Origin: Gemmatimonadota bacterium
GTDB taxonomy: Bacteria; Gemmatimonadota; Gemmatimonadetes; Gemmatimonadales; GWC2-71-9
DNA: 51,232 nt
Direction of reading: 5' to 3'
Assembly (NCBI GenBank): GCA_011390645.1
Contig: JAABRY010000011.1
Coordinates: forward strand, 1 to 51,232
Shown here: one piece after another, positions 1 through 51,232 of the stretch
Numbering within the stretch: position 1 is the first letter of the stretch
Layout of the letters: each line of letters begins with the position of its first letter
The notes under the pieces: generated by a model
Told to the model about the DNA's origin: nothing
Seen by the model: the letters and a program-made list of their open reading frames with translations, nothing else
Databases searched by the model: none
Position numbers and translations under genes: made by a program

Positions 1-144
1 CCGGGCAGCGGGTCAATTTCGATCTCCACGCTCACCACCGAGCGTGTGGCGGGGACCTTCTCGTTCACGGCACAGGCCGGTGCCGGGACCGCCGCGACCG
101 GCCAACGCCTCGTGAGCAGCGGAACCTTCGACATCGCCTTCTGA
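1..144 (+). CDS. 3' end of a truncated beta-rich exported-type protein (DUF6252-like C-terminus)
   Basis: Frame 1 reads PGSGSISISTLTTERVAGTFSFTAQAGAGTAATGQRLVSSGTFDIAF* and is followed by a terminator hairpin; the family call is from motif memory only. Confidence 0.55.
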   Translation, partial: PGSGSISISTLTTERVAGTFSFTAQAGAGTAATGQRLVSSGTFDIAF

Positions 145-161
145 CGCCACAGCAAACCCAC

Positions 162-203
162 CCACGCCCCCGACTGCCCTGCGCGGTCGGGGGCGTGGTG
201 TTT
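162..203 (+). terminator. Intrinsic terminator
   Basis: CCACGCCCCCGACTGC / GCGGTCGGGGGCGTGG 16-bp stem (one G-U) followed by TGTTT, just after the stop at 144. Confidence 0.7.
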
Positions 204-238
204 CGGACCCTTCGGCGGCCTGACGCGTACTCGCTGCC

Positions 239-1354
239 ATGACACTCGCACGCACCCGCCTGTATCTCGGCATCACTGCCGTCGGACTCACCGTCCTCCT
301 CGCCGCCGTGGCGCTCTGGAGCGACCTCCCCAGCGCCTGGCTCTCTGATGACACGACGGTCCCGGTTGCGCGAACCGTCGCCACCGCACTCGTCTGGCCC
401 CTGGTGTGGACCGCCCTCCTCTTCCCGCTTGATGTGCTCGGCGGGACCGTCGCCGTACGCCATCGTCCGGCCATCTGGCGGTGGCTCTGGCCGTGGGTGC
501 GCGGGGTTCTGACCCAACTGGTGGTCCTGGCGATCGCGGGCATGGTCCTCGTGGCGCTGAGCCGGGCGCTGGGGCTCTTCGGGGCAGTGACTGGCGCGAC
601 CCTCACCGCGGCGGCGATCGTGTCGCAGACGGGCAGATTGGCCCGCCTGGGGGCGTCGGTTGAGTCCGTGCCGACCGACGCCACAGCGCAGGTCCTTGGC
701 GACCTCGGCGACTTCCGAATGGAGGTCGTGGCGACCCGCGACGAGGCCTTCGTCGGCGGCTTCACCGGGTTGGTACAGCCTCGACTGCTCGTGCCGGAGA
801 CCTGGCTCGCCCTTCCCCGGGATGTCCTCCAGGGCGTGCTCGTGCGTCGACAGCTCGCAGCCGCCACTCCACGGGTGCGTGGGATCGCGCTGGCGTTGGT
901 CTGGCTCGCCCTCGGCGCGACGGTCAGTGGCCACGTTGCCGGCCTCCCGGACTCCGCCGCGGGATTGGTGCGTTTCTCCCTCGCGACCACACTCTGGAGT
1001 TTTCTTGGCGTGCTGGTGCTGCCCACGCCGTCGCGCCGGGCGGTGGTTGCCCTCGACCAACGGGCAGCCCGCGTCGTGGGAGCGGGACCGATTCGCGAGG
1101 GGATCATTGCCCTGGACCGGTGGCAGGATGATGAACCCGCTCGCAATCGACTCGTCGAGACGATCTTCCATCCCGTCCCATCGCGCACTTCGCGCATCAC
1201 GAGCCTGAGCGGCTCGACCCCGGCAGCAAGTGGCGCGTGGCGCGTCGCTCGCGTGGCGCTACCGATGGGGCTCGGGGGCTGGAGCCTTCTCGGACGAGCG
1301 GTGCACTGCAACCTCGGACGACCGGCGCTCTGGTGGATGCTTCCGGGTGATTGA
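239..1354 (+). CDS. Multi-pass membrane protein, M48/Ste24-like layout without an intact HEXXH
   Basis: 371 aa, several TM segments; AFVGGFTGL..RLLV, LQGVLVRRQ where M48 has xAVLAHExxH, and HPVPSRTSRI resembling the M48 HP...RI motif. Confidence 0.6.
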   Translation: MTLARTRLYLGITAVGLTVLLAAVALWSDLPSAWLSDDTTVPVARTVATALVWPLVWTALLFPLDVLGGTVAVRHRPAIWRWLWPWVRGVLTQLVVLAIAGMVLVALSRALGLFGAVTGATLTAAAIVSQTGRLARLGASVESVPTDATAQVLGDLGDFRMEVVATRDEAFVGGFTGLVQPRLLVPETWLALPRDVLQGVLVRRQLAAATPRVRGIALALVWLALGATVSGHVAGLPDSAAGLVRFSLATTLWSFLGVLVLPTPSRRAVVALDQRAARVVGAGPIREGIIALDRWQDDEPARNRLVETIFHPVPSRTSRITSLSGSTPAASGAWRVARVALPMGLGGWSLLGRAVHCNLGRPALWWMLPGD

Positions 1355-1423
1355 TGCGGCCCCGCTGCGGGAGTACCTTGGCAGGAGTGGGATGCACTCC
1401 CCTGGCGGCCACCCCGGAGGTTC

Positions 1424-1663
1424 GTGATGACTGATACCCGCACCACCATCACCTCGCCCGATGGTGCGCGCCGCGCCGTGATCATGCGCCGCCCCGACGG
1501 TTTCTTCCAGACGGCCTATGAGCGCTTTGATGACACCGTGGTCAACGGTATCGGCGGGATGAGCGATCCCTTCTGGCGCCCCGATCTCGAAGACGAGGTC
1601 ACCCCGTCCCTCGAGGATGCCGAGCGCCGCGCACGCACCACGCTGGGTCTCGACCCGTCCTGA
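1424..1663 (+). CDS. Small hypothetical protein (about 79 aa)
   Basis: GGAGG SD before GTG/ATG (1424/1427); fills the gap between co-oriented genes; natural-looking composition. Confidence 0.6.
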   Translation: MMTDTRTTITSPDGARRAVIMRRPDGFFQTAYERFDDTVVNGIGGMSDPFWRPDLEDEVTPSLEDAERRARTTLGLDPS

Positions 1664-1691
1664 CCTCCCCCCCCCTGCACCGGATGCCCTG

Positions 1692-3245
1692 ATGGACGCC
1701 ACCTTCCTGGACTCGGTTCGCCAGTCCTTCCCGACCGATGACGCCCTGGTGCTTGGTGCGCCGATGCTCGACCGTCGCATCCATCCCGAGCCGTTGGTGC
1801 GGCTGCCGCTCGCGATGCTCAATCGGCATGGCTTGATCGCGGGGGCCACCGGCACCGGCAAGACCAAGACCCTGCAGCTGATGGCGGAGCAGATGTCCGC
1901 CGCGGGGATCCCGGTCTTCGTTGCGGACCTCAAGGGCGACCTCTCCGGGTTGGCCACGGACGGGCGGCCGCACCCGAAGATCGATGAACGGGCGGAGGCA
2001 ACGGGTCACGCGTGGGCTCCAACCGGTTATCCCGTGGAATTTCTTTCCCTCACGGGGCAGCACGGCGCCCAGCTCCGCGCCACGGTGACATCGTTCGGTC
2101 CGCTCTTGCTGGCCAAGGTCCTCGGGCTCAATGACACGCAGACGAGCGTCCTCACGCTGGTCTTCAAGTACTGCGATGACAAGGGGCTGCCCCTCCTCGA
2201 CTTCGCCGACCTGCGCTCCGTCCTGCAGTACCTCGCCAACGAGGGCGCGGCGGAATTGAAGGACTACGGTGGGATGTCGAAGCAGACCGTGGGTGTGCTG
2301 CTCCGTGAGATGGTCGAACTCGAACACCAGGGCGCGGAAGCCTTCTTCGGCGAACCGGAATTCGATCTCGCCGACCTGATGCAGGTCGAGCGCGATGGCC
2401 GCGGGCTGATCAGTGCGCTGCAGCTCTCCGATGTCCAGGACAAGCCGGCACTCTTCTCGACGTTCATGATGTGGATGCTCGCGCGGCTCTTCCAGGAGCT
2501 GCCGGAAGTCGGCGATCAGGCCAAGCCGAAACTGGTCTTCTTCTTCGATGAAGCCCACCTGCTCTTCAATGATGCGAGCAAGGCGTTTCTCACGCAGGTG
2601 GAACAGGTGGTACGCCTGATCCGTTCGAAGGGGGTGGGCATCTTCTTCGTCACCCAGAGCCCCAAGGACGTGCCAGCAGATATTCTCGGGCAACTTGGCC
2701 ACCGGGTCCAGCACGCACTCCGCGCCTTCACCCCCGACGATGAAAAGGCGCTCCGTGCGGCCGCGCGCACCTTCCCCAAGACGCCGTGGTATGACGTCCA
2801 GGAGTTGCTCACCAGCGTCGGGACCGGCGAGGCGGTGATCACGACGCTCACCCGCAAGGGCACGCCCACCGCACCAGTGGCCACGCACCTCATCGCCCCC
2901 ACGGCACGGATGGATCCACTCGACCCGGCCGAGCTCGCGGCACTCAATGCGCGGTCCCGGCAGGTGCGGGCGTATGCCGAGACAGTGGATCGCGACAGTG
3001 CGCACGAGATGCTCGCGCGCCGGATGGAGGAAACCGCCGCAGCGGCCGCGGCAGAGGCCGCGGCGCAGCCGGTTGGCGTGGAAGACGGCAAGCGTTCGGG
3101 GGGGGGACGTGGTCGTACCCCGCGCCCCGAGCCGAGCGCGATGGAGAAGATCCTCAAGTCCCCCGGTGCACGCACGGCCCAGACGATGGTCGTCCGGGCC
3201 GTGATGGGGGTGCTGCTGGGGGGATTGCTAGGAAAGAAGAGGTGA
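1692..3245 (+). CDS. HerA-like P-loop ATPase, DUF853/YjgR family
   Basis: LNRHGLIAGATGTGKT Walker A, KPKLVFFFDEAHLLF Walker B, RLIRSKGVGIFFVTQ and LGQLGHRVQHALRAFTP motifs; start moved to ATG 1692. Confidence 0.9.
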   Translation: MDATFLDSVRQSFPTDDALVLGAPMLDRRIHPEPLVRLPLAMLNRHGLIAGATGTGKTKTLQLMAEQMSAAGIPVFVADLKGDLSGLATDGRPHPKIDERAEATGHAWAPTGYPVEFLSLTGQHGAQLRATVTSFGPLLLAKVLGLNDTQTSVLTLVFKYCDDKGLPLLDFADLRSVLQYLANEGAAELKDYGGMSKQTVGVLLREMVELEHQGAEAFFGEPEFDLADLMQVERDGRGLISALQLSDVQDKPALFSTFMMWMLARLFQELPEVGDQAKPKLVFFFDEAHLLFNDASKAFLTQVEQVVRLIRSKGVGIFFVTQSPKDVPADILGQLGHRVQHALRAFTPDDEKALRAAARTFPKTPWYDVQELLTSVGTGEAVITTLTRKGTPTAPVATHLIAPTARMDPLDPAELAALNARSRQVRAYAETVDRDSAHEMLARRMEETAAAAAAEAAAQPVGVEDGKRSGGGRGRTPRPEPSAMEKILKSPGARTAQTMVVRAVMGVLLGGLLGKKR

Positions 3246-3253
3246 GACGACAC

Positions 3254-3349
3254 GTGAAACGTGAAAGGTGAACGGGTGCGCCGACGCGCCGGAAGGTGTG
3301 CAGCGCGAACGATGTCGCTCCCTCAACCCTTTCACGTTTCACCTTTCAC
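3254..3349. repeat. Inverted heptamer arrays GTGAA(A/C)(C/G) x3 and (C/G)TTTCAC x3 between convergent genes
   Basis: GTGAAAC GTGAAAG GTGAACG at 3254-3274; CTTTCAC GTTTCAC CTTTCAC at 3329-3349. Confidence 0.85.
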
Positions 3350-3353
3350 CCGT

Positions 3354-4631
3354 TTACCGCCCCGCCGCCTTTTCCACGGCCTCCATCACCCGCAACAGGT
3401 TGCCGCTCCAGATCTTGCCGATCTGCTCCTCGGTATAGCCTCGCCGGACCAACTCGCGGGTCACGTTGAACGTCTCGGCCGCCGTGCGCCACCCCTCCAC
3501 GCCCCCGCCGCCATCGAAGTCGGACGAGATGCCGGCGTGATCGATCCCGATCAGCTTCACCACGTAGTCCACGTGATCGACGAAGTCGGCGACCGTGGCA
3601 GCGGGATCGGCCGGATAGCGTCGCGAGACGATGTCCTCCTGCGCGGCGAGAAACGCGTTGCGCCGCGCCTCGGGGAGGGCCTCCAGTGCGGCGGTCACCT
3701 CCTGCGGGCGCACGCCGGTGACGCCATACTCCCGCCGCAAGTCAGCGATGGCCGCCTGCCGCGCCTCGGCGCGAGCGGTCCCCGCCGCACTGCACTTCAC
3801 GTAGCTGTTGAAGGCGACGAGCTGCACCACGCCACCGTTCTTCGCCAGGGCGCGCAACTGTTCGTCATCGAGGTTCCGGGAGTGATCGCACAGCGCACGC
3901 ACGCCCGAGTGGCTGGCAATGATCGGTGCGGTCGTGAGTTCGAGCGTCTGCATCATCGACGCCTTGGACGGATGCGAGATGTCGATCATCATCCCGACCC
4001 GGTTCATCTCCCGAATCACCTCGCGGCCCAGCGCCGAGAGGCCGTGGTGCAGCCAGACGCCATCACGTTCTCCGGTGTTGGAATCGGAGAGCTGTGAGTG
4101 ACCGTTGTGCGCCAGCGACATGTACCGGCCGCCCAGGGCGTGGAACTTCGCCACGTTGGTCACATCGGAACCGACCGGAAAACCGTTCTCGATCCCGATG
4201 AGGATGGCGCGCTTGCCACTCGCGTTGATGGCGCGCACGTCCGCTGCCGTGCGTGCCAGCGCGGCACGATCAGGCGCGATGGTGTCCACCAGTCGATGAA
4301 TGGCCGCGAACTTCTCCATCGCCTGTGCGTTCGCCTGCGCGAAGCCCTCGGGGGTGAGGTTCGCCGACTGGCCGACATAGACGATCAGGAACGCCGCATC
4401 GAGTCCGCCGCGCTCCATCTTCGGGATGTCAACCTGCTGGCGTCCCGGGAGTTCCGTGGCATAGTTGGCGGCACCCAACTGGAAGTTGCGCGGATTGATG
4501 TCGACGTGCGTGTCGAGCGTGAGGACGCGGTCATGGATGGCGCGCGCCCGCGCATCGATGGCGGCGTCGGGGGTCTGGGCAGCGAGGGGGGCGGCGGTCA
4601 TGACAGTCAGGAGCAACGGGAGTCGGGGCAT
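3354..4631 (-). CDS. Exported membrane dipeptidase, peptidase M19 family
   Basis: Signal peptide; LDTHVD, IGIENG, YMSLAHNG, DISH, IASHS, RNLDD, HAGISSDFDGGG and KIWSGNLLRV motifs. Confidence 0.92.
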   Translation of the reverse strand: MPRLPLLLTVMTAAPLAAQTPDAAIDARARAIHDRVLTLDTHVDINPRNFQLGAANYATELPGRQQVDIPKMERGGLDAAFLIVYVGQSANLTPEGFAQANAQAMEKFAAIHRLVDTIAPDRAALARTAADVRAINASGKRAILIGIENGFPVGSDVTNVAKFHALGGRYMSLAHNGHSQLSDSNTGERDGVWLHHGLSALGREVIREMNRVGMMIDISHPSKASMMQTLELTTAPIIASHSGVRALCDHSRNLDDEQLRALAKNGGVVQLVAFNSYVKCSAAGTARAEARQAAIADLRREYGVTGVRPQEVTAALEALPEARRNAFLAAQEDIVSRRYPADPAATVADFVDHVDYVVKLIGIDHAGISSDFDGGGGVEGWRTAAETFNVTRELVRRGYTEEQIGKIWSGNLLRVMEAVEKAAGR

Positions 4632-4784
4632 GAGGTCACCGGGTGAACGGGATCGAGGGACAGCCGGTCGCGAGCAATGCGACCCTCATCAAGATACGCG
4701 ACCTGGCGGCACCACGTTGCGTCGGACGGGACGCGAGTCCATACTCGAAGGGTCCGACCACTTCTCATCTCCGGAGGCATCCCC

Positions 4785-4988
4785 ATGTCCGTCGCACGCG
4801 TCAGTGAAATCATCTGCGAGTCGAAGAAGAGCTTCGACGACGCCATTACCACCGGCATCACCCGCGCCAACAAGACGTTGCGCAATGTCAGCGAAGCGTG
4901 GGTGCAGAGCCAGAAGGTGATCGTCACCAAGGGCAAGATCACCGGCTATCGCGTCATCCTGAAAGTGACGTTCGTACTCGACGACTGA
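4785..4988 (+). CDS. Dodecin family flavin-binding protein
   Basis: MSVARVSEIICESKKSFDDAI...RANKTLRNV...YRVILKVTFVLDD (67 aa); GGAGG SD upstream of ATG 4785. Confidence 0.9.
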   Translation: MSVARVSEIICESKKSFDDAITTGITRANKTLRNVSEAWVQSQKVIVTKGKITGYRVILKVTFVLDD

Positions 4989-5005
4989 GTGCGACAGCGC
5001 GCGCG

Positions 5006-6742
5006 TCAGGGCCCGAGCAACAGGTAGTGCCCCAGGACGAGCGCGCCGATCACCAGCACCACGACCGCGGCGGTTCCCCCAACGGCCGCCAACATGCTCC
5101 GCCACCCTTCGCTGTGACTGCGCCCGGGCCACACCCCGGGCGGTCGCACTCGGGTCGCGAAGGCGGCGGCGGCCACGCGATCAGCGCGTGGGCCCAGTGC
5201 AATGGTCGCCAGCGTCGCGACGAGACTCGCTCCCGCAATCCACAGCAACTGGCGCTCGTACGCCATCGCACCCACACCCACGCCCACCGCCACGACAAGT
5301 CCGGCGACCGCACCGACCAGTTCCGCGGCCGCGGTCATGCGCCACCACGCCCAGCGCAACAACGTCGGCACCCCGAGTGCGGCACCGAGCGCCGCCACCC
5401 AGCGCCACGCTTGTTCGATGCGCTCGATCTGCAACGCCACGGCCACCGCCAGGATCGCGAAGACCACGACCGCCGCGCGCGCGGCCACGATCTGCCCTCG
5501 CGGTGACAGGTCAGGGCGCAGGCGCAACACGACGTCCTTCACCGCGTACGAGGCCCCCCAATTGAAGTGGGTATCGATGGTGCTCATGAACGCGGCGAGC
5601 AACGACACCACCAGCAGACCGAGAATGCCGGCGGGAAGGAGCGCAACCATCAGCGCAGGATACGCGACCTCGCGATCCGCACGCACCGCCGCGGCCAGCT
5701 CGGGGGCGAGCGCACTGGGCCCCCCACCGACGGGGACCAGGACCAGCGCAGCCAAGCCGACGATGAGCCAGGGCCAGATCCGGACGAGGTACTGCAGCAC
5801 GATGAACAACCCAGCCGCCTTGGCCGCATCTCCCTCGCTTCGCGTCGCGCTCAGCCGCTGCTGCAAGTACCCGCCACCATCGGCCGGCACGTTCGCGAAC
5901 GCCTGCACCAAGAGGTAGGCACCGAGCCCGAACGCTCCCAGCCCGAGGCTTGCCACCCATCCGCTGTCTGGGCTGGGGAACAGCGCGACGATCGATGCGG
6001 CCTCCGCACCGTGCAGTGCCACGAGGCCTTCCCGCAGGCCACGCTGTCCCCCCACCGCACGCCACGCCGCCACCGCAAGCCAGATGCTGCCCACCATGCC
6101 AAGGGCAAACTGCGCGAGGTCCGTGCGCACCACCCCGCGAATGCCGCCGAGCGAGGAGTAGGTCGTCACCAAGGCGACGAGGACCAGGATCGTGAGCAGG
6201 TCACCCGGCCCGCCGAGGGCAGTGCCCTCGGGAAGGAGGCGCCCCACCCCTGCGAGAAGCCCGGGGGCCCATTGCTCCCATGGGACGAAGGGCTGCGCGA
6301 TCTTCGCCATCGCGCGCAGGACCCAGCCCAGGATGATCACGTTGTAGACGAGACCGTAGAGGCCGGCGCGGAATGAACGAAGCACGGGCGCCGCCGGGTC
6401 GGCATAGCGGACCGCGATGAACTCGGCATCGGTGATCACGTCGGCCCGCCACCAGCGTCGGGCAAAGACCACCGCGACGGCCGCATGGACAAGGATCCAC
6501 GAGAGCCACATCCAGTTGCCCGAGACACCGCGATCGGCAATGATCCCCGCCACCGCCAGTGGGGTGTCCGCGGCGAACGTGGTGGCGGCAACCGAGATCC
6601 CGGCCCACCACCACGGCAGGGAGCGATCCGCGAGGAAGTAGGAGCGGGGTCCGCGTCCGCTCCCCTCCCGGGTGGCGAGTCCTACCCAGAGCGCAAAGGC
6701 GAGATACCCGCCAATGATCGCCCAGTCGAGGAGCGAGAGCAC
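5006..6742 (-). CDS. Sodium:solute symporter (SSS) family transporter
   Basis: LDWAIIGGY, YFLADRSLPWW, SVAATTFAADTPL, GGIRGVVRTD, YLQQRL, AAFMSTIDTHFNWGASY; many TM helices. Confidence 0.92.
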   Translation of the reverse strand: MLSLLDWAIIGGYLAFALWVGLATREGSGRGPRSYFLADRSLPWWWAGISVAATTFAADTPLAVAGIIADRGVSGNWMWLSWILVHAAVAVVFARRWWRADVITDAEFIAVRYADPAAPVLRSFRAGLYGLVYNVIILGWVLRAMAKIAQPFVPWEQWAPGLLAGVGRLLPEGTALGGPGDLLTILVLVALVTTYSSLGGIRGVVRTDLAQFALGMVGSIWLAVAAWRAVGGQRGLREGLVALHGAEAASIVALFPSPDSGWVASLGLGAFGLGAYLLVQAFANVPADGGGYLQQRLSATRSEGDAAKAAGLFIVLQYLVRIWPWLIVGLAALVLVPVGGGPSALAPELAAAVRADREVAYPALMVALLPAGILGLLVVSLLAAFMSTIDTHFNWGASYAVKDVVLRLRPDLSPRGQIVAARAAVVVFAILAVAVALQIERIEQAWRWVAALGAALGVPTLLRWAWWRMTAAAELVGAVAGLVVAVGVGVGAMAYERQLLWIAGASLVATLATIALGPRADRVAAAAFATRVRPPGVWPGRSHSEGWRSMLAAVGGTAAVVVLVIGALVLGHYLLLGP

Positions 6743-6745
6743 GCG

Positions 6746-8977
6746 TCAGCCGCCGTGGGGCGTGTCGCCGAGCGCCTCCAGGAACTCACGGCTCCACGCA
6801 TCGACGTCGTGGCCCTCGACCACCTCGGTGAGGCGTCGCATCCGCTGGCGGCGCTCCTCCTCGGGCAAGGTGAGCGCTTGATGGAGTGTCGCCACCATCC
6901 CCTCGACGTCGTACGGATTGGTGAGCAACGCGCCATGGAGTTCCACCGCGGCACCGGCAAACTCGGATACGACCAGCACCCCTGCCCCACCAGTGGCCGC
7001 CTGCGCCGCCACATACTCCTTGGCGACCAGGTTCAGCCCATCCCGCAGCGGGGTCACCCATGCCACATCCGCTGCCGCCGCAAAGCCGACGACCTCATCA
7101 AACGGCAACGCACGGAAGAGGTAGTGAATCGGTGTCCATTCCAGCGTGGCGAAACGACCGTTGATCCGCCCCACCGCACGATCGACCGCTTCCCGCACCT
7201 CCTCGTACACTTCCATCCCGGGCGCGGGTGGCGTGGTCACGAACACCAGCGACACCGACCCGCGTTGGTCGGGATGGACCTCGAGGAAACGCTCGAAGGC
7301 TTCGAGCTTCTGCAGCGGCCCCTTCACATAGTCGAGTCGCTCGACACTGAGGACGAGTCGGGTCCCACGAAAGCGCTCGCGCACCGCCTCGACCGTCTCC
7401 CGCCGCACCGGATCCTCGAGAATGTCACGCACGGCGCGGACGTTCACACCGACGGGATGCGCCCCGAGGCGCACCGTGCGATCACCCACCGCGATGACCG
7501 TGGGCATCTTCGGAATGGCGAGCGCGACACCATGCACGCGGAAGCGCGGGGCACAGGGTTCGGCCTCGACGACTTCCGTCGGGATGTGTGAGCGCAGCAC
7601 ATCGAGAAAATTCGCCGCGTAGCGGGGGATGTGGAATCCGACGAGGTCGCACTGCGCCAGCGAGCCAACGATCTGGCCGGCCCACGGAATGACGTTGAAG
7701 ATGTCTGCCGGCGGGAACGAGGTGTGATGGAAAAAGCCGATCCGGAGATCCGGACGCAGACGACGCAAGAACCCGGGTACCATCCAGAGGTTGTAGTCGT
7801 GGATCCAGACGAGCGCCCCTTCGTCGGCTTCCGCTGCCGCGGCCTCCGCAAAGCGTTGGTTGATCGTGAGGTAGTGCTCCCAATCCGATGAGCGAAAGCG
7901 TGCTTTCTCGACGAAGGAGAAGATCACGGGCCAGAACGCTTCCTTCGAGAACTCCTTGTAGAACCGGCGCACGTCGTCTTCTTCGAGGGGCAGTTTCGCT
8001 GCCAGGAGGTTGGGATACCGCTCCTCGTCCACCAATTCGTGGGTGATCGCTGTCGCACCGGGAGCGTGCTGCGTGCTCCATGCCACCCACGATCCGGGTC
8101 GGCCGCCCTCGAAGCAACCGAGGAGGGTGGGAATGATGCCGTTGGGTGACGTCGGCCGCCGCCGCGTGAGCTCCCCGTCCACGAGGCGTTCGTCGAACGG
8201 CAATCGATGATACACCACCACGAGTTGGGCATCGCCGGAGGTGACCGGACCAGGAGCGGGTTCGACGAAACGTTCGCGCTCATCCATGAGTCGCAACGCC
8301 TCGAGGATCCCTCCCGCACCGGGCAACATCGCCTGGTGGACATGCGGGAAGTCCGCCGTTGCGGTGACGAGCGCGGGTTCCGACTGCCCGACCACCACGC
8401 CGCGGTATCCGGTTTCGAAGAGTGAGAGGTCGTTGAGCGTATCACCAGCGACCAGCACCCGGTCGGCGGGAATGCGGAGCTGCTCCACCAAGCGCATCAG
8501 GGTGCTGCCCTTGTTGGTCCCCCGCGGCAGCACATCGAGGTAGCGATCCGCCGAGTGGAGGACGTCCACCGGGAGGTTGCGCACGCGATGCCGCACTTCG
8601 TCAATCACTTCGAGGCGTTCCGCGTGGAACGACACCCGCCGTTCCTGTGGCACCGCCTGACGTTCCAATCCCTCCAGCGTCCCGATCGCCTCGAGGACCG
8701 CCTCGACCCCCACCCATCGCGCGTCGATCTCCCACTGAATCGGGTCCACCGGGCGAAGGCCGTCGGTCGTGACGATGGTGCCACCGACATCGGCGATGAT
8801 GAACTCCGGATCGGGCACGAGGGCGTCCCCGAGCAGCGGCAGGACACTCTCCACCCCGCGACCCGTCACGAAAACCAGCCGGACATCCGGCGCGGCGCGC
8901 AGCGCGCGATAGAGGGCCAGACGATCCGCCTGACGGCCGCCGAGAAAGGTGCCGTCGAGATCAGTTGCGAGCAGCAG
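6746..8977 (-). CDS. ggpS: Bifunctional glucosylglycerol-phosphate synthase/phosphatase (HAD-IIB + GT20)
   Basis: In-frame extension beyond the ORF-track start gives LLATDLDGTFLGG...VFVTGR (HAD motifs I/II), NKG and GDTLND; the GT20 part has YHRLPF, SPNGIIPTL, FSKEAFWP, WIHDYNLW, ERLDYVKG, RDGLNLVAKEY. Start is probably non-canonical CTG 8977 or ATT 8980. Confidence 0.85.
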   Translation of the reverse strand: MLLATDLDGTFLGGRQADRLALYRALRAAPDVRLVFVTGRGVESVLPLLGDALVPDPEFIIADVGGTIVTTDGLRPVDPIQWEIDARWVGVEAVLEAIGTLEGLERQAVPQERRVSFHAERLEVIDEVRHRVRNLPVDVLHSADRYLDVLPRGTNKGSTLMRLVEQLRIPADRVLVAGDTLNDLSLFETGYRGVVVGQSEPALVTATADFPHVHQAMLPGAGGILEALRLMDERERFVEPAPGPVTSGDAQLVVVYHRLPFDERLVDGELTRRRPTSPNGIIPTLLGCFEGGRPGSWVAWSTQHAPGATAITHELVDEERYPNLLAAKLPLEEDDVRRFYKEFSKEAFWPVIFSFVEKARFRSSDWEHYLTINQRFAEAAAAEADEGALVWIHDYNLWMVPGFLRRLRPDLRIGFFHHTSFPPADIFNVIPWAGQIVGSLAQCDLVGFHIPRYAANFLDVLRSHIPTEVVEAEPCAPRFRVHGVALAIPKMPTVIAVGDRTVRLGAHPVGVNVRAVRDILEDPVRRETVEAVRERFRGTRLVLSVERLDYVKGPLQKLEAFERFLEVHPDQRGSVSLVFVTTPPAPGMEVYEEVREAVDRAVGRINGRFATLEWTPIHYLFRALPFDEVVGFAAAADVAWVTPLRDGLNLVAKEYVAAQAATGGAGVLVVSEFAGAAVELHGALLTNPYDVEGMVATLHQALTLPEEERRQRMRRLTEVVEGHDVDAWSREFLEALGDTPHGG

Positions 8978-9007
8978 AATGAGTCCACCTCCGAGAGATA
9001 CGTGGGG

Positions 9008-10372
9008 TCAGGCGATGACCACCGACTTGATGTTCACGAAGGCACGAATGCCCTCCCCAGCGAGCTCGCGCCCGAAACCACTCTCGCGGATGCCGCCAAA
9101 CGGCAAGCGCGGATCCGAGCGCACGAAATCATTCACGGCGCATGCGCCGGCATGGAGTTCATCGCGGGCGATACGACGCCCCCGTTCGACATCACGTGTG
9201 AAGACCGCAGCGCCGAGGCCGAAGACGCTCGCGTTCGCCGCCCGGATTGCTGCACGCTCGTCACGGACCGGAATGATCGCCGCGACCGGGCCGAAGAGTT
9301 CCTCGCGCCAGGCCGGCATGCCGCGCCGCACGTCAGTGAGCACCGTTGGGGGATAGAACGCCCCAGGGCCGTCGGGGATCGTGCCGCCGAGCAGCAATCG
9401 GGCACCCTTCGCAATGCTGCGCTCGACCTGATCGTGCAGCTCCTCGCGCAGATCGTGACGCGCCATCGGACCGACATCGGTGTCCGCATCGCGAGGATCA
9501 CCCTGCCGCGCCGCTGCCATGCGGGCCACGAACCGTGACTCGAATGCCTCACGGATGGGCTCCACGACGATGAAGCGTTTGGCTGCGATGCAGCTCTGCC
9601 CGCCGTTCAGCAACCGCGACGTCACACAGGCCTCCACCGCCACGTCGAGGTCGGCATCCGCCAGAATCAGGTACGGGTCACTTCCCCCGAGCTCCAGCAC
9701 ACAGGGCTTCAGCCGCTCCCCCGCTGTCTTGCCAACTGCCCGGCCTGCGGCCGTGCTGCCCGTCAGGGTGACTCCCTGCACGAGCGGGGATCGGATCAGG
9801 CGTCGCGCTGCGGTGCCGTCGATCAGGAGTGCCTGAAAGAGACCCACCGGCAGTCCGGCCTCACGCCATGCCGCGTCGATCGCGAGGGCAGCATGCGGCA
9901 CGTTGCTGGCATGCTTGAGCAGCATCGCGTTGCCAGCCATCAGCGCCGGCGCGGCAGCACGGATGACCTGCCAGAATGGAAAATTCCACGGCATCACGGC
10001 CAGGATCGTCCCGAGCGGTCGGTGCGTGACGAACGCCTCATGCGCCTCGTGCGCGACATGCCGGTCTGCCAGGAAGGAAGCGCCGTGATCTGCATAGAAG
10101 TCACAGGTCGCTGCGCACTTCTCGATCTCGGCGCGACCCTGGCGCACCGGCTTGCCCATTTCGCGCGCCATGAGGCTGGCGTGTGCATCGGCATCACGGC
10201 GAAGCTCGCGGGCCATCGCGCGCAGGACGGCAGCGCGTTCCGCCATCGGCACGCGGCCCCACCCTGCCTGGGCACGGGTGGCTCGGCGCAACGCCTCGCG
10301 CACGGCGGGGGCGTCATGAGCAGCGGGGCCGGCGAAGGCGTCGCCGGTGGTCGGATCATGCAACATGTTCAT
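9008..10372 (-). CDS. NAD(P)-dependent aldehyde dehydrogenase, succinate-semialdehyde dehydrogenase-like
   Basis: MPWNFPFWQV, LKHASNVP, TLTGSTAAG, LELGGSDP, NGGQSCIAAKR, EELFGP, PFGGIRESGFGREL. Confidence 0.92.
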   Translation of the reverse strand: MNMLHDPTTGDAFAGPAAHDAPAVREALRRATRAQAGWGRVPMAERAAVLRAMARELRRDADAHASLMAREMGKPVRQGRAEIEKCAATCDFYADHGASFLADRHVAHEAHEAFVTHRPLGTILAVMPWNFPFWQVIRAAAPALMAGNAMLLKHASNVPHAALAIDAAWREAGLPVGLFQALLIDGTAARRLIRSPLVQGVTLTGSTAAGRAVGKTAGERLKPCVLELGGSDPYLILADADLDVAVEACVTSRLLNGGQSCIAAKRFIVVEPIREAFESRFVARMAAARQGDPRDADTDVGPMARHDLREELHDQVERSIAKGARLLLGGTIPDGPGAFYPPTVLTDVRRGMPAWREELFGPVAAIIPVRDERAAIRAANASVFGLGAAVFTRDVERGRRIARDELHAGACAVNDFVRSDPRLPFGGIRESGFGRELAGEGIRAFVNIKSVVIA

Positions 10373-10443
10373 CTTCTCTCCTCAGTCCAGCCTTGGGAAC
10401 CTAGGAGATCCGCGCGCGAACACAACCACGGGTCCAGAACGCG

Positions 10444-10480
10444 TGATGCCCCCGAGCGATCACATCGCTCGAGGGCATCA
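10444..10480 (-). terminator. 17-bp stem-loop downstream of pufC
   Basis: Minus strand TGATGCCCTCGAGCGAT-GTG-ATCGCTCGGGGGCATCA (one G-U); no U-tract, so terminator or 3' stabiliser. Confidence 0.6.
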
Positions 10481-10497
10481 TCCCTGCGACACAGACT

Positions 10498-11577
10498 TCA
10501 GGGGTTCAACGACACCTGGGTCGGCATCGAATCACCCTCGGTTGCCATCGGGACTTCCGCCGCCTGCGGCGCCGGATACATCCCGGGGTAGTCCTTCGCC
10601 ATCGGCTGCCCATAGAGCGGCTTGTAGACGCCCTGGTGGCAGGTGCTGCACTGCAGCTTGGCGCCGTCGCCCAGCGGACCGCGGGAGATGTTGGCATCCA
10701 CATGCCACGGCTTGAGCGTGCCCTCGCCGGTCAGGTGCCCCTTGGCGTGCTTCGCCTCAGGCCACACGTCCTGCAAGACCAGCATGTGGTTGATGTTCAG
10801 GTCACGCACCATCCGCGTGCCACGCAACGCCGTCAAGCGCTGCGCCGGACTCTGCTCCCAATCCGCGAAGGCGCGCGAGTTGTGGCAGTAGGTGCAGTTG
10901 ACCCCGAGCGCCGAACTCATCGAGATCATCAGGCCGTAGGTGTACTCGGTCTGGTTGACACTCGCGAGGTTGTTGCTCTCACTGCGCAGCGCCGCGTCGG
11001 TCTGGACGCGGACGTCCTCTCGATCCAGGTAATGGCGCAGTGACTGGTTCTCGTCGGTGTAGAACCAGGTCCCTTCCGGCACCTGATTCCCCCGGTGACA
11101 GGTGTAGCACGTGACACCCGTTTGGGCGACGTGACCGGTCCATTCCGAGTTCACCGCGTGCGTCATCTTCAGCATCTGCTTGGCGACCTTGTAGGTGTAC
11201 TTCTCATCACTCGCCATGTTGGCCGGGTTGTGACAGTACACGCAACCAGCCTCGGGGCCAGTCTTCGGGGCCACCCACTCGGTCATCGCTGCCATCGTTC
11301 GCACGAACTCGCCGTTCGAGAGGTGTCCGAGCACCTGGAGGTTCTGGTACTGGTCACCCGCGCGCGACGAATCGGTGGTAGAGCTGGGCGCAAGCGGATC
11401 GGGCACCTGATGATCTGCGGCGGTGCCGGCAAGCCGTTCGGGCGAGTAGACCTGTTGCATCCCGACACCGCGGAAGCCGTTCTGGGTGCTCTCTTGCGGC
11501 GGCAGTTCGCAACCGGCGAGTGACACGGCCGCCACGAGCGCGACGAGCGCGCCCGGGCGGAAGCGGTGCATGCTCAT
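10498..11577 (-). CDS. pufC: Reaction-centre-bound tetraheme cytochrome c subunit
   Basis: Lipobox SLAGC; four CxxCH (CVYCH, CYTCH, CTYCH, CSTCH); ATGA overlap with the pufM stop. Confidence 0.97.
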
Positions 11578-12605
11578 CGTGCACCTCCAGCCGGCAGGCC
11601 GGGGAAGGTATCAGGCGGCGCCATTTGCAACTGGCCCGAGCGTTCAGGAACCGTCGCCGGATCGGCGGCTTCCCACGCGGCCGGATACTGGGGCACGAGG
11701 CCGTGCTTCTGACCCCACAGATACCAGTTGTCCACGACCGTGCCGGTCAGCAGGATGCCGATGCCGCCGGTGAGCGTCGTCAGCACCGCAAACCACCACG
11801 CCCACCGGTGGATCGATTCCATCGTCGCATTGAAGCCCATCGTCCAGCGCCAGAACAGCGCCGAACGCTCCGCACCGGTTCCGCGATCGGTGATCTGCTC
11901 GATCTCGCGCTCCGCGCCGTACTTCGCCGTGGCGAGAATGGTCGCGCCGTGCATGGCGAAGAGCAGTGCCGACCCATAGAGGAAGGCGATGGAGAGCATG
12001 TGGAACGGGTTGTAGAACAGGTTCCCGTACCGGATGCTGAACGCCGCCGTCCAATCGAGGTGCGAGAAGATGCCGAACGGCACCGCCTCACCCCAGGCGC
12101 CCATCAGCAGCGGGCGAATGAAGCCCAGCACCAGGAAGAGCCAGATCGCCGAAGCGAATGCCCACGGCAGGTGATTGCCCATGCCATGCGCCCTGGCACG
12201 TCGGAAGAGGCGCACCCACCACAGCAGCACCGAGACGGTGAGGAAGAAGCCGGCGAGCAGCCACCATCCCCCCTCCGCCATCGGCGGAATGCTCAGGCCA
12301 TACCCCGGCGCCGGCGGATCGAGCGAGAGCCACGGCAGGAGCCGGACAAACTCGATCACGTTCCAGTTGACCTGCGCGAGGTAGTTGAAGCCGATGATGT
12401 TGAACGCGAGCGTACCGAAGATGAGGGAGGCTACCCCGGTCCAGCCGAGATAGATCGGTCCCACCTGCCAGTCACCGACCTTCCCGAGCCAATACGAAAT
12501 CTTGGGCGGGAATTGTCGCGTCCACGTGTCTTCCTTGATTGGCGGACCCCAATCCGGGGCGGTCCGCACCTGGACCTGGGTCCAGAGATTCTGATAGTCG
12601 GGCAT
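11574..12605 (-). CDS. pufM: Type II reaction centre M subunit
   Basis: [59 protein letters not shown]. Confidence 0.99.
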
Positions 12606-12617
12606 GCCCGTCGTCTC

Positions 12618-13457
12618 CTAGGACCAGATCGGGAGGTTGAGCCACCAGCTCCACCACTCAGGCCAGCCCTTGGTCCAGAAGGGGCCGGAGATGAGGATGC
12701 AGAGGTCGCTGAAGATCACCGCCAGGAGGGCCAGCCAGAGGCCAAGACGGTGGATGCCAATCGCGCCGATCGAGTAGCCGAGGGTGTCGCGGAAGAATGC
12801 GTTCTCGTGCTCGCTCGTCTTGACCGGTTCGCCCTTCTTCGGATTCGTCACGGACAGAATCAGCGACCCGTGCATCGCCAGGGCGAGGCAGCAGGTGAAG
12901 AAGAAGGTGATGGCGATCATGTGCGCCGGATTGTAGTGGAAGTGCAGGTACTGGTAGCCCACGTTCGAGACCCAGTCGAGGTGCGACAGAATCCCGTAGG
13001 GGAACCCATGTCCCCACGCGCCGAGCAGCATCGGCCGCACGACCACGAGGGTCAGGTACGCCGACACGGCCACGCCATAGGCGAATGGCACGTGCAGCCC
13101 CATCCCGAGCTTCCGGGAGATCTCGACCTGGCGGAGCATCCATGAGAGGAAGGCACCGGTGGCACAGACGGTCACCACTTGCCAGAGACCACCTTCGGTC
13201 AGCGGGGCGAGACCGAGCCCATAGCTGAGGTCGGGGGGGGCAATACTGATCTGCCAGAGATTCCAACTCTGACCGTTCAGTCCCTCGCCAATGGCCGCAC
13301 CCCACACGAGGAGGAGCGTGCCGGCAAGGGCGAAGAAAAGGGTGGTCACGCCGAAGAAACCGACGTAGAACGGGCCGACCCAGAAATCGAACAGGTCGCC
13401 GCCGATCAGGGTTCCCCCGCGGACTCGATATTTGCGTTCAAAACTCAGCATCGCCAT
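12618..13457 (-). CDS. pufL: Type II reaction centre L subunit
   Basis: [56 protein letters not shown]. Confidence 0.99.
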
Positions 13458-13505
13458 AGGTGTCGTCTCCAGACGATCGGGCGGTCCGCCGGGGGCGGCT
13501 TTCGG

Positions 13506-13545
13506 GACGGGCCCCGGATCATTCGATCCGGAACCCGCGCCCGTC
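13506..13545 (-). promoter_or_regulatory. pufA-pufL intercistronic stem-loop
   Basis: GACGGGC...CCGGATC-ATTC-GATCCGG...GCCCGTC; same position as the hairpins that stabilise pufBA mRNA in purple bacteria. Confidence 0.65.
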
Positions 13546-13563
13546 AGGTGAACACGAACTGCG

Positions 13564-13743
13564 TCAGTTGCCCGGCAGCGGCGTCATCGCCGCGACGTTC
13601 TGGGCATTGCCGCCCTCACCCAGCCAGTTGTACTTCGGCGTGGAGAGGAGAATGAAGTGAATCATCGCGGCGAGGGCGAAGAGGAAAACCCCCTGCGCAA
13701 CCATCGCCTTCCGCGGATCCACGTAAAGCCACATGCGGTGCAT
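13564..13743 (-). CDS. pufA: Light-harvesting LH1 alpha polypeptide (59 aa; not in ORF track)
   Basis: Hand translation [59 protein letters not shown]; BChl-binding His with Trp at +11; AGGAG SD. Confidence 0.96.
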
Positions 13744-13755
13744 ACAGGAGCTCCT

Positions 13756-13908
13756 TTAGAGCCAGGGTTTCCACGACCACGCCAACCAGTGAGCCACGAC
13801 CGCTACAACCATGAATACGGCGAAGCCGCGCATGTAGCCACCGTGGAATTCCCGCGCTTCCTCCTCCGTAAATCCGGTGGAGCCGCGGAGTGATCCGGGT
13901 TCTGCCAT
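13756..13908 (-). CDS. pufB: Light-harvesting beta polypeptide (50 aa; not in ORF track)
   Basis: Hand translation MAEPGSLRGSTGFTEEEAREFHGGYMRGFAVFMVVAVVAHWLAWSWKPWL*; EAxEFH and AHxxxWxWxPW motifs; GGAGGT SD. Confidence 0.96.
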   Translation of the reverse strand: MAEPGSLRGSTGFTEEEAREFHGGYMRGFAVFMVVAVVAHWLAWSWKPWL

Positions 13909-14015
13909 TATCGTCACCTCCCCTCAGTTTGGCCTTGAATTTTGCCGAGATGGCACCACCCCATGCGGGCCATCGTACTGCGTTCCGCCTTACCCGACGG
14001 ACAGGGTTCCTGCCA

Positions 14016-15461
14016 TCAGTTCCCCACGCTTGCCGGGATGCCGAGATCCTCGAGGGCCACCCGGTCACGTCCACCATCGCGTGCCGTCTGCTCCGCGCCC
14101 TCGCGCAACCGCTTCGCCGCCGAGATGCGCACCAGGAACGGCTGCGCTTCGACGAGTTCGTGCAGCAGCGCGGTGGCGTCGTCGTCCCATGGCATCGTCG
14201 CGGGGGCGTGGCGCACCGGCGTCGCGAGCGCGGCCTTGTCGAGCTCGGTGCCCAGCGGCAGGATGTGGAAGAGGGCATCGAACAGCGCGTTGCAGACCTC
14301 CTGCACGAGGTAGGTCGCGCCCGCATAGCCCATGAACGGCGTGCCGGTATGACGCCGGATGATCGCCCCCGGAAAGGACGCCGGCACATACTGGGCCTTC
14401 GAACCGATCTCCGCGAGGTACATCCGTTCATTGTAGCTGCCGAAACAGACCAGCGGCGGCGCCTTCTGCACGACCTCGCGAATCGCGGCGTTGTCGGTCT
14501 TCTTCCCCGGCAGGCGCGACACCGCGAAGGCACACGGCATGCCGAGTTCATCTTCAAGGAAGGCGCGCATCCCGCGCGTATAGGTCTCGTTCGCCACCAC
14601 GCCGAACGGCGCGCTCTGGAAGAAGTCCTGCGTCACGCTGCGCCAGAGATCCCAGATCGGCTTCAGCGTGACGTGCTTCTCGCGCGCGATGAACGGCTGC
14701 GGGTCCACGCCGGTGAGCTCGCCGAGCTTTTCCAGGAAGGCCGTCGTGCTGTGCATCCCGATCGGCGCCTGCAAGTATGGCTTGCCGAGGGTCTCGCACA
14801 GCTTGCGACCGAACTCGCGGTACATCACCACGTTCACGTCGGCCTCGCCCAGCTTGGCGATGTCATCGAGGTGGGTGCCGAGCGGGAAGACGAGATTCAC
14901 CTCGCACCCGATGCCCTCGATCAGTCGCCGCATCTCCGCCAGGTCGCTCGGCATGTTGAACGTGCCGTAGATCGGGCCGATGATGTTCACCAGCGGCTTG
15001 CTGCCCTCGGGGCGTGGCTTGGCCTTGCGGCGCGCGCGCTTGGCCCCGAACTCGGTCCAGAGCCAGTTGATCGCGCGATCGGCACTCTGCCACTGGTCTT
15101 CGTCGATGGTGCGCGGCAGGAAGCGCAGCAGCCCGGACCCCTCGGGCGTCACCCCGCCACCGATCATCTCGGCGATGCTGCCGGTGACCACGACCGCTGG
15201 CCGCATCGGATCCAGCGTGGCGTGCGAGCGGCGCATCGCGGCCTCGGTGCCGTCGCGCGCGAGTTCGTCTTCGGACAGGCCAGTCACCACGATGGGCAAC
15301 TCGTGTGGCGGCAAGGCATCGGTGTAGTGCAACACGGAGGTGACCGGGAGATTCTCGCAGCCGACCGGTCCGTCAATGACGACCTGCAACCCCTTCACCG
15401 CAGTGAAGGCGTACACGGCGCCCCAATAGCCGCCAGCGCGATCGTGGTCGAGGACGAGCAT
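14016..15461 (-). CDS. bchZ: Chlorophyllide a reductase subunit Z
   Basis: [60 protein letters not shown]. Confidence 0.98.
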
Positions 15462-16991
15462 CTACTTCTCCCCGATGTCGGTCATGGTGCCATCATCCTT
15501 GGCTTTCTTTACCGCGGGCTTCCAACTGGTCACCGCGCGCTCGACCGGCACCTCCGTGTGGCCATAGCCGGCACCCGCGCCGGTGCCGACACCCGTGAAG
15601 AAGCTCCGCATCCGGTTGAGTCGCACCGCGCCACCGATCGCACCGTTGACCGTCGCCGCGAGTGAACCCGCACCAGGCGCGCCGAAGAGCGGTCGCGCCG
15701 AAATCAGATTGGTGAAGTAGACGCCGGGGGTCCCGCGCTCCTTCGCCGCCTGCACCACCGGCGTGGTGCCGATGGCGAGATCCGGCTCGAACGCGCGCAC
15801 CGCGGCGACGTCCTGCTCGAGGGACGCGCGATACTGCACCACCGTGCCTCGCGCTTCCAGCCACTCCTTGTCGGGCGCGCTCCACGGCGTGCGCGGGCAT
15901 GCGGTGCCGACGTACGGTACGTCGGCACCAGCCTCGATCAGGAGGCGCGCCACCAGGAGCTCGCTGCCTTCGTAGCCACTCACGGTGACGCGACCCGCAA
16001 TGCGATGCTTCGCGACGGTCGCTTCAATCGCCGGCAGTGCGGCCTGTTTGGCGGAGGCGATATCGGCCTCGGACACACCCGCCGCGCGACCAATGGCCTC
16101 GAGCCAGGCGGCGGTGCCCTCAACGCCGACGGGACCAGACGCGACAACCGTGCGACCGGCCGCTTCAAACTCCCGAACGGCCGCCGTATAGAACGGGTGC
16201 ACCGCAGCAACCACCGGCGACGCGAGCGCGGCATACTGCTCGCGCCACTCGCGACACGGTACGGTCGGACCAACCGCAAGACCCATCGGGGCGAGCAACG
16301 CACCGATCCCCATCGGATCGACCGGGAAGAGCTCTCCGAGGAGGGTGACGGTCGGGCGATCCGTGATGGCGTTCGTCGGACGCGCGACGGGGCCCTGCGC
16401 GGCTTCCTTCCGGGCGACCCGCAGCATCGCGCCAGCGAGGACATCCTTCGCCTCCGCGTGGGTCGGCACACCGAAGCCGGGTACGTCGATGCCGATGATG
16501 CGGACGCCCTCGATCTCGTCCGGGAGGAGATCCAACGGAACACCCGAGGCGGTCGGCACGCACAAGTTGGTGATGATCACCGCGTCGTACTTCTCGGGGT
16601 CGGCGAGGTCGAAGACGGCCTTGCGGATGTCCTCGAAGAGTTGTCCGGTCACCAGCGTTTCGGAGTTGAATGGGACGTAGCCCACCGTCCGGCGCGCGCC
16701 ATAGAAGTGCGAGGTGAACGTGAGACCGTACACACAGCACGCCGAGCCGGAGAGAATCGTCGCGGTGCGACGCATGCGCAGGCCGACGCGCAATGAGCCG
16801 AAGGCCGGACACATCGATTGCGGCTGGTCGTGCGGACCACGCGGATAGTCACGAGCCATCCCGTCGAGCAACTCACCCTTCCCTGCCGCACGCGCCGCGG
16901 CCTCGAGGGTCTCACGACCTCCATGGCACCCCGACGCCGCAGCGGAAGCGGCGGGCATCGAGTCGGCGAGCGGGAGCGGGCGAGTCGTCAT
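15462..16991 (-). CDS. bchY: Chlorophyllide a reductase subunit Y
   Basis: GPHDQPQSMCPAFGSLRVGLRM, SGSACCVYGLTFTSHFYGA, NLCVPTASGVPL; start set to ATG 16991. Confidence 0.98.
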   Translation of the reverse strand: MTTRPLPLADSMPAASAAASGCHGGRETLEAAARAAGKGELLDGMARDYPRGPHDQPQSMCPAFGSLRVGLRMRRTATILSGSACCVYGLTFTSHFYGARRTVGYVPFNSETLVTGQLFEDIRKAVFDLADPEKYDAVIITNLCVPTASGVPLDLLPDEIEGVRIIGIDVPGFGVPTHAEAKDVLAGAMLRVARKEAAQGPVARPTNAITDRPTVTLLGELFPVDPMGIGALLAPMGLAVGPTVPCREWREQYAALASPVVAAVHPFYTAAVREFEAAGRTVVASGPVGVEGTAAWLEAIGRAAGVSEADIASAKQAALPAIEATVAKHRIAGRVTVSGYEGSELLVARLLIEAGADVPYVGTACPRTPWSAPDKEWLEARGTVVQYRASLEQDVAAVRAFEPDLAIGTTPVVQAAKERGTPGVYFTNLISARPLFGAPGAGSLAATVNGAIGGAVRLNRMRSFFTGVGTGAGAGYGHTEVPVERAVTSWKPAVKKAKDDGTMTDIGEK

Positions 16992-16998
16992 GATCGTC

Positions 16999-18003
16999 TC
17001 AGACCGTATCGTAGATGACTTCGAGAGACGGCACTTCCACCAGTTCGCCGCCGCGCATGTCGGCCTGCGACGCCGGGCTGAGCACCACATCACGCCCGGT
17101 GGTCTCGCCGCTGAACAATGCCAGCAGGCCGTCGGACGTCAGGGGCGTCGGCCGCAACGGCGGCGCCTCGCCCACTGCGACACCGAGCTGCTCGAAAAGC
17201 GATGCCCACTGACCGCCAGGACGACCGACGATCTCGTAATTCGCGCTCTTCCGACGAATGTCATCGTTCTGCGGAATGGCAGCGAGCACCGGAATCCCGA
17301 CCGCATCAGCAAAAGCCTGCGCCTCGCCGGTGCCATCGTCCTTGTTGATCACCAGCCCCGCGACGCCGACGTTGCCGCCAAGCTTGCGGAAATACTCGAC
17401 CGCTGAGCAGACATTGTTGGCGACGTAGAGCGACTGCATGTCATTGGAGCCGACCACGATCACCTTCTGGCACATGTCACGCGCGATCGGCAGGCCGAAA
17501 CCGCCGCAGACCACGTCACCGAGGAAGTCGAGCAGGACGTAGTCGAAGCCCCACTCGTGGAACCCGAGCTTCTCCAGCAGTTCGAAGCCGTGGATGATGC
17601 CGCGCCCGCCACAGCCACGGCCAACCTCGGGCCCACCAAGCTCCATCGCGAAGACGCCATCCCGCTTGAAGCAGACATCGCCGATGGCCACTTCCTCGCC
17701 CGCTGCCTTCTTCCGCGACGAGGTCTCGATGATCGTCGGGCAGCTCTTGCCGCCGAACAGCAGCGAGGTCGTGTCGGATTTCGGGTCGCAACCGATGAGC
17801 AACACGCGCTTGCCCTGCTGCGCCATCATGTAGCTGAGGTTCGCCAGCGTGAAGCTCTTGCCGATGCCACCCTTGCCATAGATCGCGATGATCTGCGTCT
17901 CGCGCGTGGGTTCGCCGGTGTGCACCGGGACCTCGGGTTCGACTGCGGCTTCGGCGCGCAGGCGCTCGTCATAACTGGTGTCAGGCGTCGGGCCATCGAT
18001 CAT
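16999..18003 (-). CDS. bchX: Chlorophyllide a reductase iron protein subunit X
   Basis: IAIYGKGGIGKSFTLANLS, GCDPKSD, GGPEVGRGCGGRG, DFLGDVVCGGF; ATGA overlap with bchC. Confidence 0.98.
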   Translation of the reverse strand: MIDGPTPDTSYDERLRAEAAVEPEVPVHTGEPTRETQIIAIYGKGGIGKSFTLANLSYMMAQQGKRVLLIGCDPKSDTTSLLFGGKSCPTIIETSSRKKAAGEEVAIGDVCFKRDGVFAMELGGPEVGRGCGGRGIIHGFELLEKLGFHEWGFDYVLLDFLGDVVCGGFGLPIARDMCQKVIVVGSNDMQSLYVANNVCSAVEYFRKLGGNVGVAGLVINKDDGTGEAQAFADAVGIPVLAAIPQNDDIRRKSANYEIVGRPGGQWASLFEQLGVAVGEAPPLRPTPLTSDGLLALFSGETTGRDVVLSPASQADMRGGELVEVPSLEVIYDTV

Positions 18004-18959
18004 CGATGTGCTCTCCAATCCAGGATCATCTTGACGCAGGCGGGGTCCGTGAAGGCCGTGTCGTAGGCCGCAGCGGCCTCGGTCGCATCCACGGTGTGCG
18101 TGATCAGGTCATGTAGCGGAAGACGTCCGGTATTCGCGAGTTCTGCCACGGCCGCGAGATCGCTGGGCCGCCATTCCGCGGCCACCCGCAACCGGGCCTC
18201 GCGCAGGAACGCCGGCGGGAAGGCGAACGCGACCGGCTCGGAGTAGAAACCCGCCAGCACGATCTCGCCGCCGGGTGCCAGGCGCTCGACAAGTTGGTCC
18301 ACGATGCCGTCCGCCCCGCTCACGTCGTAGATCGCCCGATAGTCACGACGCGTGTCATCACTCGGGTGCATCACCGGGTAGCCGATCGCACCATCGTGCC
18401 GCTGCGGATTCGTCTCCCAGACGACTGGGGGGGGGAGGGTCGGATCCGCGGCGATCGCCAGGCGCGCCAGCAACCGGCCGAGCGCCCCGTGTCCGACGAT
18501 CAGGTCGGGGTGACCACCATGGCTGCCCCACGCGGCGTGCCATGCGGTTGCGGCGAGCGCGAAAAGCACGCCCTGTTCGCCCAACGCAGGCGCACAGCTG
18601 ATGGCGCGATCACCGGGCACGACCACGCGGCTTGCCGCGCCACCAAACAGTGCGCGGGTTTCACCATAACAACGCGCGCCCGCGAGGAAGACGCGATCGC
18701 CCACGGCATGCTGGGAGGTTTCACCGGCCCACTCCACCGTCCCGACCGTTTCATAGCCAGGCACCAGCGGATACCCGAGCCCGGGGAACGACGGCATCCG
18801 ACCCGACCAGAGCAACCGCTCGGTCCCAGCCGAGATCCCGGTCCAGTCGACACCCACCACGACATCGTTCGCACCCGGTTCGGGCGACAACGCGAGGCGT
18901 TGCAGCGAAAGCTGCTGTGGTTGTTCGAGCACTACCGCGAGAGCGTCCACGGTGGGCAT
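18000..18959 (-). CDS. bchC: 2-desacetyl-2-hydroxyethyl bacteriochlorophyllide a dehydrogenase
   Basis: WTGISAGTERLLWSGRMPSFPGLGYPLVPGYE, LIVGHGALGRLLARL, DDTRRDYRAIYD, CVKMILDWR; start ATG 18959 or GTG 18950. Confidence 0.97.
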   Translation of the reverse strand: MPTVDALAVVLEQPQQLSLQRLALSPEPGANDVVVGVDWTGISAGTERLLWSGRMPSFPGLGYPLVPGYETVGTVEWAGETSQHAVGDRVFLAGARCYGETRALFGGAASRVVVPGDRAISCAPALGEQGVLFALAATAWHAAWGSHGGHPDLIVGHGALGRLLARLAIAADPTLPPPVVWETNPQRHDGAIGYPVMHPSDDTRRDYRAIYDVSGADGIVDQLVERLAPGGEIVLAGFYSEPVAFAFPPAFLREARLRVAAEWRPSDLAAVAELANTGRLPLHDLITHTVDATEAAAAYDTAFTDPACVKMILDWRAHR

Positions 18960-19007
18960 CCGGCATCGGGGAATGGATTGTGAGCCACCCAGGTTGGGGC
19001 GGTCATC

Positions 19008-19051
19008 TGTAAACTGCACGCGACAGTCGCTTGTGTCAAGAGAAACGGACA
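19008..19051 (-). promoter_or_regulatory. Tandem PpsR/CrtJ operators overlapping the bchC promoter
   Basis: TGT-AAACTGCACGCG-ACA (19008-19025) and TGT-CAAGAGAAACGG-ACA (19034-19051), 8 nt apart; TTGACA -35 on the minus strand at 19039-19034. Confidence 0.88.
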
Positions 19052-19093
19052 CCTGACGGCGTGACTGATCCTCCGATGGAGATCAGCCGTCGA

Positions 19094-20230
19094 TCAGATG
19101 GGCTTTGTGGCGGTGATGACCCCGGTCCGGATGGGTGATCGGACCGGATGAATACGGATATTGGCGAAGCCGGCCCGCACCAGCATCCCAGCAAGCTCGG
19201 CGGGCGTTCGGGCCCGTCCGCTGCCCATGGCCAGGAGATAAAGCGCGAAATAGGCCTCGCCCACCGCTTCGGCTCCCGGGATGCCAGCCATCGGCTCGAC
19301 GACGAGAACCCGCCCTCCGGGTGGGAGGACATCGTGGACCCGGCGCAGCAACCCCTCGACCGGTTCGTCGTCGTGATCGTGCAGCACCCGGACCAGCGAC
19401 ACCAGATCGGCGCCTGTGGGCAGCGGGCCACGGAAGAAATCCCCCCCCGTTACCGTCAGCCGTCCGCCCAGTCCCGCCTCGGTGAGGTGGGCTTCCCCTC
19501 GCGCCGCCACGGCGGGCAGATCAAAGAGGTGGAGCTGGAGCGCTGGCGCCCGAGCGGCCGCTTCGCGCAGGAAGACCCCCTCCCCCCCCCCGAGGTCGAG
19601 CAGCCGACGGTGCCGGGCGACGTCATAGGCCGCCAGCGCCTCCGCCGCAACCTGGGGTTGCGAGGCAGCCATCACCGCGCTGTAGGCTGCGGCCGCGTCG
19701 GCGGGCACGGCATCGGGGGTGGCGTTCAGCGCATACGGCCAGAAGCGCGCGAGCGCGGTATCGTCCCGGCGGCCAGCGCGCAGGAGGGCCACGGGATCGG
19801 CGAGGTCACGATAGAGCAGCAGGTTGTGCTCGAAGAGCACGCGGAAGTCCTCCCGGCCCACGAGCGCCATGCCGAGGGGGCCGATGTCCCAGCGACCATC
19901 GCGCCGGTGGCGGAGCAGATCAAGGGCACCGGCGGCCGAGAGCAAGCGATCGGTTGAATCAGTCGGCAGCTCCAGCGCGGCCGCGATGGCGTCGGCCGAC
20001 TGCGGACCGTCGGCGAGGTGCTCGAGCAGCCGCAACCGCATCACGGCGAGGAGCACCTGCGAATAGACGAAGCCGGCACAGAGATCAAAGACCCGGCGCG
20101 AGGCCCGCCGGGCGAACGGTCGCGTGAGCGGAAATGCGCTGGCCCACGCCTGCCAGCGGGCCGAGGAGACCCAGCCGAGGATCCGCGCACGCCACGCCCC
20201 GCTGGCCGGAAGCGCCGGTCCGCGCGTCAC
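19094..20230 (-). CDS. crtF: Hydroxyneurosporene-type carotenoid O-methyltransferase
   Basis: WASAFPLTRP, FDLCAGFVYSQVL, LLYRDLADPVALLR, LLDLGGGEG, LVRVLHDHDD, YLLAMGSGRART; GTG 20230 overlaps the upstream stop. Confidence 0.93.
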   Translation of the reverse strand: MTRGPALPASGAWRARILGWVSSARWQAWASAFPLTRPFARRASRRVFDLCAGFVYSQVLLAVMRLRLLEHLADGPQSADAIAAALELPTDSTDRLLSAAGALDLLRHRRDGRWDIGPLGMALVGREDFRVLFEHNLLLYRDLADPVALLRAGRRDDTALARFWPYALNATPDAVPADAAAAYSAVMAASQPQVAAEALAAYDVARHRRLLDLGGGEGVFLREAAARAPALQLHLFDLPAVAARGEAHLTEAGLGGRLTVTGGDFFRGPLPTGADLVSLVRVLHDHDDEPVEGLLRRVHDVLPPGGRVLVVEPMAGIPGAEAVGEAYFALYLLAMGSGRARTPAELAGMLVRAGFANIRIHPVRSPIRTGVITATKPI

Positions 20231-21090
20231 TCGACAGCGGCCACGGCGCCCGCCCCCGCGCGGTGCCGGCGCGCCCACGTGATCAGCGTCGGGACCACGG
20301 CGAAGCAGGCCATCGCTCCCCCCCCCACGATCGCCGCGCCGTAGAGCTCGTATCGCACCGCCATCGCGAGGGGCAACAATCCGTTGACCAGGTAGATGAG
20401 GTCCGGTTGGCGCGACTCCGCGATGCGTGCCAGTGACGTCCCGGTCGCGCGGTGCAGCATCCAGCCGATGAGCGGCCCGATCGTCGCCCACGCGAACCAA
20501 TTGGCAATCGGCATTCCATGCCACGTGCCACCCTCGCGCCAGATCCAGAACGGATAGGCCGCGCTCATCGCGGGTTCGAGCAGGACATCGTAGGCCAGCA
20601 AGCCGACCGTCGCCAGAATCGCCGTACCGCGCCAACCGAGGCCGGCCCGCAACGCGAGCCCGGTGGTCGCGTACAACATGAGGAACCAGGACAGCGGAAT
20701 CGTGAACGGCACGAGCCCGAAGACGCGCCATCCCAGATCGCCCCCGTAGGCATGCTCGCCGAACGGCAGGCCGGTGGCAGCACCGATCAACTCGATCGTG
20801 AGCGTGAACCCCACGACCCAACCGGCAGCACGGAGTGCGGCCCGACGCCCAGCGGCATCCCAGAGGGCGAACAACGCGCCGAAGAAGCCAAGCACGAGGA
20901 CCAGGGCCCCCATGTATGTCATCCCCCATTGGTAGGAGGCGCGCCACCAATCGGGGTCGGCGGTCGTGGGAATCGGCCGCCCGATCATCACCGCGAACGC
21001 TCCGATGCTGACCAGCGTGAGGAAGGCATGGATCGCAGTCGCGACCCACCCCCACCGTGCTGCATCGAACCGCGGACTCTCATGACGCAT
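20227..21090 (-). CDS. cruF: CruF-family carotenoid 1,2-hydratase (Caroten_synth/DUF422)
   Basis: ELIGAATGLPFGEHAY, LGWRVFGLVPFTIPLSWF, AYDVLLEPAM, FWIW..G.WHGMPIANWFAW; multi-TM. Confidence 0.82.
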   Translation of the reverse strand: MRHESPRFDAARWGWVATAIHAFLTLVSIGAFAVMIGRPIPTTADPDWWRASYQWGMTYMGALVLVLGFFGALFALWDAAGRRAALRAAGWVVGFTLTIELIGAATGLPFGEHAYGGDLGWRVFGLVPFTIPLSWFLMLYATTGLALRAGLGWRGTAILATVGLLAYDVLLEPAMSAAYPFWIWREGGTWHGMPIANWFAWATIGPLIGWMLHRATGTSLARIAESRQPDLIYLVNGLLPLAMAVRYELYGAAIVGGGAMACFAVVPTLITWARRHRAGAGAVAAVE

Positions 21091-21092
21091 GT

Positions 21093-21890
21093 TCACCCTC
21101 CACGCAGTCGCAGGAAGACGTCCCACAAGGGGAGATTGTCGGGGATGGCCAGCACCGCATACTCGATCGCCGCCAGCACGACGAGCACCGACAGCAGCGC
21201 CAAGCGCCAGCGCTCGAACCGTGTCCCGGCTCGTCGCGCCCCGCGGATCAGCCAGACCGCCGCTACCGCCGCCCCCGCGATCGACACCAGCAGGAACGGA
21301 TGCAGTCGCGTCGGCCCGAAGAACGCCGTCAGGAATGCGAGCCGGGGCGGGAGGAAGTGAATCCCGTTGTTGACGACCCCGACAAACACATTCACCTTGG
21401 CGACCTGCTGCACCACCCAGAAGAGGCCGAGGGTCTGCCACGCCAACGGATTGCGGCCAGGGACCAGATACAAGGCGCCGATCGTTGCGAGAGCCAGCAA
21501 GTCGTGCCACCCCGTCGCGACGGCGGCCCGCAACGCGAGCGGGATGGACGGCGCCTGTCCGAGTTCAGGCGGCACCGGCACGCTCGGGCCGACCACCACC
21601 CCCGCGTAGAGCAGGGCTGACACCCACAACCAGGCGAGCGAACCGACGCCGAACCCGAGCAGCGCGCCGCGCGGCGACGTGTCGTCGCGGACTCGCACCG
21701 CCATCACCCCAGCCAGCACCATCAGCCAGGTCGCGACGAGGACACCGATCAGGCGTGTGGTGTCATTGCGTTCCACCGCGACGATTGCCCCCGTCGCCAG
21801 CCACCAGAACAGCAGCACCAGCACCACCGCGCCGGCCAGCCCTCCATTCGCGCGTGCGGGGGCGCCGGGCGCCGGCATCGTGATCGTCAT
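21093..21890 (-). CDS. puhE: Putative photosynthetic complex assembly protein PuhE (DUF3623)
   Basis: FWWLATGAI, VAKVNVFVGVVN..IHFLPPRLAFL..FF, LAAIEY.VLAIP...PLW. Confidence 0.78.
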   Translation of the reverse strand: MTITMPAPGAPARANGGLAGAVVLVLLFWWLATGAIVAVERNDTTRLIGVLVATWLMVLAGVMAVRVRDDTSPRGALLGFGVGSLAWLWVSALLYAGVVVGPSVPVPPELGQAPSIPLALRAAVATGWHDLLALATIGALYLVPGRNPLAWQTLGLFWVVQQVAKVNVFVGVVNNGIHFLPPRLAFLTAFFGPTRLHPFLLVSIAGAAVAAVWLIRGARRAGTRFERWRLALLSVLVVLAAIEYAVLAIPDNLPLWDVFLRLRGG

Positions 21891-21894
21891 CGGG

Positions 21895-23613
21895 TCACGC
21901 GGCATCACGCGCCAGGGTGGCCACGCGGGTGATCGCAGCGGCATCCGCGATCGGCAATGGGAGGTAGCGCAGGCCCATCGTGTCGGCGATCTCCTGCGCC
22001 ACCGCACTCGGCCGGGGTCCGATGTCGAGCCACGCGCCCTCGACACGGTCCGCTCGGAGCCGTCGCGCCACCCCGAGGGCCTCTGCGTGCGCCACCGGGC
22101 GGCCGCCGGTTCCGGCGCGTGTCACATTGGCGCGACCATCGCTGAGGATCAGCACGACCGGCCTCCCTCCCGCTCGTCGGACCTGCCGCTGCACCTCGGC
22201 AATGCAATCCAGCGCGGCCGCCAGCGGTGTCCCCCCCCCACCGGGAAGGCCGGCGAGCGCGCGTTTGGCCCGGGCCAGCGCACGCGTGGGCGGCAAGACC
22301 ACTTCCGCCCCCGCGCCGCGGAAGGTCACCATCGCGACGGCATCGCGGCGCACATAGCTCGCGGCGAGCAACTGCTCTGCCGCACCCTTCGCTTCGTTGA
22401 GTCGGTTGAGCGCAGTGCTGCCGGAGGCGTCCACCACGAGAATCGTTGTCGTGGCCGACGGCCGCCAGCGCCGCTGGATCCGGAAGTCGTCGGGCCGTAC
22501 GGCCAGCGCACCGCCGCCCGGCGCGGCGCCCCGCAACCGCTGCCACGGCACGGCCGCGCGAATCGTTGCCAGCAGGTCAAGTCGTGCGCCACGCCGCGGA
22601 TCGCCGCGCCGGGTGCCCACCCGACGACCGCGAGGCCCCTCGGTGGATGCGTCGCCCTGTCTCCCCCCCCCACGCGCACCGGCGGCCCCAGCCGCAAGGA
22701 GCGCCAGGAGGTCGGGGGGAATGGCCGCCGTCGCGGCGTCCACGACGCGCTCTGCCAGCTCGCGCTCTTCCTCGGCGCCGGGCGGCTCCGCCGCCTGGTC
22801 CGACTCCGACGAGGGGGGGGGAGGTTCCGGCGGCGGGGGCGCCTCGTCCTCCGGCGGCAGCGGCAGCCGGGTGGCCCGTGGCCCGAGGACCAGCGCCGCG
22901 GCGGCGGCGAGGTCGTCGCCGTTGGCCAGGTCGCGGCCCGCAAGCGCGGCATGCGCACGCGCAGCCCGCATGGCAAAGCTTGCCGCTCGCAACGACGCCA
23001 CCCCAAGGGAGGCGGCGGCCGCGACCAGCGCGGACACGGCGTCGGGTGGCAGGTGCACCCCGGGCAGACGCTCTCGCGCCGCGGCCACCTCACCAATGGA
23101 CGGCGCATCCGCCACGGGATCTGCGGCGCCGGGGGGAAGGCGGAGATCGAATGCGACGCGATCGGCCAGTGACGCCGCAACTGACGGCTCATCGGGCTCC
23201 GCTTCGTCCAGCAGGAGAAGCGCGCACGCGGCGGGGCGCACGGCACTGACCCCGTCGCGCTCGGTACGCACCGAACGGGTGTCCATCACCTGCGTCAACA
23301 GCCCCACGGCCTCGGTCGAGAGCCGCTCGGCCATGGGGATGACCAGGGCGCCCTCATGCGCGAGCGCGGGAAGCCCGGGTTCAAGCACCGGGCGACCAGT
23401 CACCAGCGTGGCCGACAGGTCGAGTCCCCCCCCCAATCGTTCGGCCGCGATCCCGGGAGGGACGCGGCGCACCCGGTGCGGCGCGGCCAGTCGTGAGGTG
23501 ACGGCATGGACCCACGCCCGGGCCGCCGGCGTGTGCCCCCCCCGAAGCACGGCGCCGCCGAGCCCCACGGGATCGACGGCGAGGAGGCCCGCGGCGAGGC
23601 CGAGCGAGGTCAC
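21895..23613 (-). CDS. bchD: Magnesium chelatase subunit D
   Basis: [31 protein letters not shown], Pro/Glu linker, v[31 protein letters not shown]; GTGA overlap with bchI. Confidence 0.95.
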
Positions 23614-24653
23614 GCCGCGGCAGTGGGCGCGGGGAGCGTGGCCAGGGCACGGCCGACGCGTGCGCCCGCCGTCGCCTCGTCGAGCGGATCGCGGCGGAGT
23701 CGATGCCGGAGCGCCAGCGGTGCAACGCGCGCGAGCAGCGCATCGTCCGGCTCCGCAATGCCATCCAGCGCGGCCAGCGCGCGCATCGCGCGGAAGAGGG
23801 TCAACTCGCCCCGGAGGCCATCGGTGCCCAGCGCCACGCACAGCGCACTCGCGCGCTCGAGCAACGGCATCGGAAGTTCGACCAAGGGCAAACGGGCTCG
23901 CGCTGTGCGCACCTGATCCTGCAGCGCCGCGTCGGCCGCATGCCACAGCGCGGCGAACCCCTCCGGATCGCGATCGAACGCATCGCGACGCCGCACGATC
24001 TCGATCCGCTCTGCCACCTCCGCGGGCGTGCTCACCTCCACCGCGAGCCCGAACCGATCGAGCAACTGGGGCCGCAGATCGCCTTCTTCGGGATTGCCGG
24101 AACCGACGAGCACGAAGCGCGCAGGGTGACGCAGCGACAGTCCTTCACGCTCGACGACGTTCTCCCCACTGGCTGCCACGTCAAGCAGGAGGTCCACGAG
24201 GTGGTCCTCCAGCAGGTTCACCTCATCGATATAGAGGAAGCCGCGGTGCGCACGGGCCAGCAAGCCGGGTTCAAAGACCTTCTCACCGCGTGTCAGGGCC
24301 CGTTCAAGATCGAGTGCGCCGACGATGCGGTCCTCGGTGGCCCCGAGCGGCAGGTCCACGACGGGTACCGGACGCTCGATCGTCGGGATCGCCTCACCCT
24401 CGGCATGGCGCCGGCGACAGCCCTCGCACCACTCACCCTGCCCTGCAGCCGGATCGCACCCGAACGCGCATCCTGCGTGGGCGGGAAGCGTCGGGAGCAG
24501 TGCCGGCAGGGCGCGCACGGCCGTCGACTTTCCCGTCCCGCGATCACCGAACACCATGACACCACCAAGCGCCGGCTCCACTGCGGTGAGCAGGAGAGCC
24601 AGTTTCATCTCGTCCTGGCCGACGATCGCGCTAAAGGGATAGACTATTCGCAT
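23610..24653 (-). CDS. bchI: Magnesium chelatase ATPase subunit I
   Basis: [74 protein letters not shown]; start ATG 24653. Confidence 0.98.
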
Positions 24654-24671
24654 TGTCACGTTGGGTTGACA
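24654..24671 (-). promoter_or_regulatory. PpsR/CrtJ palindrome directly abutting the bchI start codon
   Basis: TGT-CACGTTGGGTTG-ACA; an imperfect half-site ends at 24693. Confidence 0.7.
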
Positions 24672-24771
24672 CACGGAAACATCACGCGTTACACGAGCAC
24701 GCGCAAGAGAGTGCGGCGGGATCGGTCATCACTGCAGACCAACCCCGCCGCGCGCAACGGTCAGTGCGGCC

Positions 24772-27525
24772 TCACGGCGTGGCTGGCTCTGTCACCTTCG
24801 GCCGGAAATCACCGGCCTTCACGATCGCCAGGGCGTCGGGATCGAGGTAACGCGCCACGACCGCCTGCAATTCGGCCGGTGACAAGGCCGCAACGGCTGC
24901 TTCAAGTTCGGTGTCGCTCGCGAACGTGCGCCCCAGAAACAGATTCGAGGCCAGCCGACTGGCCACCACCTGGTCGTTCGCGCGTCCCTGCTTCCGTGAC
25001 TCGATCCACCCCTGCTTGGCGCTGGCCACCTCTGCTGCCGTGAAGCCGTCACGCGCCGCCCGGACCAGCTCCTCCTTCAGGGCCGCCTCGAGCTTGTCGC
25101 GGTTTTCCGGCGCATAGATGGCATAGCTCATCCAGTTGGCCACCGTGTCGATGGGCGCGGCCTGGAACATCGACCCGACGCCGTAGCTCAGCCCCTCCTG
25201 CTGACGAATCCGGGTGGCAAGCCGCGAGTTGAGGAAGCCGCCGCCCAGGATGAAATCGGCCAGCACCAGCGCGGGATAGTCGTCGGTCCCGTCGTTGAGC
25301 GGCAAGACCCGGCCGGCCACCAACATCGCGTTGGCCTTGTCCGGTGTCTCCAGCGTGACGTCGAGCGGCGCGTTGGTACGCGTCGGTTCCGCGATGCGCG
25401 CGTACGCCACCGGGCTCTCCCACCCCGCCAGCCCGGCCTCCATCAACTGCGCGACCGCATCGGGATCCAGATCCCCAACCACACCGATCTCGCCACGGGA
25501 GGCACCGTAGAACTCCGCGTGAAAGCGACGCAGGTCGTTGAGCGAGGTGGCCCGGAGTTCGTCGAGCGACTCATCGAGCGTGCCCACGTAGCGGGGGTGC
25601 CCCTTCGGGTACGGCGACAAATGCCGCTGCAATGTCATCACCGCCTGCATCTGCGGCTCGGACCGCTGGCTCTCCATCCCGGTGATCCGTTCGGTGCGCA
25701 GCAACTCGAATTCGGTCGAATCGAATCGCGGTTCGCGCAACATCTCGAACGCCAGCGCGAGCGCCTCTGCGAACTGGGCCTTCTTCGCCGTGATGCTCAC
25801 GGATGCCGTCGTGGGACCACCGCTGACGCTGACCTGCGCCTGCAGGCGATTCAATTCATCGCGGATCTCCTGGCGCGTGCGCTGCGTGGTGCCACGCATC
25901 AACATGGCGCCAGTCAGGCTGGGGGCAGCGCCCTTGTTCATGAGCGCCTGCTCGTTGCCGAAGCGCAGGGAGATCGTCGCCATCACTTGCTCGCCGCGCG
26001 TCTCCTTCGGGAGCACCGCGAGGCGCAGGCCGCCGGCGAGTTGCCGCACCACGGTCCGCGCATCGAGCACCTCAGGCGTCGCCTCGAACGCCTCGCCCGC
26101 CACCATCGCGGTATCACCGACGTACCCCTCCACCATCGCCATGATATCGGGCTCCGGCGGCAGGGTCACGCGATCGGGGGTCGGGGTCGGCAGAAAGATG
26201 CCGACCGTCCGATTGTCGGGCTTGAAGTAGGTCGAGGCCACCCGGACGACGTCGTCCGTGGTCACGGCGCGAATCCGGTCGCGATGCAGGTACATCAGGC
26301 GCCAATCACCCATCGCCGCCCACTCCGTGAGCGCGAGGCCGATCTGAGCCGAGTTGGTCATCTGCAACTCGATGTTGCGCAACAACGCAGCGCGTCCACG
26401 TGCCACTTCTTCATCGGTCGGCGGTTGGTCCCCGCGCACCATGTCCATCGCCTCGAGGATCGCGTCGCGTGCAGCTTCGGGATCGGCATCCTTCGGCATG
26501 CTGCCCCTCACCAGCATCAGACCCGGCTCCCGCAACTGGAAGGGGAACGCCCCGACGTTGCTCATCAGCTTCGGCTCGACTGCCGCCTTGTACAGGCGAC
26601 CGGACGAGGGGGCAGACAAGACGTCCGCAAGGACTTCCAGCGCGGCGTGATCGGGGTGTGCGCCATGCGGGATGTGCCAGGCCATGGCCAGCGACGGCGT
26701 GTCGCCGACGCGCCGAAGCGTCACGGTGCGCTCACCATCCTGCACCGGATCGAGCGTGTAGGTCGGGTAGAGCGTGTTGGCGCCCTCGCGCACCGGGCGC
26801 GGGATCGGGGCGAAGTGCTCCTGGATCAGCTCCAGGGCCCGCGCCGGTTCGAACTTGCCTGCCACCACCAGCATCGCGTTGTCGGGCTGGTAAAACTTCC
26901 GGTAGAAGGCCTGCAGCCGCTCGATCGGCACGTTCTCGAGATCCGCGCGCGACCCGATCGTGCTCTTCCCGTAGTTGTGCCAGAGATACGCGGTCGACAT
27001 CACGCGCTCCATCAGCACGCCGCTGGGATTGTTTTCGCCGGCCTCGAACTCGTTCCGCACCACCGTCATCTCGCTGTCGAGGTCCTTCTTGGCGATGTAG
27101 GAGTTCACCATCCGGTCCGCTTCCAGCTCGAGCGCCCAGGCGAGGTTGTCGTCACTCGCCGGGAAGGTTTCGTAGTAGTTGGTGCGGTCATACCAGGTCG
27201 TGCCGTTCGGATTCGCGCCCCGCTCGGTCAGCTCCTGCATGATGTTGGGATGCTTCGGTGTCCCCTTGAAGACGAGGTGCTCGAGCAAGTGCGCCATCCC
27301 CGTCTCCCCGTACCCCTCGTGACGCGATCCCACGAAGTAGGTGATGTTCACCGTGGTCGTGGCCTTCGACGCGTCCGGGAAGAGGAGCACCTTGAGCCCA
27401 TTGGCGAGGGTGTATTCGGTGATCCCCTCCACCGTGGCCCCGCGCACCGGCGGCGTGGGCGCCTGAGCGACCAGCGGTGCACTCCCGACGACCAGCGCAA
27501 GTGCCAACCAGAATCGAATGCGCAT
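24772..27525 (-). CDS. Exported M16 family (pitrilysin/insulinase-like) zinc protease
   Basis: Signal peptide; GMAHLLEHL (HXXEH), NGTTWYDRTNY, VVRNE, RLATRIRQQEGLSYG. Confidence 0.95.
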   Translation of the reverse strand: MRIRFWLALALVVGSAPLVAQAPTPPVRGATVEGITEYTLANGLKVLLFPDASKATTTVNITYFVGSRHEGYGETGMAHLLEHLVFKGTPKHPNIMQELTERGANPNGTTWYDRTNYYETFPASDDNLAWALELEADRMVNSYIAKKDLDSEMTVVRNEFEAGENNPSGVLMERVMSTAYLWHNYGKSTIGSRADLENVPIERLQAFYRKFYQPDNAMLVVAGKFEPARALELIQEHFAPIPRPVREGANTLYPTYTLDPVQDGERTVTLRRVGDTPSLAMAWHIPHGAHPDHAALEVLADVLSAPSSGRLYKAAVEPKLMSNVGAFPFQLREPGLMLVRGSMPKDADPEAARDAILEAMDMVRGDQPPTDEEVARGRAALLRNIELQMTNSAQIGLALTEWAAMGDWRLMYLHRDRIRAVTTDDVVRVASTYFKPDNRTVGIFLPTPTPDRVTLPPEPDIMAMVEGYVGDTAMVAGEAFEATPEVLDARTVVRQLAGGLRLAVLPKETRGEQVMATISLRFGNEQALMNKGAAPSLTGAMLMRGTTQRTRQEIRDELNRLQAQVSVSGGPTTASVSITAKKAQFAEALALAFEMLREPRFDSTEFELLRTERITGMESQRSEPQMQAVMTLQRHLSPYPKGHPRYVGTLDESLDELRATSLNDLRRFHAEFYGASRGEIGVVGDLDPDAVAQLMEAGLAGWESPVAYARIAEPTRTNAPLDVTLETPDKANAMLVAGRVLPLNDGTDDYPALVLADFILGGGFLNSRLATRIRQQEGLSYGVGSMFQAAPIDTVANWMSYAIYAPENRDKLEAALKEELVRAARDGFTAAEVASAKQGWIESRKQGRANDQVVASRLASNLFLGRTFASDTELEAAVAALSPAELQAVVARYLDPDALAIVKAGDFRPKVTEPATP

Positions 27526-27566
27526 CTCCGCACCTTCTTTCGTCACAATGGAAGAATCCTGCGTGA

Positions 27567-28937
27567 TCAGTTCCAGCCCATGCGTGTCGCGAGGCGATCC
27601 ACCGCACGGACACCCCCGAGCATCGCATCCCCCACCGACAAGCCGTCGTGCCAGTTGCCGGCGAACGCCACCCTCGGCTCGGCGGCCTCGACCGCGGCGG
27701 CGGCGGCCAGGCGCTCACCATGCCCAGCCACCGCCTGCGGCAGTGCGTCCGTCCAGCGCGCCTCGTGCCGAAAGACCGGCTCGCCACGGACCCCCAACAG
27801 CGACGCCAACTCCGAGCGCACGATCCGCTCCAACGCCTCTGGCGACTCGGTCACGAGTTCCGGTCGACGCATCCCCCCGACAAACGAGGTCAGCAAGACG
27901 TGGCCGTCGGGAGCGCGGTTCGCAAAGATCGCTGAAGGAAAAAGTACTCCAAGGACCGCCCGACGCTCGCCAGAGGGGGCCAGCACGCCGAACCCATCAA
28001 TGGGATGGGCCACATCCTCGCGCCGGAAGCCGAGGGAAAGCGACACCAGCGTGGCATGAGGCATCGCGGCCGTGGTGGTGAGCCCATCACCACCTGGCAA
28101 CGCGCCAGCCACGCGGACGAGCGCCGGCGCGGGCACCGCGAGGATGACGGCGTCCACCGACATCTCGTCCCCCCCCCACGCGACCACCAGCCCACCCGCT
28201 GAGCTCCGGACGGTCGCTTCGGCACCGAGCCGCACGCGATCACCAAGATGGCGTCCGACCGTGGCGGGGATCTCGGAGAGCCCATCAGGGCACGACCACA
28301 ACCCGAGCGAGGGGGTGCCCTTCCGCCCTGCAGCACGCGCCGCACTCGCGGCACGGCGCGCGCCCTTGAGGACCGAGCCGCCCAGCTGCTCGTATTCCAG
28401 CAACTTCGGAAACGCATAGCGCATCAGCAAGTGCTTCGGGTCCGCACCGCTCGTCCCGGCCAGCAGCGGATCGAAGAAGCGCTCGGCGATCTCGTCGCCG
28501 AATCGACGCCGTGCGAAGTCGTCGACCGTCTCCTGCGCGTCGGGTGCGGACGCCGCGATGAAGGGTTCCTTCAGCAGTCGCAGCCGACCCGACACCGAGA
28601 CCAAGGGCGTGGAGAGGAGTTCACTCGCCGACCCGGGGACCGGCGTGGGCACCCCACCGTGCACGATGTAGCGTCGCTTGGCAGCGCTTCCCGGGCGGAC
28701 GACACGATCGGCGAGGCCTGCGCGATCGAGCAGCTCACGCACGATCGGATCGGGTTCCATCACCGTGTTCGGGCCCACCTCGGCGAGCCACGCTCCCTCA
28801 CGCACGGTGCGGATCACGCCACCGAGGGCGCCGCTGGCCTCAAGCAGCACCACGTCCGCGCCGCGTTCAACGGCACGCAGCGCGGCCAGCATCCCGGCGG
28901 CGCCACCGCCGATCACCGCAACGCGGGGCGCGTTCAC
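27567..28937 (-). CDS. hemY: FAD-dependent HemY-type protoporphyrinogen/coproporphyrinogen oxidase
   Basis: [39 protein letters not shown]...GH; GTGA overlap with hemL. Confidence 0.9.
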
Positions 28938-30220
28938 ACCACCCGGAATGCCGCGCGCGCGGCGGTGAGGACCCGATCCAGTTCGGTCGGACCATGCACG
29001 GCGGAGGTGAAACCTGCCTCGAAGGCTGACGGCGGGAGGTACACACCAGCGTCGAGCATGGCATGGAAGAACCGCCCGAACGCCTTGGCGTCGGTCGCCT
29101 TGGCACTCGCGTAGTCCGTCACCGGCGCATCCGTGAAGAAGGCGGTGAACATCGTCCCCACCCGTTGCACCGTGAGCGGCACACCTGCCGCCGCCGCTTC
29201 GCTCCGCAGACCGTCGGCCGCCTCCGCCGCGAAGCGCTCGGCGCGGGCCCATGCGTCAGAGGTGGCCAGCACCTCCAGCATGGCGAGACCGGCCGCCATC
29301 GCGAGCGGATTGCCGGACAGGGTTCCGGCCTGGTAGACGTCACCCGATGGAGCCACCCGGGACATCAGGTCGCGCCGCCCGCCATACGCAGCCGCTGGCA
29401 GGCCACCCCCGATCACCTTGCCGAGGCAGGTGAGGTCCGGATGCACGTCGTACAGCACCTGCGCGCCGACCGGATGGACGCGCCATCCGGTCATCACCTC
29501 GTCGAAGACGAGCAGGGCACGGTGATCGTCGGCGATCGTGCGCAGGCCAGCGAGAAACCCCGGGGCCGGCGGCACGAGACCCATGTTTCCCGCGACGGGC
29601 TCGACGAGAATGGCGGCGATCTCCCCCCCCCGCGCCTCGAAGGCCGCCGCGACGGCAGCGAGATCGTTGTAGGGCACCACGATCGTGTCCGCCGTGGTCG
29701 CTGGCGTGACGCCAGCAGAATCGGGCAGGCCGAGTGTCGCGACCCCGCTGCCTGCCGCGGCAAGCAGCGCATCGGCATGTCCATGATAGCAGCCGTCGAA
29801 CTTGAGGATGGCCCGTCGACCGGTGGCCGCACGCGCGAGGCGGACGACACTCATGCCGGCTTCGGTTCCGGACGAGACGAAACGCACCATCTCGAGCGAC
29901 GGGAAGAGTGCGATGACGCGTTCAGCGAGTACCACTTCTGCCTCAGTGGGGGCCCCGTAGGTGGTGCCGAGGCCGGCTGCGGTCCGCACCGCCTCGACGA
30001 TCGCGGGATGGGCGTGGCCCAACAGCAATGGCCCCCAGGAGCAGACGAGGTCCACCAACTCATTGCCGTCGGCATCCACCAGATAGGGGCCGTGCCCACG
30101 TGCCATGAACCGGGGCGAGCCGCCCACCGACCGGAACGCGCGCACTGGCGAGTTGACGCCGCCGGGTAGCGACTGCACGGCCCGGGCGAAGAGACGTTCG
30201 GACTCCTCGGAGCGGCTCAC
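28934..30220 (-). CDS. hemL: Glutamate-1-semialdehyde 2,1-aminomutase
   Basis: [61 protein letters not shown]. Confidence 0.98.
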
Positions 30221-31203
30221 GCGTTCTCCTCCGCCAGCCACCGCGCCGCGTCGAGCGCATGGTAGGTGATGATGGCGTCCGCACCCGCGCGACGCATCCC
30301 GAGCAGGGTCTCGAGCACAATGCGTCGCTCGTCCAGCCATCCTGCCGCCACTGCTGCCTTCACCATCGCATACTCCCCGCTCACGTTGTAGCAGACGAGC
30401 GGCAGGTCACTGCGCTCGCGCACCTCCCGGACGACGTCCAGGTAGGCCAGCGCCGGCTTCACCATCAACATGTCGGCGCCCTCGGCCTCGTCGAGGTCCA
30501 CCTCGCGGCGCGCCTCACGCAGATTGGCCGGGTCCATCTGGTACTGGCGGCGATCACCAAAGGATGGGGTACTACCCGCCGCGTCGCGGAAAGGGCCATA
30601 GTACGCCGAGGCATACTTCACGGCATAACTCAGGATGGCTCGGTCGGCGTATCCGGCCTGATCGAGCCCTTCACGCATCGCGCCGACCATTCCGTCCATC
30701 ATCCCGCTCGGTGCCAGCACATCCGCGCCGGCCTGCGCGTGCGCCACGGCAACCTGTGCCAGGACCTGGAGTGTCCGGTCGTTGTCCACCTCGCCGTGCG
30801 CCGTCAGGATGCCGCAGTGTCCGTGATCGGTGTACTCGCAGCAGCAGACATCGGTCATGATCAACAGCTCGGGGTGGCGATCCTTGAGGTGCCGAATCGC
30901 ACGCGAGACGATGCCGTCGCGCGCAAAATTCTCGCGTCCGACCGGGTCCTTCTGCGCCGGAATGCCGAAGAGCAGCACGCTGCGCACGCCAGCGGCGACG
31001 AGCGCATCCACCTCCGCATCGAGCGAGGCGTCGACCGAGAGCTGATGCACCCCGGGCATCGAGGGAATCGGGTGACGGACGGACGCCCCGTGCGTGACAA
31101 AGAGCGGCGCGATGAACTGATGCGGCGCGAGCGTGGTCTCGCGCACGAGCGCGCGCAACACCGGACTCCGACGGAGACGGCGCGGGCGATGGAGCGGTTC
31201 CAC
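30217..31203 (-). CDS. hemB: Porphobilinogen synthase (Zn-type)
   Basis: [60 protein letters not shown]; GTG start 31203. Confidence 0.98.
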
Positions 31204-31405
31204 GGCTGGCCTTCGGTGAGGGAATGGGGAATGGACGAACCCTGGATTGATCAACAATCCGCGTTCCAACGATAGGGGGGAGCCGGACCGGAGGTCAATT
31301 CGCGCTGGCGAGAGGGCCTGTGGGATCCGTGGCCGCTCGATTGGCGTATCTTGACCGGGTTGGCCGTGTCGGCGCCTGCCCAGCCACCCTGCTCCGGAGT
31401 CGTCC

Positions 31406-34252
31406 GTGCCCGCTCGTCGTATCATCGCCCTCCTGGCCGCGCTCTCGTGCTCCGCCCTCAGCGCTGTCCCCACCCTCCATGCGCAGGGGTCTGCCACGCT
31501 GCGTGGGGTTGTGCGCAGCGCGGCCGGCGATCCCCTTGAAGGCGTCGCGATGACGTTCATGCCGGGCGCGCTGCGCACCACGAGCGACGCGGAAGGAAGC
31601 TTCCGATTGACCGTGCCGGCGACCACGGCGGGGACCCTCACGCTCGAACTCGAAGGTCACGGCGGCGTGGAGCGACGCATCGCACCGCTCGGCGTTGGCG
31701 CCGAATTGCGACTGGCCATCACGCTCGGTGAGGTCGTGGCCCTCGACGCGCTCACGGTTGTCGCACGGCGGGAACGCCCGCTCTTGAACACCGAAGACGC
31801 GGTCACCGGAGGGGCGATCGAACGCGCCGAGTTGCTGGCGCTCCCGACCGACGCACGCAACCCACTCACACTCGCCTTCAACATTCCGGGTGTCGCACAG
31901 GGCACCGGCTACTTCGGCGATGCCCCACCGCTCTCCATCAATGGTGCCAACGGGATCACGACGCCGTACCTCGTGGACGGCCTCGACAACACCGAAGGGT
32001 TTCTTGGCGGTCCACGCGTCGAGTTGCCGTTGTCGGCCGTGTCGCGCCTCAGCGTCTTCGCGAACGGCTACGGGGTTGAGCAGGGTCGCTCGCCAAACGG
32101 CGTCGTGGATCTCCTCACCATTGCCGGCAGCAATCGCACGCGTGGCGAAGTCTTCGCCTATTGGCGACCGGGTCGTCCCCTGGATGCGCGGAACAAGCTG
32201 CCCGATGGGGCCGATCCGGCCGTCGTCGAGCGGCAACAGGACGGCTTCCGCCGCGTGCAGGTCGGGGGGGCGGTCGCGGGCGCCATGCGAGCAGACCGGA
32301 CCTTCTACGCCCTGGCCGCCGAGTACGGCAACGAGACCGAGGACCGCGTGGCGTCAACGGCGCTCGCGACCTTCACGGGGAGCGAGTTGCGCGAGACCGT
32401 GAAGCTCTTCGGCCGACTCGACCATGGCTGGTCGCCGAATCAGACCACCACCCTCCGCGTCGCCATCAGTGATGTCAGCCGGGCTGGCGAGGGCAGCGGC
32501 ATTGTCGTGCCTGAAGCCGACATCACCACGCGGCGCATCGGCTCGATCACCGCCCTCACACACCGCTCAGCACTCCGCGGGGGATTGGCCAGCAATGTCG
32601 TGTCGGTGCAGTACGGCACCTACCGCTGGTACTTCCCGCCAACGCGCAGCGACTTCACGCGACCGCAGGTGACCATCCTTGCTCCCGATGGCACCCCGCA
32701 AGCCGTGGTGGGCTCCAGCAACTTCATCTTCGACGAAACCGAACGACAGCTCCAATTCAGGAATGTGTTCACCGCCGCGCTCGGCACGCGCCATACGCTT
32801 CGCGCAGGACTCGACGTGATCCGGGGTGCCTTCGAGTTGACCGGTGCCTCGACCAATCCCAATGGGGCGTACACCGTCTACAACGACGGCAACATCTCGG
32901 CCGCCGGTGAGTTCCTCTCGATCACCGATATCCCCACCGACGTGCGCGTCCGCGACTACACCGTGGATGCAAACCCCCAGCAGGTGGACCTGACCCAGAC
33001 CCGGTATGGTGCCTTCCTCGAGGATCGGTGGCGCGTGCGCGACAACCTCACCGTGCAAGTCGGCCTGCGGTGGGATTACGACGACATCACCTCCCGCGGG
33101 CAATCGTCGGCCGACCTCGACAATGTCCAGCCCCGCGTCTCGTTCAACTGGTATGCGACTCCAACCACCGTCATCCGCGGCAGCGCCGGGATGTATGCCG
33201 GGACCCTCCCCTATACGGTCTGGTCTGATGCCGTCCAGTTCGGGCCGGGGGGCAATGCCGCCGTGACCTTCGCCGAGGGTACCGGCTTCCCCCCCCCAGC
33301 ATTCGGCGCGGGCCCGCGGGCGGAGGACCTCGCCGCACTGCAGGGACAGTTGCCCGCGCGCGAGGTGCGCAAGGCCTTCGCCCTCGGATTGCGTCAGCCG
33401 ATCGGCTACGGAGCCACCCTCGGCTGGCAGCGGACGCTCGGCACCCGATGGTCGGTGGCTGTCGATGCCGTGTACCATGAGACCCGTGGCTTGCCCCGCT
33501 CCTGGGACCTCAACGCCATCACCAGGCAGATCACGCCGGCCGATTCGCTGGATCGTTCGACCGCCTTCGGCGACGCCGCGCGCCCCGTCACACCAGTCGC
33601 CGGCGGGTTCCGCCGCCTCACCACCACCGAATCCGGTGGTCGGAGCCGCTTCCTCGGCCTGTACGTTGCCGCCCGACGGGCGATGAGCAGCGACTGGACG
33701 CTCGACGCGAACTGGGTCTGGTCAGGCAGCAAGACCGACGCCGAGGACATCAACTTCAACGCCACGCAGGGGAACGATTTCGACGCCGAATGGGGATGGG
33801 CCACCAACGATCGCCGACACAAGGTGACGGTGCGGTCAGTGCACCGGGTCGCGTCCGCGGTGCGGGCCGCCGTCATTGCGGACTGGCAGACGGGCCTCCC
33901 CATCAATCGTGTCGCGTTCTTTCGTGACCTCGACGGCTCGGGCCCGATCTTCGGCAACGGCTTCGTCGGCAATCATGATCGATTCGCCGGCGTGCCGCGG
34001 AATGGTGAGCGTCTCCCCGCGTTCTTCGAGCTCTCCACCTCAGTGACCTGGCTCGTGCCGATGGCGGGCGGTGCGCTGGAGCTGCGCGCGGATGCCTTCA
34101 ATCTTCTCAACGGCACCTCGTGGGGGAATTTCGCCAATGGCATCCCCGGCGGCGGCTCGCGCACGCAGGTGGGACGCCCAGGCGATGCCGTGGTGCTCAA
34201 GAATCCCGGGCGGCCCCGGCAACTGCAGTTCTCGGCGCGCCATGCGTTCTAG
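31406..34252 (+). CDS. TonB-dependent receptor with N-terminal carboxypeptidase-regulatory-like domain
   Basis: Signal peptide; LRGVVR...GDPLEG; plug motifs ELLALP..RN, YLVDGLDNT; LEDRW, GLRWDYD, PRVSFNW; terminal PRQLQFSARHAF. Confidence 0.9.
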   Translation: MPARRIIALLAALSCSALSAVPTLHAQGSATLRGVVRSAAGDPLEGVAMTFMPGALRTTSDAEGSFRLTVPATTAGTLTLELEGHGGVERRIAPLGVGAELRLAITLGEVVALDALTVVARRERPLLNTEDAVTGGAIERAELLALPTDARNPLTLAFNIPGVAQGTGYFGDAPPLSINGANGITTPYLVDGLDNTEGFLGGPRVELPLSAVSRLSVFANGYGVEQGRSPNGVVDLLTIAGSNRTRGEVFAYWRPGRPLDARNKLPDGADPAVVERQQDGFRRVQVGGAVAGAMRADRTFYALAAEYGNETEDRVASTALATFTGSELRETVKLFGRLDHGWSPNQTTTLRVAISDVSRAGEGSGIVVPEADITTRRIGSITALTHRSALRGGLASNVVSVQYGTYRWYFPPTRSDFTRPQVTILAPDGTPQAVVGSSNFIFDETERQLQFRNVFTAALGTRHTLRAGLDVIRGAFELTGASTNPNGAYTVYNDGNISAAGEFLSITDIPTDVRVRDYTVDANPQQVDLTQTRYGAFLEDRWRVRDNLTVQVGLRWDYDDITSRGQSSADLDNVQPRVSFNWYATPTTVIRGSAGMYAGTLPYTVWSDAVQFGPGGNAAVTFAEGTGFPPPAFGAGPRAEDLAALQGQLPAREVRKAFALGLRQPIGYGATLGWQRTLGTRWSVAVDAVYHETRGLPRSWDLNAITRQITPADSLDRSTAFGDAARPVTPVAGGFRRLTTTESGGRSRFLGLYVAARRAMSSDWTLDANWVWSGSKTDAEDINFNATQGNDFDAEWGWATNDRRHKVTVRSVHRVASAVRAAVIADWQTGLPINRVAFFRDLDGSGPIFGNGFVGNHDRFAGVPRNGERLPAFFELSTSVTWLVPMAGGALELRADAFNLLNGTSWGNFANGIPGGGSRTQVGRPGDAVVLKNPGRPRQLQFSARHAF

Positions 34253-35462
34253 CCTGATCGCGCTATGTGCCGTGACCGTCGCGGCCTGTGGGGGGGGGAC
34301 ACCTGCGCCGCGTGCTGCCGATGTGGCGGCCCTGCCATGGGACTCCGTAGAGGCCCTCGCGCGGGGCACGACAGTGACATGGCGCATGTGGCGCGGCGAC
34401 CCGTCGATCAATCGCTACGTCGACGACTGGATCACGCCGCGCCTTGCCGCGTGTTGCGGCGTCACCCTGCGCACGGCCGAGGGCCAGGGTCCGGACATTC
34501 TCCAGCAGCTGCGCCTCGAGACTGCCGCGGGGGCCGCCGGCACGACGGACCTCGCCTGGATCAACGGCGAGACCTTCGCGGCCCTGCAGCGCGACAGCCT
34601 TCTGGGTGGTCCCTGGGCGCATCGCCTGCCATCCGCGCAATCCCTCGACTCTGCCTCGGCGATCATCATGCGGGACTTCGAGCGTCCCACGGAGGGATTT
34701 GAGATGCCGTGGGGTCGTGTCCAGTTCGCACTGGTCTACGACTCGCTGCGCACCCCATCCCCCCCCCGGAGCGTCAGCGCACTCGCGGAGTGGATCCGCG
34801 CGCACCCGGGCCGCTTCACGCACGACCAGGGTTTCACCGGGACCACCTTCCTCAAGGTCGTGCTCTATGCCCTGAACGGCGGTGTCGGCACCTTTCAGGG
34901 TGGCTTCGATGCCGCCACGTGGGACCGCACGGCGCCGCGGCTCTTCACCTGGCTGGAGGCGCTGGTGCCCTCGTTCTGGCGGGAGGGGCGAGCCTATCCG
35001 CAAAGCGTCGCGGACCTCGACCGTCTCTTCGCCAATGGTGAGGTCGATTTCGCGATGGGCAACAATCACCTCGGCGTGGCCACCAAGGTGCGTCGTGGTA
35101 CCTACCCTGCCTCTGCGCGCGTGCTCATGCTGGACGATGGCATGATCGCCAACACGCATTACCTCGGCATCCCCAGCAACGCGACGAATCCGGCGGGTGC
35201 GATGGTCGTGGCCAACTTCCTCCTCTCGCCCGCAGCACAGTATGAGAAGCAGCGGGTCGAGGTCTGGGCCGATGGTACCGTGCTCGACATCAACAAGTTG
35301 GACACTGAATGGCAGGCACGGTTCGCTGCGCTGGCGGCGGATCCTCTGGGATTCCCGGACAGCGTGGCGGCACGACTTGCCGTACCGGAAGTTGCGGCGG
35401 AGTGGCACGACCGGGTCGTCAGTGAATGGCGCCGACGCATTCGGGGGCGGGCCGGCGAGTGA
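34242..35462 (+). CDS. ABC transporter substrate-binding lipoprotein, YnjB-like
   Basis: Lipobox VAAC; ARGTTV.W.MW.GD..IN.Y, DLAWINGETF, PWGRVQF, HPGRFT, FTGTTFLK, NTHYLGIP, VVANFLLSP. Confidence 0.88.
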   Translation: MRSSLIALCAVTVAACGGGTPAPRAADVAALPWDSVEALARGTTVTWRMWRGDPSINRYVDDWITPRLAACCGVTLRTAEGQGPDILQQLRLETAAGAAGTTDLAWINGETFAALQRDSLLGGPWAHRLPSAQSLDSASAIIMRDFERPTEGFEMPWGRVQFALVYDSLRTPSPPRSVSALAEWIRAHPGRFTHDQGFTGTTFLKVVLYALNGGVGTFQGGFDAATWDRTAPRLFTWLEALVPSFWREGRAYPQSVADLDRLFANGEVDFAMGNNHLGVATKVRRGTYPASARVLMLDDGMIANTHYLGIPSNATNPAGAMVVANFLLSPAAQYEKQRVEVWADGTVLDINKLDTEWQARFAALAADPLGFPDSVAARLAVPEVAAEWHDRVVSEWRRRIRGRAGE

Positions 35463-36283
35463 ACCGGCACACGGGCAGTTGGGTTGCGATCGGGCTGCTG
35501 GCCGTGGCCCCCCTGGTGGGGCTTGCCTGGGCGATCTGGGCCGGCGCGGGGGGTGCCGACGGCGCGTTTGCCCTCGCCACCCTCGGCGAGCGCCTCCGAC
35601 GCCCTGCGCCATGGATCTCCCTTGCCTGGTCCACGATCGCGGCGTTGGTGGCCACCGCGCTCGCCACAATGGGGGCGATCACGATTGCGCTCGCCTTTCG
35701 GGGCACGCGGGCCGCCGATCGTGCCGCACGCGCCCTCGCCACTTTGCCGCTGCCCATTCCGCCGATCGTCGTGGCCGCGGCGGCGGTGCTCGTCCTCTCC
35801 CAGAGTGGCCTGCTCGCGCGCCTCGCGGCAACGGCCGGTTGGATCAGTGTCCCCGCCGAGATGCCCGCGCTGTTGAACGTCCCACACGGCACGGGCTTGA
35901 TCCTCGCCCTCGCGTGGAAGGAACTCGGATTTCTCTCGTTGCTCGCCTGCACCGTCGTCGCAGGGCTTGATCCCGAGCTCGAAGCCACTGCCCGCACGCT
36001 GGGCGCCAGCGCGCGCACGGCGCGCCGCAGGGTGCTCGTCCCGATGATCTGGCGCGGCATCTTCCCCGGGGTTGTCGCCGCGTTCGCCTTTGTCCTCGGC
36101 AGCTACGAACTCCCTGCCCTGCTCGGCCCTACCCATCCCCAGCCGCTGGCCGTGGCCGTGCTCGAGCGCGCGCGCGATGCGGATCTCGCGGCGCGCGGCG
36201 ATGCCTGGGCTGCGACCCTGCTCCTCTTCGCGGCGGCGATCGCGGCGGTCGGCTGGCACGAGTGGAGCCGGAGCCGCGCATGA
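35459..36283 (+). CDS. ABC transporter permease
   Basis: TM helices, WKE, EAA-like ELEATARTLGAS, SYELPALLGP; GTGA overlap. Confidence 0.88.
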   Translation: MNRHTGSWVAIGLLAVAPLVGLAWAIWAGAGGADGAFALATLGERLRRPAPWISLAWSTIAALVATALATMGAITIALAFRGTRAADRAARALATLPLPIPPIVVAAAAVLVLSQSGLLARLAATAGWISVPAEMPALLNVPHGTGLILALAWKELGFLSLLACTVVAGLDPELEATARTLGASARTARRRVLVPMIWRGIFPGVVAAFAFVLGSYELPALLGPTHPQPLAVAVLERARDADLAARGDAWAATLLLFAAAIAAVGWHEWSRSRA

Positions 36284-37062
36284 GCGAACGCCCACGTGTC
36301 CTCCTGTTGGCGGGGCTGACCCTGACCGCCCTGCTCCCGCTGGCCGCCCTCCTGCTCGCAGCCTTCGGAATGCGCTGGTTCTTCCCGTCCCTCCTGCCGG
36401 AGGCCTGGACCGCGGAGAGCTGGCGTGATTTGGGGGGGGGACGCCTCCTCACCGCCCTGGTGGAATCGATTGGCCTCGGCCTGGCCGTCGGCGTCGGGGC
36501 CACCGCCCTCGCGGTGCCGATCGGGCGGGCGCTGGCGCGCGCGGGGGGGGGACTAGAACGCCTCGGGGCCGCGGCCGCCTTCCTGCCCGTGGCCGTGCCA
36601 CCGATCGCCCTCGCGGCCGGCCTGCAGTTGGCGCTGCTCCGCCTCGGCCTGGGCGGCACGCGCACTGCCGTCTTCCTGGGGCATCTCGTGCCCGCGACCG
36701 GCTACCTCTCGCTCTACTTTCTGGGCGTGTTCCGTCTCCTGGATCCTGACTACGAGGCCACGGCCCGAACCCTCGGCGCGACGCCGCGACAGGTGCTGCA
36801 GCGCGTGCTCGCACCCTTGTTGGCCCGCCCGCTCCGCGAGGCGCTGGCACTTGGCTTCCTCATCTCCTGGGCGCAGGTCCCGCTGACGCTCGTGTTGGGG
36901 GGGGGACGCGTCCGCACCCTCGCCGTCGAGGTCGTGGCCTATGTCCAGGCAGGTCAGGATCGGCATGCCGCGACAGCCGGGCTGCTCCTCGTCATCCCTG
37001 CCGTGCTCGCGCTGGCCATCGCGCGCCGGTCGGCCGATCGCACCACGGTGGTGATGACATGA
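36280..37062 (+). CDS. ABC transporter permease
   Basis: WFFPSLLP, EAA-like DYEATARTLGAT; ATGA overlap. Confidence 0.88.
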   Translation: MSERPRVLLLAGLTLTALLPLAALLLAAFGMRWFFPSLLPEAWTAESWRDLGGGRLLTALVESIGLGLAVGVGATALAVPIGRALARAGGGLERLGAAAAFLPVAVPPIALAAGLQLALLRLGLGGTRTAVFLGHLVPATGYLSLYFLGVFRLLDPDYEATARTLGATPRQVLQRVLAPLLARPLREALALGFLISWAQVPLTLVLGGGRVRTLAVEVVAYVQAGQDRHAATAGLLLVIPAVLALAIARRSADRTTVVMT

Positions 37063-38069
37063 CGGTCGGGCTCGCACTCGACACCTTCCGCAGCGCGCTG
37101 CCGGGCGCCCCCGTGATCGGGCCGATCTCCATCGAGATTGCTGCGGGCGAGGTCCTCGCGATGCTGGGCCCCAGCGGGGCCGGCAAGACGACACTCCTGC
37201 GTGCGATTGCCGGCCTCATTCCCGCCACGGGAGGTGTCCACGTCGCGGGAACCGATCGTGCCACCGCCGCTCCTGAAGCCCGGGGCATCGTCTACCTGCA
37301 TCAGACCCCTCGGCTCTTCCCACATCTTGATGTCGCAGGCAACGTCGCCTTCCCCATGCACCTGCGCGGTGTCCCGGAAGCCACCGCCCGAAGCCGCGTC
37401 GCTGCCCTGCTCGACCTCGTCCAACTCGGCCCCTTGGCCACGCGTCACACGGAAGGCCTGAGCGGGGGCGAACGGCAACGTGTTGCCCTCGCCCGTGCAC
37501 TCGCGGCCGACCCGCAGGTCCTCCTCCTCGACGAACCATTCGCGGCGCTGGATCCGAGTCTTCGCGCCGAGGTCCGCGCAGCGCTCGAGGCGGTGTTGCA
37601 GTCAGCGCGACTCGCGACGATCCTCGTCACCCACGATCTCGAGGAAGCCGGCTGGCTTGCCCATCGCGCAGGGGTGCTGCTCAACGGTGCGTTGGTGCAA
37701 GTGGATTCCCCGATGCAGTTGTTCGCCACCCCAGCCAACCTCGCCGTGGCGACCTTTCTGGAGATTCCGAATCGGTGGACACGGGCTGAGGCAACCGCCC
37801 TGCTCCCCAACCTCCCACCGACCGCGACGCACGTCGTCCTGCCTGCCGCCGCCGTGCAAGCGAAGGCAGACCCGGCCGGAAGCTCCGTGGTGGAGCGCCT
37901 GCTGCCATCGCGTGAGCGGCCGCGACTGATCGTCCGGGCTGGCCAACTGGGTGTTGTCGCCGAAGCGCCCGAAGGACCGCTCAGGCCAGGTGACCGAGTC
38001 ACACTCATGCTCGATGCTCGCCGAGCATCGCTGTTTGACGGAACTGGGGGGCGCATTCCCCCTCGGTGA
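37059..38069 (+). CDS. ABC transporter ATP-binding protein
   Basis: GPSGAGKT, LSGGERQRVALARAL, LLLDEPF, VTHD. Confidence 0.95.
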   Translation: MTVGLALDTFRSALPGAPVIGPISIEIAAGEVLAMLGPSGAGKTTLLRAIAGLIPATGGVHVAGTDRATAAPEARGIVYLHQTPRLFPHLDVAGNVAFPMHLRGVPEATARSRVAALLDLVQLGPLATRHTEGLSGGERQRVALARALAADPQVLLLDEPFAALDPSLRAEVRAALEAVLQSARLATILVTHDLEEAGWLAHRAGVLLNGALVQVDSPMQLFATPANLAVATFLEIPNRWTRAEATALLPNLPPTATHVVLPAAAVQAKADPAGSSVVERLLPSRERPRLIVRAGQLGVVAEAPEGPLRPGDRVTLMLDARRASLFDGTGGRIPPR

Positions 38070-38201
38070 GCATTCACTCATCGTAACGATTTGGCTTGTG
38101 CCGGGTCCATTTGGGTCCTAGTTTTCCGTATTGCCGACCGGTGCGCCGGTTGTCCCAGTTCCCGGATCGTCGGGGGCCTCCTTTCACCCGCGCGAGGACT
38201 C

Positions 38202-39410
38202 GTGCCAGCCGAAACGTTGCAGACCCCGGTGGCGCTCTTCGACAAGTGCCGACAATTCACCCGGGCGCGGGAGATTCAGGCCGCGGGACTCTACCCCTAC
38301 TTCAAGCCGATCTCCGAGTCCGAGGACACGGTGGTCGTCATCGAGGGGCAGAAGCGGATCATGCTGGGGTCCAACAACTACCTCGGCCTGACCCACCACC
38401 CCCGAGTGCTCGAGGCAGCCACGGCCGCGCTCCATCGCTACGGCTCCGGCTGCACGGGCTCGCGTTTCCTGAACGGTTCGCTGGACCTGCACGAACAGCT
38501 TGAAGCCGCACTGGCGACCTTTCTGGGCAAGGAATCCTGTATCGTCTTCTCGACGGGCTACGGCGCGAACCTCGGGCTGATCTCGGGGCTCGTCGGGCGC
38601 GGAGAGACGGTCTATCTCGACAAGCTCGATCATGCGTGCATCGTGGATGGCGCCAAGCTCTCGCACGGCGAGACGGTGCGATTCAACCACGGTGACCTCG
38701 TCGGGCTCGCGCGCAAACTGGAAGCCAACACCACCGGCAAGGGCATGATGATCGCCGTGGATGGTGTGTACTCGATGGAAGGCGACATCGCCGACATCCC
38801 CGAACTGGTGCGCATCGCGAAGAAGTTCGGCGCCGCCCTCGCGGTGGACGATGCCCACGCACTGGGTGTGCTCGGCCCCAATGGAGAGGGCACCGGAGCA
38901 CACTTCGGGATGCAGTCCGAAGTGGACATCATCGCCGGCACCTTCTCGAAGTCGCTCGCGTCCGTCGGTGGTTTCGTGGCGGCAGACGAGTCGGTGATTC
39001 ACTTCCTCAAGCACCACTCGCGGCCGTTCATCTTCACCGCATCGCTGCCACCCGCCAACACGGCCGGCGTCCTGGCGGCCCTTGAAGTGCTCCAGGCCGA
39101 ACCGGAGCGGCGGGACTCGCTCTGGACCAATGCGCGGCGCCTGCAGCAGGGCTTCACCTCGTTGGGCTTTGACATCGGTCCGACGGAGACACCGATCGTG
39201 CCAGTGCTCATCGGCCCCCTCGAGACGACCTTCGTCTTCTGGCGCAAGCTCTATGATGCTGGTGTCTTCACCAATCCGGTGGTGCCGCCTGCGGTGCCAC
39301 CCTCGCAGTGCCGCTTGCGGACCAGCGTGATGGCGACGCATACCGCCGACCAGATCGACTTCGCGCTCGAAGCCTTCGGCCGAATCGGCAAGGAGCTGGG
39401 GGTCATCTGA
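38202..39410 (+). CDS. spt: Serine palmitoyltransferase-like alpha-oxoamine synthase (PLP)
   Basis: GLYPYF, MLGSNNYLGLT, GSGCTGSRFLNG, DHACIVDG, DGVYSMEGD, DDAH, GTFSKSLASVGG, FIFTASLPP; GAGGA SD before GTG 38202; operon context favours Spt over BioF/Kbl. Confidence 0.8.
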   Translation: MPAETLQTPVALFDKCRQFTRAREIQAAGLYPYFKPISESEDTVVVIEGQKRIMLGSNNYLGLTHHPRVLEAATAALHRYGSGCTGSRFLNGSLDLHEQLEAALATFLGKESCIVFSTGYGANLGLISGLVGRGETVYLDKLDHACIVDGAKLSHGETVRFNHGDLVGLARKLEANTTGKGMMIAVDGVYSMEGDIADIPELVRIAKKFGAALAVDDAHALGVLGPNGEGTGAHFGMQSEVDIIAGTFSKSLASVGGFVAADESVIHFLKHHSRPFIFTASLPPANTAGVLAALEVLQAEPERRDSLWTNARRLQQGFTSLGFDIGPTETPIVPVLIGPLETTFVFWRKLYDAGVFTNPVVPPAVPPSQCRLRTSVMATHTADQIDFALEAFGRIGKELGVI

Positions 39411-40540
39411 CCACCCCGGTCGTCCGGCGCGTCGCCTCCCCAGCCGACCTCGCCCGCTTCATCGACCTGCCGTACCGACTGCACCGGCGGGACCCGACCT
39501 GGGTCCCGCCGCTTCGCGCCGAAGTGCGCAAGCTGCTCGACCGCACCAAGAACCCTTTCTTCGAACATGGTGAGGCGGACTACTTCCTCGCTGAGCGCAA
39601 CGGAGAGATCGTCGGACGCATCGCCGCGATCTCCAATCGCCTGCACAACGAGCGACATCACGACCGCGTCGGCTTCTTCGGCTTTTTCGAGTGCATCAAC
39701 GACTTTCCCGTCGCCCGGGCGCTGCTCGATACGGCCAGTGCCTGGGTGAAGGAGCGCGGCTTCGACACGCTGCGCGGGCCGATGTCCTTCTCGGTCAACG
39801 ACGAGTGCGGCTTGCTGGTCGACGGTTTCGAGACCCCGAACACCATCATGATGCCGCACAACCCACCCTACTATCTGCCCCTCCTCGAGACGGCCGGCTT
39901 CACCAAGGCGAAGGACCTGATCTGCCTGCAGGGTGGCTCGTTGGACGGGCCGGTCCCCGCACCGGAGCGCACCGAGCGCGCGGTGAAGCTGATCCTTGAC
40001 CGCTATGGCATCACGATGCGGCCGCTCGACAAGCGACACTTCCAGGCGGAAGTGGAGCGGGTCAAGCAGCTCTACAACGCGGGGTGGGAAGACAACTGGG
40101 GCTTCGTCCCGATGACCGACGCGGAAATCGACCATCTGGCCGAAGGCTTCAAGCCCGTCGTGATTCCGGAGTTGGTGCCGTTCGTCGAGAAAGACGGCGT
40201 GCCGATCGGCTTCGGCCTGGCGCTGCCTGACCTGAACGAGGCGCTGCGCACGAACCGCAACGGCGCCCTGTTCCCCGCAGCGCTCACGATGCTCTGGAAG
40301 CTCAAGACCCGGAAGATCACGCGGGCGCGCATCCTGTTGCTCGGCATCCTGCCCGAGTGGCGCGGCAAGGGAATCGATGCGGCGCTCTATCACTGGATCT
40401 GGACCAAGGCCGCCGAGCGCGGCATCGGTTGGGGCGAGGCCGGCTGGTTGCTCGAAGACAACGCGGCGATCATCCAGGGGCTCGCCAAGGCACGCTTCAC
40501 GCCCTACAAGACCTACCGCATCCTCGATCGCGCGACATGA
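39407..40540 (+). CDS. GNAT-fold acyltransferase, bacterial ceramide synthase-like
   Basis: FIDLPYRL..DPTWVPPL, KNPFFEH, VGRIAAI, GFFGFFECIND, LRGP, ECGLLVDGF, MMPHNPPYY, NWGFVPM, LGILPEWRGKG, WLLEDN; probable CTG start overlapping the spt stop. Confidence 0.75.
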   Translation: MTTPVVRRVASPADLARFIDLPYRLHRRDPTWVPPLRAEVRKLLDRTKNPFFEHGEADYFLAERNGEIVGRIAAISNRLHNERHHDRVGFFGFFECINDFPVARALLDTASAWVKERGFDTLRGPMSFSVNDECGLLVDGFETPNTIMMPHNPPYYLPLLETAGFTKAKDLICLQGGSLDGPVPAPERTERAVKLILDRYGITMRPLDKRHFQAEVERVKQLYNAGWEDNWGFVPMTDAEIDHLAEGFKPVVIPELVPFVEKDGVPIGFGLALPDLNEALRTNRNGALFPAALTMLWKLKTRKITRARILLLGILPEWRGKGIDAALYHWIWTKAAERGIGWGEAGWLLEDNAAIIQGLAKARFTPYKTYRILDRAT

Positions 40541-41511
40541 GGGCGCTGGTGACCGGTGCGACCGGCTTCGTGGGCAGTCATGTCGTCGATCGCCTGCTGG
40601 AGCGCGGCCATGAGGTGGTCGCGCTGATTCGCTCACCCGCGAAGGCGCAGGGTCTCCAGGAGCGTGGCGTACAGCTTGTCCGCGGTGATCTCGGCGACAT
40701 CCCTGCGCTCACCACGGCGGCCGACGGTGTCGACGTCGTGTACCATGTCGCGGCCCTTACCGGCGCGGTCGATGAAGCGGAATTCCTGCAGGCCAACCGC
40801 GAGGGAACGGCCAACGTCGTCCGCGCTGCTCGCGCCGGGGGGGGGGATCCGCGCCTCGTGCTGATCTCGTCCATGGCGGCCGGTGGACCAGCCGAGCGCG
40901 GGCGCCCGCGGCAGGGCGCGGGTGAGGATCGCCCCGTCACCATGTACGGCCGCAGCAAGCTGGCCAGTGAAGTCGTCGTGCGGGAACAGCCGCTCCCATG
41001 GACGATCCTCCGCCCGCCAACCATCTACGGCCCGCGCGATCGCGACAACTTCATTGCCATCTTCAAGGCAGCCCGGAGCGGCTTCAGCCCGGTCTTCGGC
41101 GACGGCTCCCAGCAACTCTCGATGGTGCACGTGGACGACCTCGCCGAGGCCATCCTCCTGGCTGGTGAGTCGCCCGCAGTCCTCGGCGGGACCTACTACA
41201 CCAATCACCCCGAGGTCCTGACATCGGCGGAACTGGTCGAGCATGTCGGCCGTGCGCTCGGGCGCTCGGTCCGCCTCGTCCCGCTCCCGGAGTGGCTCAC
41301 CCGCTCCGCGCTCACCGTCACCGGGGCATGGGCCGCAGCCTTTCGCCAGCGCACCATCCTGCGCGCCGACAAGGCGAACGAGTTCTACCAAGCCGCCTGG
41401 ACAGGCGATCCGGCCCCATTCATCGCCGCGACCGGATGGACTCCGCGCTTCGATGCCAGGACCGGTCTCGCCCACACGGCGGAGTGGTACCGGACGGCGG
41501 GATGGCTCTGA
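40537..41511 (+). CDS. NAD-dependent epimerase/dehydratase (extended SDR); candidate ceramide or 3-ketosphinganine reductase
   Basis: LVTGATGFVG, YHVAA, ISSMAA, YGRSK catalytic motif, RPPTIYGPRD; ATGA overlap. Confidence 0.85.
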   Translation: MRALVTGATGFVGSHVVDRLLERGHEVVALIRSPAKAQGLQERGVQLVRGDLGDIPALTTAADGVDVVYHVAALTGAVDEAEFLQANREGTANVVRAARAGGGDPRLVLISSMAAGGPAERGRPRQGAGEDRPVTMYGRSKLASEVVVREQPLPWTILRPPTIYGPRDRDNFIAIFKAARSGFSPVFGDGSQQLSMVHVDDLAEAILLAGESPAVLGGTYYTNHPEVLTSAELVEHVGRALGRSVRLVPLPEWLTRSALTVTGAWAAAFRQRTILRADKANEFYQAAWTGDPAPFIAATGWTPRFDARTGLAHTAEWYRTAGWL

Positions 41512-42383
41512 CACACGCGGGGGGGGGATGGCGGCTGGTCGATCGTCTCCTCGCCGGCTATGGTCTCATCGTAGCGAGCGTGGCGCTGACCCGGCTCGAC
41601 CACCAGGGCGCGGGCAACATTCTCGCCGCGCATCTCGGGCTCGTGCTCCTCGCCTTCCTCGCTGCTCGCGCACCAACCACCGGCCTCAGTGGCGTCCTGC
41701 GCGCCAGCTATCCGGTGTTCATCCTGACGGGGCTGTACGCCTCGCTCGACATCCTGATCGGGCGAGGCGCGCCCACCTGGGATGCACCTTTGCTCGCGCT
41801 CGAGGAATCGATCTTCGGGAACCAACCGGCACGCGACTGGTGGCGGGCCTCACCGTCGGCCTTCTGGTCCACCGTGTTGCACGCGGCCTATTTCAGCTAC
41901 TACTTCATCGTGCCACTGCCGGTCCTCGTGCTCTTGCTCCAACGACGTGGCCGCGAGGTCGAGCCGTATCTCAACGGCGTGGTCGCGACCTTCCTCACCT
42001 GCTACCTGATCTACCTCTTCTTCCCCGTCTCCGGGCCGTACTACCAGTGGCCGCATCCCGACGGCGCGTTCGTGGACAACGCGCCGGCACGGTGGGTGTA
42101 CGCTGCACTCGCGCAGGGCTCATCCTACGGCGCAGCGTTCCCGTCGTCACATGTCGCAGCAACCGTCGCGGCCACCATCGGGGCCTGGGCCGCATCACGC
42201 ACCCTCGGCGTCGTCCTCGCCGTCCCGACACTGCTCCTGACGGTTGGTGTCGTCTACACGCAGATGCACTACGTGGTGGATAGCGCGGCAGGGGTACTGG
42301 TCGGCATCGCCGTACCACTCCTCGTAGCTCGGCACGCGAAAGGGGCGGCCATCGCTGGCCGCCCCTCACTGTCCGACGCGTAG
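41502..42383 (+). CDS. PAP2 superfamily membrane protein, AUR1/IPC-synthase-like
   Basis: DAPLLALEESIFG.QP, AYFSYY, YLIYLFFPVSGPYY, AAFPSSHVA, HYVVD. Confidence 0.8.
   Translation: MALTHAGGGWRLVDRLLAGYGLIVASVALTRLDHQGAGNILAAHLGLVLLAFLAARAPTTGLSGVLRASYPVFILTGLYASLDILIGRGAPTWDAPLLALEESIFGNQPARDWWRASPSAFWSTVLHAAYFSYYFIVPLPVLVLLLQRRGREVEPYLNGVVATFLTCYLIYLFFPVSGPYYQWPHPDGAFVDNAPARWVYAALAQGSSYGAAFPSSHVAATVAATIGAWAASRTLGVVLAVPTLLLTVGVVYTQMHYVVDSAAGVLVGIAVPLLVARHAKGAAIAGRPSLSDA
42341..42366 (-). terminator. Stem-loop terminating the blue-copper gene (lies inside the PAP2 3' end)
   Basis: AGGGGCGGCCA-TCGC-TGGCCGCCCCT perfect 11-bp stem with a short T run on the minus strand. Confidence 0.6.
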
Positions 42384-42393
42384 AACGACCGTC

Positions 42394-42852
42394 TTACTCG
42401 ACGGTGATCGCGCCGACCATGCCCATCGTCTGGTGCGGCAGGCAGAAGAACTTGTACTCGCCCGACGGCACACCCGCGAAGGTGATGGTGATGTTGTCGC
42501 CCTCACCCACCAGCGCGCTGGCGAGCGGACCCTGCTTGTTGGTGATCGCGGCGTCGAGCGCCTCGGCCGAACCCGCCGGGATGCTGTCCGGGTAGAACTG
42601 CACGTTGTGCAAGCCACCCGAGATGCCCTTGAAGATCACCGTGTCACCCGCCTTGATGGTCAGGGCGGCCGGCACATACTTGTACTCCATGCCTTCCTGA
42701 ATCATCTGCACTTCGTGGGTCGTCCCAGTGGTCGCAGCCGCCGGGGCATCAACCACAGGTGCGGCATCCGCGGCCGGAGCCTCAGGAGCCGTCTCACCGC
42801 CACACGCCACCAGCATCATCGCTACACCAGCCACCATCGCCGTCACGCGCAT
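42394..42852 (-). CDS. Plastocyanin/auracyanin-like type-1 copper lipoprotein
   Basis: Lipobox LVAC, Ala/Pro-rich tether, YVPAALTIKAGDTV, HNV, YKFFCLPHQTMGMVGAITVE (His, Cys, His, Met ligands). Confidence 0.93.
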   Translation of the reverse strand: MRVTAMVAGVAMMLVACGGETAPEAPAADAAPVVDAPAAATTGTTHEVQMIQEGMEYKYVPAALTIKAGDTVIFKGISGGLHNVQFYPDSIPAGSAEALDAAITNKQGPLASALVGEGDNITITFAGVPSGEYKFFCLPHQTMGMVGAITVE

Positions 42853-43042
42853 TGTCAGTCAGCCTCTCATCAATGTTGATCCCGCAGCGGCACTGCCCCC
42901 CGGCAGTACCGGTCCAAACTCCTACAGCACAGGAATCTAACGGATTCCTGTCGCAAAGAGTAGCGAATAGCTGACTTATGGCCTGCGTTCCGCTACTATT
43001 GAGCCCGCAACTCGATACCCCATACCCTCGCCCCGGATCCCG

Positions 43043-43801
43043 ATGGCCCCACCCCCCTGCCGCGCCCTCGGTGCTCAATGCCGCAGTTTGAAGGTGGTGG
43101 CCCGCGTGGCTGCGATCGAGGGCAAGGAAGATCATGACGCGACCTGGCTCTTCGGGCATACCGAACGACTCGATTTCGGTCGCACGTTCGAGGACGATGA
43201 CGAGCTCTGGTGCGAGATGACCATCCACGTGCCGTGCCGTCACCTCCGCGACGATCCGGCTGGTGGAAGCAGTTGCCGGGCCCATGGGTACACGGGCAAG
43301 GTCCCCGTCCCCAAGCGGAAGGTTCAGCCCCGACGGCTCGGAGACGATACCTTCCGAATCGTCGAGCATCGTCAACTGGTCGACCGCCACCTGCCGCCGC
43401 CCTCACCACGCCGCCACCCACTCCCGGTGGCCCCCGACGCGAATCCGTGCGCCACGGCACCCTGTCGCACCGCTGATCATACCCGCGGGGCAGCATGCTG
43501 CCGCGACATCCAGGTAGATATCCGCTGCGCCGAGGACGACACCCTGCTCGAATCGCTGCTGCGGCACCGCAAGTCCCCATACCTCTGCAAGGTCGAACGC
43601 GAAGAGGATGCCGGCCTGCTCAACGCCGAGATTATTTCGGCGTGCAGTTACCTTCAAGAGGATCGACGCCATTGTGACCTGCATGGGCGCCAGCGGGCGG
43701 ATGGTCGGCCAGCCAAGCCAGAAATGTGTTCACACTGGCCAGAAAAGAGGACAGGTCTTCACGCCGGGTGTGCGTTCAAGAACCGCCGGATACCGCTGTA
43801 A
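43043..43801 (+). CDS. Cysteine-cluster protein, YkgJ/CxxCxxCC-like
   Basis: PCATAPC...GAACCR...CSYL....HCDLH......KPEMCSHWP; partial similar pattern N-terminally (PCRHL...SCRAH); start uncertain. Confidence 0.65.
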   Translation: MAPPPCRALGAQCRSLKVVARVAAIEGKEDHDATWLFGHTERLDFGRTFEDDDELWCEMTIHVPCRHLRDDPAGGSSCRAHGYTGKVPVPKRKVQPRRLGDDTFRIVEHRQLVDRHLPPPSPRRHPLPVAPDANPCATAPCRTADHTRGAACCRDIQVDIRCAEDDTLLESLLRHRKSPYLCKVEREEDAGLLNAEIISACSYLQEDRRHCDLHGRQRADGRPAKPEMCSHWPEKRTGLHAGCAFKNRRIPL

Positions 43802-43894
43802 GTAGTTGCTCGACAGCAACTTAGACCATGGTGTGCAAGTTCGGCCCGGGCTGTGCGTCTTATAGGGGTCGCACCCATGCCTTGGAGGGCATTG

Positions 43895-44419
43895 ATGGCG
43901 TTCGACCTCGAAGGGCTCTATCGCTCCAGTTATGATGCCGTGGTTCGCTTCCTCTACCGCAAGGTGTGGGACGCTGATCGCGCCGAGGACTTGGCGCAGG
44001 AAGTCTTCATGCGGGCGATGCATCACCAGCCGGAAAAGCCCAGGTCGTGGGTCTTCGCCGTGGCCGCGAACATCGCCCGCGACGAGGCCCGGTCAGCAAT
44101 CCGCCGACGCAAGCACCTGACCCTGCTCACCCATGAGCCGATCGCGCACCCAGCGCCGCTGAGTGACGTCAGTGAGGATCTGGAGCGGCAGGAGCAGGAG
44201 GCCGAGGTCAAGCGGGCCCTTGCGACCCTGTCACCGCGAGATCGTGAGGTCCTGCTCCTGTGGGACGCCGGACTCGCTTACCCTGAGATTGCCGCCCAGA
44301 CCGGGCTGGCGGTCGGTGCGGTCGGGACAACCCTGGCGCGAGCACGCAAGCGCCTGGTGCTGGCCCATGACCGCATGGAATCCCTTCGTGAGGAGCAGCG
44401 TGCGGCCGCATCTGCCTGA
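43895..44419 (+). CDS. ECF sigma-70 factor
   Basis: AEDLAQEVF, SWVFAVAANIARD, LSPRDREVLLL, YPEIA, VGTTLARARKRL; GGAGG SD. Confidence 0.95.
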   Translation: MAFDLEGLYRSSYDAVVRFLYRKVWDADRAEDLAQEVFMRAMHHQPEKPRSWVFAVAANIARDEARSAIRRRKHLTLLTHEPIAHPAPLSDVSEDLERQEQEAEVKRALATLSPRDREVLLLWDAGLAYPEIAAQTGLAVGAVGTTLARARKRLVLAHDRMESLREEQRAAASA

Positions 44420-45356
44420 AGAGGAGCTTCACGGCTTTGCTGATAGTGCGCTGTCACCCGCACAGCGCGCGGAGGTCGCCGAGCACCTGCTGGCCTGTCT
44501 GATCTGTCGAGCAGGCTTGGCCGAGGCGGAGGCTCTCCGCGCGCGTGCATCAGCGCTCCTGGAGCTGGCAGCACCTCCGCGTGCCATCGTCCCACCGCAG
44601 GTCAACCGACGTCAGCGCCCGCGCGGCGGCCCTCGCCTGGGCCGCATGGCGGCCGCGGCCGTTCTGGTGGTCGGTACCGGTGCCTTCACGCTGCTCCAGG
44701 TGCCCTTCGGCACGACGGGGTCGTCCGCGCTCCCGCCTCGCTTGGCAACGGCATCAGTCGCCCCGGCGCTCCTGGCCGGGTCGACACAAGAGATCGCAGT
44801 GACGAGCGAATTTCTGGCAGATCAGGATCTCGCTCGCGCACTTCGCTCTACCCGCACCTTGACGCTCGCCTCGCGCGCTGCGATGACACCGCGCGTGGTC
44901 ACCCCGATGTTGCCGGTCACGAATGTCAGCGGACGGCCGCTCCGCGCCGTCGATCCGATGACGGCCGTGGACCCTGCCGATGGCTGGGTGTCGACCCCGT
45001 GGGCTGAGGCCCGCCGAGCCACGCGCGGCGCTATCGCCCACCTGGCTGGCTACCCCGTTGGCGCCGTTCGCCTGCGCGAGAGTTCACGCGGTGGCCGACC
45101 CACCGCGATGGTGCGTCAGCTCCTCCCCGACGGCCGCGCATTCTGGGTGATCGAGGGGGCCGCAGAGGAAATTCAGGGGCTCACCCAGCTCTTCGAAGCC
45201 AGCGGTATCTCGATGAGTACCCTGCTCCGCGCGCGCCCGGATTACCTCGGCACCGACGAAGCCCCGATCCGGACCATTCGAATGGTCGCCGTGGCGTCGT
45301 ACCTGCCGGTGGATTCGTTGAATGCGATGGCGGCGGATCGGTTGCGGTTGGAGTAG
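44400..45356 (+). CDS. Zinc-finger (zf-HC2/ZAS) anti-sigma factor
   Basis: HLPEEEL..FAD..LS......VAEHLLACLICR (HxxxCxxC), one TM helix, extracytoplasmic C-terminus; overlaps the sigma 3' end. Confidence 0.88.
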   Translation: MRPHLPEEELHGFADSALSPAQRAEVAEHLLACLICRAGLAEAEALRARASALLELAAPPRAIVPPQVNRRQRPRGGPRLGRMAAAAVLVVGTGAFTLLQVPFGTTGSSALPPRLATASVAPALLAGSTQEIAVTSEFLADQDLARALRSTRTLTLASRAAMTPRVVTPMLPVTNVSGRPLRAVDPMTAVDPADGWVSTPWAEARRATRGAIAHLAGYPVGAVRLRESSRGGRPTAMVRQLLPDGRAFWVIEGAAEEIQGLTQLFEASGISMSTLLRARPDYLGTDEAPIRTIRMVAVASYLPVDSLNAMAADRLRLE

Positions 45357-45480
45357 GTCGTAGGTCGTAGGTCGTAAGTCCTAGGCCACAGCAAGACGGG
45401 CCGGTTCCTCATCAAGGAACCGGCCCATTGTGTTCCTACGACCTACGACCTACGACCTACGACTTACGACTTACGACCTA
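45354..45480. repeat. Inverted heptamer arrays TA(G/A)GTCG and CGAC(C/T)TA flanking a hairpin
   Basis: TAGGTCG x3 + TAAGTCC + TAGG (45354-45385); CCTA + CGAC(C/T)TA x6 (45435-45480). Confidence 0.95.
45398..45426. terminator. Hairpin between convergent operons, probable bidirectional terminator
   Basis: GGGCCGGTTCCT-CATCA-AGGAACCGGCCC perfect 12-bp stem. Confidence 0.75.
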
Positions 45481-46752
45481 ATGATGCCCCTGCTCCTTCT
45501 CCAACGTGATCAACGCCAGCCGCGGGGACACCATCGGATAGGTCTTCGCGAACCAGCCATAGCTCAGCAGGAAGAGACCCAGGAAGGCCAGCGTCGGCGC
45601 GAGCTCGGGGAGCCCGAAGAGTGGCGCATTCACCTCGCTCACCGACGGGATCACGAGCAGGTAGCGCTCGAGCCAGAGGGTGCAGAACGAGATCGCGGTG
45701 AAGATCCCGAGCGTGAGCGACGTCCGCTTGGCGCCGACTGACAGCAACCCGGTGAACGGAATGACGAACAACCCGAGGAATACGGCGCCGCCGATCGTGC
45801 GCCACTCGCCCCACAGTCGTGAGAAGACGAAGCCGGTTTCTTCCGGCAGGTTGCCGTACCAGATCACGAGGAACTGGGCCCACATGAGATAGGTCCAGAA
45901 GATCGTGAAGCCGAAGCAGAGCTTGCCGAGATCGTGGCGCTGCTTCCCGCTGACGTACTCCTGCAACCCGACCGCCTTGATGCCATACAGCATCAGGAGG
46001 GCGAGCAGCGTGTGGGCGCCGAGGAATGAGCCCATGAAGTACCAGCCACCGAGCAGGTTGCTGAACCAGTGCGGCTGCAGGGCCATGATCCCGTCGAAGG
46101 CGACCATCGTGAAGACCAGCGAGTAGAGGACCGCATAGATCGGCGCCAGACGGTAAGTCCGCGCGTGGTTCCGATCGGCATCGTAGCCCTGCAGCATCTT
46201 CTCGTACCGAGCCTTGCGCCCGTCAGTCACCTTGTCCTTGGCGAGCGCCACGTCGGGCAGGAGATCGCTCTTGATCAACTGCACCCCGACCCAGTACAGC
46301 ACGAGGAGCCCGATCGCGAGGCGAGTGACCATCCACGGCTTCGAGAGCCACATCGCCTTGCCGGCGGCCAGTCCGTGGAGTTCCTCCTCCATGTGACCGT
46401 AGACGTCGTGGTACCCGAGCGTGAAGATCAGCACGAATCCGATCAGCGAGACCGGAATCATTGCACTCGTCGCCTGCGAGAAGCGGATGATCACCCCGGA
46501 CCACTTGGCGTTGGCGATCTTGTGCACGGCGGTCAGGGCGAGCGAGCCGCCGGTGATGCCGGTCCAGAAGAGCCAGTTCACGTGGAAGGTCTGCCACGCA
46601 CGGTGCGATCCATCACCGAGCAGGGTGAACACGAAGAGCGCCGCACCGACCACGGAGAGCACCAGCCCCGCCGTCATGAAGGTGCTGTAGTTGCCGGCCA
46701 CGCTCTTGGCCGCCAGGCGGTCACGGACCGCAGTGAAATCGACGGCGCCCAT
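45478..46752 (-). CDS. actF: Alternative complex III membrane subunit ActF-like
   Basis: About 10 TM; AKWS..I.R, FDGIMALQPHWFS, HDLGKLCFGFTIFWTYLMWAQFLVIWYGNLPEE; start ATG 46752. Confidence 0.85.
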   Translation of the reverse strand: MGAVDFTAVRDRLAAKSVAGNYSTFMTAGLVLSVVGAALFVFTLLGDGSHRAWQTFHVNWLFWTGITGGSLALTAVHKIANAKWSGVIIRFSQATSAMIPVSLIGFVLIFTLGYHDVYGHMEEELHGLAAGKAMWLSKPWMVTRLAIGLLVLYWVGVQLIKSDLLPDVALAKDKVTDGRKARYEKMLQGYDADRNHARTYRLAPIYAVLYSLVFTMVAFDGIMALQPHWFSNLLGGWYFMGSFLGAHTLLALLMLYGIKAVGLQEYVSGKQRHDLGKLCFGFTIFWTYLMWAQFLVIWYGNLPEETGFVFSRLWGEWRTIGGAVFLGLFVIPFTGLLSVGAKRTSLTLGIFTAISFCTLWLERYLLVIPSVSEVNAPLFGLPELAPTLAFLGLFLLSYGWFAKTYPMVSPRLALITLEKEQGHH

Positions 46753-47357
46753 CAGTTCTGCCCCCCGGTGGTCGCAGCCACGGGCGCGGGCGCCCCGGCC
46801 TGCAGCGAGCGAACGTAGTCCACGACCGCCCAGCGCTCGTCCTGCCGCACGATCTTGTCGCCGTACTGGCCCATCAGGCCGCGACCATAGCGGATGATCC
46901 CGTAGAGGTAGCCATCCGTATAGCCGATGGCCTGCGGCGTAAGCAGCGACGGCGGGTTGAGGTAGCTCTTGAGCGTCCCATCCCCGGCGCCCTGGTATCC
47001 GTGACACATCGCGCAGTAGATGCGATAGAGCTCTTCACCGCGCTCGGCGGGGAGGGTGGTCATCCCCGCCGGCCGCGTGATCGTGTTGGCCACGGCAAAG
47101 TCGAAACCATACTGCAACTGCCGCGGGTTGCCCACCCGGAAGTCACGCTCGCCACCGGTGATCGGGACGATCCCGTCCGGGGTGTCACGTGGGATGTCGG
47201 CCCGCTGGTACGGATGCACCGCCTTCGACAGGATCATGTGATCGAACCAGGCGATGTTGTGCATGAGGTCGTCCGGTGAGGGGACCTCGTTGTACCAGAA
47301 GTTGCACCCGGTCGACCCGGTCGCAAGCACGAAGGCAACAAGGAGCTTACGCGTCAC
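46752..47357 (-). CDS. actE: Alternative complex III monoheme cytochrome c lipoprotein ActE-like
   Basis: Lipobox STGC, RGEELYRIYCAMCHG..GAGDG, TDGYLYGIIRYGRGLM, ERWAVVDYVRSLQ; GTG 47357. Confidence 0.85.
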   Translation of the reverse strand: MTRKLLVAFVLATGSTGCNFWYNEVPSPDDLMHNIAWFDHMILSKAVHPYQRADIPRDTPDGIVPITGGERDFRVGNPRQLQYGFDFAVANTITRPAGMTTLPAERGEELYRIYCAMCHGYQGAGDGTLKSYLNPPSLLTPQAIGYTDGYLYGIIRYGRGLMGQYGDKIVRQDERWAVVDYVRSLQAGAPAPVAATTGGQN

Positions 47358-47856
47358 GGGAGACCTCCACCGAGCCATGCCGTTCAAGGAGCTGCTGCAC
47401 GTCCGCCGCGCGATCCGCGCCGCACGGAACGAACACGCCAATGCGGTCGTCGCTGAAGCGTGGATGGTACGGCCGCCCCGCCAGCGACTTGCGGGCGGAG
47501 AGGATGAAGATGGCCGCGATCGTGGAGATGGCACCGAGCAGAATCGTGAGCTCGAAGCCGATCACGACGAAGGCCGGAATCGCCGCGATCGGCTTGCCGC
47601 CGACCAGGAGCGGCCAATCCCGTGACATCCAGATCGCCAGCGAGAAGCCGGCAGTGGTCCCGGTCACGCCACCGATCAGCGTGAACAACCGCACCGGGGA
47701 GATCGGGTCGCCGATGGCGTCCTCGAGCTCGTGGTTGGGCGCGGCCGAGTAGACGGTGAGGTCGGGGTGACCGCTCGACTTCAACTCGCGAATCGCGTCA
47801 CAGGCGGCGTCGATGTGCTCGAACGAGCCGAGGACGCCAGGCACGTGCTTGGCCAT
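47347..47856 (-). CDS. actD: Alternative complex III subunit ActD (DUF3341)
   Basis: Two TM; WPLLVGGKP, PAFVVIGFELTIL, PRFSDDR. Confidence 0.88.
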   Translation of the reverse strand: MAKHVPGVLGSFEHIDAACDAIRELKSSGHPDLTVYSAAPNHELEDAIGDPISPVRLFTLIGGVTGTTAGFSLAIWMSRDWPLLVGGKPIAAIPAFVVIGFELTILLGAISTIAAIFILSARKSLAGRPYHPRFSDDRIGVFVPCGADRAADVQQLLERHGSVEVSRDA

Positions 47857-47857
47857 C

Positions 47858-49216
47858 TTAGTGCCCCCCCCCGTGGGTCTTCTTGCGCGGCATCGGGATC
47901 ATTTCCTTGATCTCCTGGATCGCCACGATCGGGAAGTTCTTGTAGAACAGCGTGAACCAGAGGCCGAACCAGCCGAACGAGCCGAGCAGGACCAACCAGT
48001 CCGCCCAGGTCGGATTGATCTGGCCCCAGGCGTTCGGCAGGTAGTCGTTGGCGAGCGAGGACACCACGATCACGTAGCGCTCGAACCACATCCCGATGTT
48101 GATGAAGATCGAGATCACGAACAGCGCCGTGAGATTGGTCCGGATCTTCTTGAACCAGAGCAACTGGCTGACGAAGGCGTTGCAGATGATCATCGCCCAC
48201 CCTGCCCACCAGTTCGGCCCGAAGGCGCGACGCCAGAAGGCCGTCTGCTCGTAGGTGCTCCCCGAATACCAGGCGACGAAGTACTCCATCGCGTAGGCAT
48301 AGAAGAGGATCGTGCCGGTGAACAGCGTCAGCTTCGACAGATTGTCGAAGTGGTAGTCGGTGATCATATGCTCGACGCGCAGCATCTTCCGCAAGGGGAT
48401 GAGCAGCGTGAACGTCATCCCGATGCCCGAGTAGATGGCGCCTGCAACGAAGTACGGGGCGAAGATCGTCCCGTGCCAGCCCGGCACGATCGAGACGGCG
48501 AAGTCCCACGAAACGACCGAGTGCACCGAGAGCACGAGCGGCGCGGCAAGGGCGGCGAGGTAGAGGTAGGCACGCGTGTAGTGGCGCCACTGCGAATCTG
48601 CACCGGTCCAGCCAAGCGACAGCGCGCCGTAGAGCTTCTTGCGCCAGCCGCTGACGTGGTCACGCACCGCGGCGATGTCCGGCACCAAGCCGACCATGAG
48701 GAAGGTGCTCGACACGGTGAGGTACGTCGAGATCGCGAAGACGTCCCAGAGCAGCGGTGACTTGAAGTTCGGCCAGAGGTAGCGCGCGTTCGGGTACGGG
48801 ATCAGCCAGTAGAAGATCCACTGCCGGCCAATGTGAATGATCGGGAAGAGCGCCGCCGTCATGACGGCGAAGACCGTCATCGCTTCCGTCGCGCGGTAGA
48901 CGGCGGTGCGCCACGGCGAACGGAAGAGGAAGAGAATCGCCGAGATCAGCGTGCCGGCGTGGCCGATGCCGACCCAGAAGACGAAGGTCGTGATGTAGAC
49001 CGACCACATGATCGGCGGGGCATAACCCGCCAGTCCGAGGCCGTGCTTGAGCAGCAGCGTGACGGTGCCGAGGAGCACCGCGGTGAGGAACGCCATCGTC
49101 CCCACCAGGATGTAGTAGCCGCGCGTCGGCGCCTCGGTGATCGTCCGGACGACATCCCGCGTGACCTCAGCGTGGGTCTGCGTCGGCATGCTCGGATCGT
49201 GCGCGATGACCGCCAT
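47858..49216 (-). CDS. actC: Alternative complex III NrfD/PsrC-type quinol-binding subunit ActC
   Basis: FVFWVGIGHAGTLISAIL, EAMTVFAV, HIGR.W, PNFKSPLLWD, PLVLSVHSVVSWDF, PGWHGTIFAPYFVAGAI, GMWFER. Confidence 0.93.
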   Translation of the reverse strand: MAVIAHDPSMPTQTHAEVTRDVVRTITEAPTRGYYILVGTMAFLTAVLLGTVTLLLKHGLGLAGYAPPIMWSVYITTFVFWVGIGHAGTLISAILFLFRSPWRTAVYRATEAMTVFAVMTAALFPIIHIGRQWIFYWLIPYPNARYLWPNFKSPLLWDVFAISTYLTVSSTFLMVGLVPDIAAVRDHVSGWRKKLYGALSLGWTGADSQWRHYTRAYLYLAALAAPLVLSVHSVVSWDFAVSIVPGWHGTIFAPYFVAGAIYSGIGMTFTLLIPLRKMLRVEHMITDYHFDNLSKLTLFTGTILFYAYAMEYFVAWYSGSTYEQTAFWRRAFGPNWWAGWAMIICNAFVSQLLWFKKIRTNLTALFVISIFINIGMWFERYVIVVSSLANDYLPNAWGQINPTWADWLVLLGSFGWFGLWFTLFYKNFPIVAIQEIKEMIPMPRKKTHGGGH

Positions 49217-49217
49217 C

Positions 49218-51232
49218 TCAGTGTCCCCCGCCATGATCGTCCGCGGCCTTCATGACCGGCTCCTGCGCCACCACCTTGGCAAGGTAGGTGACCGCGGGCC
49301 GGACGTTGATCAGTTCGAGCATGGTGTAGCCGCGGGGATCACGCGCCCACTGCACCACCTTCGCCTCCGGGTCCTTGACGTTGCCGAAGGCCATGGCGTT
49401 CGACGGGCAGGCCTGCACGCAGGCCGGCGTGATTTCGCCGTCGCGGAGCGCCCGATCCTCGAGGCGCGCCGTGTGCTGGGCCCCACGGATCCGCTGCACG
49501 CAGAAGGTGCACTTCTCCATGACACCACGCGCACGCACGGTGACTTCCGGGTTCAGCTGCAGGTTCAGCGGCTCCGGCCACGCCGACTCGTTGTACTTGA
49601 GCCAGTTGTAGTAGCGGACCTTGAACGGGCAGTTGTTGCTGCAATAGCGCGTGCCCACGCACCGGTTGTAGACCTGGCCGTTGAGGCCGTCCGGGGTGTG
49701 GTAGGCGGCATAGACCGGGCAGACCGGCTCGCACGGCGCGTTGTCGCAGTGCTGGCACATGATCGGAGCGAAGCGCGCCTCGATGGGCGCCCCGTCGTGG
49801 CCGCCCTCCCAGTACCGCTCGATGCGCATCCAGCTCATCTCGCGGCCCTTGAAGACCTGGTCTTCACCGACGGTCGGGATGTTGTTCTCGGCGTAGCACG
49901 CCGTGACGCACGCCGAACAGCCGGTGCAACGCGACAGGTCGACCGCCATGCCCCACTTCGGGGTCTCGTCCTTGCCGTACTCGCCGAGGTTCCACTTTTC
50001 CTTCTGCGCCTCGTACCAGCCGTCGATCGCCTCGAGCTCACGCGGCGTGTTGATCTCGTGGGGCTCGCCGCCGGCTGCCTTGTAGGCCTGCTCCGGCGTC
50101 ATCCCCTGCGAGGCAAAGGCGAGCGGCATCTGCTCGATGATGCCGCGACCGAGCTGGCGCGGGTTGCCCTCGGTCTTGGCGACTTGCCGGTACCCGGGCG
50201 TCTTGGCGACCGATACCGTCGTCGCGACGTAGGGGAGGAAACCCTGACCATCCGCGGCGCCAATGAGGTCGAGCGCGTTGACGCCACGTCCCTTGGCGTA
50301 CCGGCCATACTCGGTGTGTCCGAGTCCGAGGGGCATGCCGATCGTGTCTTGCCGGATGCCGTGGTAGACATAGACCTGCGCCTGCACGCTGCCGTGCTGC
50401 GTGGTCAGCTCGATGATCTCGCCCTCGCGCACGTCGAGTCGCTTGGCCGTTTCGGGGTGCAATTCCGCCCACGACTGCCAGGTGATCTTGGTCATCGGGT
50501 CGGGGTTCTCGAGCAACCACGGCTTGTTGGCGCCGCGACCATCGTGATACATGATCGAGGGATACGGCAGGAAGGTGAATTCCGCGGTGCCGTCGAGCGT
50601 CGGGACGGCGGGATCGATCGCCGTGGCCCCGGCAACCAGCTGCGGCTGCGAGATCGTCGGCTCGAGATAGACACCACCGCGCGCGAGCGCAGCGCGCCAG
50701 AATTCGTCGAAGTCTGCCGGCGCCCCGACCTGCCAGGCCGCCTGGAGGCGCGTCTCGAAATTCGGCTCCGCGAAGGCGGTTGCGGTGTCGCCACCGATGG
50801 CCTTGGCGACCTGGAGCAGCACGTCACCGGTGTGCATCCCGGGACGCACCGGGGTCATCACCGGCTGCAGCAGTGAGCGCGCACCCGGACGGGCAAAGAG
50901 GTCGTCCCAGCGCTCGAGCGCATGCAGGTTCGGGAGGATGAGGTCGCAGGCCGCGGCGGTCTCGTCGATCACGTTCGCCGTGCTGACCTTGAAGCCCACC
51001 TTCGCGAAGCTCTCCGCGAAGCGGCCGCTCTTCGGCAGCGCATAGAGCGGGTTCGCCTCGTGCACGAACACCACGTCGTACGCGCCAGAGGACATCCCCA
51101 CGAACAACTCCTGCACCGCGCCGTACCCGCCAGTCGGCGTGGTACCCGCGCCGAACTTCACCGTACTACCGAGGTTGCCGGCCGCCACGTTCGCGAGGTT
51201 GACGGCGCGGCAGAGATCGATGGCGCCACGGT
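49218..51232 (-). CDS. actB: Alternative complex III subunit ActB (molybdopterin-oxidoreductase-like + Fe-S domain), 5' truncated
   Basis: LERWDD, DGRGANKPWLLENPDPMTKITW, DLSRCTGCSACVTACYAENN, CQHCDNAPCEPVCP, YNRCVGTRYCSNNCP, RGVMEKCTFC, ACVQACP; frame open to the window edge. Confidence 0.93.
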   Translation of the reverse strand, partial: RGAIDLCRAVNLANVAAGNLGSTVKFGAGTTPTGGYGAVQELFVGMSSGAYDVVFVHEANPLYALPKSGRFAESFAKVGFKVSTANVIDETAAACDLILPNLHALERWDDLFARPGARSLLQPVMTPVRPGMHTGDVLLQVAKAIGGDTATAFAEPNFETRLQAAWQVGAPADFDEFWRAALARGGVYLEPTISQPQLVAGATAIDPAVPTLDGTAEFTFLPYPSIMYHDGRGANKPWLLENPDPMTKITWQSWAELHPETAKRLDVREGEIIELTTQHGSVQAQVYVYHGIRQDTIGMPLGLGHTEYGRYAKGRGVNALDLIGAADGQGFLPYVATTVSVAKTPGYRQVAKTEGNPRQLGRGIIEQMPLAFASQGMTPEQAYKAAGGEPHEINTPRELEAIDGWYEAQKEKWNLGEYGKDETPKWGMAVDLSRCTGCSACVTACYAENNIPTVGEDQVFKGREMSWMRIERYWEGGHDGAPIEARFAPIMCQHCDNAPCEPVCPVYAAYHTPDGLNGQVYNRCVGTRYCSNNCPFKVRYYNWLKYNESAWPEPLNLQLNPEVTVRARGVMEKCTFCVQRIRGAQHTARLEDRALRDGEITPACVQACPSNAMAFGNVKDPEAKVVQWARDPRGYTMLELINVRPAVTYLAKVVAQEPVMKAADDHGGGH

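What the first reader, a model, noticed from the sequence alone, without database searches (positions are those of the whole stretch)
38202..42383. Compact putative sphingolipid operon: spt - ceramide synthase - reductase - IPC-synthase-like headgroup enzyme
Seen: four genes with overlapping stops and starts. Established: bacterial ceramide synthesis in Caulobacter uses Spt, a GNAT-fold CerS and an epimerase-like reductase CerR; AUR1/IPC synthases are PAP2-fold enzymes that transfer phospho-headgroups to ceramide. Inference: a one-operon route from serine to a phosphosphingolipid in an anoxygenic phototroph of a phylum where I know of no chemical demonstration of sphingolipids. No ACP gene is present in the operon.
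Basis: partly seen in the sequence, partly recalled or inferred. Interest (0 to 1): 0.72.

Follow-up and report, generated by a model that had tools for sequence, protein, structure and literature searches.

The report
Gemmatimonadales ceramide operon with Aur1-like transferase
Four overlapping genes in an uncultured Gemmatimonadales bacterium match the known bacterial ceramide enzymes plus a membrane enzyme shaped like yeast inositol-phosphoceramide synthase, so this family likely makes a phosphosphingolipid; this is a solid but ordinary extension of a known pathway, unrelated to the photosynthesis genes nearby.

Summary
Confirmed: four overlapping genes at 38202-42383. Gene 1 groups with serine palmitoyltransferases (Spt), away from BioF/Kbl. 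Gene 2 is a full-length reciprocal-best homologue of E. coli YghO, the published CerS orthologue. Gene 3 groups with spt-linked reductases (CerR). Gene 4's closest solved fold is yeast Aur1. It keeps the His-His-Asp triad, lacks the phosphatase Lys/Arg residues, and is only distantly related to the Bacteroides BT_1522 family. The genome also encodes inositol-phosphate synthase beside a likely PIP synthase, so inositol-phosphoryl-dihydroceramide is the most likely product (about 0.5); any phosphosphingolipid about 0.7; ceramide about 0.87. No lipid chemistry was possible. spt and cerS occur in 95 of 96 sampled genomes of this family but in only 4-5 of 38 of a sister family. The phototroph angle is incidental: pufLM occurs in 2 of 96. 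New detail: cerS likely starts at a conserved CTG overlapping the spt stop. Bacterial inositol-ceramide synthases are already known, and this scan found the same operon in at least eight other genomes. Modest interest.

The parts
38202..39410 (+). spt: serine palmitoyltransferase-like PLP enzyme, 402 aa, closest in sequence to the Bacteroidetes type; PLP lysine in GTFSK (K250)
   Evidence: Best PDB hits are Spt 8guh/3a2b at 425 bits, against 302 or less for Kbl/AONS and 219 or less for plain BioF. NCBIfam SerpalmtaseCFB is best at 518.5 bits, below its 640 cut-off. It sits in the Spt clade, 100/99 support. Only alpha-oxoamine synthase found in the genome.
39407..40540 (+). bCerS-like tandem-GNAT N-acyltransferase, 377 aa, likely starting at a CTG that overlaps the spt stop
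   Evidence: 34% identity over 377 aa to E. coli YghO, E 7e-73, reciprocal best. YghO is listed as the aca/CC_1154 (CerS) orthologue in PMC9386255. Model pLDDT 90, tandem GNAT fold. Start codon.
40537..41511 (+). CerR-like extended SDR (NAD(P)H) reductase, 324 aa; TGxxGxxG at 6, YxxxK at 137
   Evidence: Pfam Epimerase. Reciprocal best for E. coli Epi (26%, E 4e-25) and Sphingomonas epi/CerR (36%, E 2e-41). Groups with spt-linked reductases apart from 6 genome paralogues, SH-aLRT 99, quick tree.
41502..42383 (+). Aur1/IPC-synthase-like membrane phosphotransferase (PAP2_3), 293 aa; triad H217, H256, D260; active site predicted periplasmic
   Evidence: PF14378. Family profile aligns over positions 15-284 of 298 to Aur1. 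Foldseek top two hits are Aur1, TM 0.65/0.62; Z 17.6 over about 260 residues. Motif counts; positive-inside count; homology to a BT_1522-type protein.
39391..39410 (+). spt-cerS junction: AAGGAG, then CTGA (cerS start within the spt stop); likely translational coupling
   Evidence: CTG in 70, TTG in 6 and another frame in 1 of 77 loci.

Best explanation
This four-gene operon likely makes dihydroceramide by the known bacterial Spt/bCerS/CerR route, and its fourth, Aur1-like enzyme likely then transfers a phospho-head group, most probably phosphoinositol, onto it. Steps: (1) Spt condenses L-serine with acyl-CoA or housekeeping acyl-ACP to 3-ketosphinganine (homology shown; substrate and acyl donor inferred). 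(2) The tandem-GNAT bCerS N-acylates it (homology shown; activity inferred). (3) The SDR reduces the 3-keto group (homology shown; the order of steps 2 and 3 is disputed even in Caulobacter). (4) On the periplasmic face (topology predicted), His256, activated by Asp260, would attack phosphatidylinositol and release diacylglycerol, and His217 would activate the ceramide 1-OH, giving inositol-phosphoryl-dihydroceramide (mechanism carried over from Aur1; donor inferred). Phosphatidylinositol would come from the unlinked PIP-synthase-like + MIPS pair (G000:C295:32566-34544) and an unidentified PIP phosphatase. LpxC is present, so the lipid would sit alongside LPS rather than replace it (inferred).
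For: Spt. CerS. CerR. Gene 4: Aur1 is the only full-length solved match by profile and by fold, while phosphatases match only the C-terminal core. H256 and D260 are in 93 of 93 family members and H217 in 92 of 93; the C1 Lys is in 0 of 93, the C1 Arg in 1 of 93 and the C3 Arg in 0 of 93 (the phosphatase motifs KX6RP and SRX5HX3D are recalled). The profile also aligns full length (E 1e-13 among 7 targets) to a Hymenobacter BT_1522-type protein from an inositol-lipid cluster. Aur1 triad and mechanism: PMC13133130 passages. BT_1522 makes PI-dihydroceramide: PMC9246714 passages. Gene 4 stays next to cerS when the reductase moves upstream (3 f4 genomes). Donor: MIPS and a PIP-synthase-like gene are adjacent in the genome. 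Two f2 genomes without gene 4 in the operon have, in that slot, homologues (30-34%) of the Bacteroides 'alternative' inositol-lipid cluster. One f8 genome has a GT4 glycosyltransferase there. The slot therefore behaves like a head-group slot.
Against: No lipid or enzyme data. Spt scores below the NCBIfam cut-off (518.5 against 640). The Spt clade also holds a Priestia enzyme with no cerS beside it, so clade membership is not proof. Gene 4 is not a member of the BT_1522 family (no NF052609 match). More family members hit an undecaprenyl-PP phosphatase model (55 of 93) than NF052609 (42 of 93), all weakly. Identity to Aur1 is only 16-17%, and LpxE follows at Z 15.9. MIPS is in 190 of 201 phylum genomes, including those without the operon, so it shows availability, not specificity. 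MIPS is not in the operon, unlike BT_1522's cluster. No PgpA-type PIP phosphatase was found (genome 86% complete). Gene 4 is cleanly missing from 6 of 63 operons. The two f2 genomes named above also have gene-4 homologues elsewhere.
Confidence: 0.5

Rival explanations
1. Ceramide core as above, but gene 4 transfers another phospho-head group (phosphoethanolamine, phosphoglycerol or other) from a glycerophospholipid, like a sphingomyelin/CPE synthase.
For: Same fold and triad serve PE in human SMSr (PMC13133130 passage; 8ijq at Z 10.8). Gene 4 lies outside the BT_1522 family and is not linked to MIPS. A PgsA-like gene is in the genome.
Against: Aur1 and the BT_1522 type, both inositol enzymes, are the nearest characterised relatives. 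PI synthesis genes are present.
Confidence: 0.2
2. Ceramide core is real, but gene 4 is a lipid phosphate phosphatase (PIP, ceramide-1-phosphate, lipid A or undecaprenyl-PP) or acts on a non-ceramide lipid.
For: PAP2 superfamily; weak hits to phosphatase models in 55 of 93 members; LpxE Z 15.9; no PgpA found; gene lost in 6 of 63 operons.
Against: The phosphate-binding C1 Lys/Arg and C3 Arg are absent. Phosphatases align over only about 70 profile positions, or 160-190 residues by fold, against about 260 for Aur1. The genome holds ordinary PAP2 phosphatases that keep those motifs.
Confidence: 0.17
3. The Spt-like enzyme uses another amino acid (alanine, glycine, cysteate), so the product is a 1-deoxy or sulfono analogue or another N-acylated aminolipid.
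For: Score below the Spt cut-off. Spt-like enzymes can use alanine (PMC11334938). Branching inside the Spt clade is unresolved.
Against: Cysteate acyltransferase scores 256 bits against 425 for Spt. A conserved head-group transferase implies an acceptor with a 1-OH (inference).
Confidence: 0.1
4. Gene 1 is BioF or Kbl and the cluster is unrelated to sphingolipids.
For: It is the only alpha-oxoamine synthase found in the genome; bioF model 393 bits.
Against: Tree separates it from 2 Kbl and 2 BioF sequences, 100/99. Both neighbours are reciprocal-best CerS and CerR homologues.
Confidence: 0.03

Closest known systems
Caulobacter crescentus / Rhodobacteria ceramide pathway (Spt CC_1162, CerS CC_1154, CerR CC_1164, AcpR, AasR) and its E. 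coli orthologues (spt, acpR, epi, aasR, yghO)
   Same: Three core genes are homologous; reciprocal best to E. coli Spt, Epi and YghO. The Caulobacter proteins themselves could not be fetched.
   Different: No AcpR or clear AasR. Spt is closer in sequence to the Bacteroidetes type. spt and cerS overlap in one operon, whereas PMC11324152 states that cerS always lies in a separate operon; Streptomyces and Rubrobacter loci also have them in tandem. The head-group enzyme is Aur1-like, not the kinase/CDP-phosphoglycerate route.
Bacteroides thetaiotaomicron PI-dihydroceramide synthase BT_1522 (NCBIfam NF052609) and its inositol-lipid cluster
   Same: Full-length homology of the gene-4 family to a BT_1522-type protein, same triad; MIPS and a PIP-synthase-like gene are in the genome.
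   Different: Not a family member. Gene 4 clusters with spt/cerS/cerR, not with the inositol genes. No PgpA-like PIP phosphatase was found.
Yeast IPC synthase Aur1 (PDB 9vj4, 9ivc)
   Same: Best fold match over the whole protein; H217/H256/D260 align with Aur1 H255/H294/D298; no phosphatase C1/C3 basic residues.
   Different: 16-17% identity; no Kei1-like partner gene in the operon; donor and acceptor untested.
Bacteroidetes-type Spt (PDB 8guh, 3a2b; NF047600)
   Same: Best sequence match, 425 bits; shared GSRFLNG, GTFSKS and NPV motifs.
   Different: Below the equivalog cut-off; the Gemmatimonadales sequences form their own branch (100/99) not resolved as sister to Bacteroidetes.

Membership tests
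Serine palmitoyltransferase | Groups with Spt, apart from Kbl and BioF | tested here: met
   20-sequence IQ-TREE, 100/99; only 4 outgroup sequences, one on a long branch
Serine palmitoyltransferase | PLP-site residues (stacking His, DxxH, GTFSK lysine, C-terminal Arg) | tested here: met
   motif columns
Serine palmitoyltransferase | NCBIfam equivalog cut-off | tested here: not met
   NF047600 518.5 < 640; NF047599 422 < 500; all Kbl/BioF models also below cut-off
Serine palmitoyltransferase | Forms 3-ketosphinganine from serine | not testable with these tools
   needs enzyme assay
Bacterial ceramide synthase (bCerS) | Full-length, reciprocal-best homology to a published orthologue; about 380-aa tandem GNAT | tested here: met
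   E. coli YghO 34% over 377 aa; fold
Bacterial ceramide synthase (bCerS) | Direct comparison with Caulobacter CCNA_01212/CC_1154; N-acylation activity | not testable with these tools
   sequence not retrievable; no bCerS model in NCBIfam or PDB hit
CerR | Extended SDR motifs; groups with spt-linked epi/CerR | tested here: met
CerR | Periplasmic location and 3-keto reduction (PMC11087976) | not testable with these tools
   Rossmann motif begins at residue 6, no hydrophobic leader; location unknown
Aur1/IPC-synthase-like phosphotransferases | His-His-Asp triad without phosphatase C1 Lys/Arg and C3 Arg | tested here: met
   93 sequences
Aur1/IPC-synthase-like phosphotransferases | Whole-protein Aur1 fold including the N-terminal helices | tested here: met
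Aur1/IPC-synthase-like phosphotransferases | Uses PI as donor and ceramide as acceptor | not testable with these tools
   donor genes present; specificity untested
BT_1522 family (NF052609) | Model score of 480 bits or more | tested here: not met
   no match in G000; best family member E 2.6e-7
Canonical PAP2 lipid phosphatases | C1 KX6RP and C3 SRX5HX3D (motifs recalled) | tested here: not met
   Lys 0 of 93, C1 Arg 1 of 93, C3 Arg 0 of 93
Rhodobacterial tripartite Spt system | Dedicated AcpR and AasR | tested here: inconclusive
   none in the operon; no AcpR hit and only a partial 30% AasR-like hit in an 86%-complete genome

The most novel reading that the evidence does not exclude
Gene 4 defines a separate bacterial lineage of Aur1-like ceramide phosphotransferases that installs a head group other than inositol (for example a bacterial ceramide-phosphoethanolamine or -phosphoglycerol synthase). 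Phosphosphingolipids would then be a family-wide trait of these uncultured Gemmatimonadales, making them an unrecognised source of environmental sphingolipids, with CerS output set by coupling at a CUG start.
Probability: 0.2. Interest if true: 0.6.

Novelty: new variant of a known kind. Interest (0 to 1): 0.32.

Why it matters
It predicts sphingolipids, probably inositol-phosphoceramide, across a whole family of uncultured bacteria. It also offers a 4.2-kb single-operon route from serine to a complex sphingolipid that is easy to test in E. coli, and a bacterial Aur1-like enzyme with no partner gene in its operon. All enzyme classes and the product class are already known, so the gain is range and gene organisation, not a new mechanism.

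Tried and rejected
Stankeviciute 2022 is not held and the Black Sea supplement could not be read. Either may already list Gemmatimonadota among predicted producers, so 'not in print' is not shown. Paper searches listed no study of sphingolipids in this phylum; 'Gemmatimonad' occurs 0 times in the main text of the five papers searched for it and in PMC9386255. Single-sequence PDB searches of genes 2 and 4 found nothing; the gene 2 profile gave no convincing hit. Gene 4 found nothing in plasmids. The metagenome scan for distant gene-4 relatives returned loci whose Spt is 71-84% identical to the window's, so it gives no independent lineage. The Atlas did not hold the sequences. No RNA holder was listed. 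The promoter scan found 0 sites, and 2 terminator-like sites against 1.6 by chance. A link to phototrophy was rejected. The upstream GTG at 39308 was rejected as the cerS start: it lies 33 codons inside spt and is cut off by an in-frame stop in 13 of 70 CTG loci. PMC11402645 was listed but not read.
Full report
Observation. The four genes are present, intact and overlapping at 38202-39410, 39407-40540, 40537-41511 and 41502-42383. A convergent cupredoxin gene follows 10 nt later and closes the unit. The window is contig C254 of a 2.93-Mb, 86%-complete genome, and relatives' records are named Gemmatimonadales. pufL and pufM are in the window.

Gene 1. The best solved relatives are Spt structures 8guh/3a2b at 425 bits. 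Sphingomonas-type Spt scores about 305, Kbl/AONS 302 or less, cysteate acyltransferase 256 and plain BioF 219 or less. The best NCBIfam model is Bacteroidetes Spt at 518.5 bits, below its cut-off of 640; no model reaches its cut-off. In a 20-sequence tree it falls with E. coli, Sphingomonas and Bacteroidales Spt, apart from two Kbl and two BioF sequences (100/99), and it keeps the PLP-site residues. Caveats: branching inside the clade is unresolved, and the clade includes a Priestia enzyme with no cerS beside it.

Gene 2. It matches E. coli YghO at 34% over 377 aa and is YghO's only hit in the genome. PMC9386255 (passages) lists yghO as the orthologue of Caulobacter CC_1154, the CerS. Sphingomonas, Roseomonas, Aureispira, Streptomyces and Rubrobacter homologues (34-41%) sit near spt or other lipid genes. 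The model (pLDDT 90) has a tandem-GNAT fold. The likely start is the CTG overlapping the spt stop: CTG in 70, TTG in 6 and another frame in 1 of 77 loci. In 13 of the 70 an in-frame stop lies upstream before any ATG/GTG/TTG, and in 10 of those 13 the first such codon downstream falls after the conserved N-terminal helix (my count). The codon is fixed by the last Ile of Spt, and ATA is rare here (280 of 37,746 Ile codons). The database copy of the window's protein is cut to 338 aa.

Gene 3. It is an extended SDR and the best genome hit for the E. coli and Sphingomonas spt-linked epi/CerR proteins. It groups with them apart from six genome paralogues (SH-aLRT 99, quick tree).

Gene 4. It is a PAP2_3 membrane protein. 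A 93-sequence profile aligns to yeast Aur1 over positions 15-284 of 298 (E 1.4e-4). Two phosphatases score better but cover only about 70 positions. The model (pLDDT 94) has two Foldseek hits at E 0.001 or better, both Aur1 (TM 0.65, 0.62). VIA-align gives Aur1 Z 17.6 over about 260 residues (rmsd 4.3-5.4) and LpxE Z 15.9 over 161 (rmsd 2.8). H217, H256 and D260 correspond to the Aur1 triad described in PMC13133130 (passages) and are kept in 92, 93 and 93 of 93 members. The phosphatase C1 Lys, C1 Arg and C3 Arg occur in 0, 1 and 0 of 93 (motifs recalled). Lys/Arg bias puts the catalytic loops outside the cytoplasm. The family is homologous over its length to a BT_1522-type protein from a Hymenobacter inositol cluster but is not in NF052609. 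Against my reading, more members weakly hit an undecaprenyl-PP phosphatase model (55 of 93) than NF052609 (42 of 93).

Donor. The genome has MIPS directly behind a CDP-alcohol phosphotransferase whose best model is PIP synthase (145 bits, cut-off 170). No PgpA-type PIP phosphatase was found. MIPS is in 190 of 201 sampled phylum genomes (one counted genome, G157, is unpublished), so it shows only that PI could be available. The genome has one ACP match and an LpxC.

Distribution. In 201 phylum genomes, spt (E 1e-100 or better) was found in 121, cerS in 133 and gene 4 in 117. For the window's family the counts are 95, 95 and 89 of 96; for sister family f2 4, 5 and 6 of 38; for f7 0, 8 and 1 of 23. 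In 80 close loci the order is kept in 75 of 75, 77 of 77 and 57 of 63 testable cases; the six misses lack gene 4 cleanly. Of 20 further regions that I chose mostly around cerS hits in other families, three f4 genomes move the reductase upstream but keep gene 4 behind cerS, and f5 and f6 keep the window's order. Two f2 genomes have, in that slot, homologues of the Bacteroides 'alternative' inositol-lipid cluster (cluster described in PMC9246714), and one f8 genome has a GT4 glycosyltransferase. These genomes are kin, so the counts are not independent. pufLM is in 5 of 201 genomes, 2 of 96 in the family and 0 of 8 in the genus; the two f2 phototrophs (G103, G136) are not among the spt or cerS matches. 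Phototrophy and the operon are uncoupled.

Mechanism. Serine plus acyl thioester gives 3-ketosphinganine, then N-acylation and reduction give dihydroceramide, then a two-step phospho-histidine transfer of a head group, most likely phosphoinositol from PI. Homology, fold, residues and synteny are shown; every activity is inferred. Odds: ceramide about 0.87, some phosphosphingolipid about 0.7, the inositol form about 0.5.

Literature seen. PMC11334938: passages and section 20 (Spt-like genes in 38 phyla, 40 in all; supplement unreadable). Its preprint: passages. PMC9246714, PMC9386255, PMC11324152, PMC13133130: passages. PMC11651109: passages (marine isolates have PE, PG, DPG and an aminolipid by TLC; no sphingolipid mention). 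PMC11087976: abstract, first results sections and a reference passage. Stankeviciute 2022: not held. Searches listed no sphingolipid study of this phylum, but the unseen tables may already predict it. PMC11324152 says cerS always lies in a separate operon; this operon, and Streptomyces and Rubrobacter loci, are exceptions. The scan's own index shows look-alikes in 28 genomes, and the 8 listed reports reach the same reading; these are not independent evidence.

Verdict. Real and correctly read by the first stage, but built from known enzyme classes and probably making a known lipid class. The single-operon layout, the distinct Aur1-like subfamily and the CUG start make it a modest variant. Interest 0.32.

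Noticed in passing
window 39391-39410; loci L031-L110: cerS appears to start at a conserved CTG overlapping the spt stop (70 of 77 loci; TTG in 6), so gene callers cut it by about 39 aa (338-aa database entries).
   Followed up: yes
window 10498-24653 (- strand): Photosynthesis gene cluster: pufL and pufM confirmed by Pfam; neighbours look like pufC and bch genes (read by eye). pufLM is in none of 8 same-genus genomes and 2 of 96 family genomes, which suggests recent gain or patchy loss.
   Followed up: partly
G000:C295:32566-34544: PIP-synthase-like CDP-alcohol phosphotransferase followed by MIPS. MIPS is in 190 of 201 phylum genomes, so inositol lipids may be phylum-wide; the one isolate description I read lists none.
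   Followed up: partly
L222:3629-8941 and L223:9443-14999: In two f2 genomes spt-cerS-reductase is followed by homologues of the Bacteroides 'alternative' inositol-lipid cluster (NTP transferase or HAD, CDP-alcohol phosphotransferase, a conserved hypothetical), with an inserted class III aminotransferase in L223; possibly an amino-inositol head group.
   Followed up: partly
L227:8503-10690: In an f8 genome cerS is followed by a GT4 glycosyltransferase and an LPG-synthase TM protein: a candidate glycosphingolipid variant.
   Followed up: partly
L157 and L214: A second, differently arranged cluster holds a gene-4 homologue, a reductase and a cerS homologue beside an SDR, an ACP-like gene and (in L214) glycosyltransferase-like genes; no spt in the DNA held.
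   Followed up: no
L123:4766-9292 and L124:4698-10290: Streptomyces and Rubrobacter plasmids carry spt-cerS-reductase in tandem, followed by a condensation-domain protein and an LTA-synthase-family protein respectively: Gram-positive ceramide-like operons.
   Followed up: no
window 6746-8977 and 5006-6742 (- strand): A fused sucrose-phosphate-phosphatase-like HAD + GT20 protein lies next to a sodium:solute symporter: probably compatible-solute synthesis and uptake.
   Followed up: no
window 42394-51232: A cupredoxin gene, an ECF sigma factor with a likely anti-sigma, and an alternative-complex-III-like operon (read by eye) follow the operon; the same neighbours recur in many family loci.
   Followed up: no
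window 38103-38128: A terminator-like hairpin lies between the upstream ABC ATPase gene and spt; the count of such sites is within chance (2 against 1.6).
   Followed up: no
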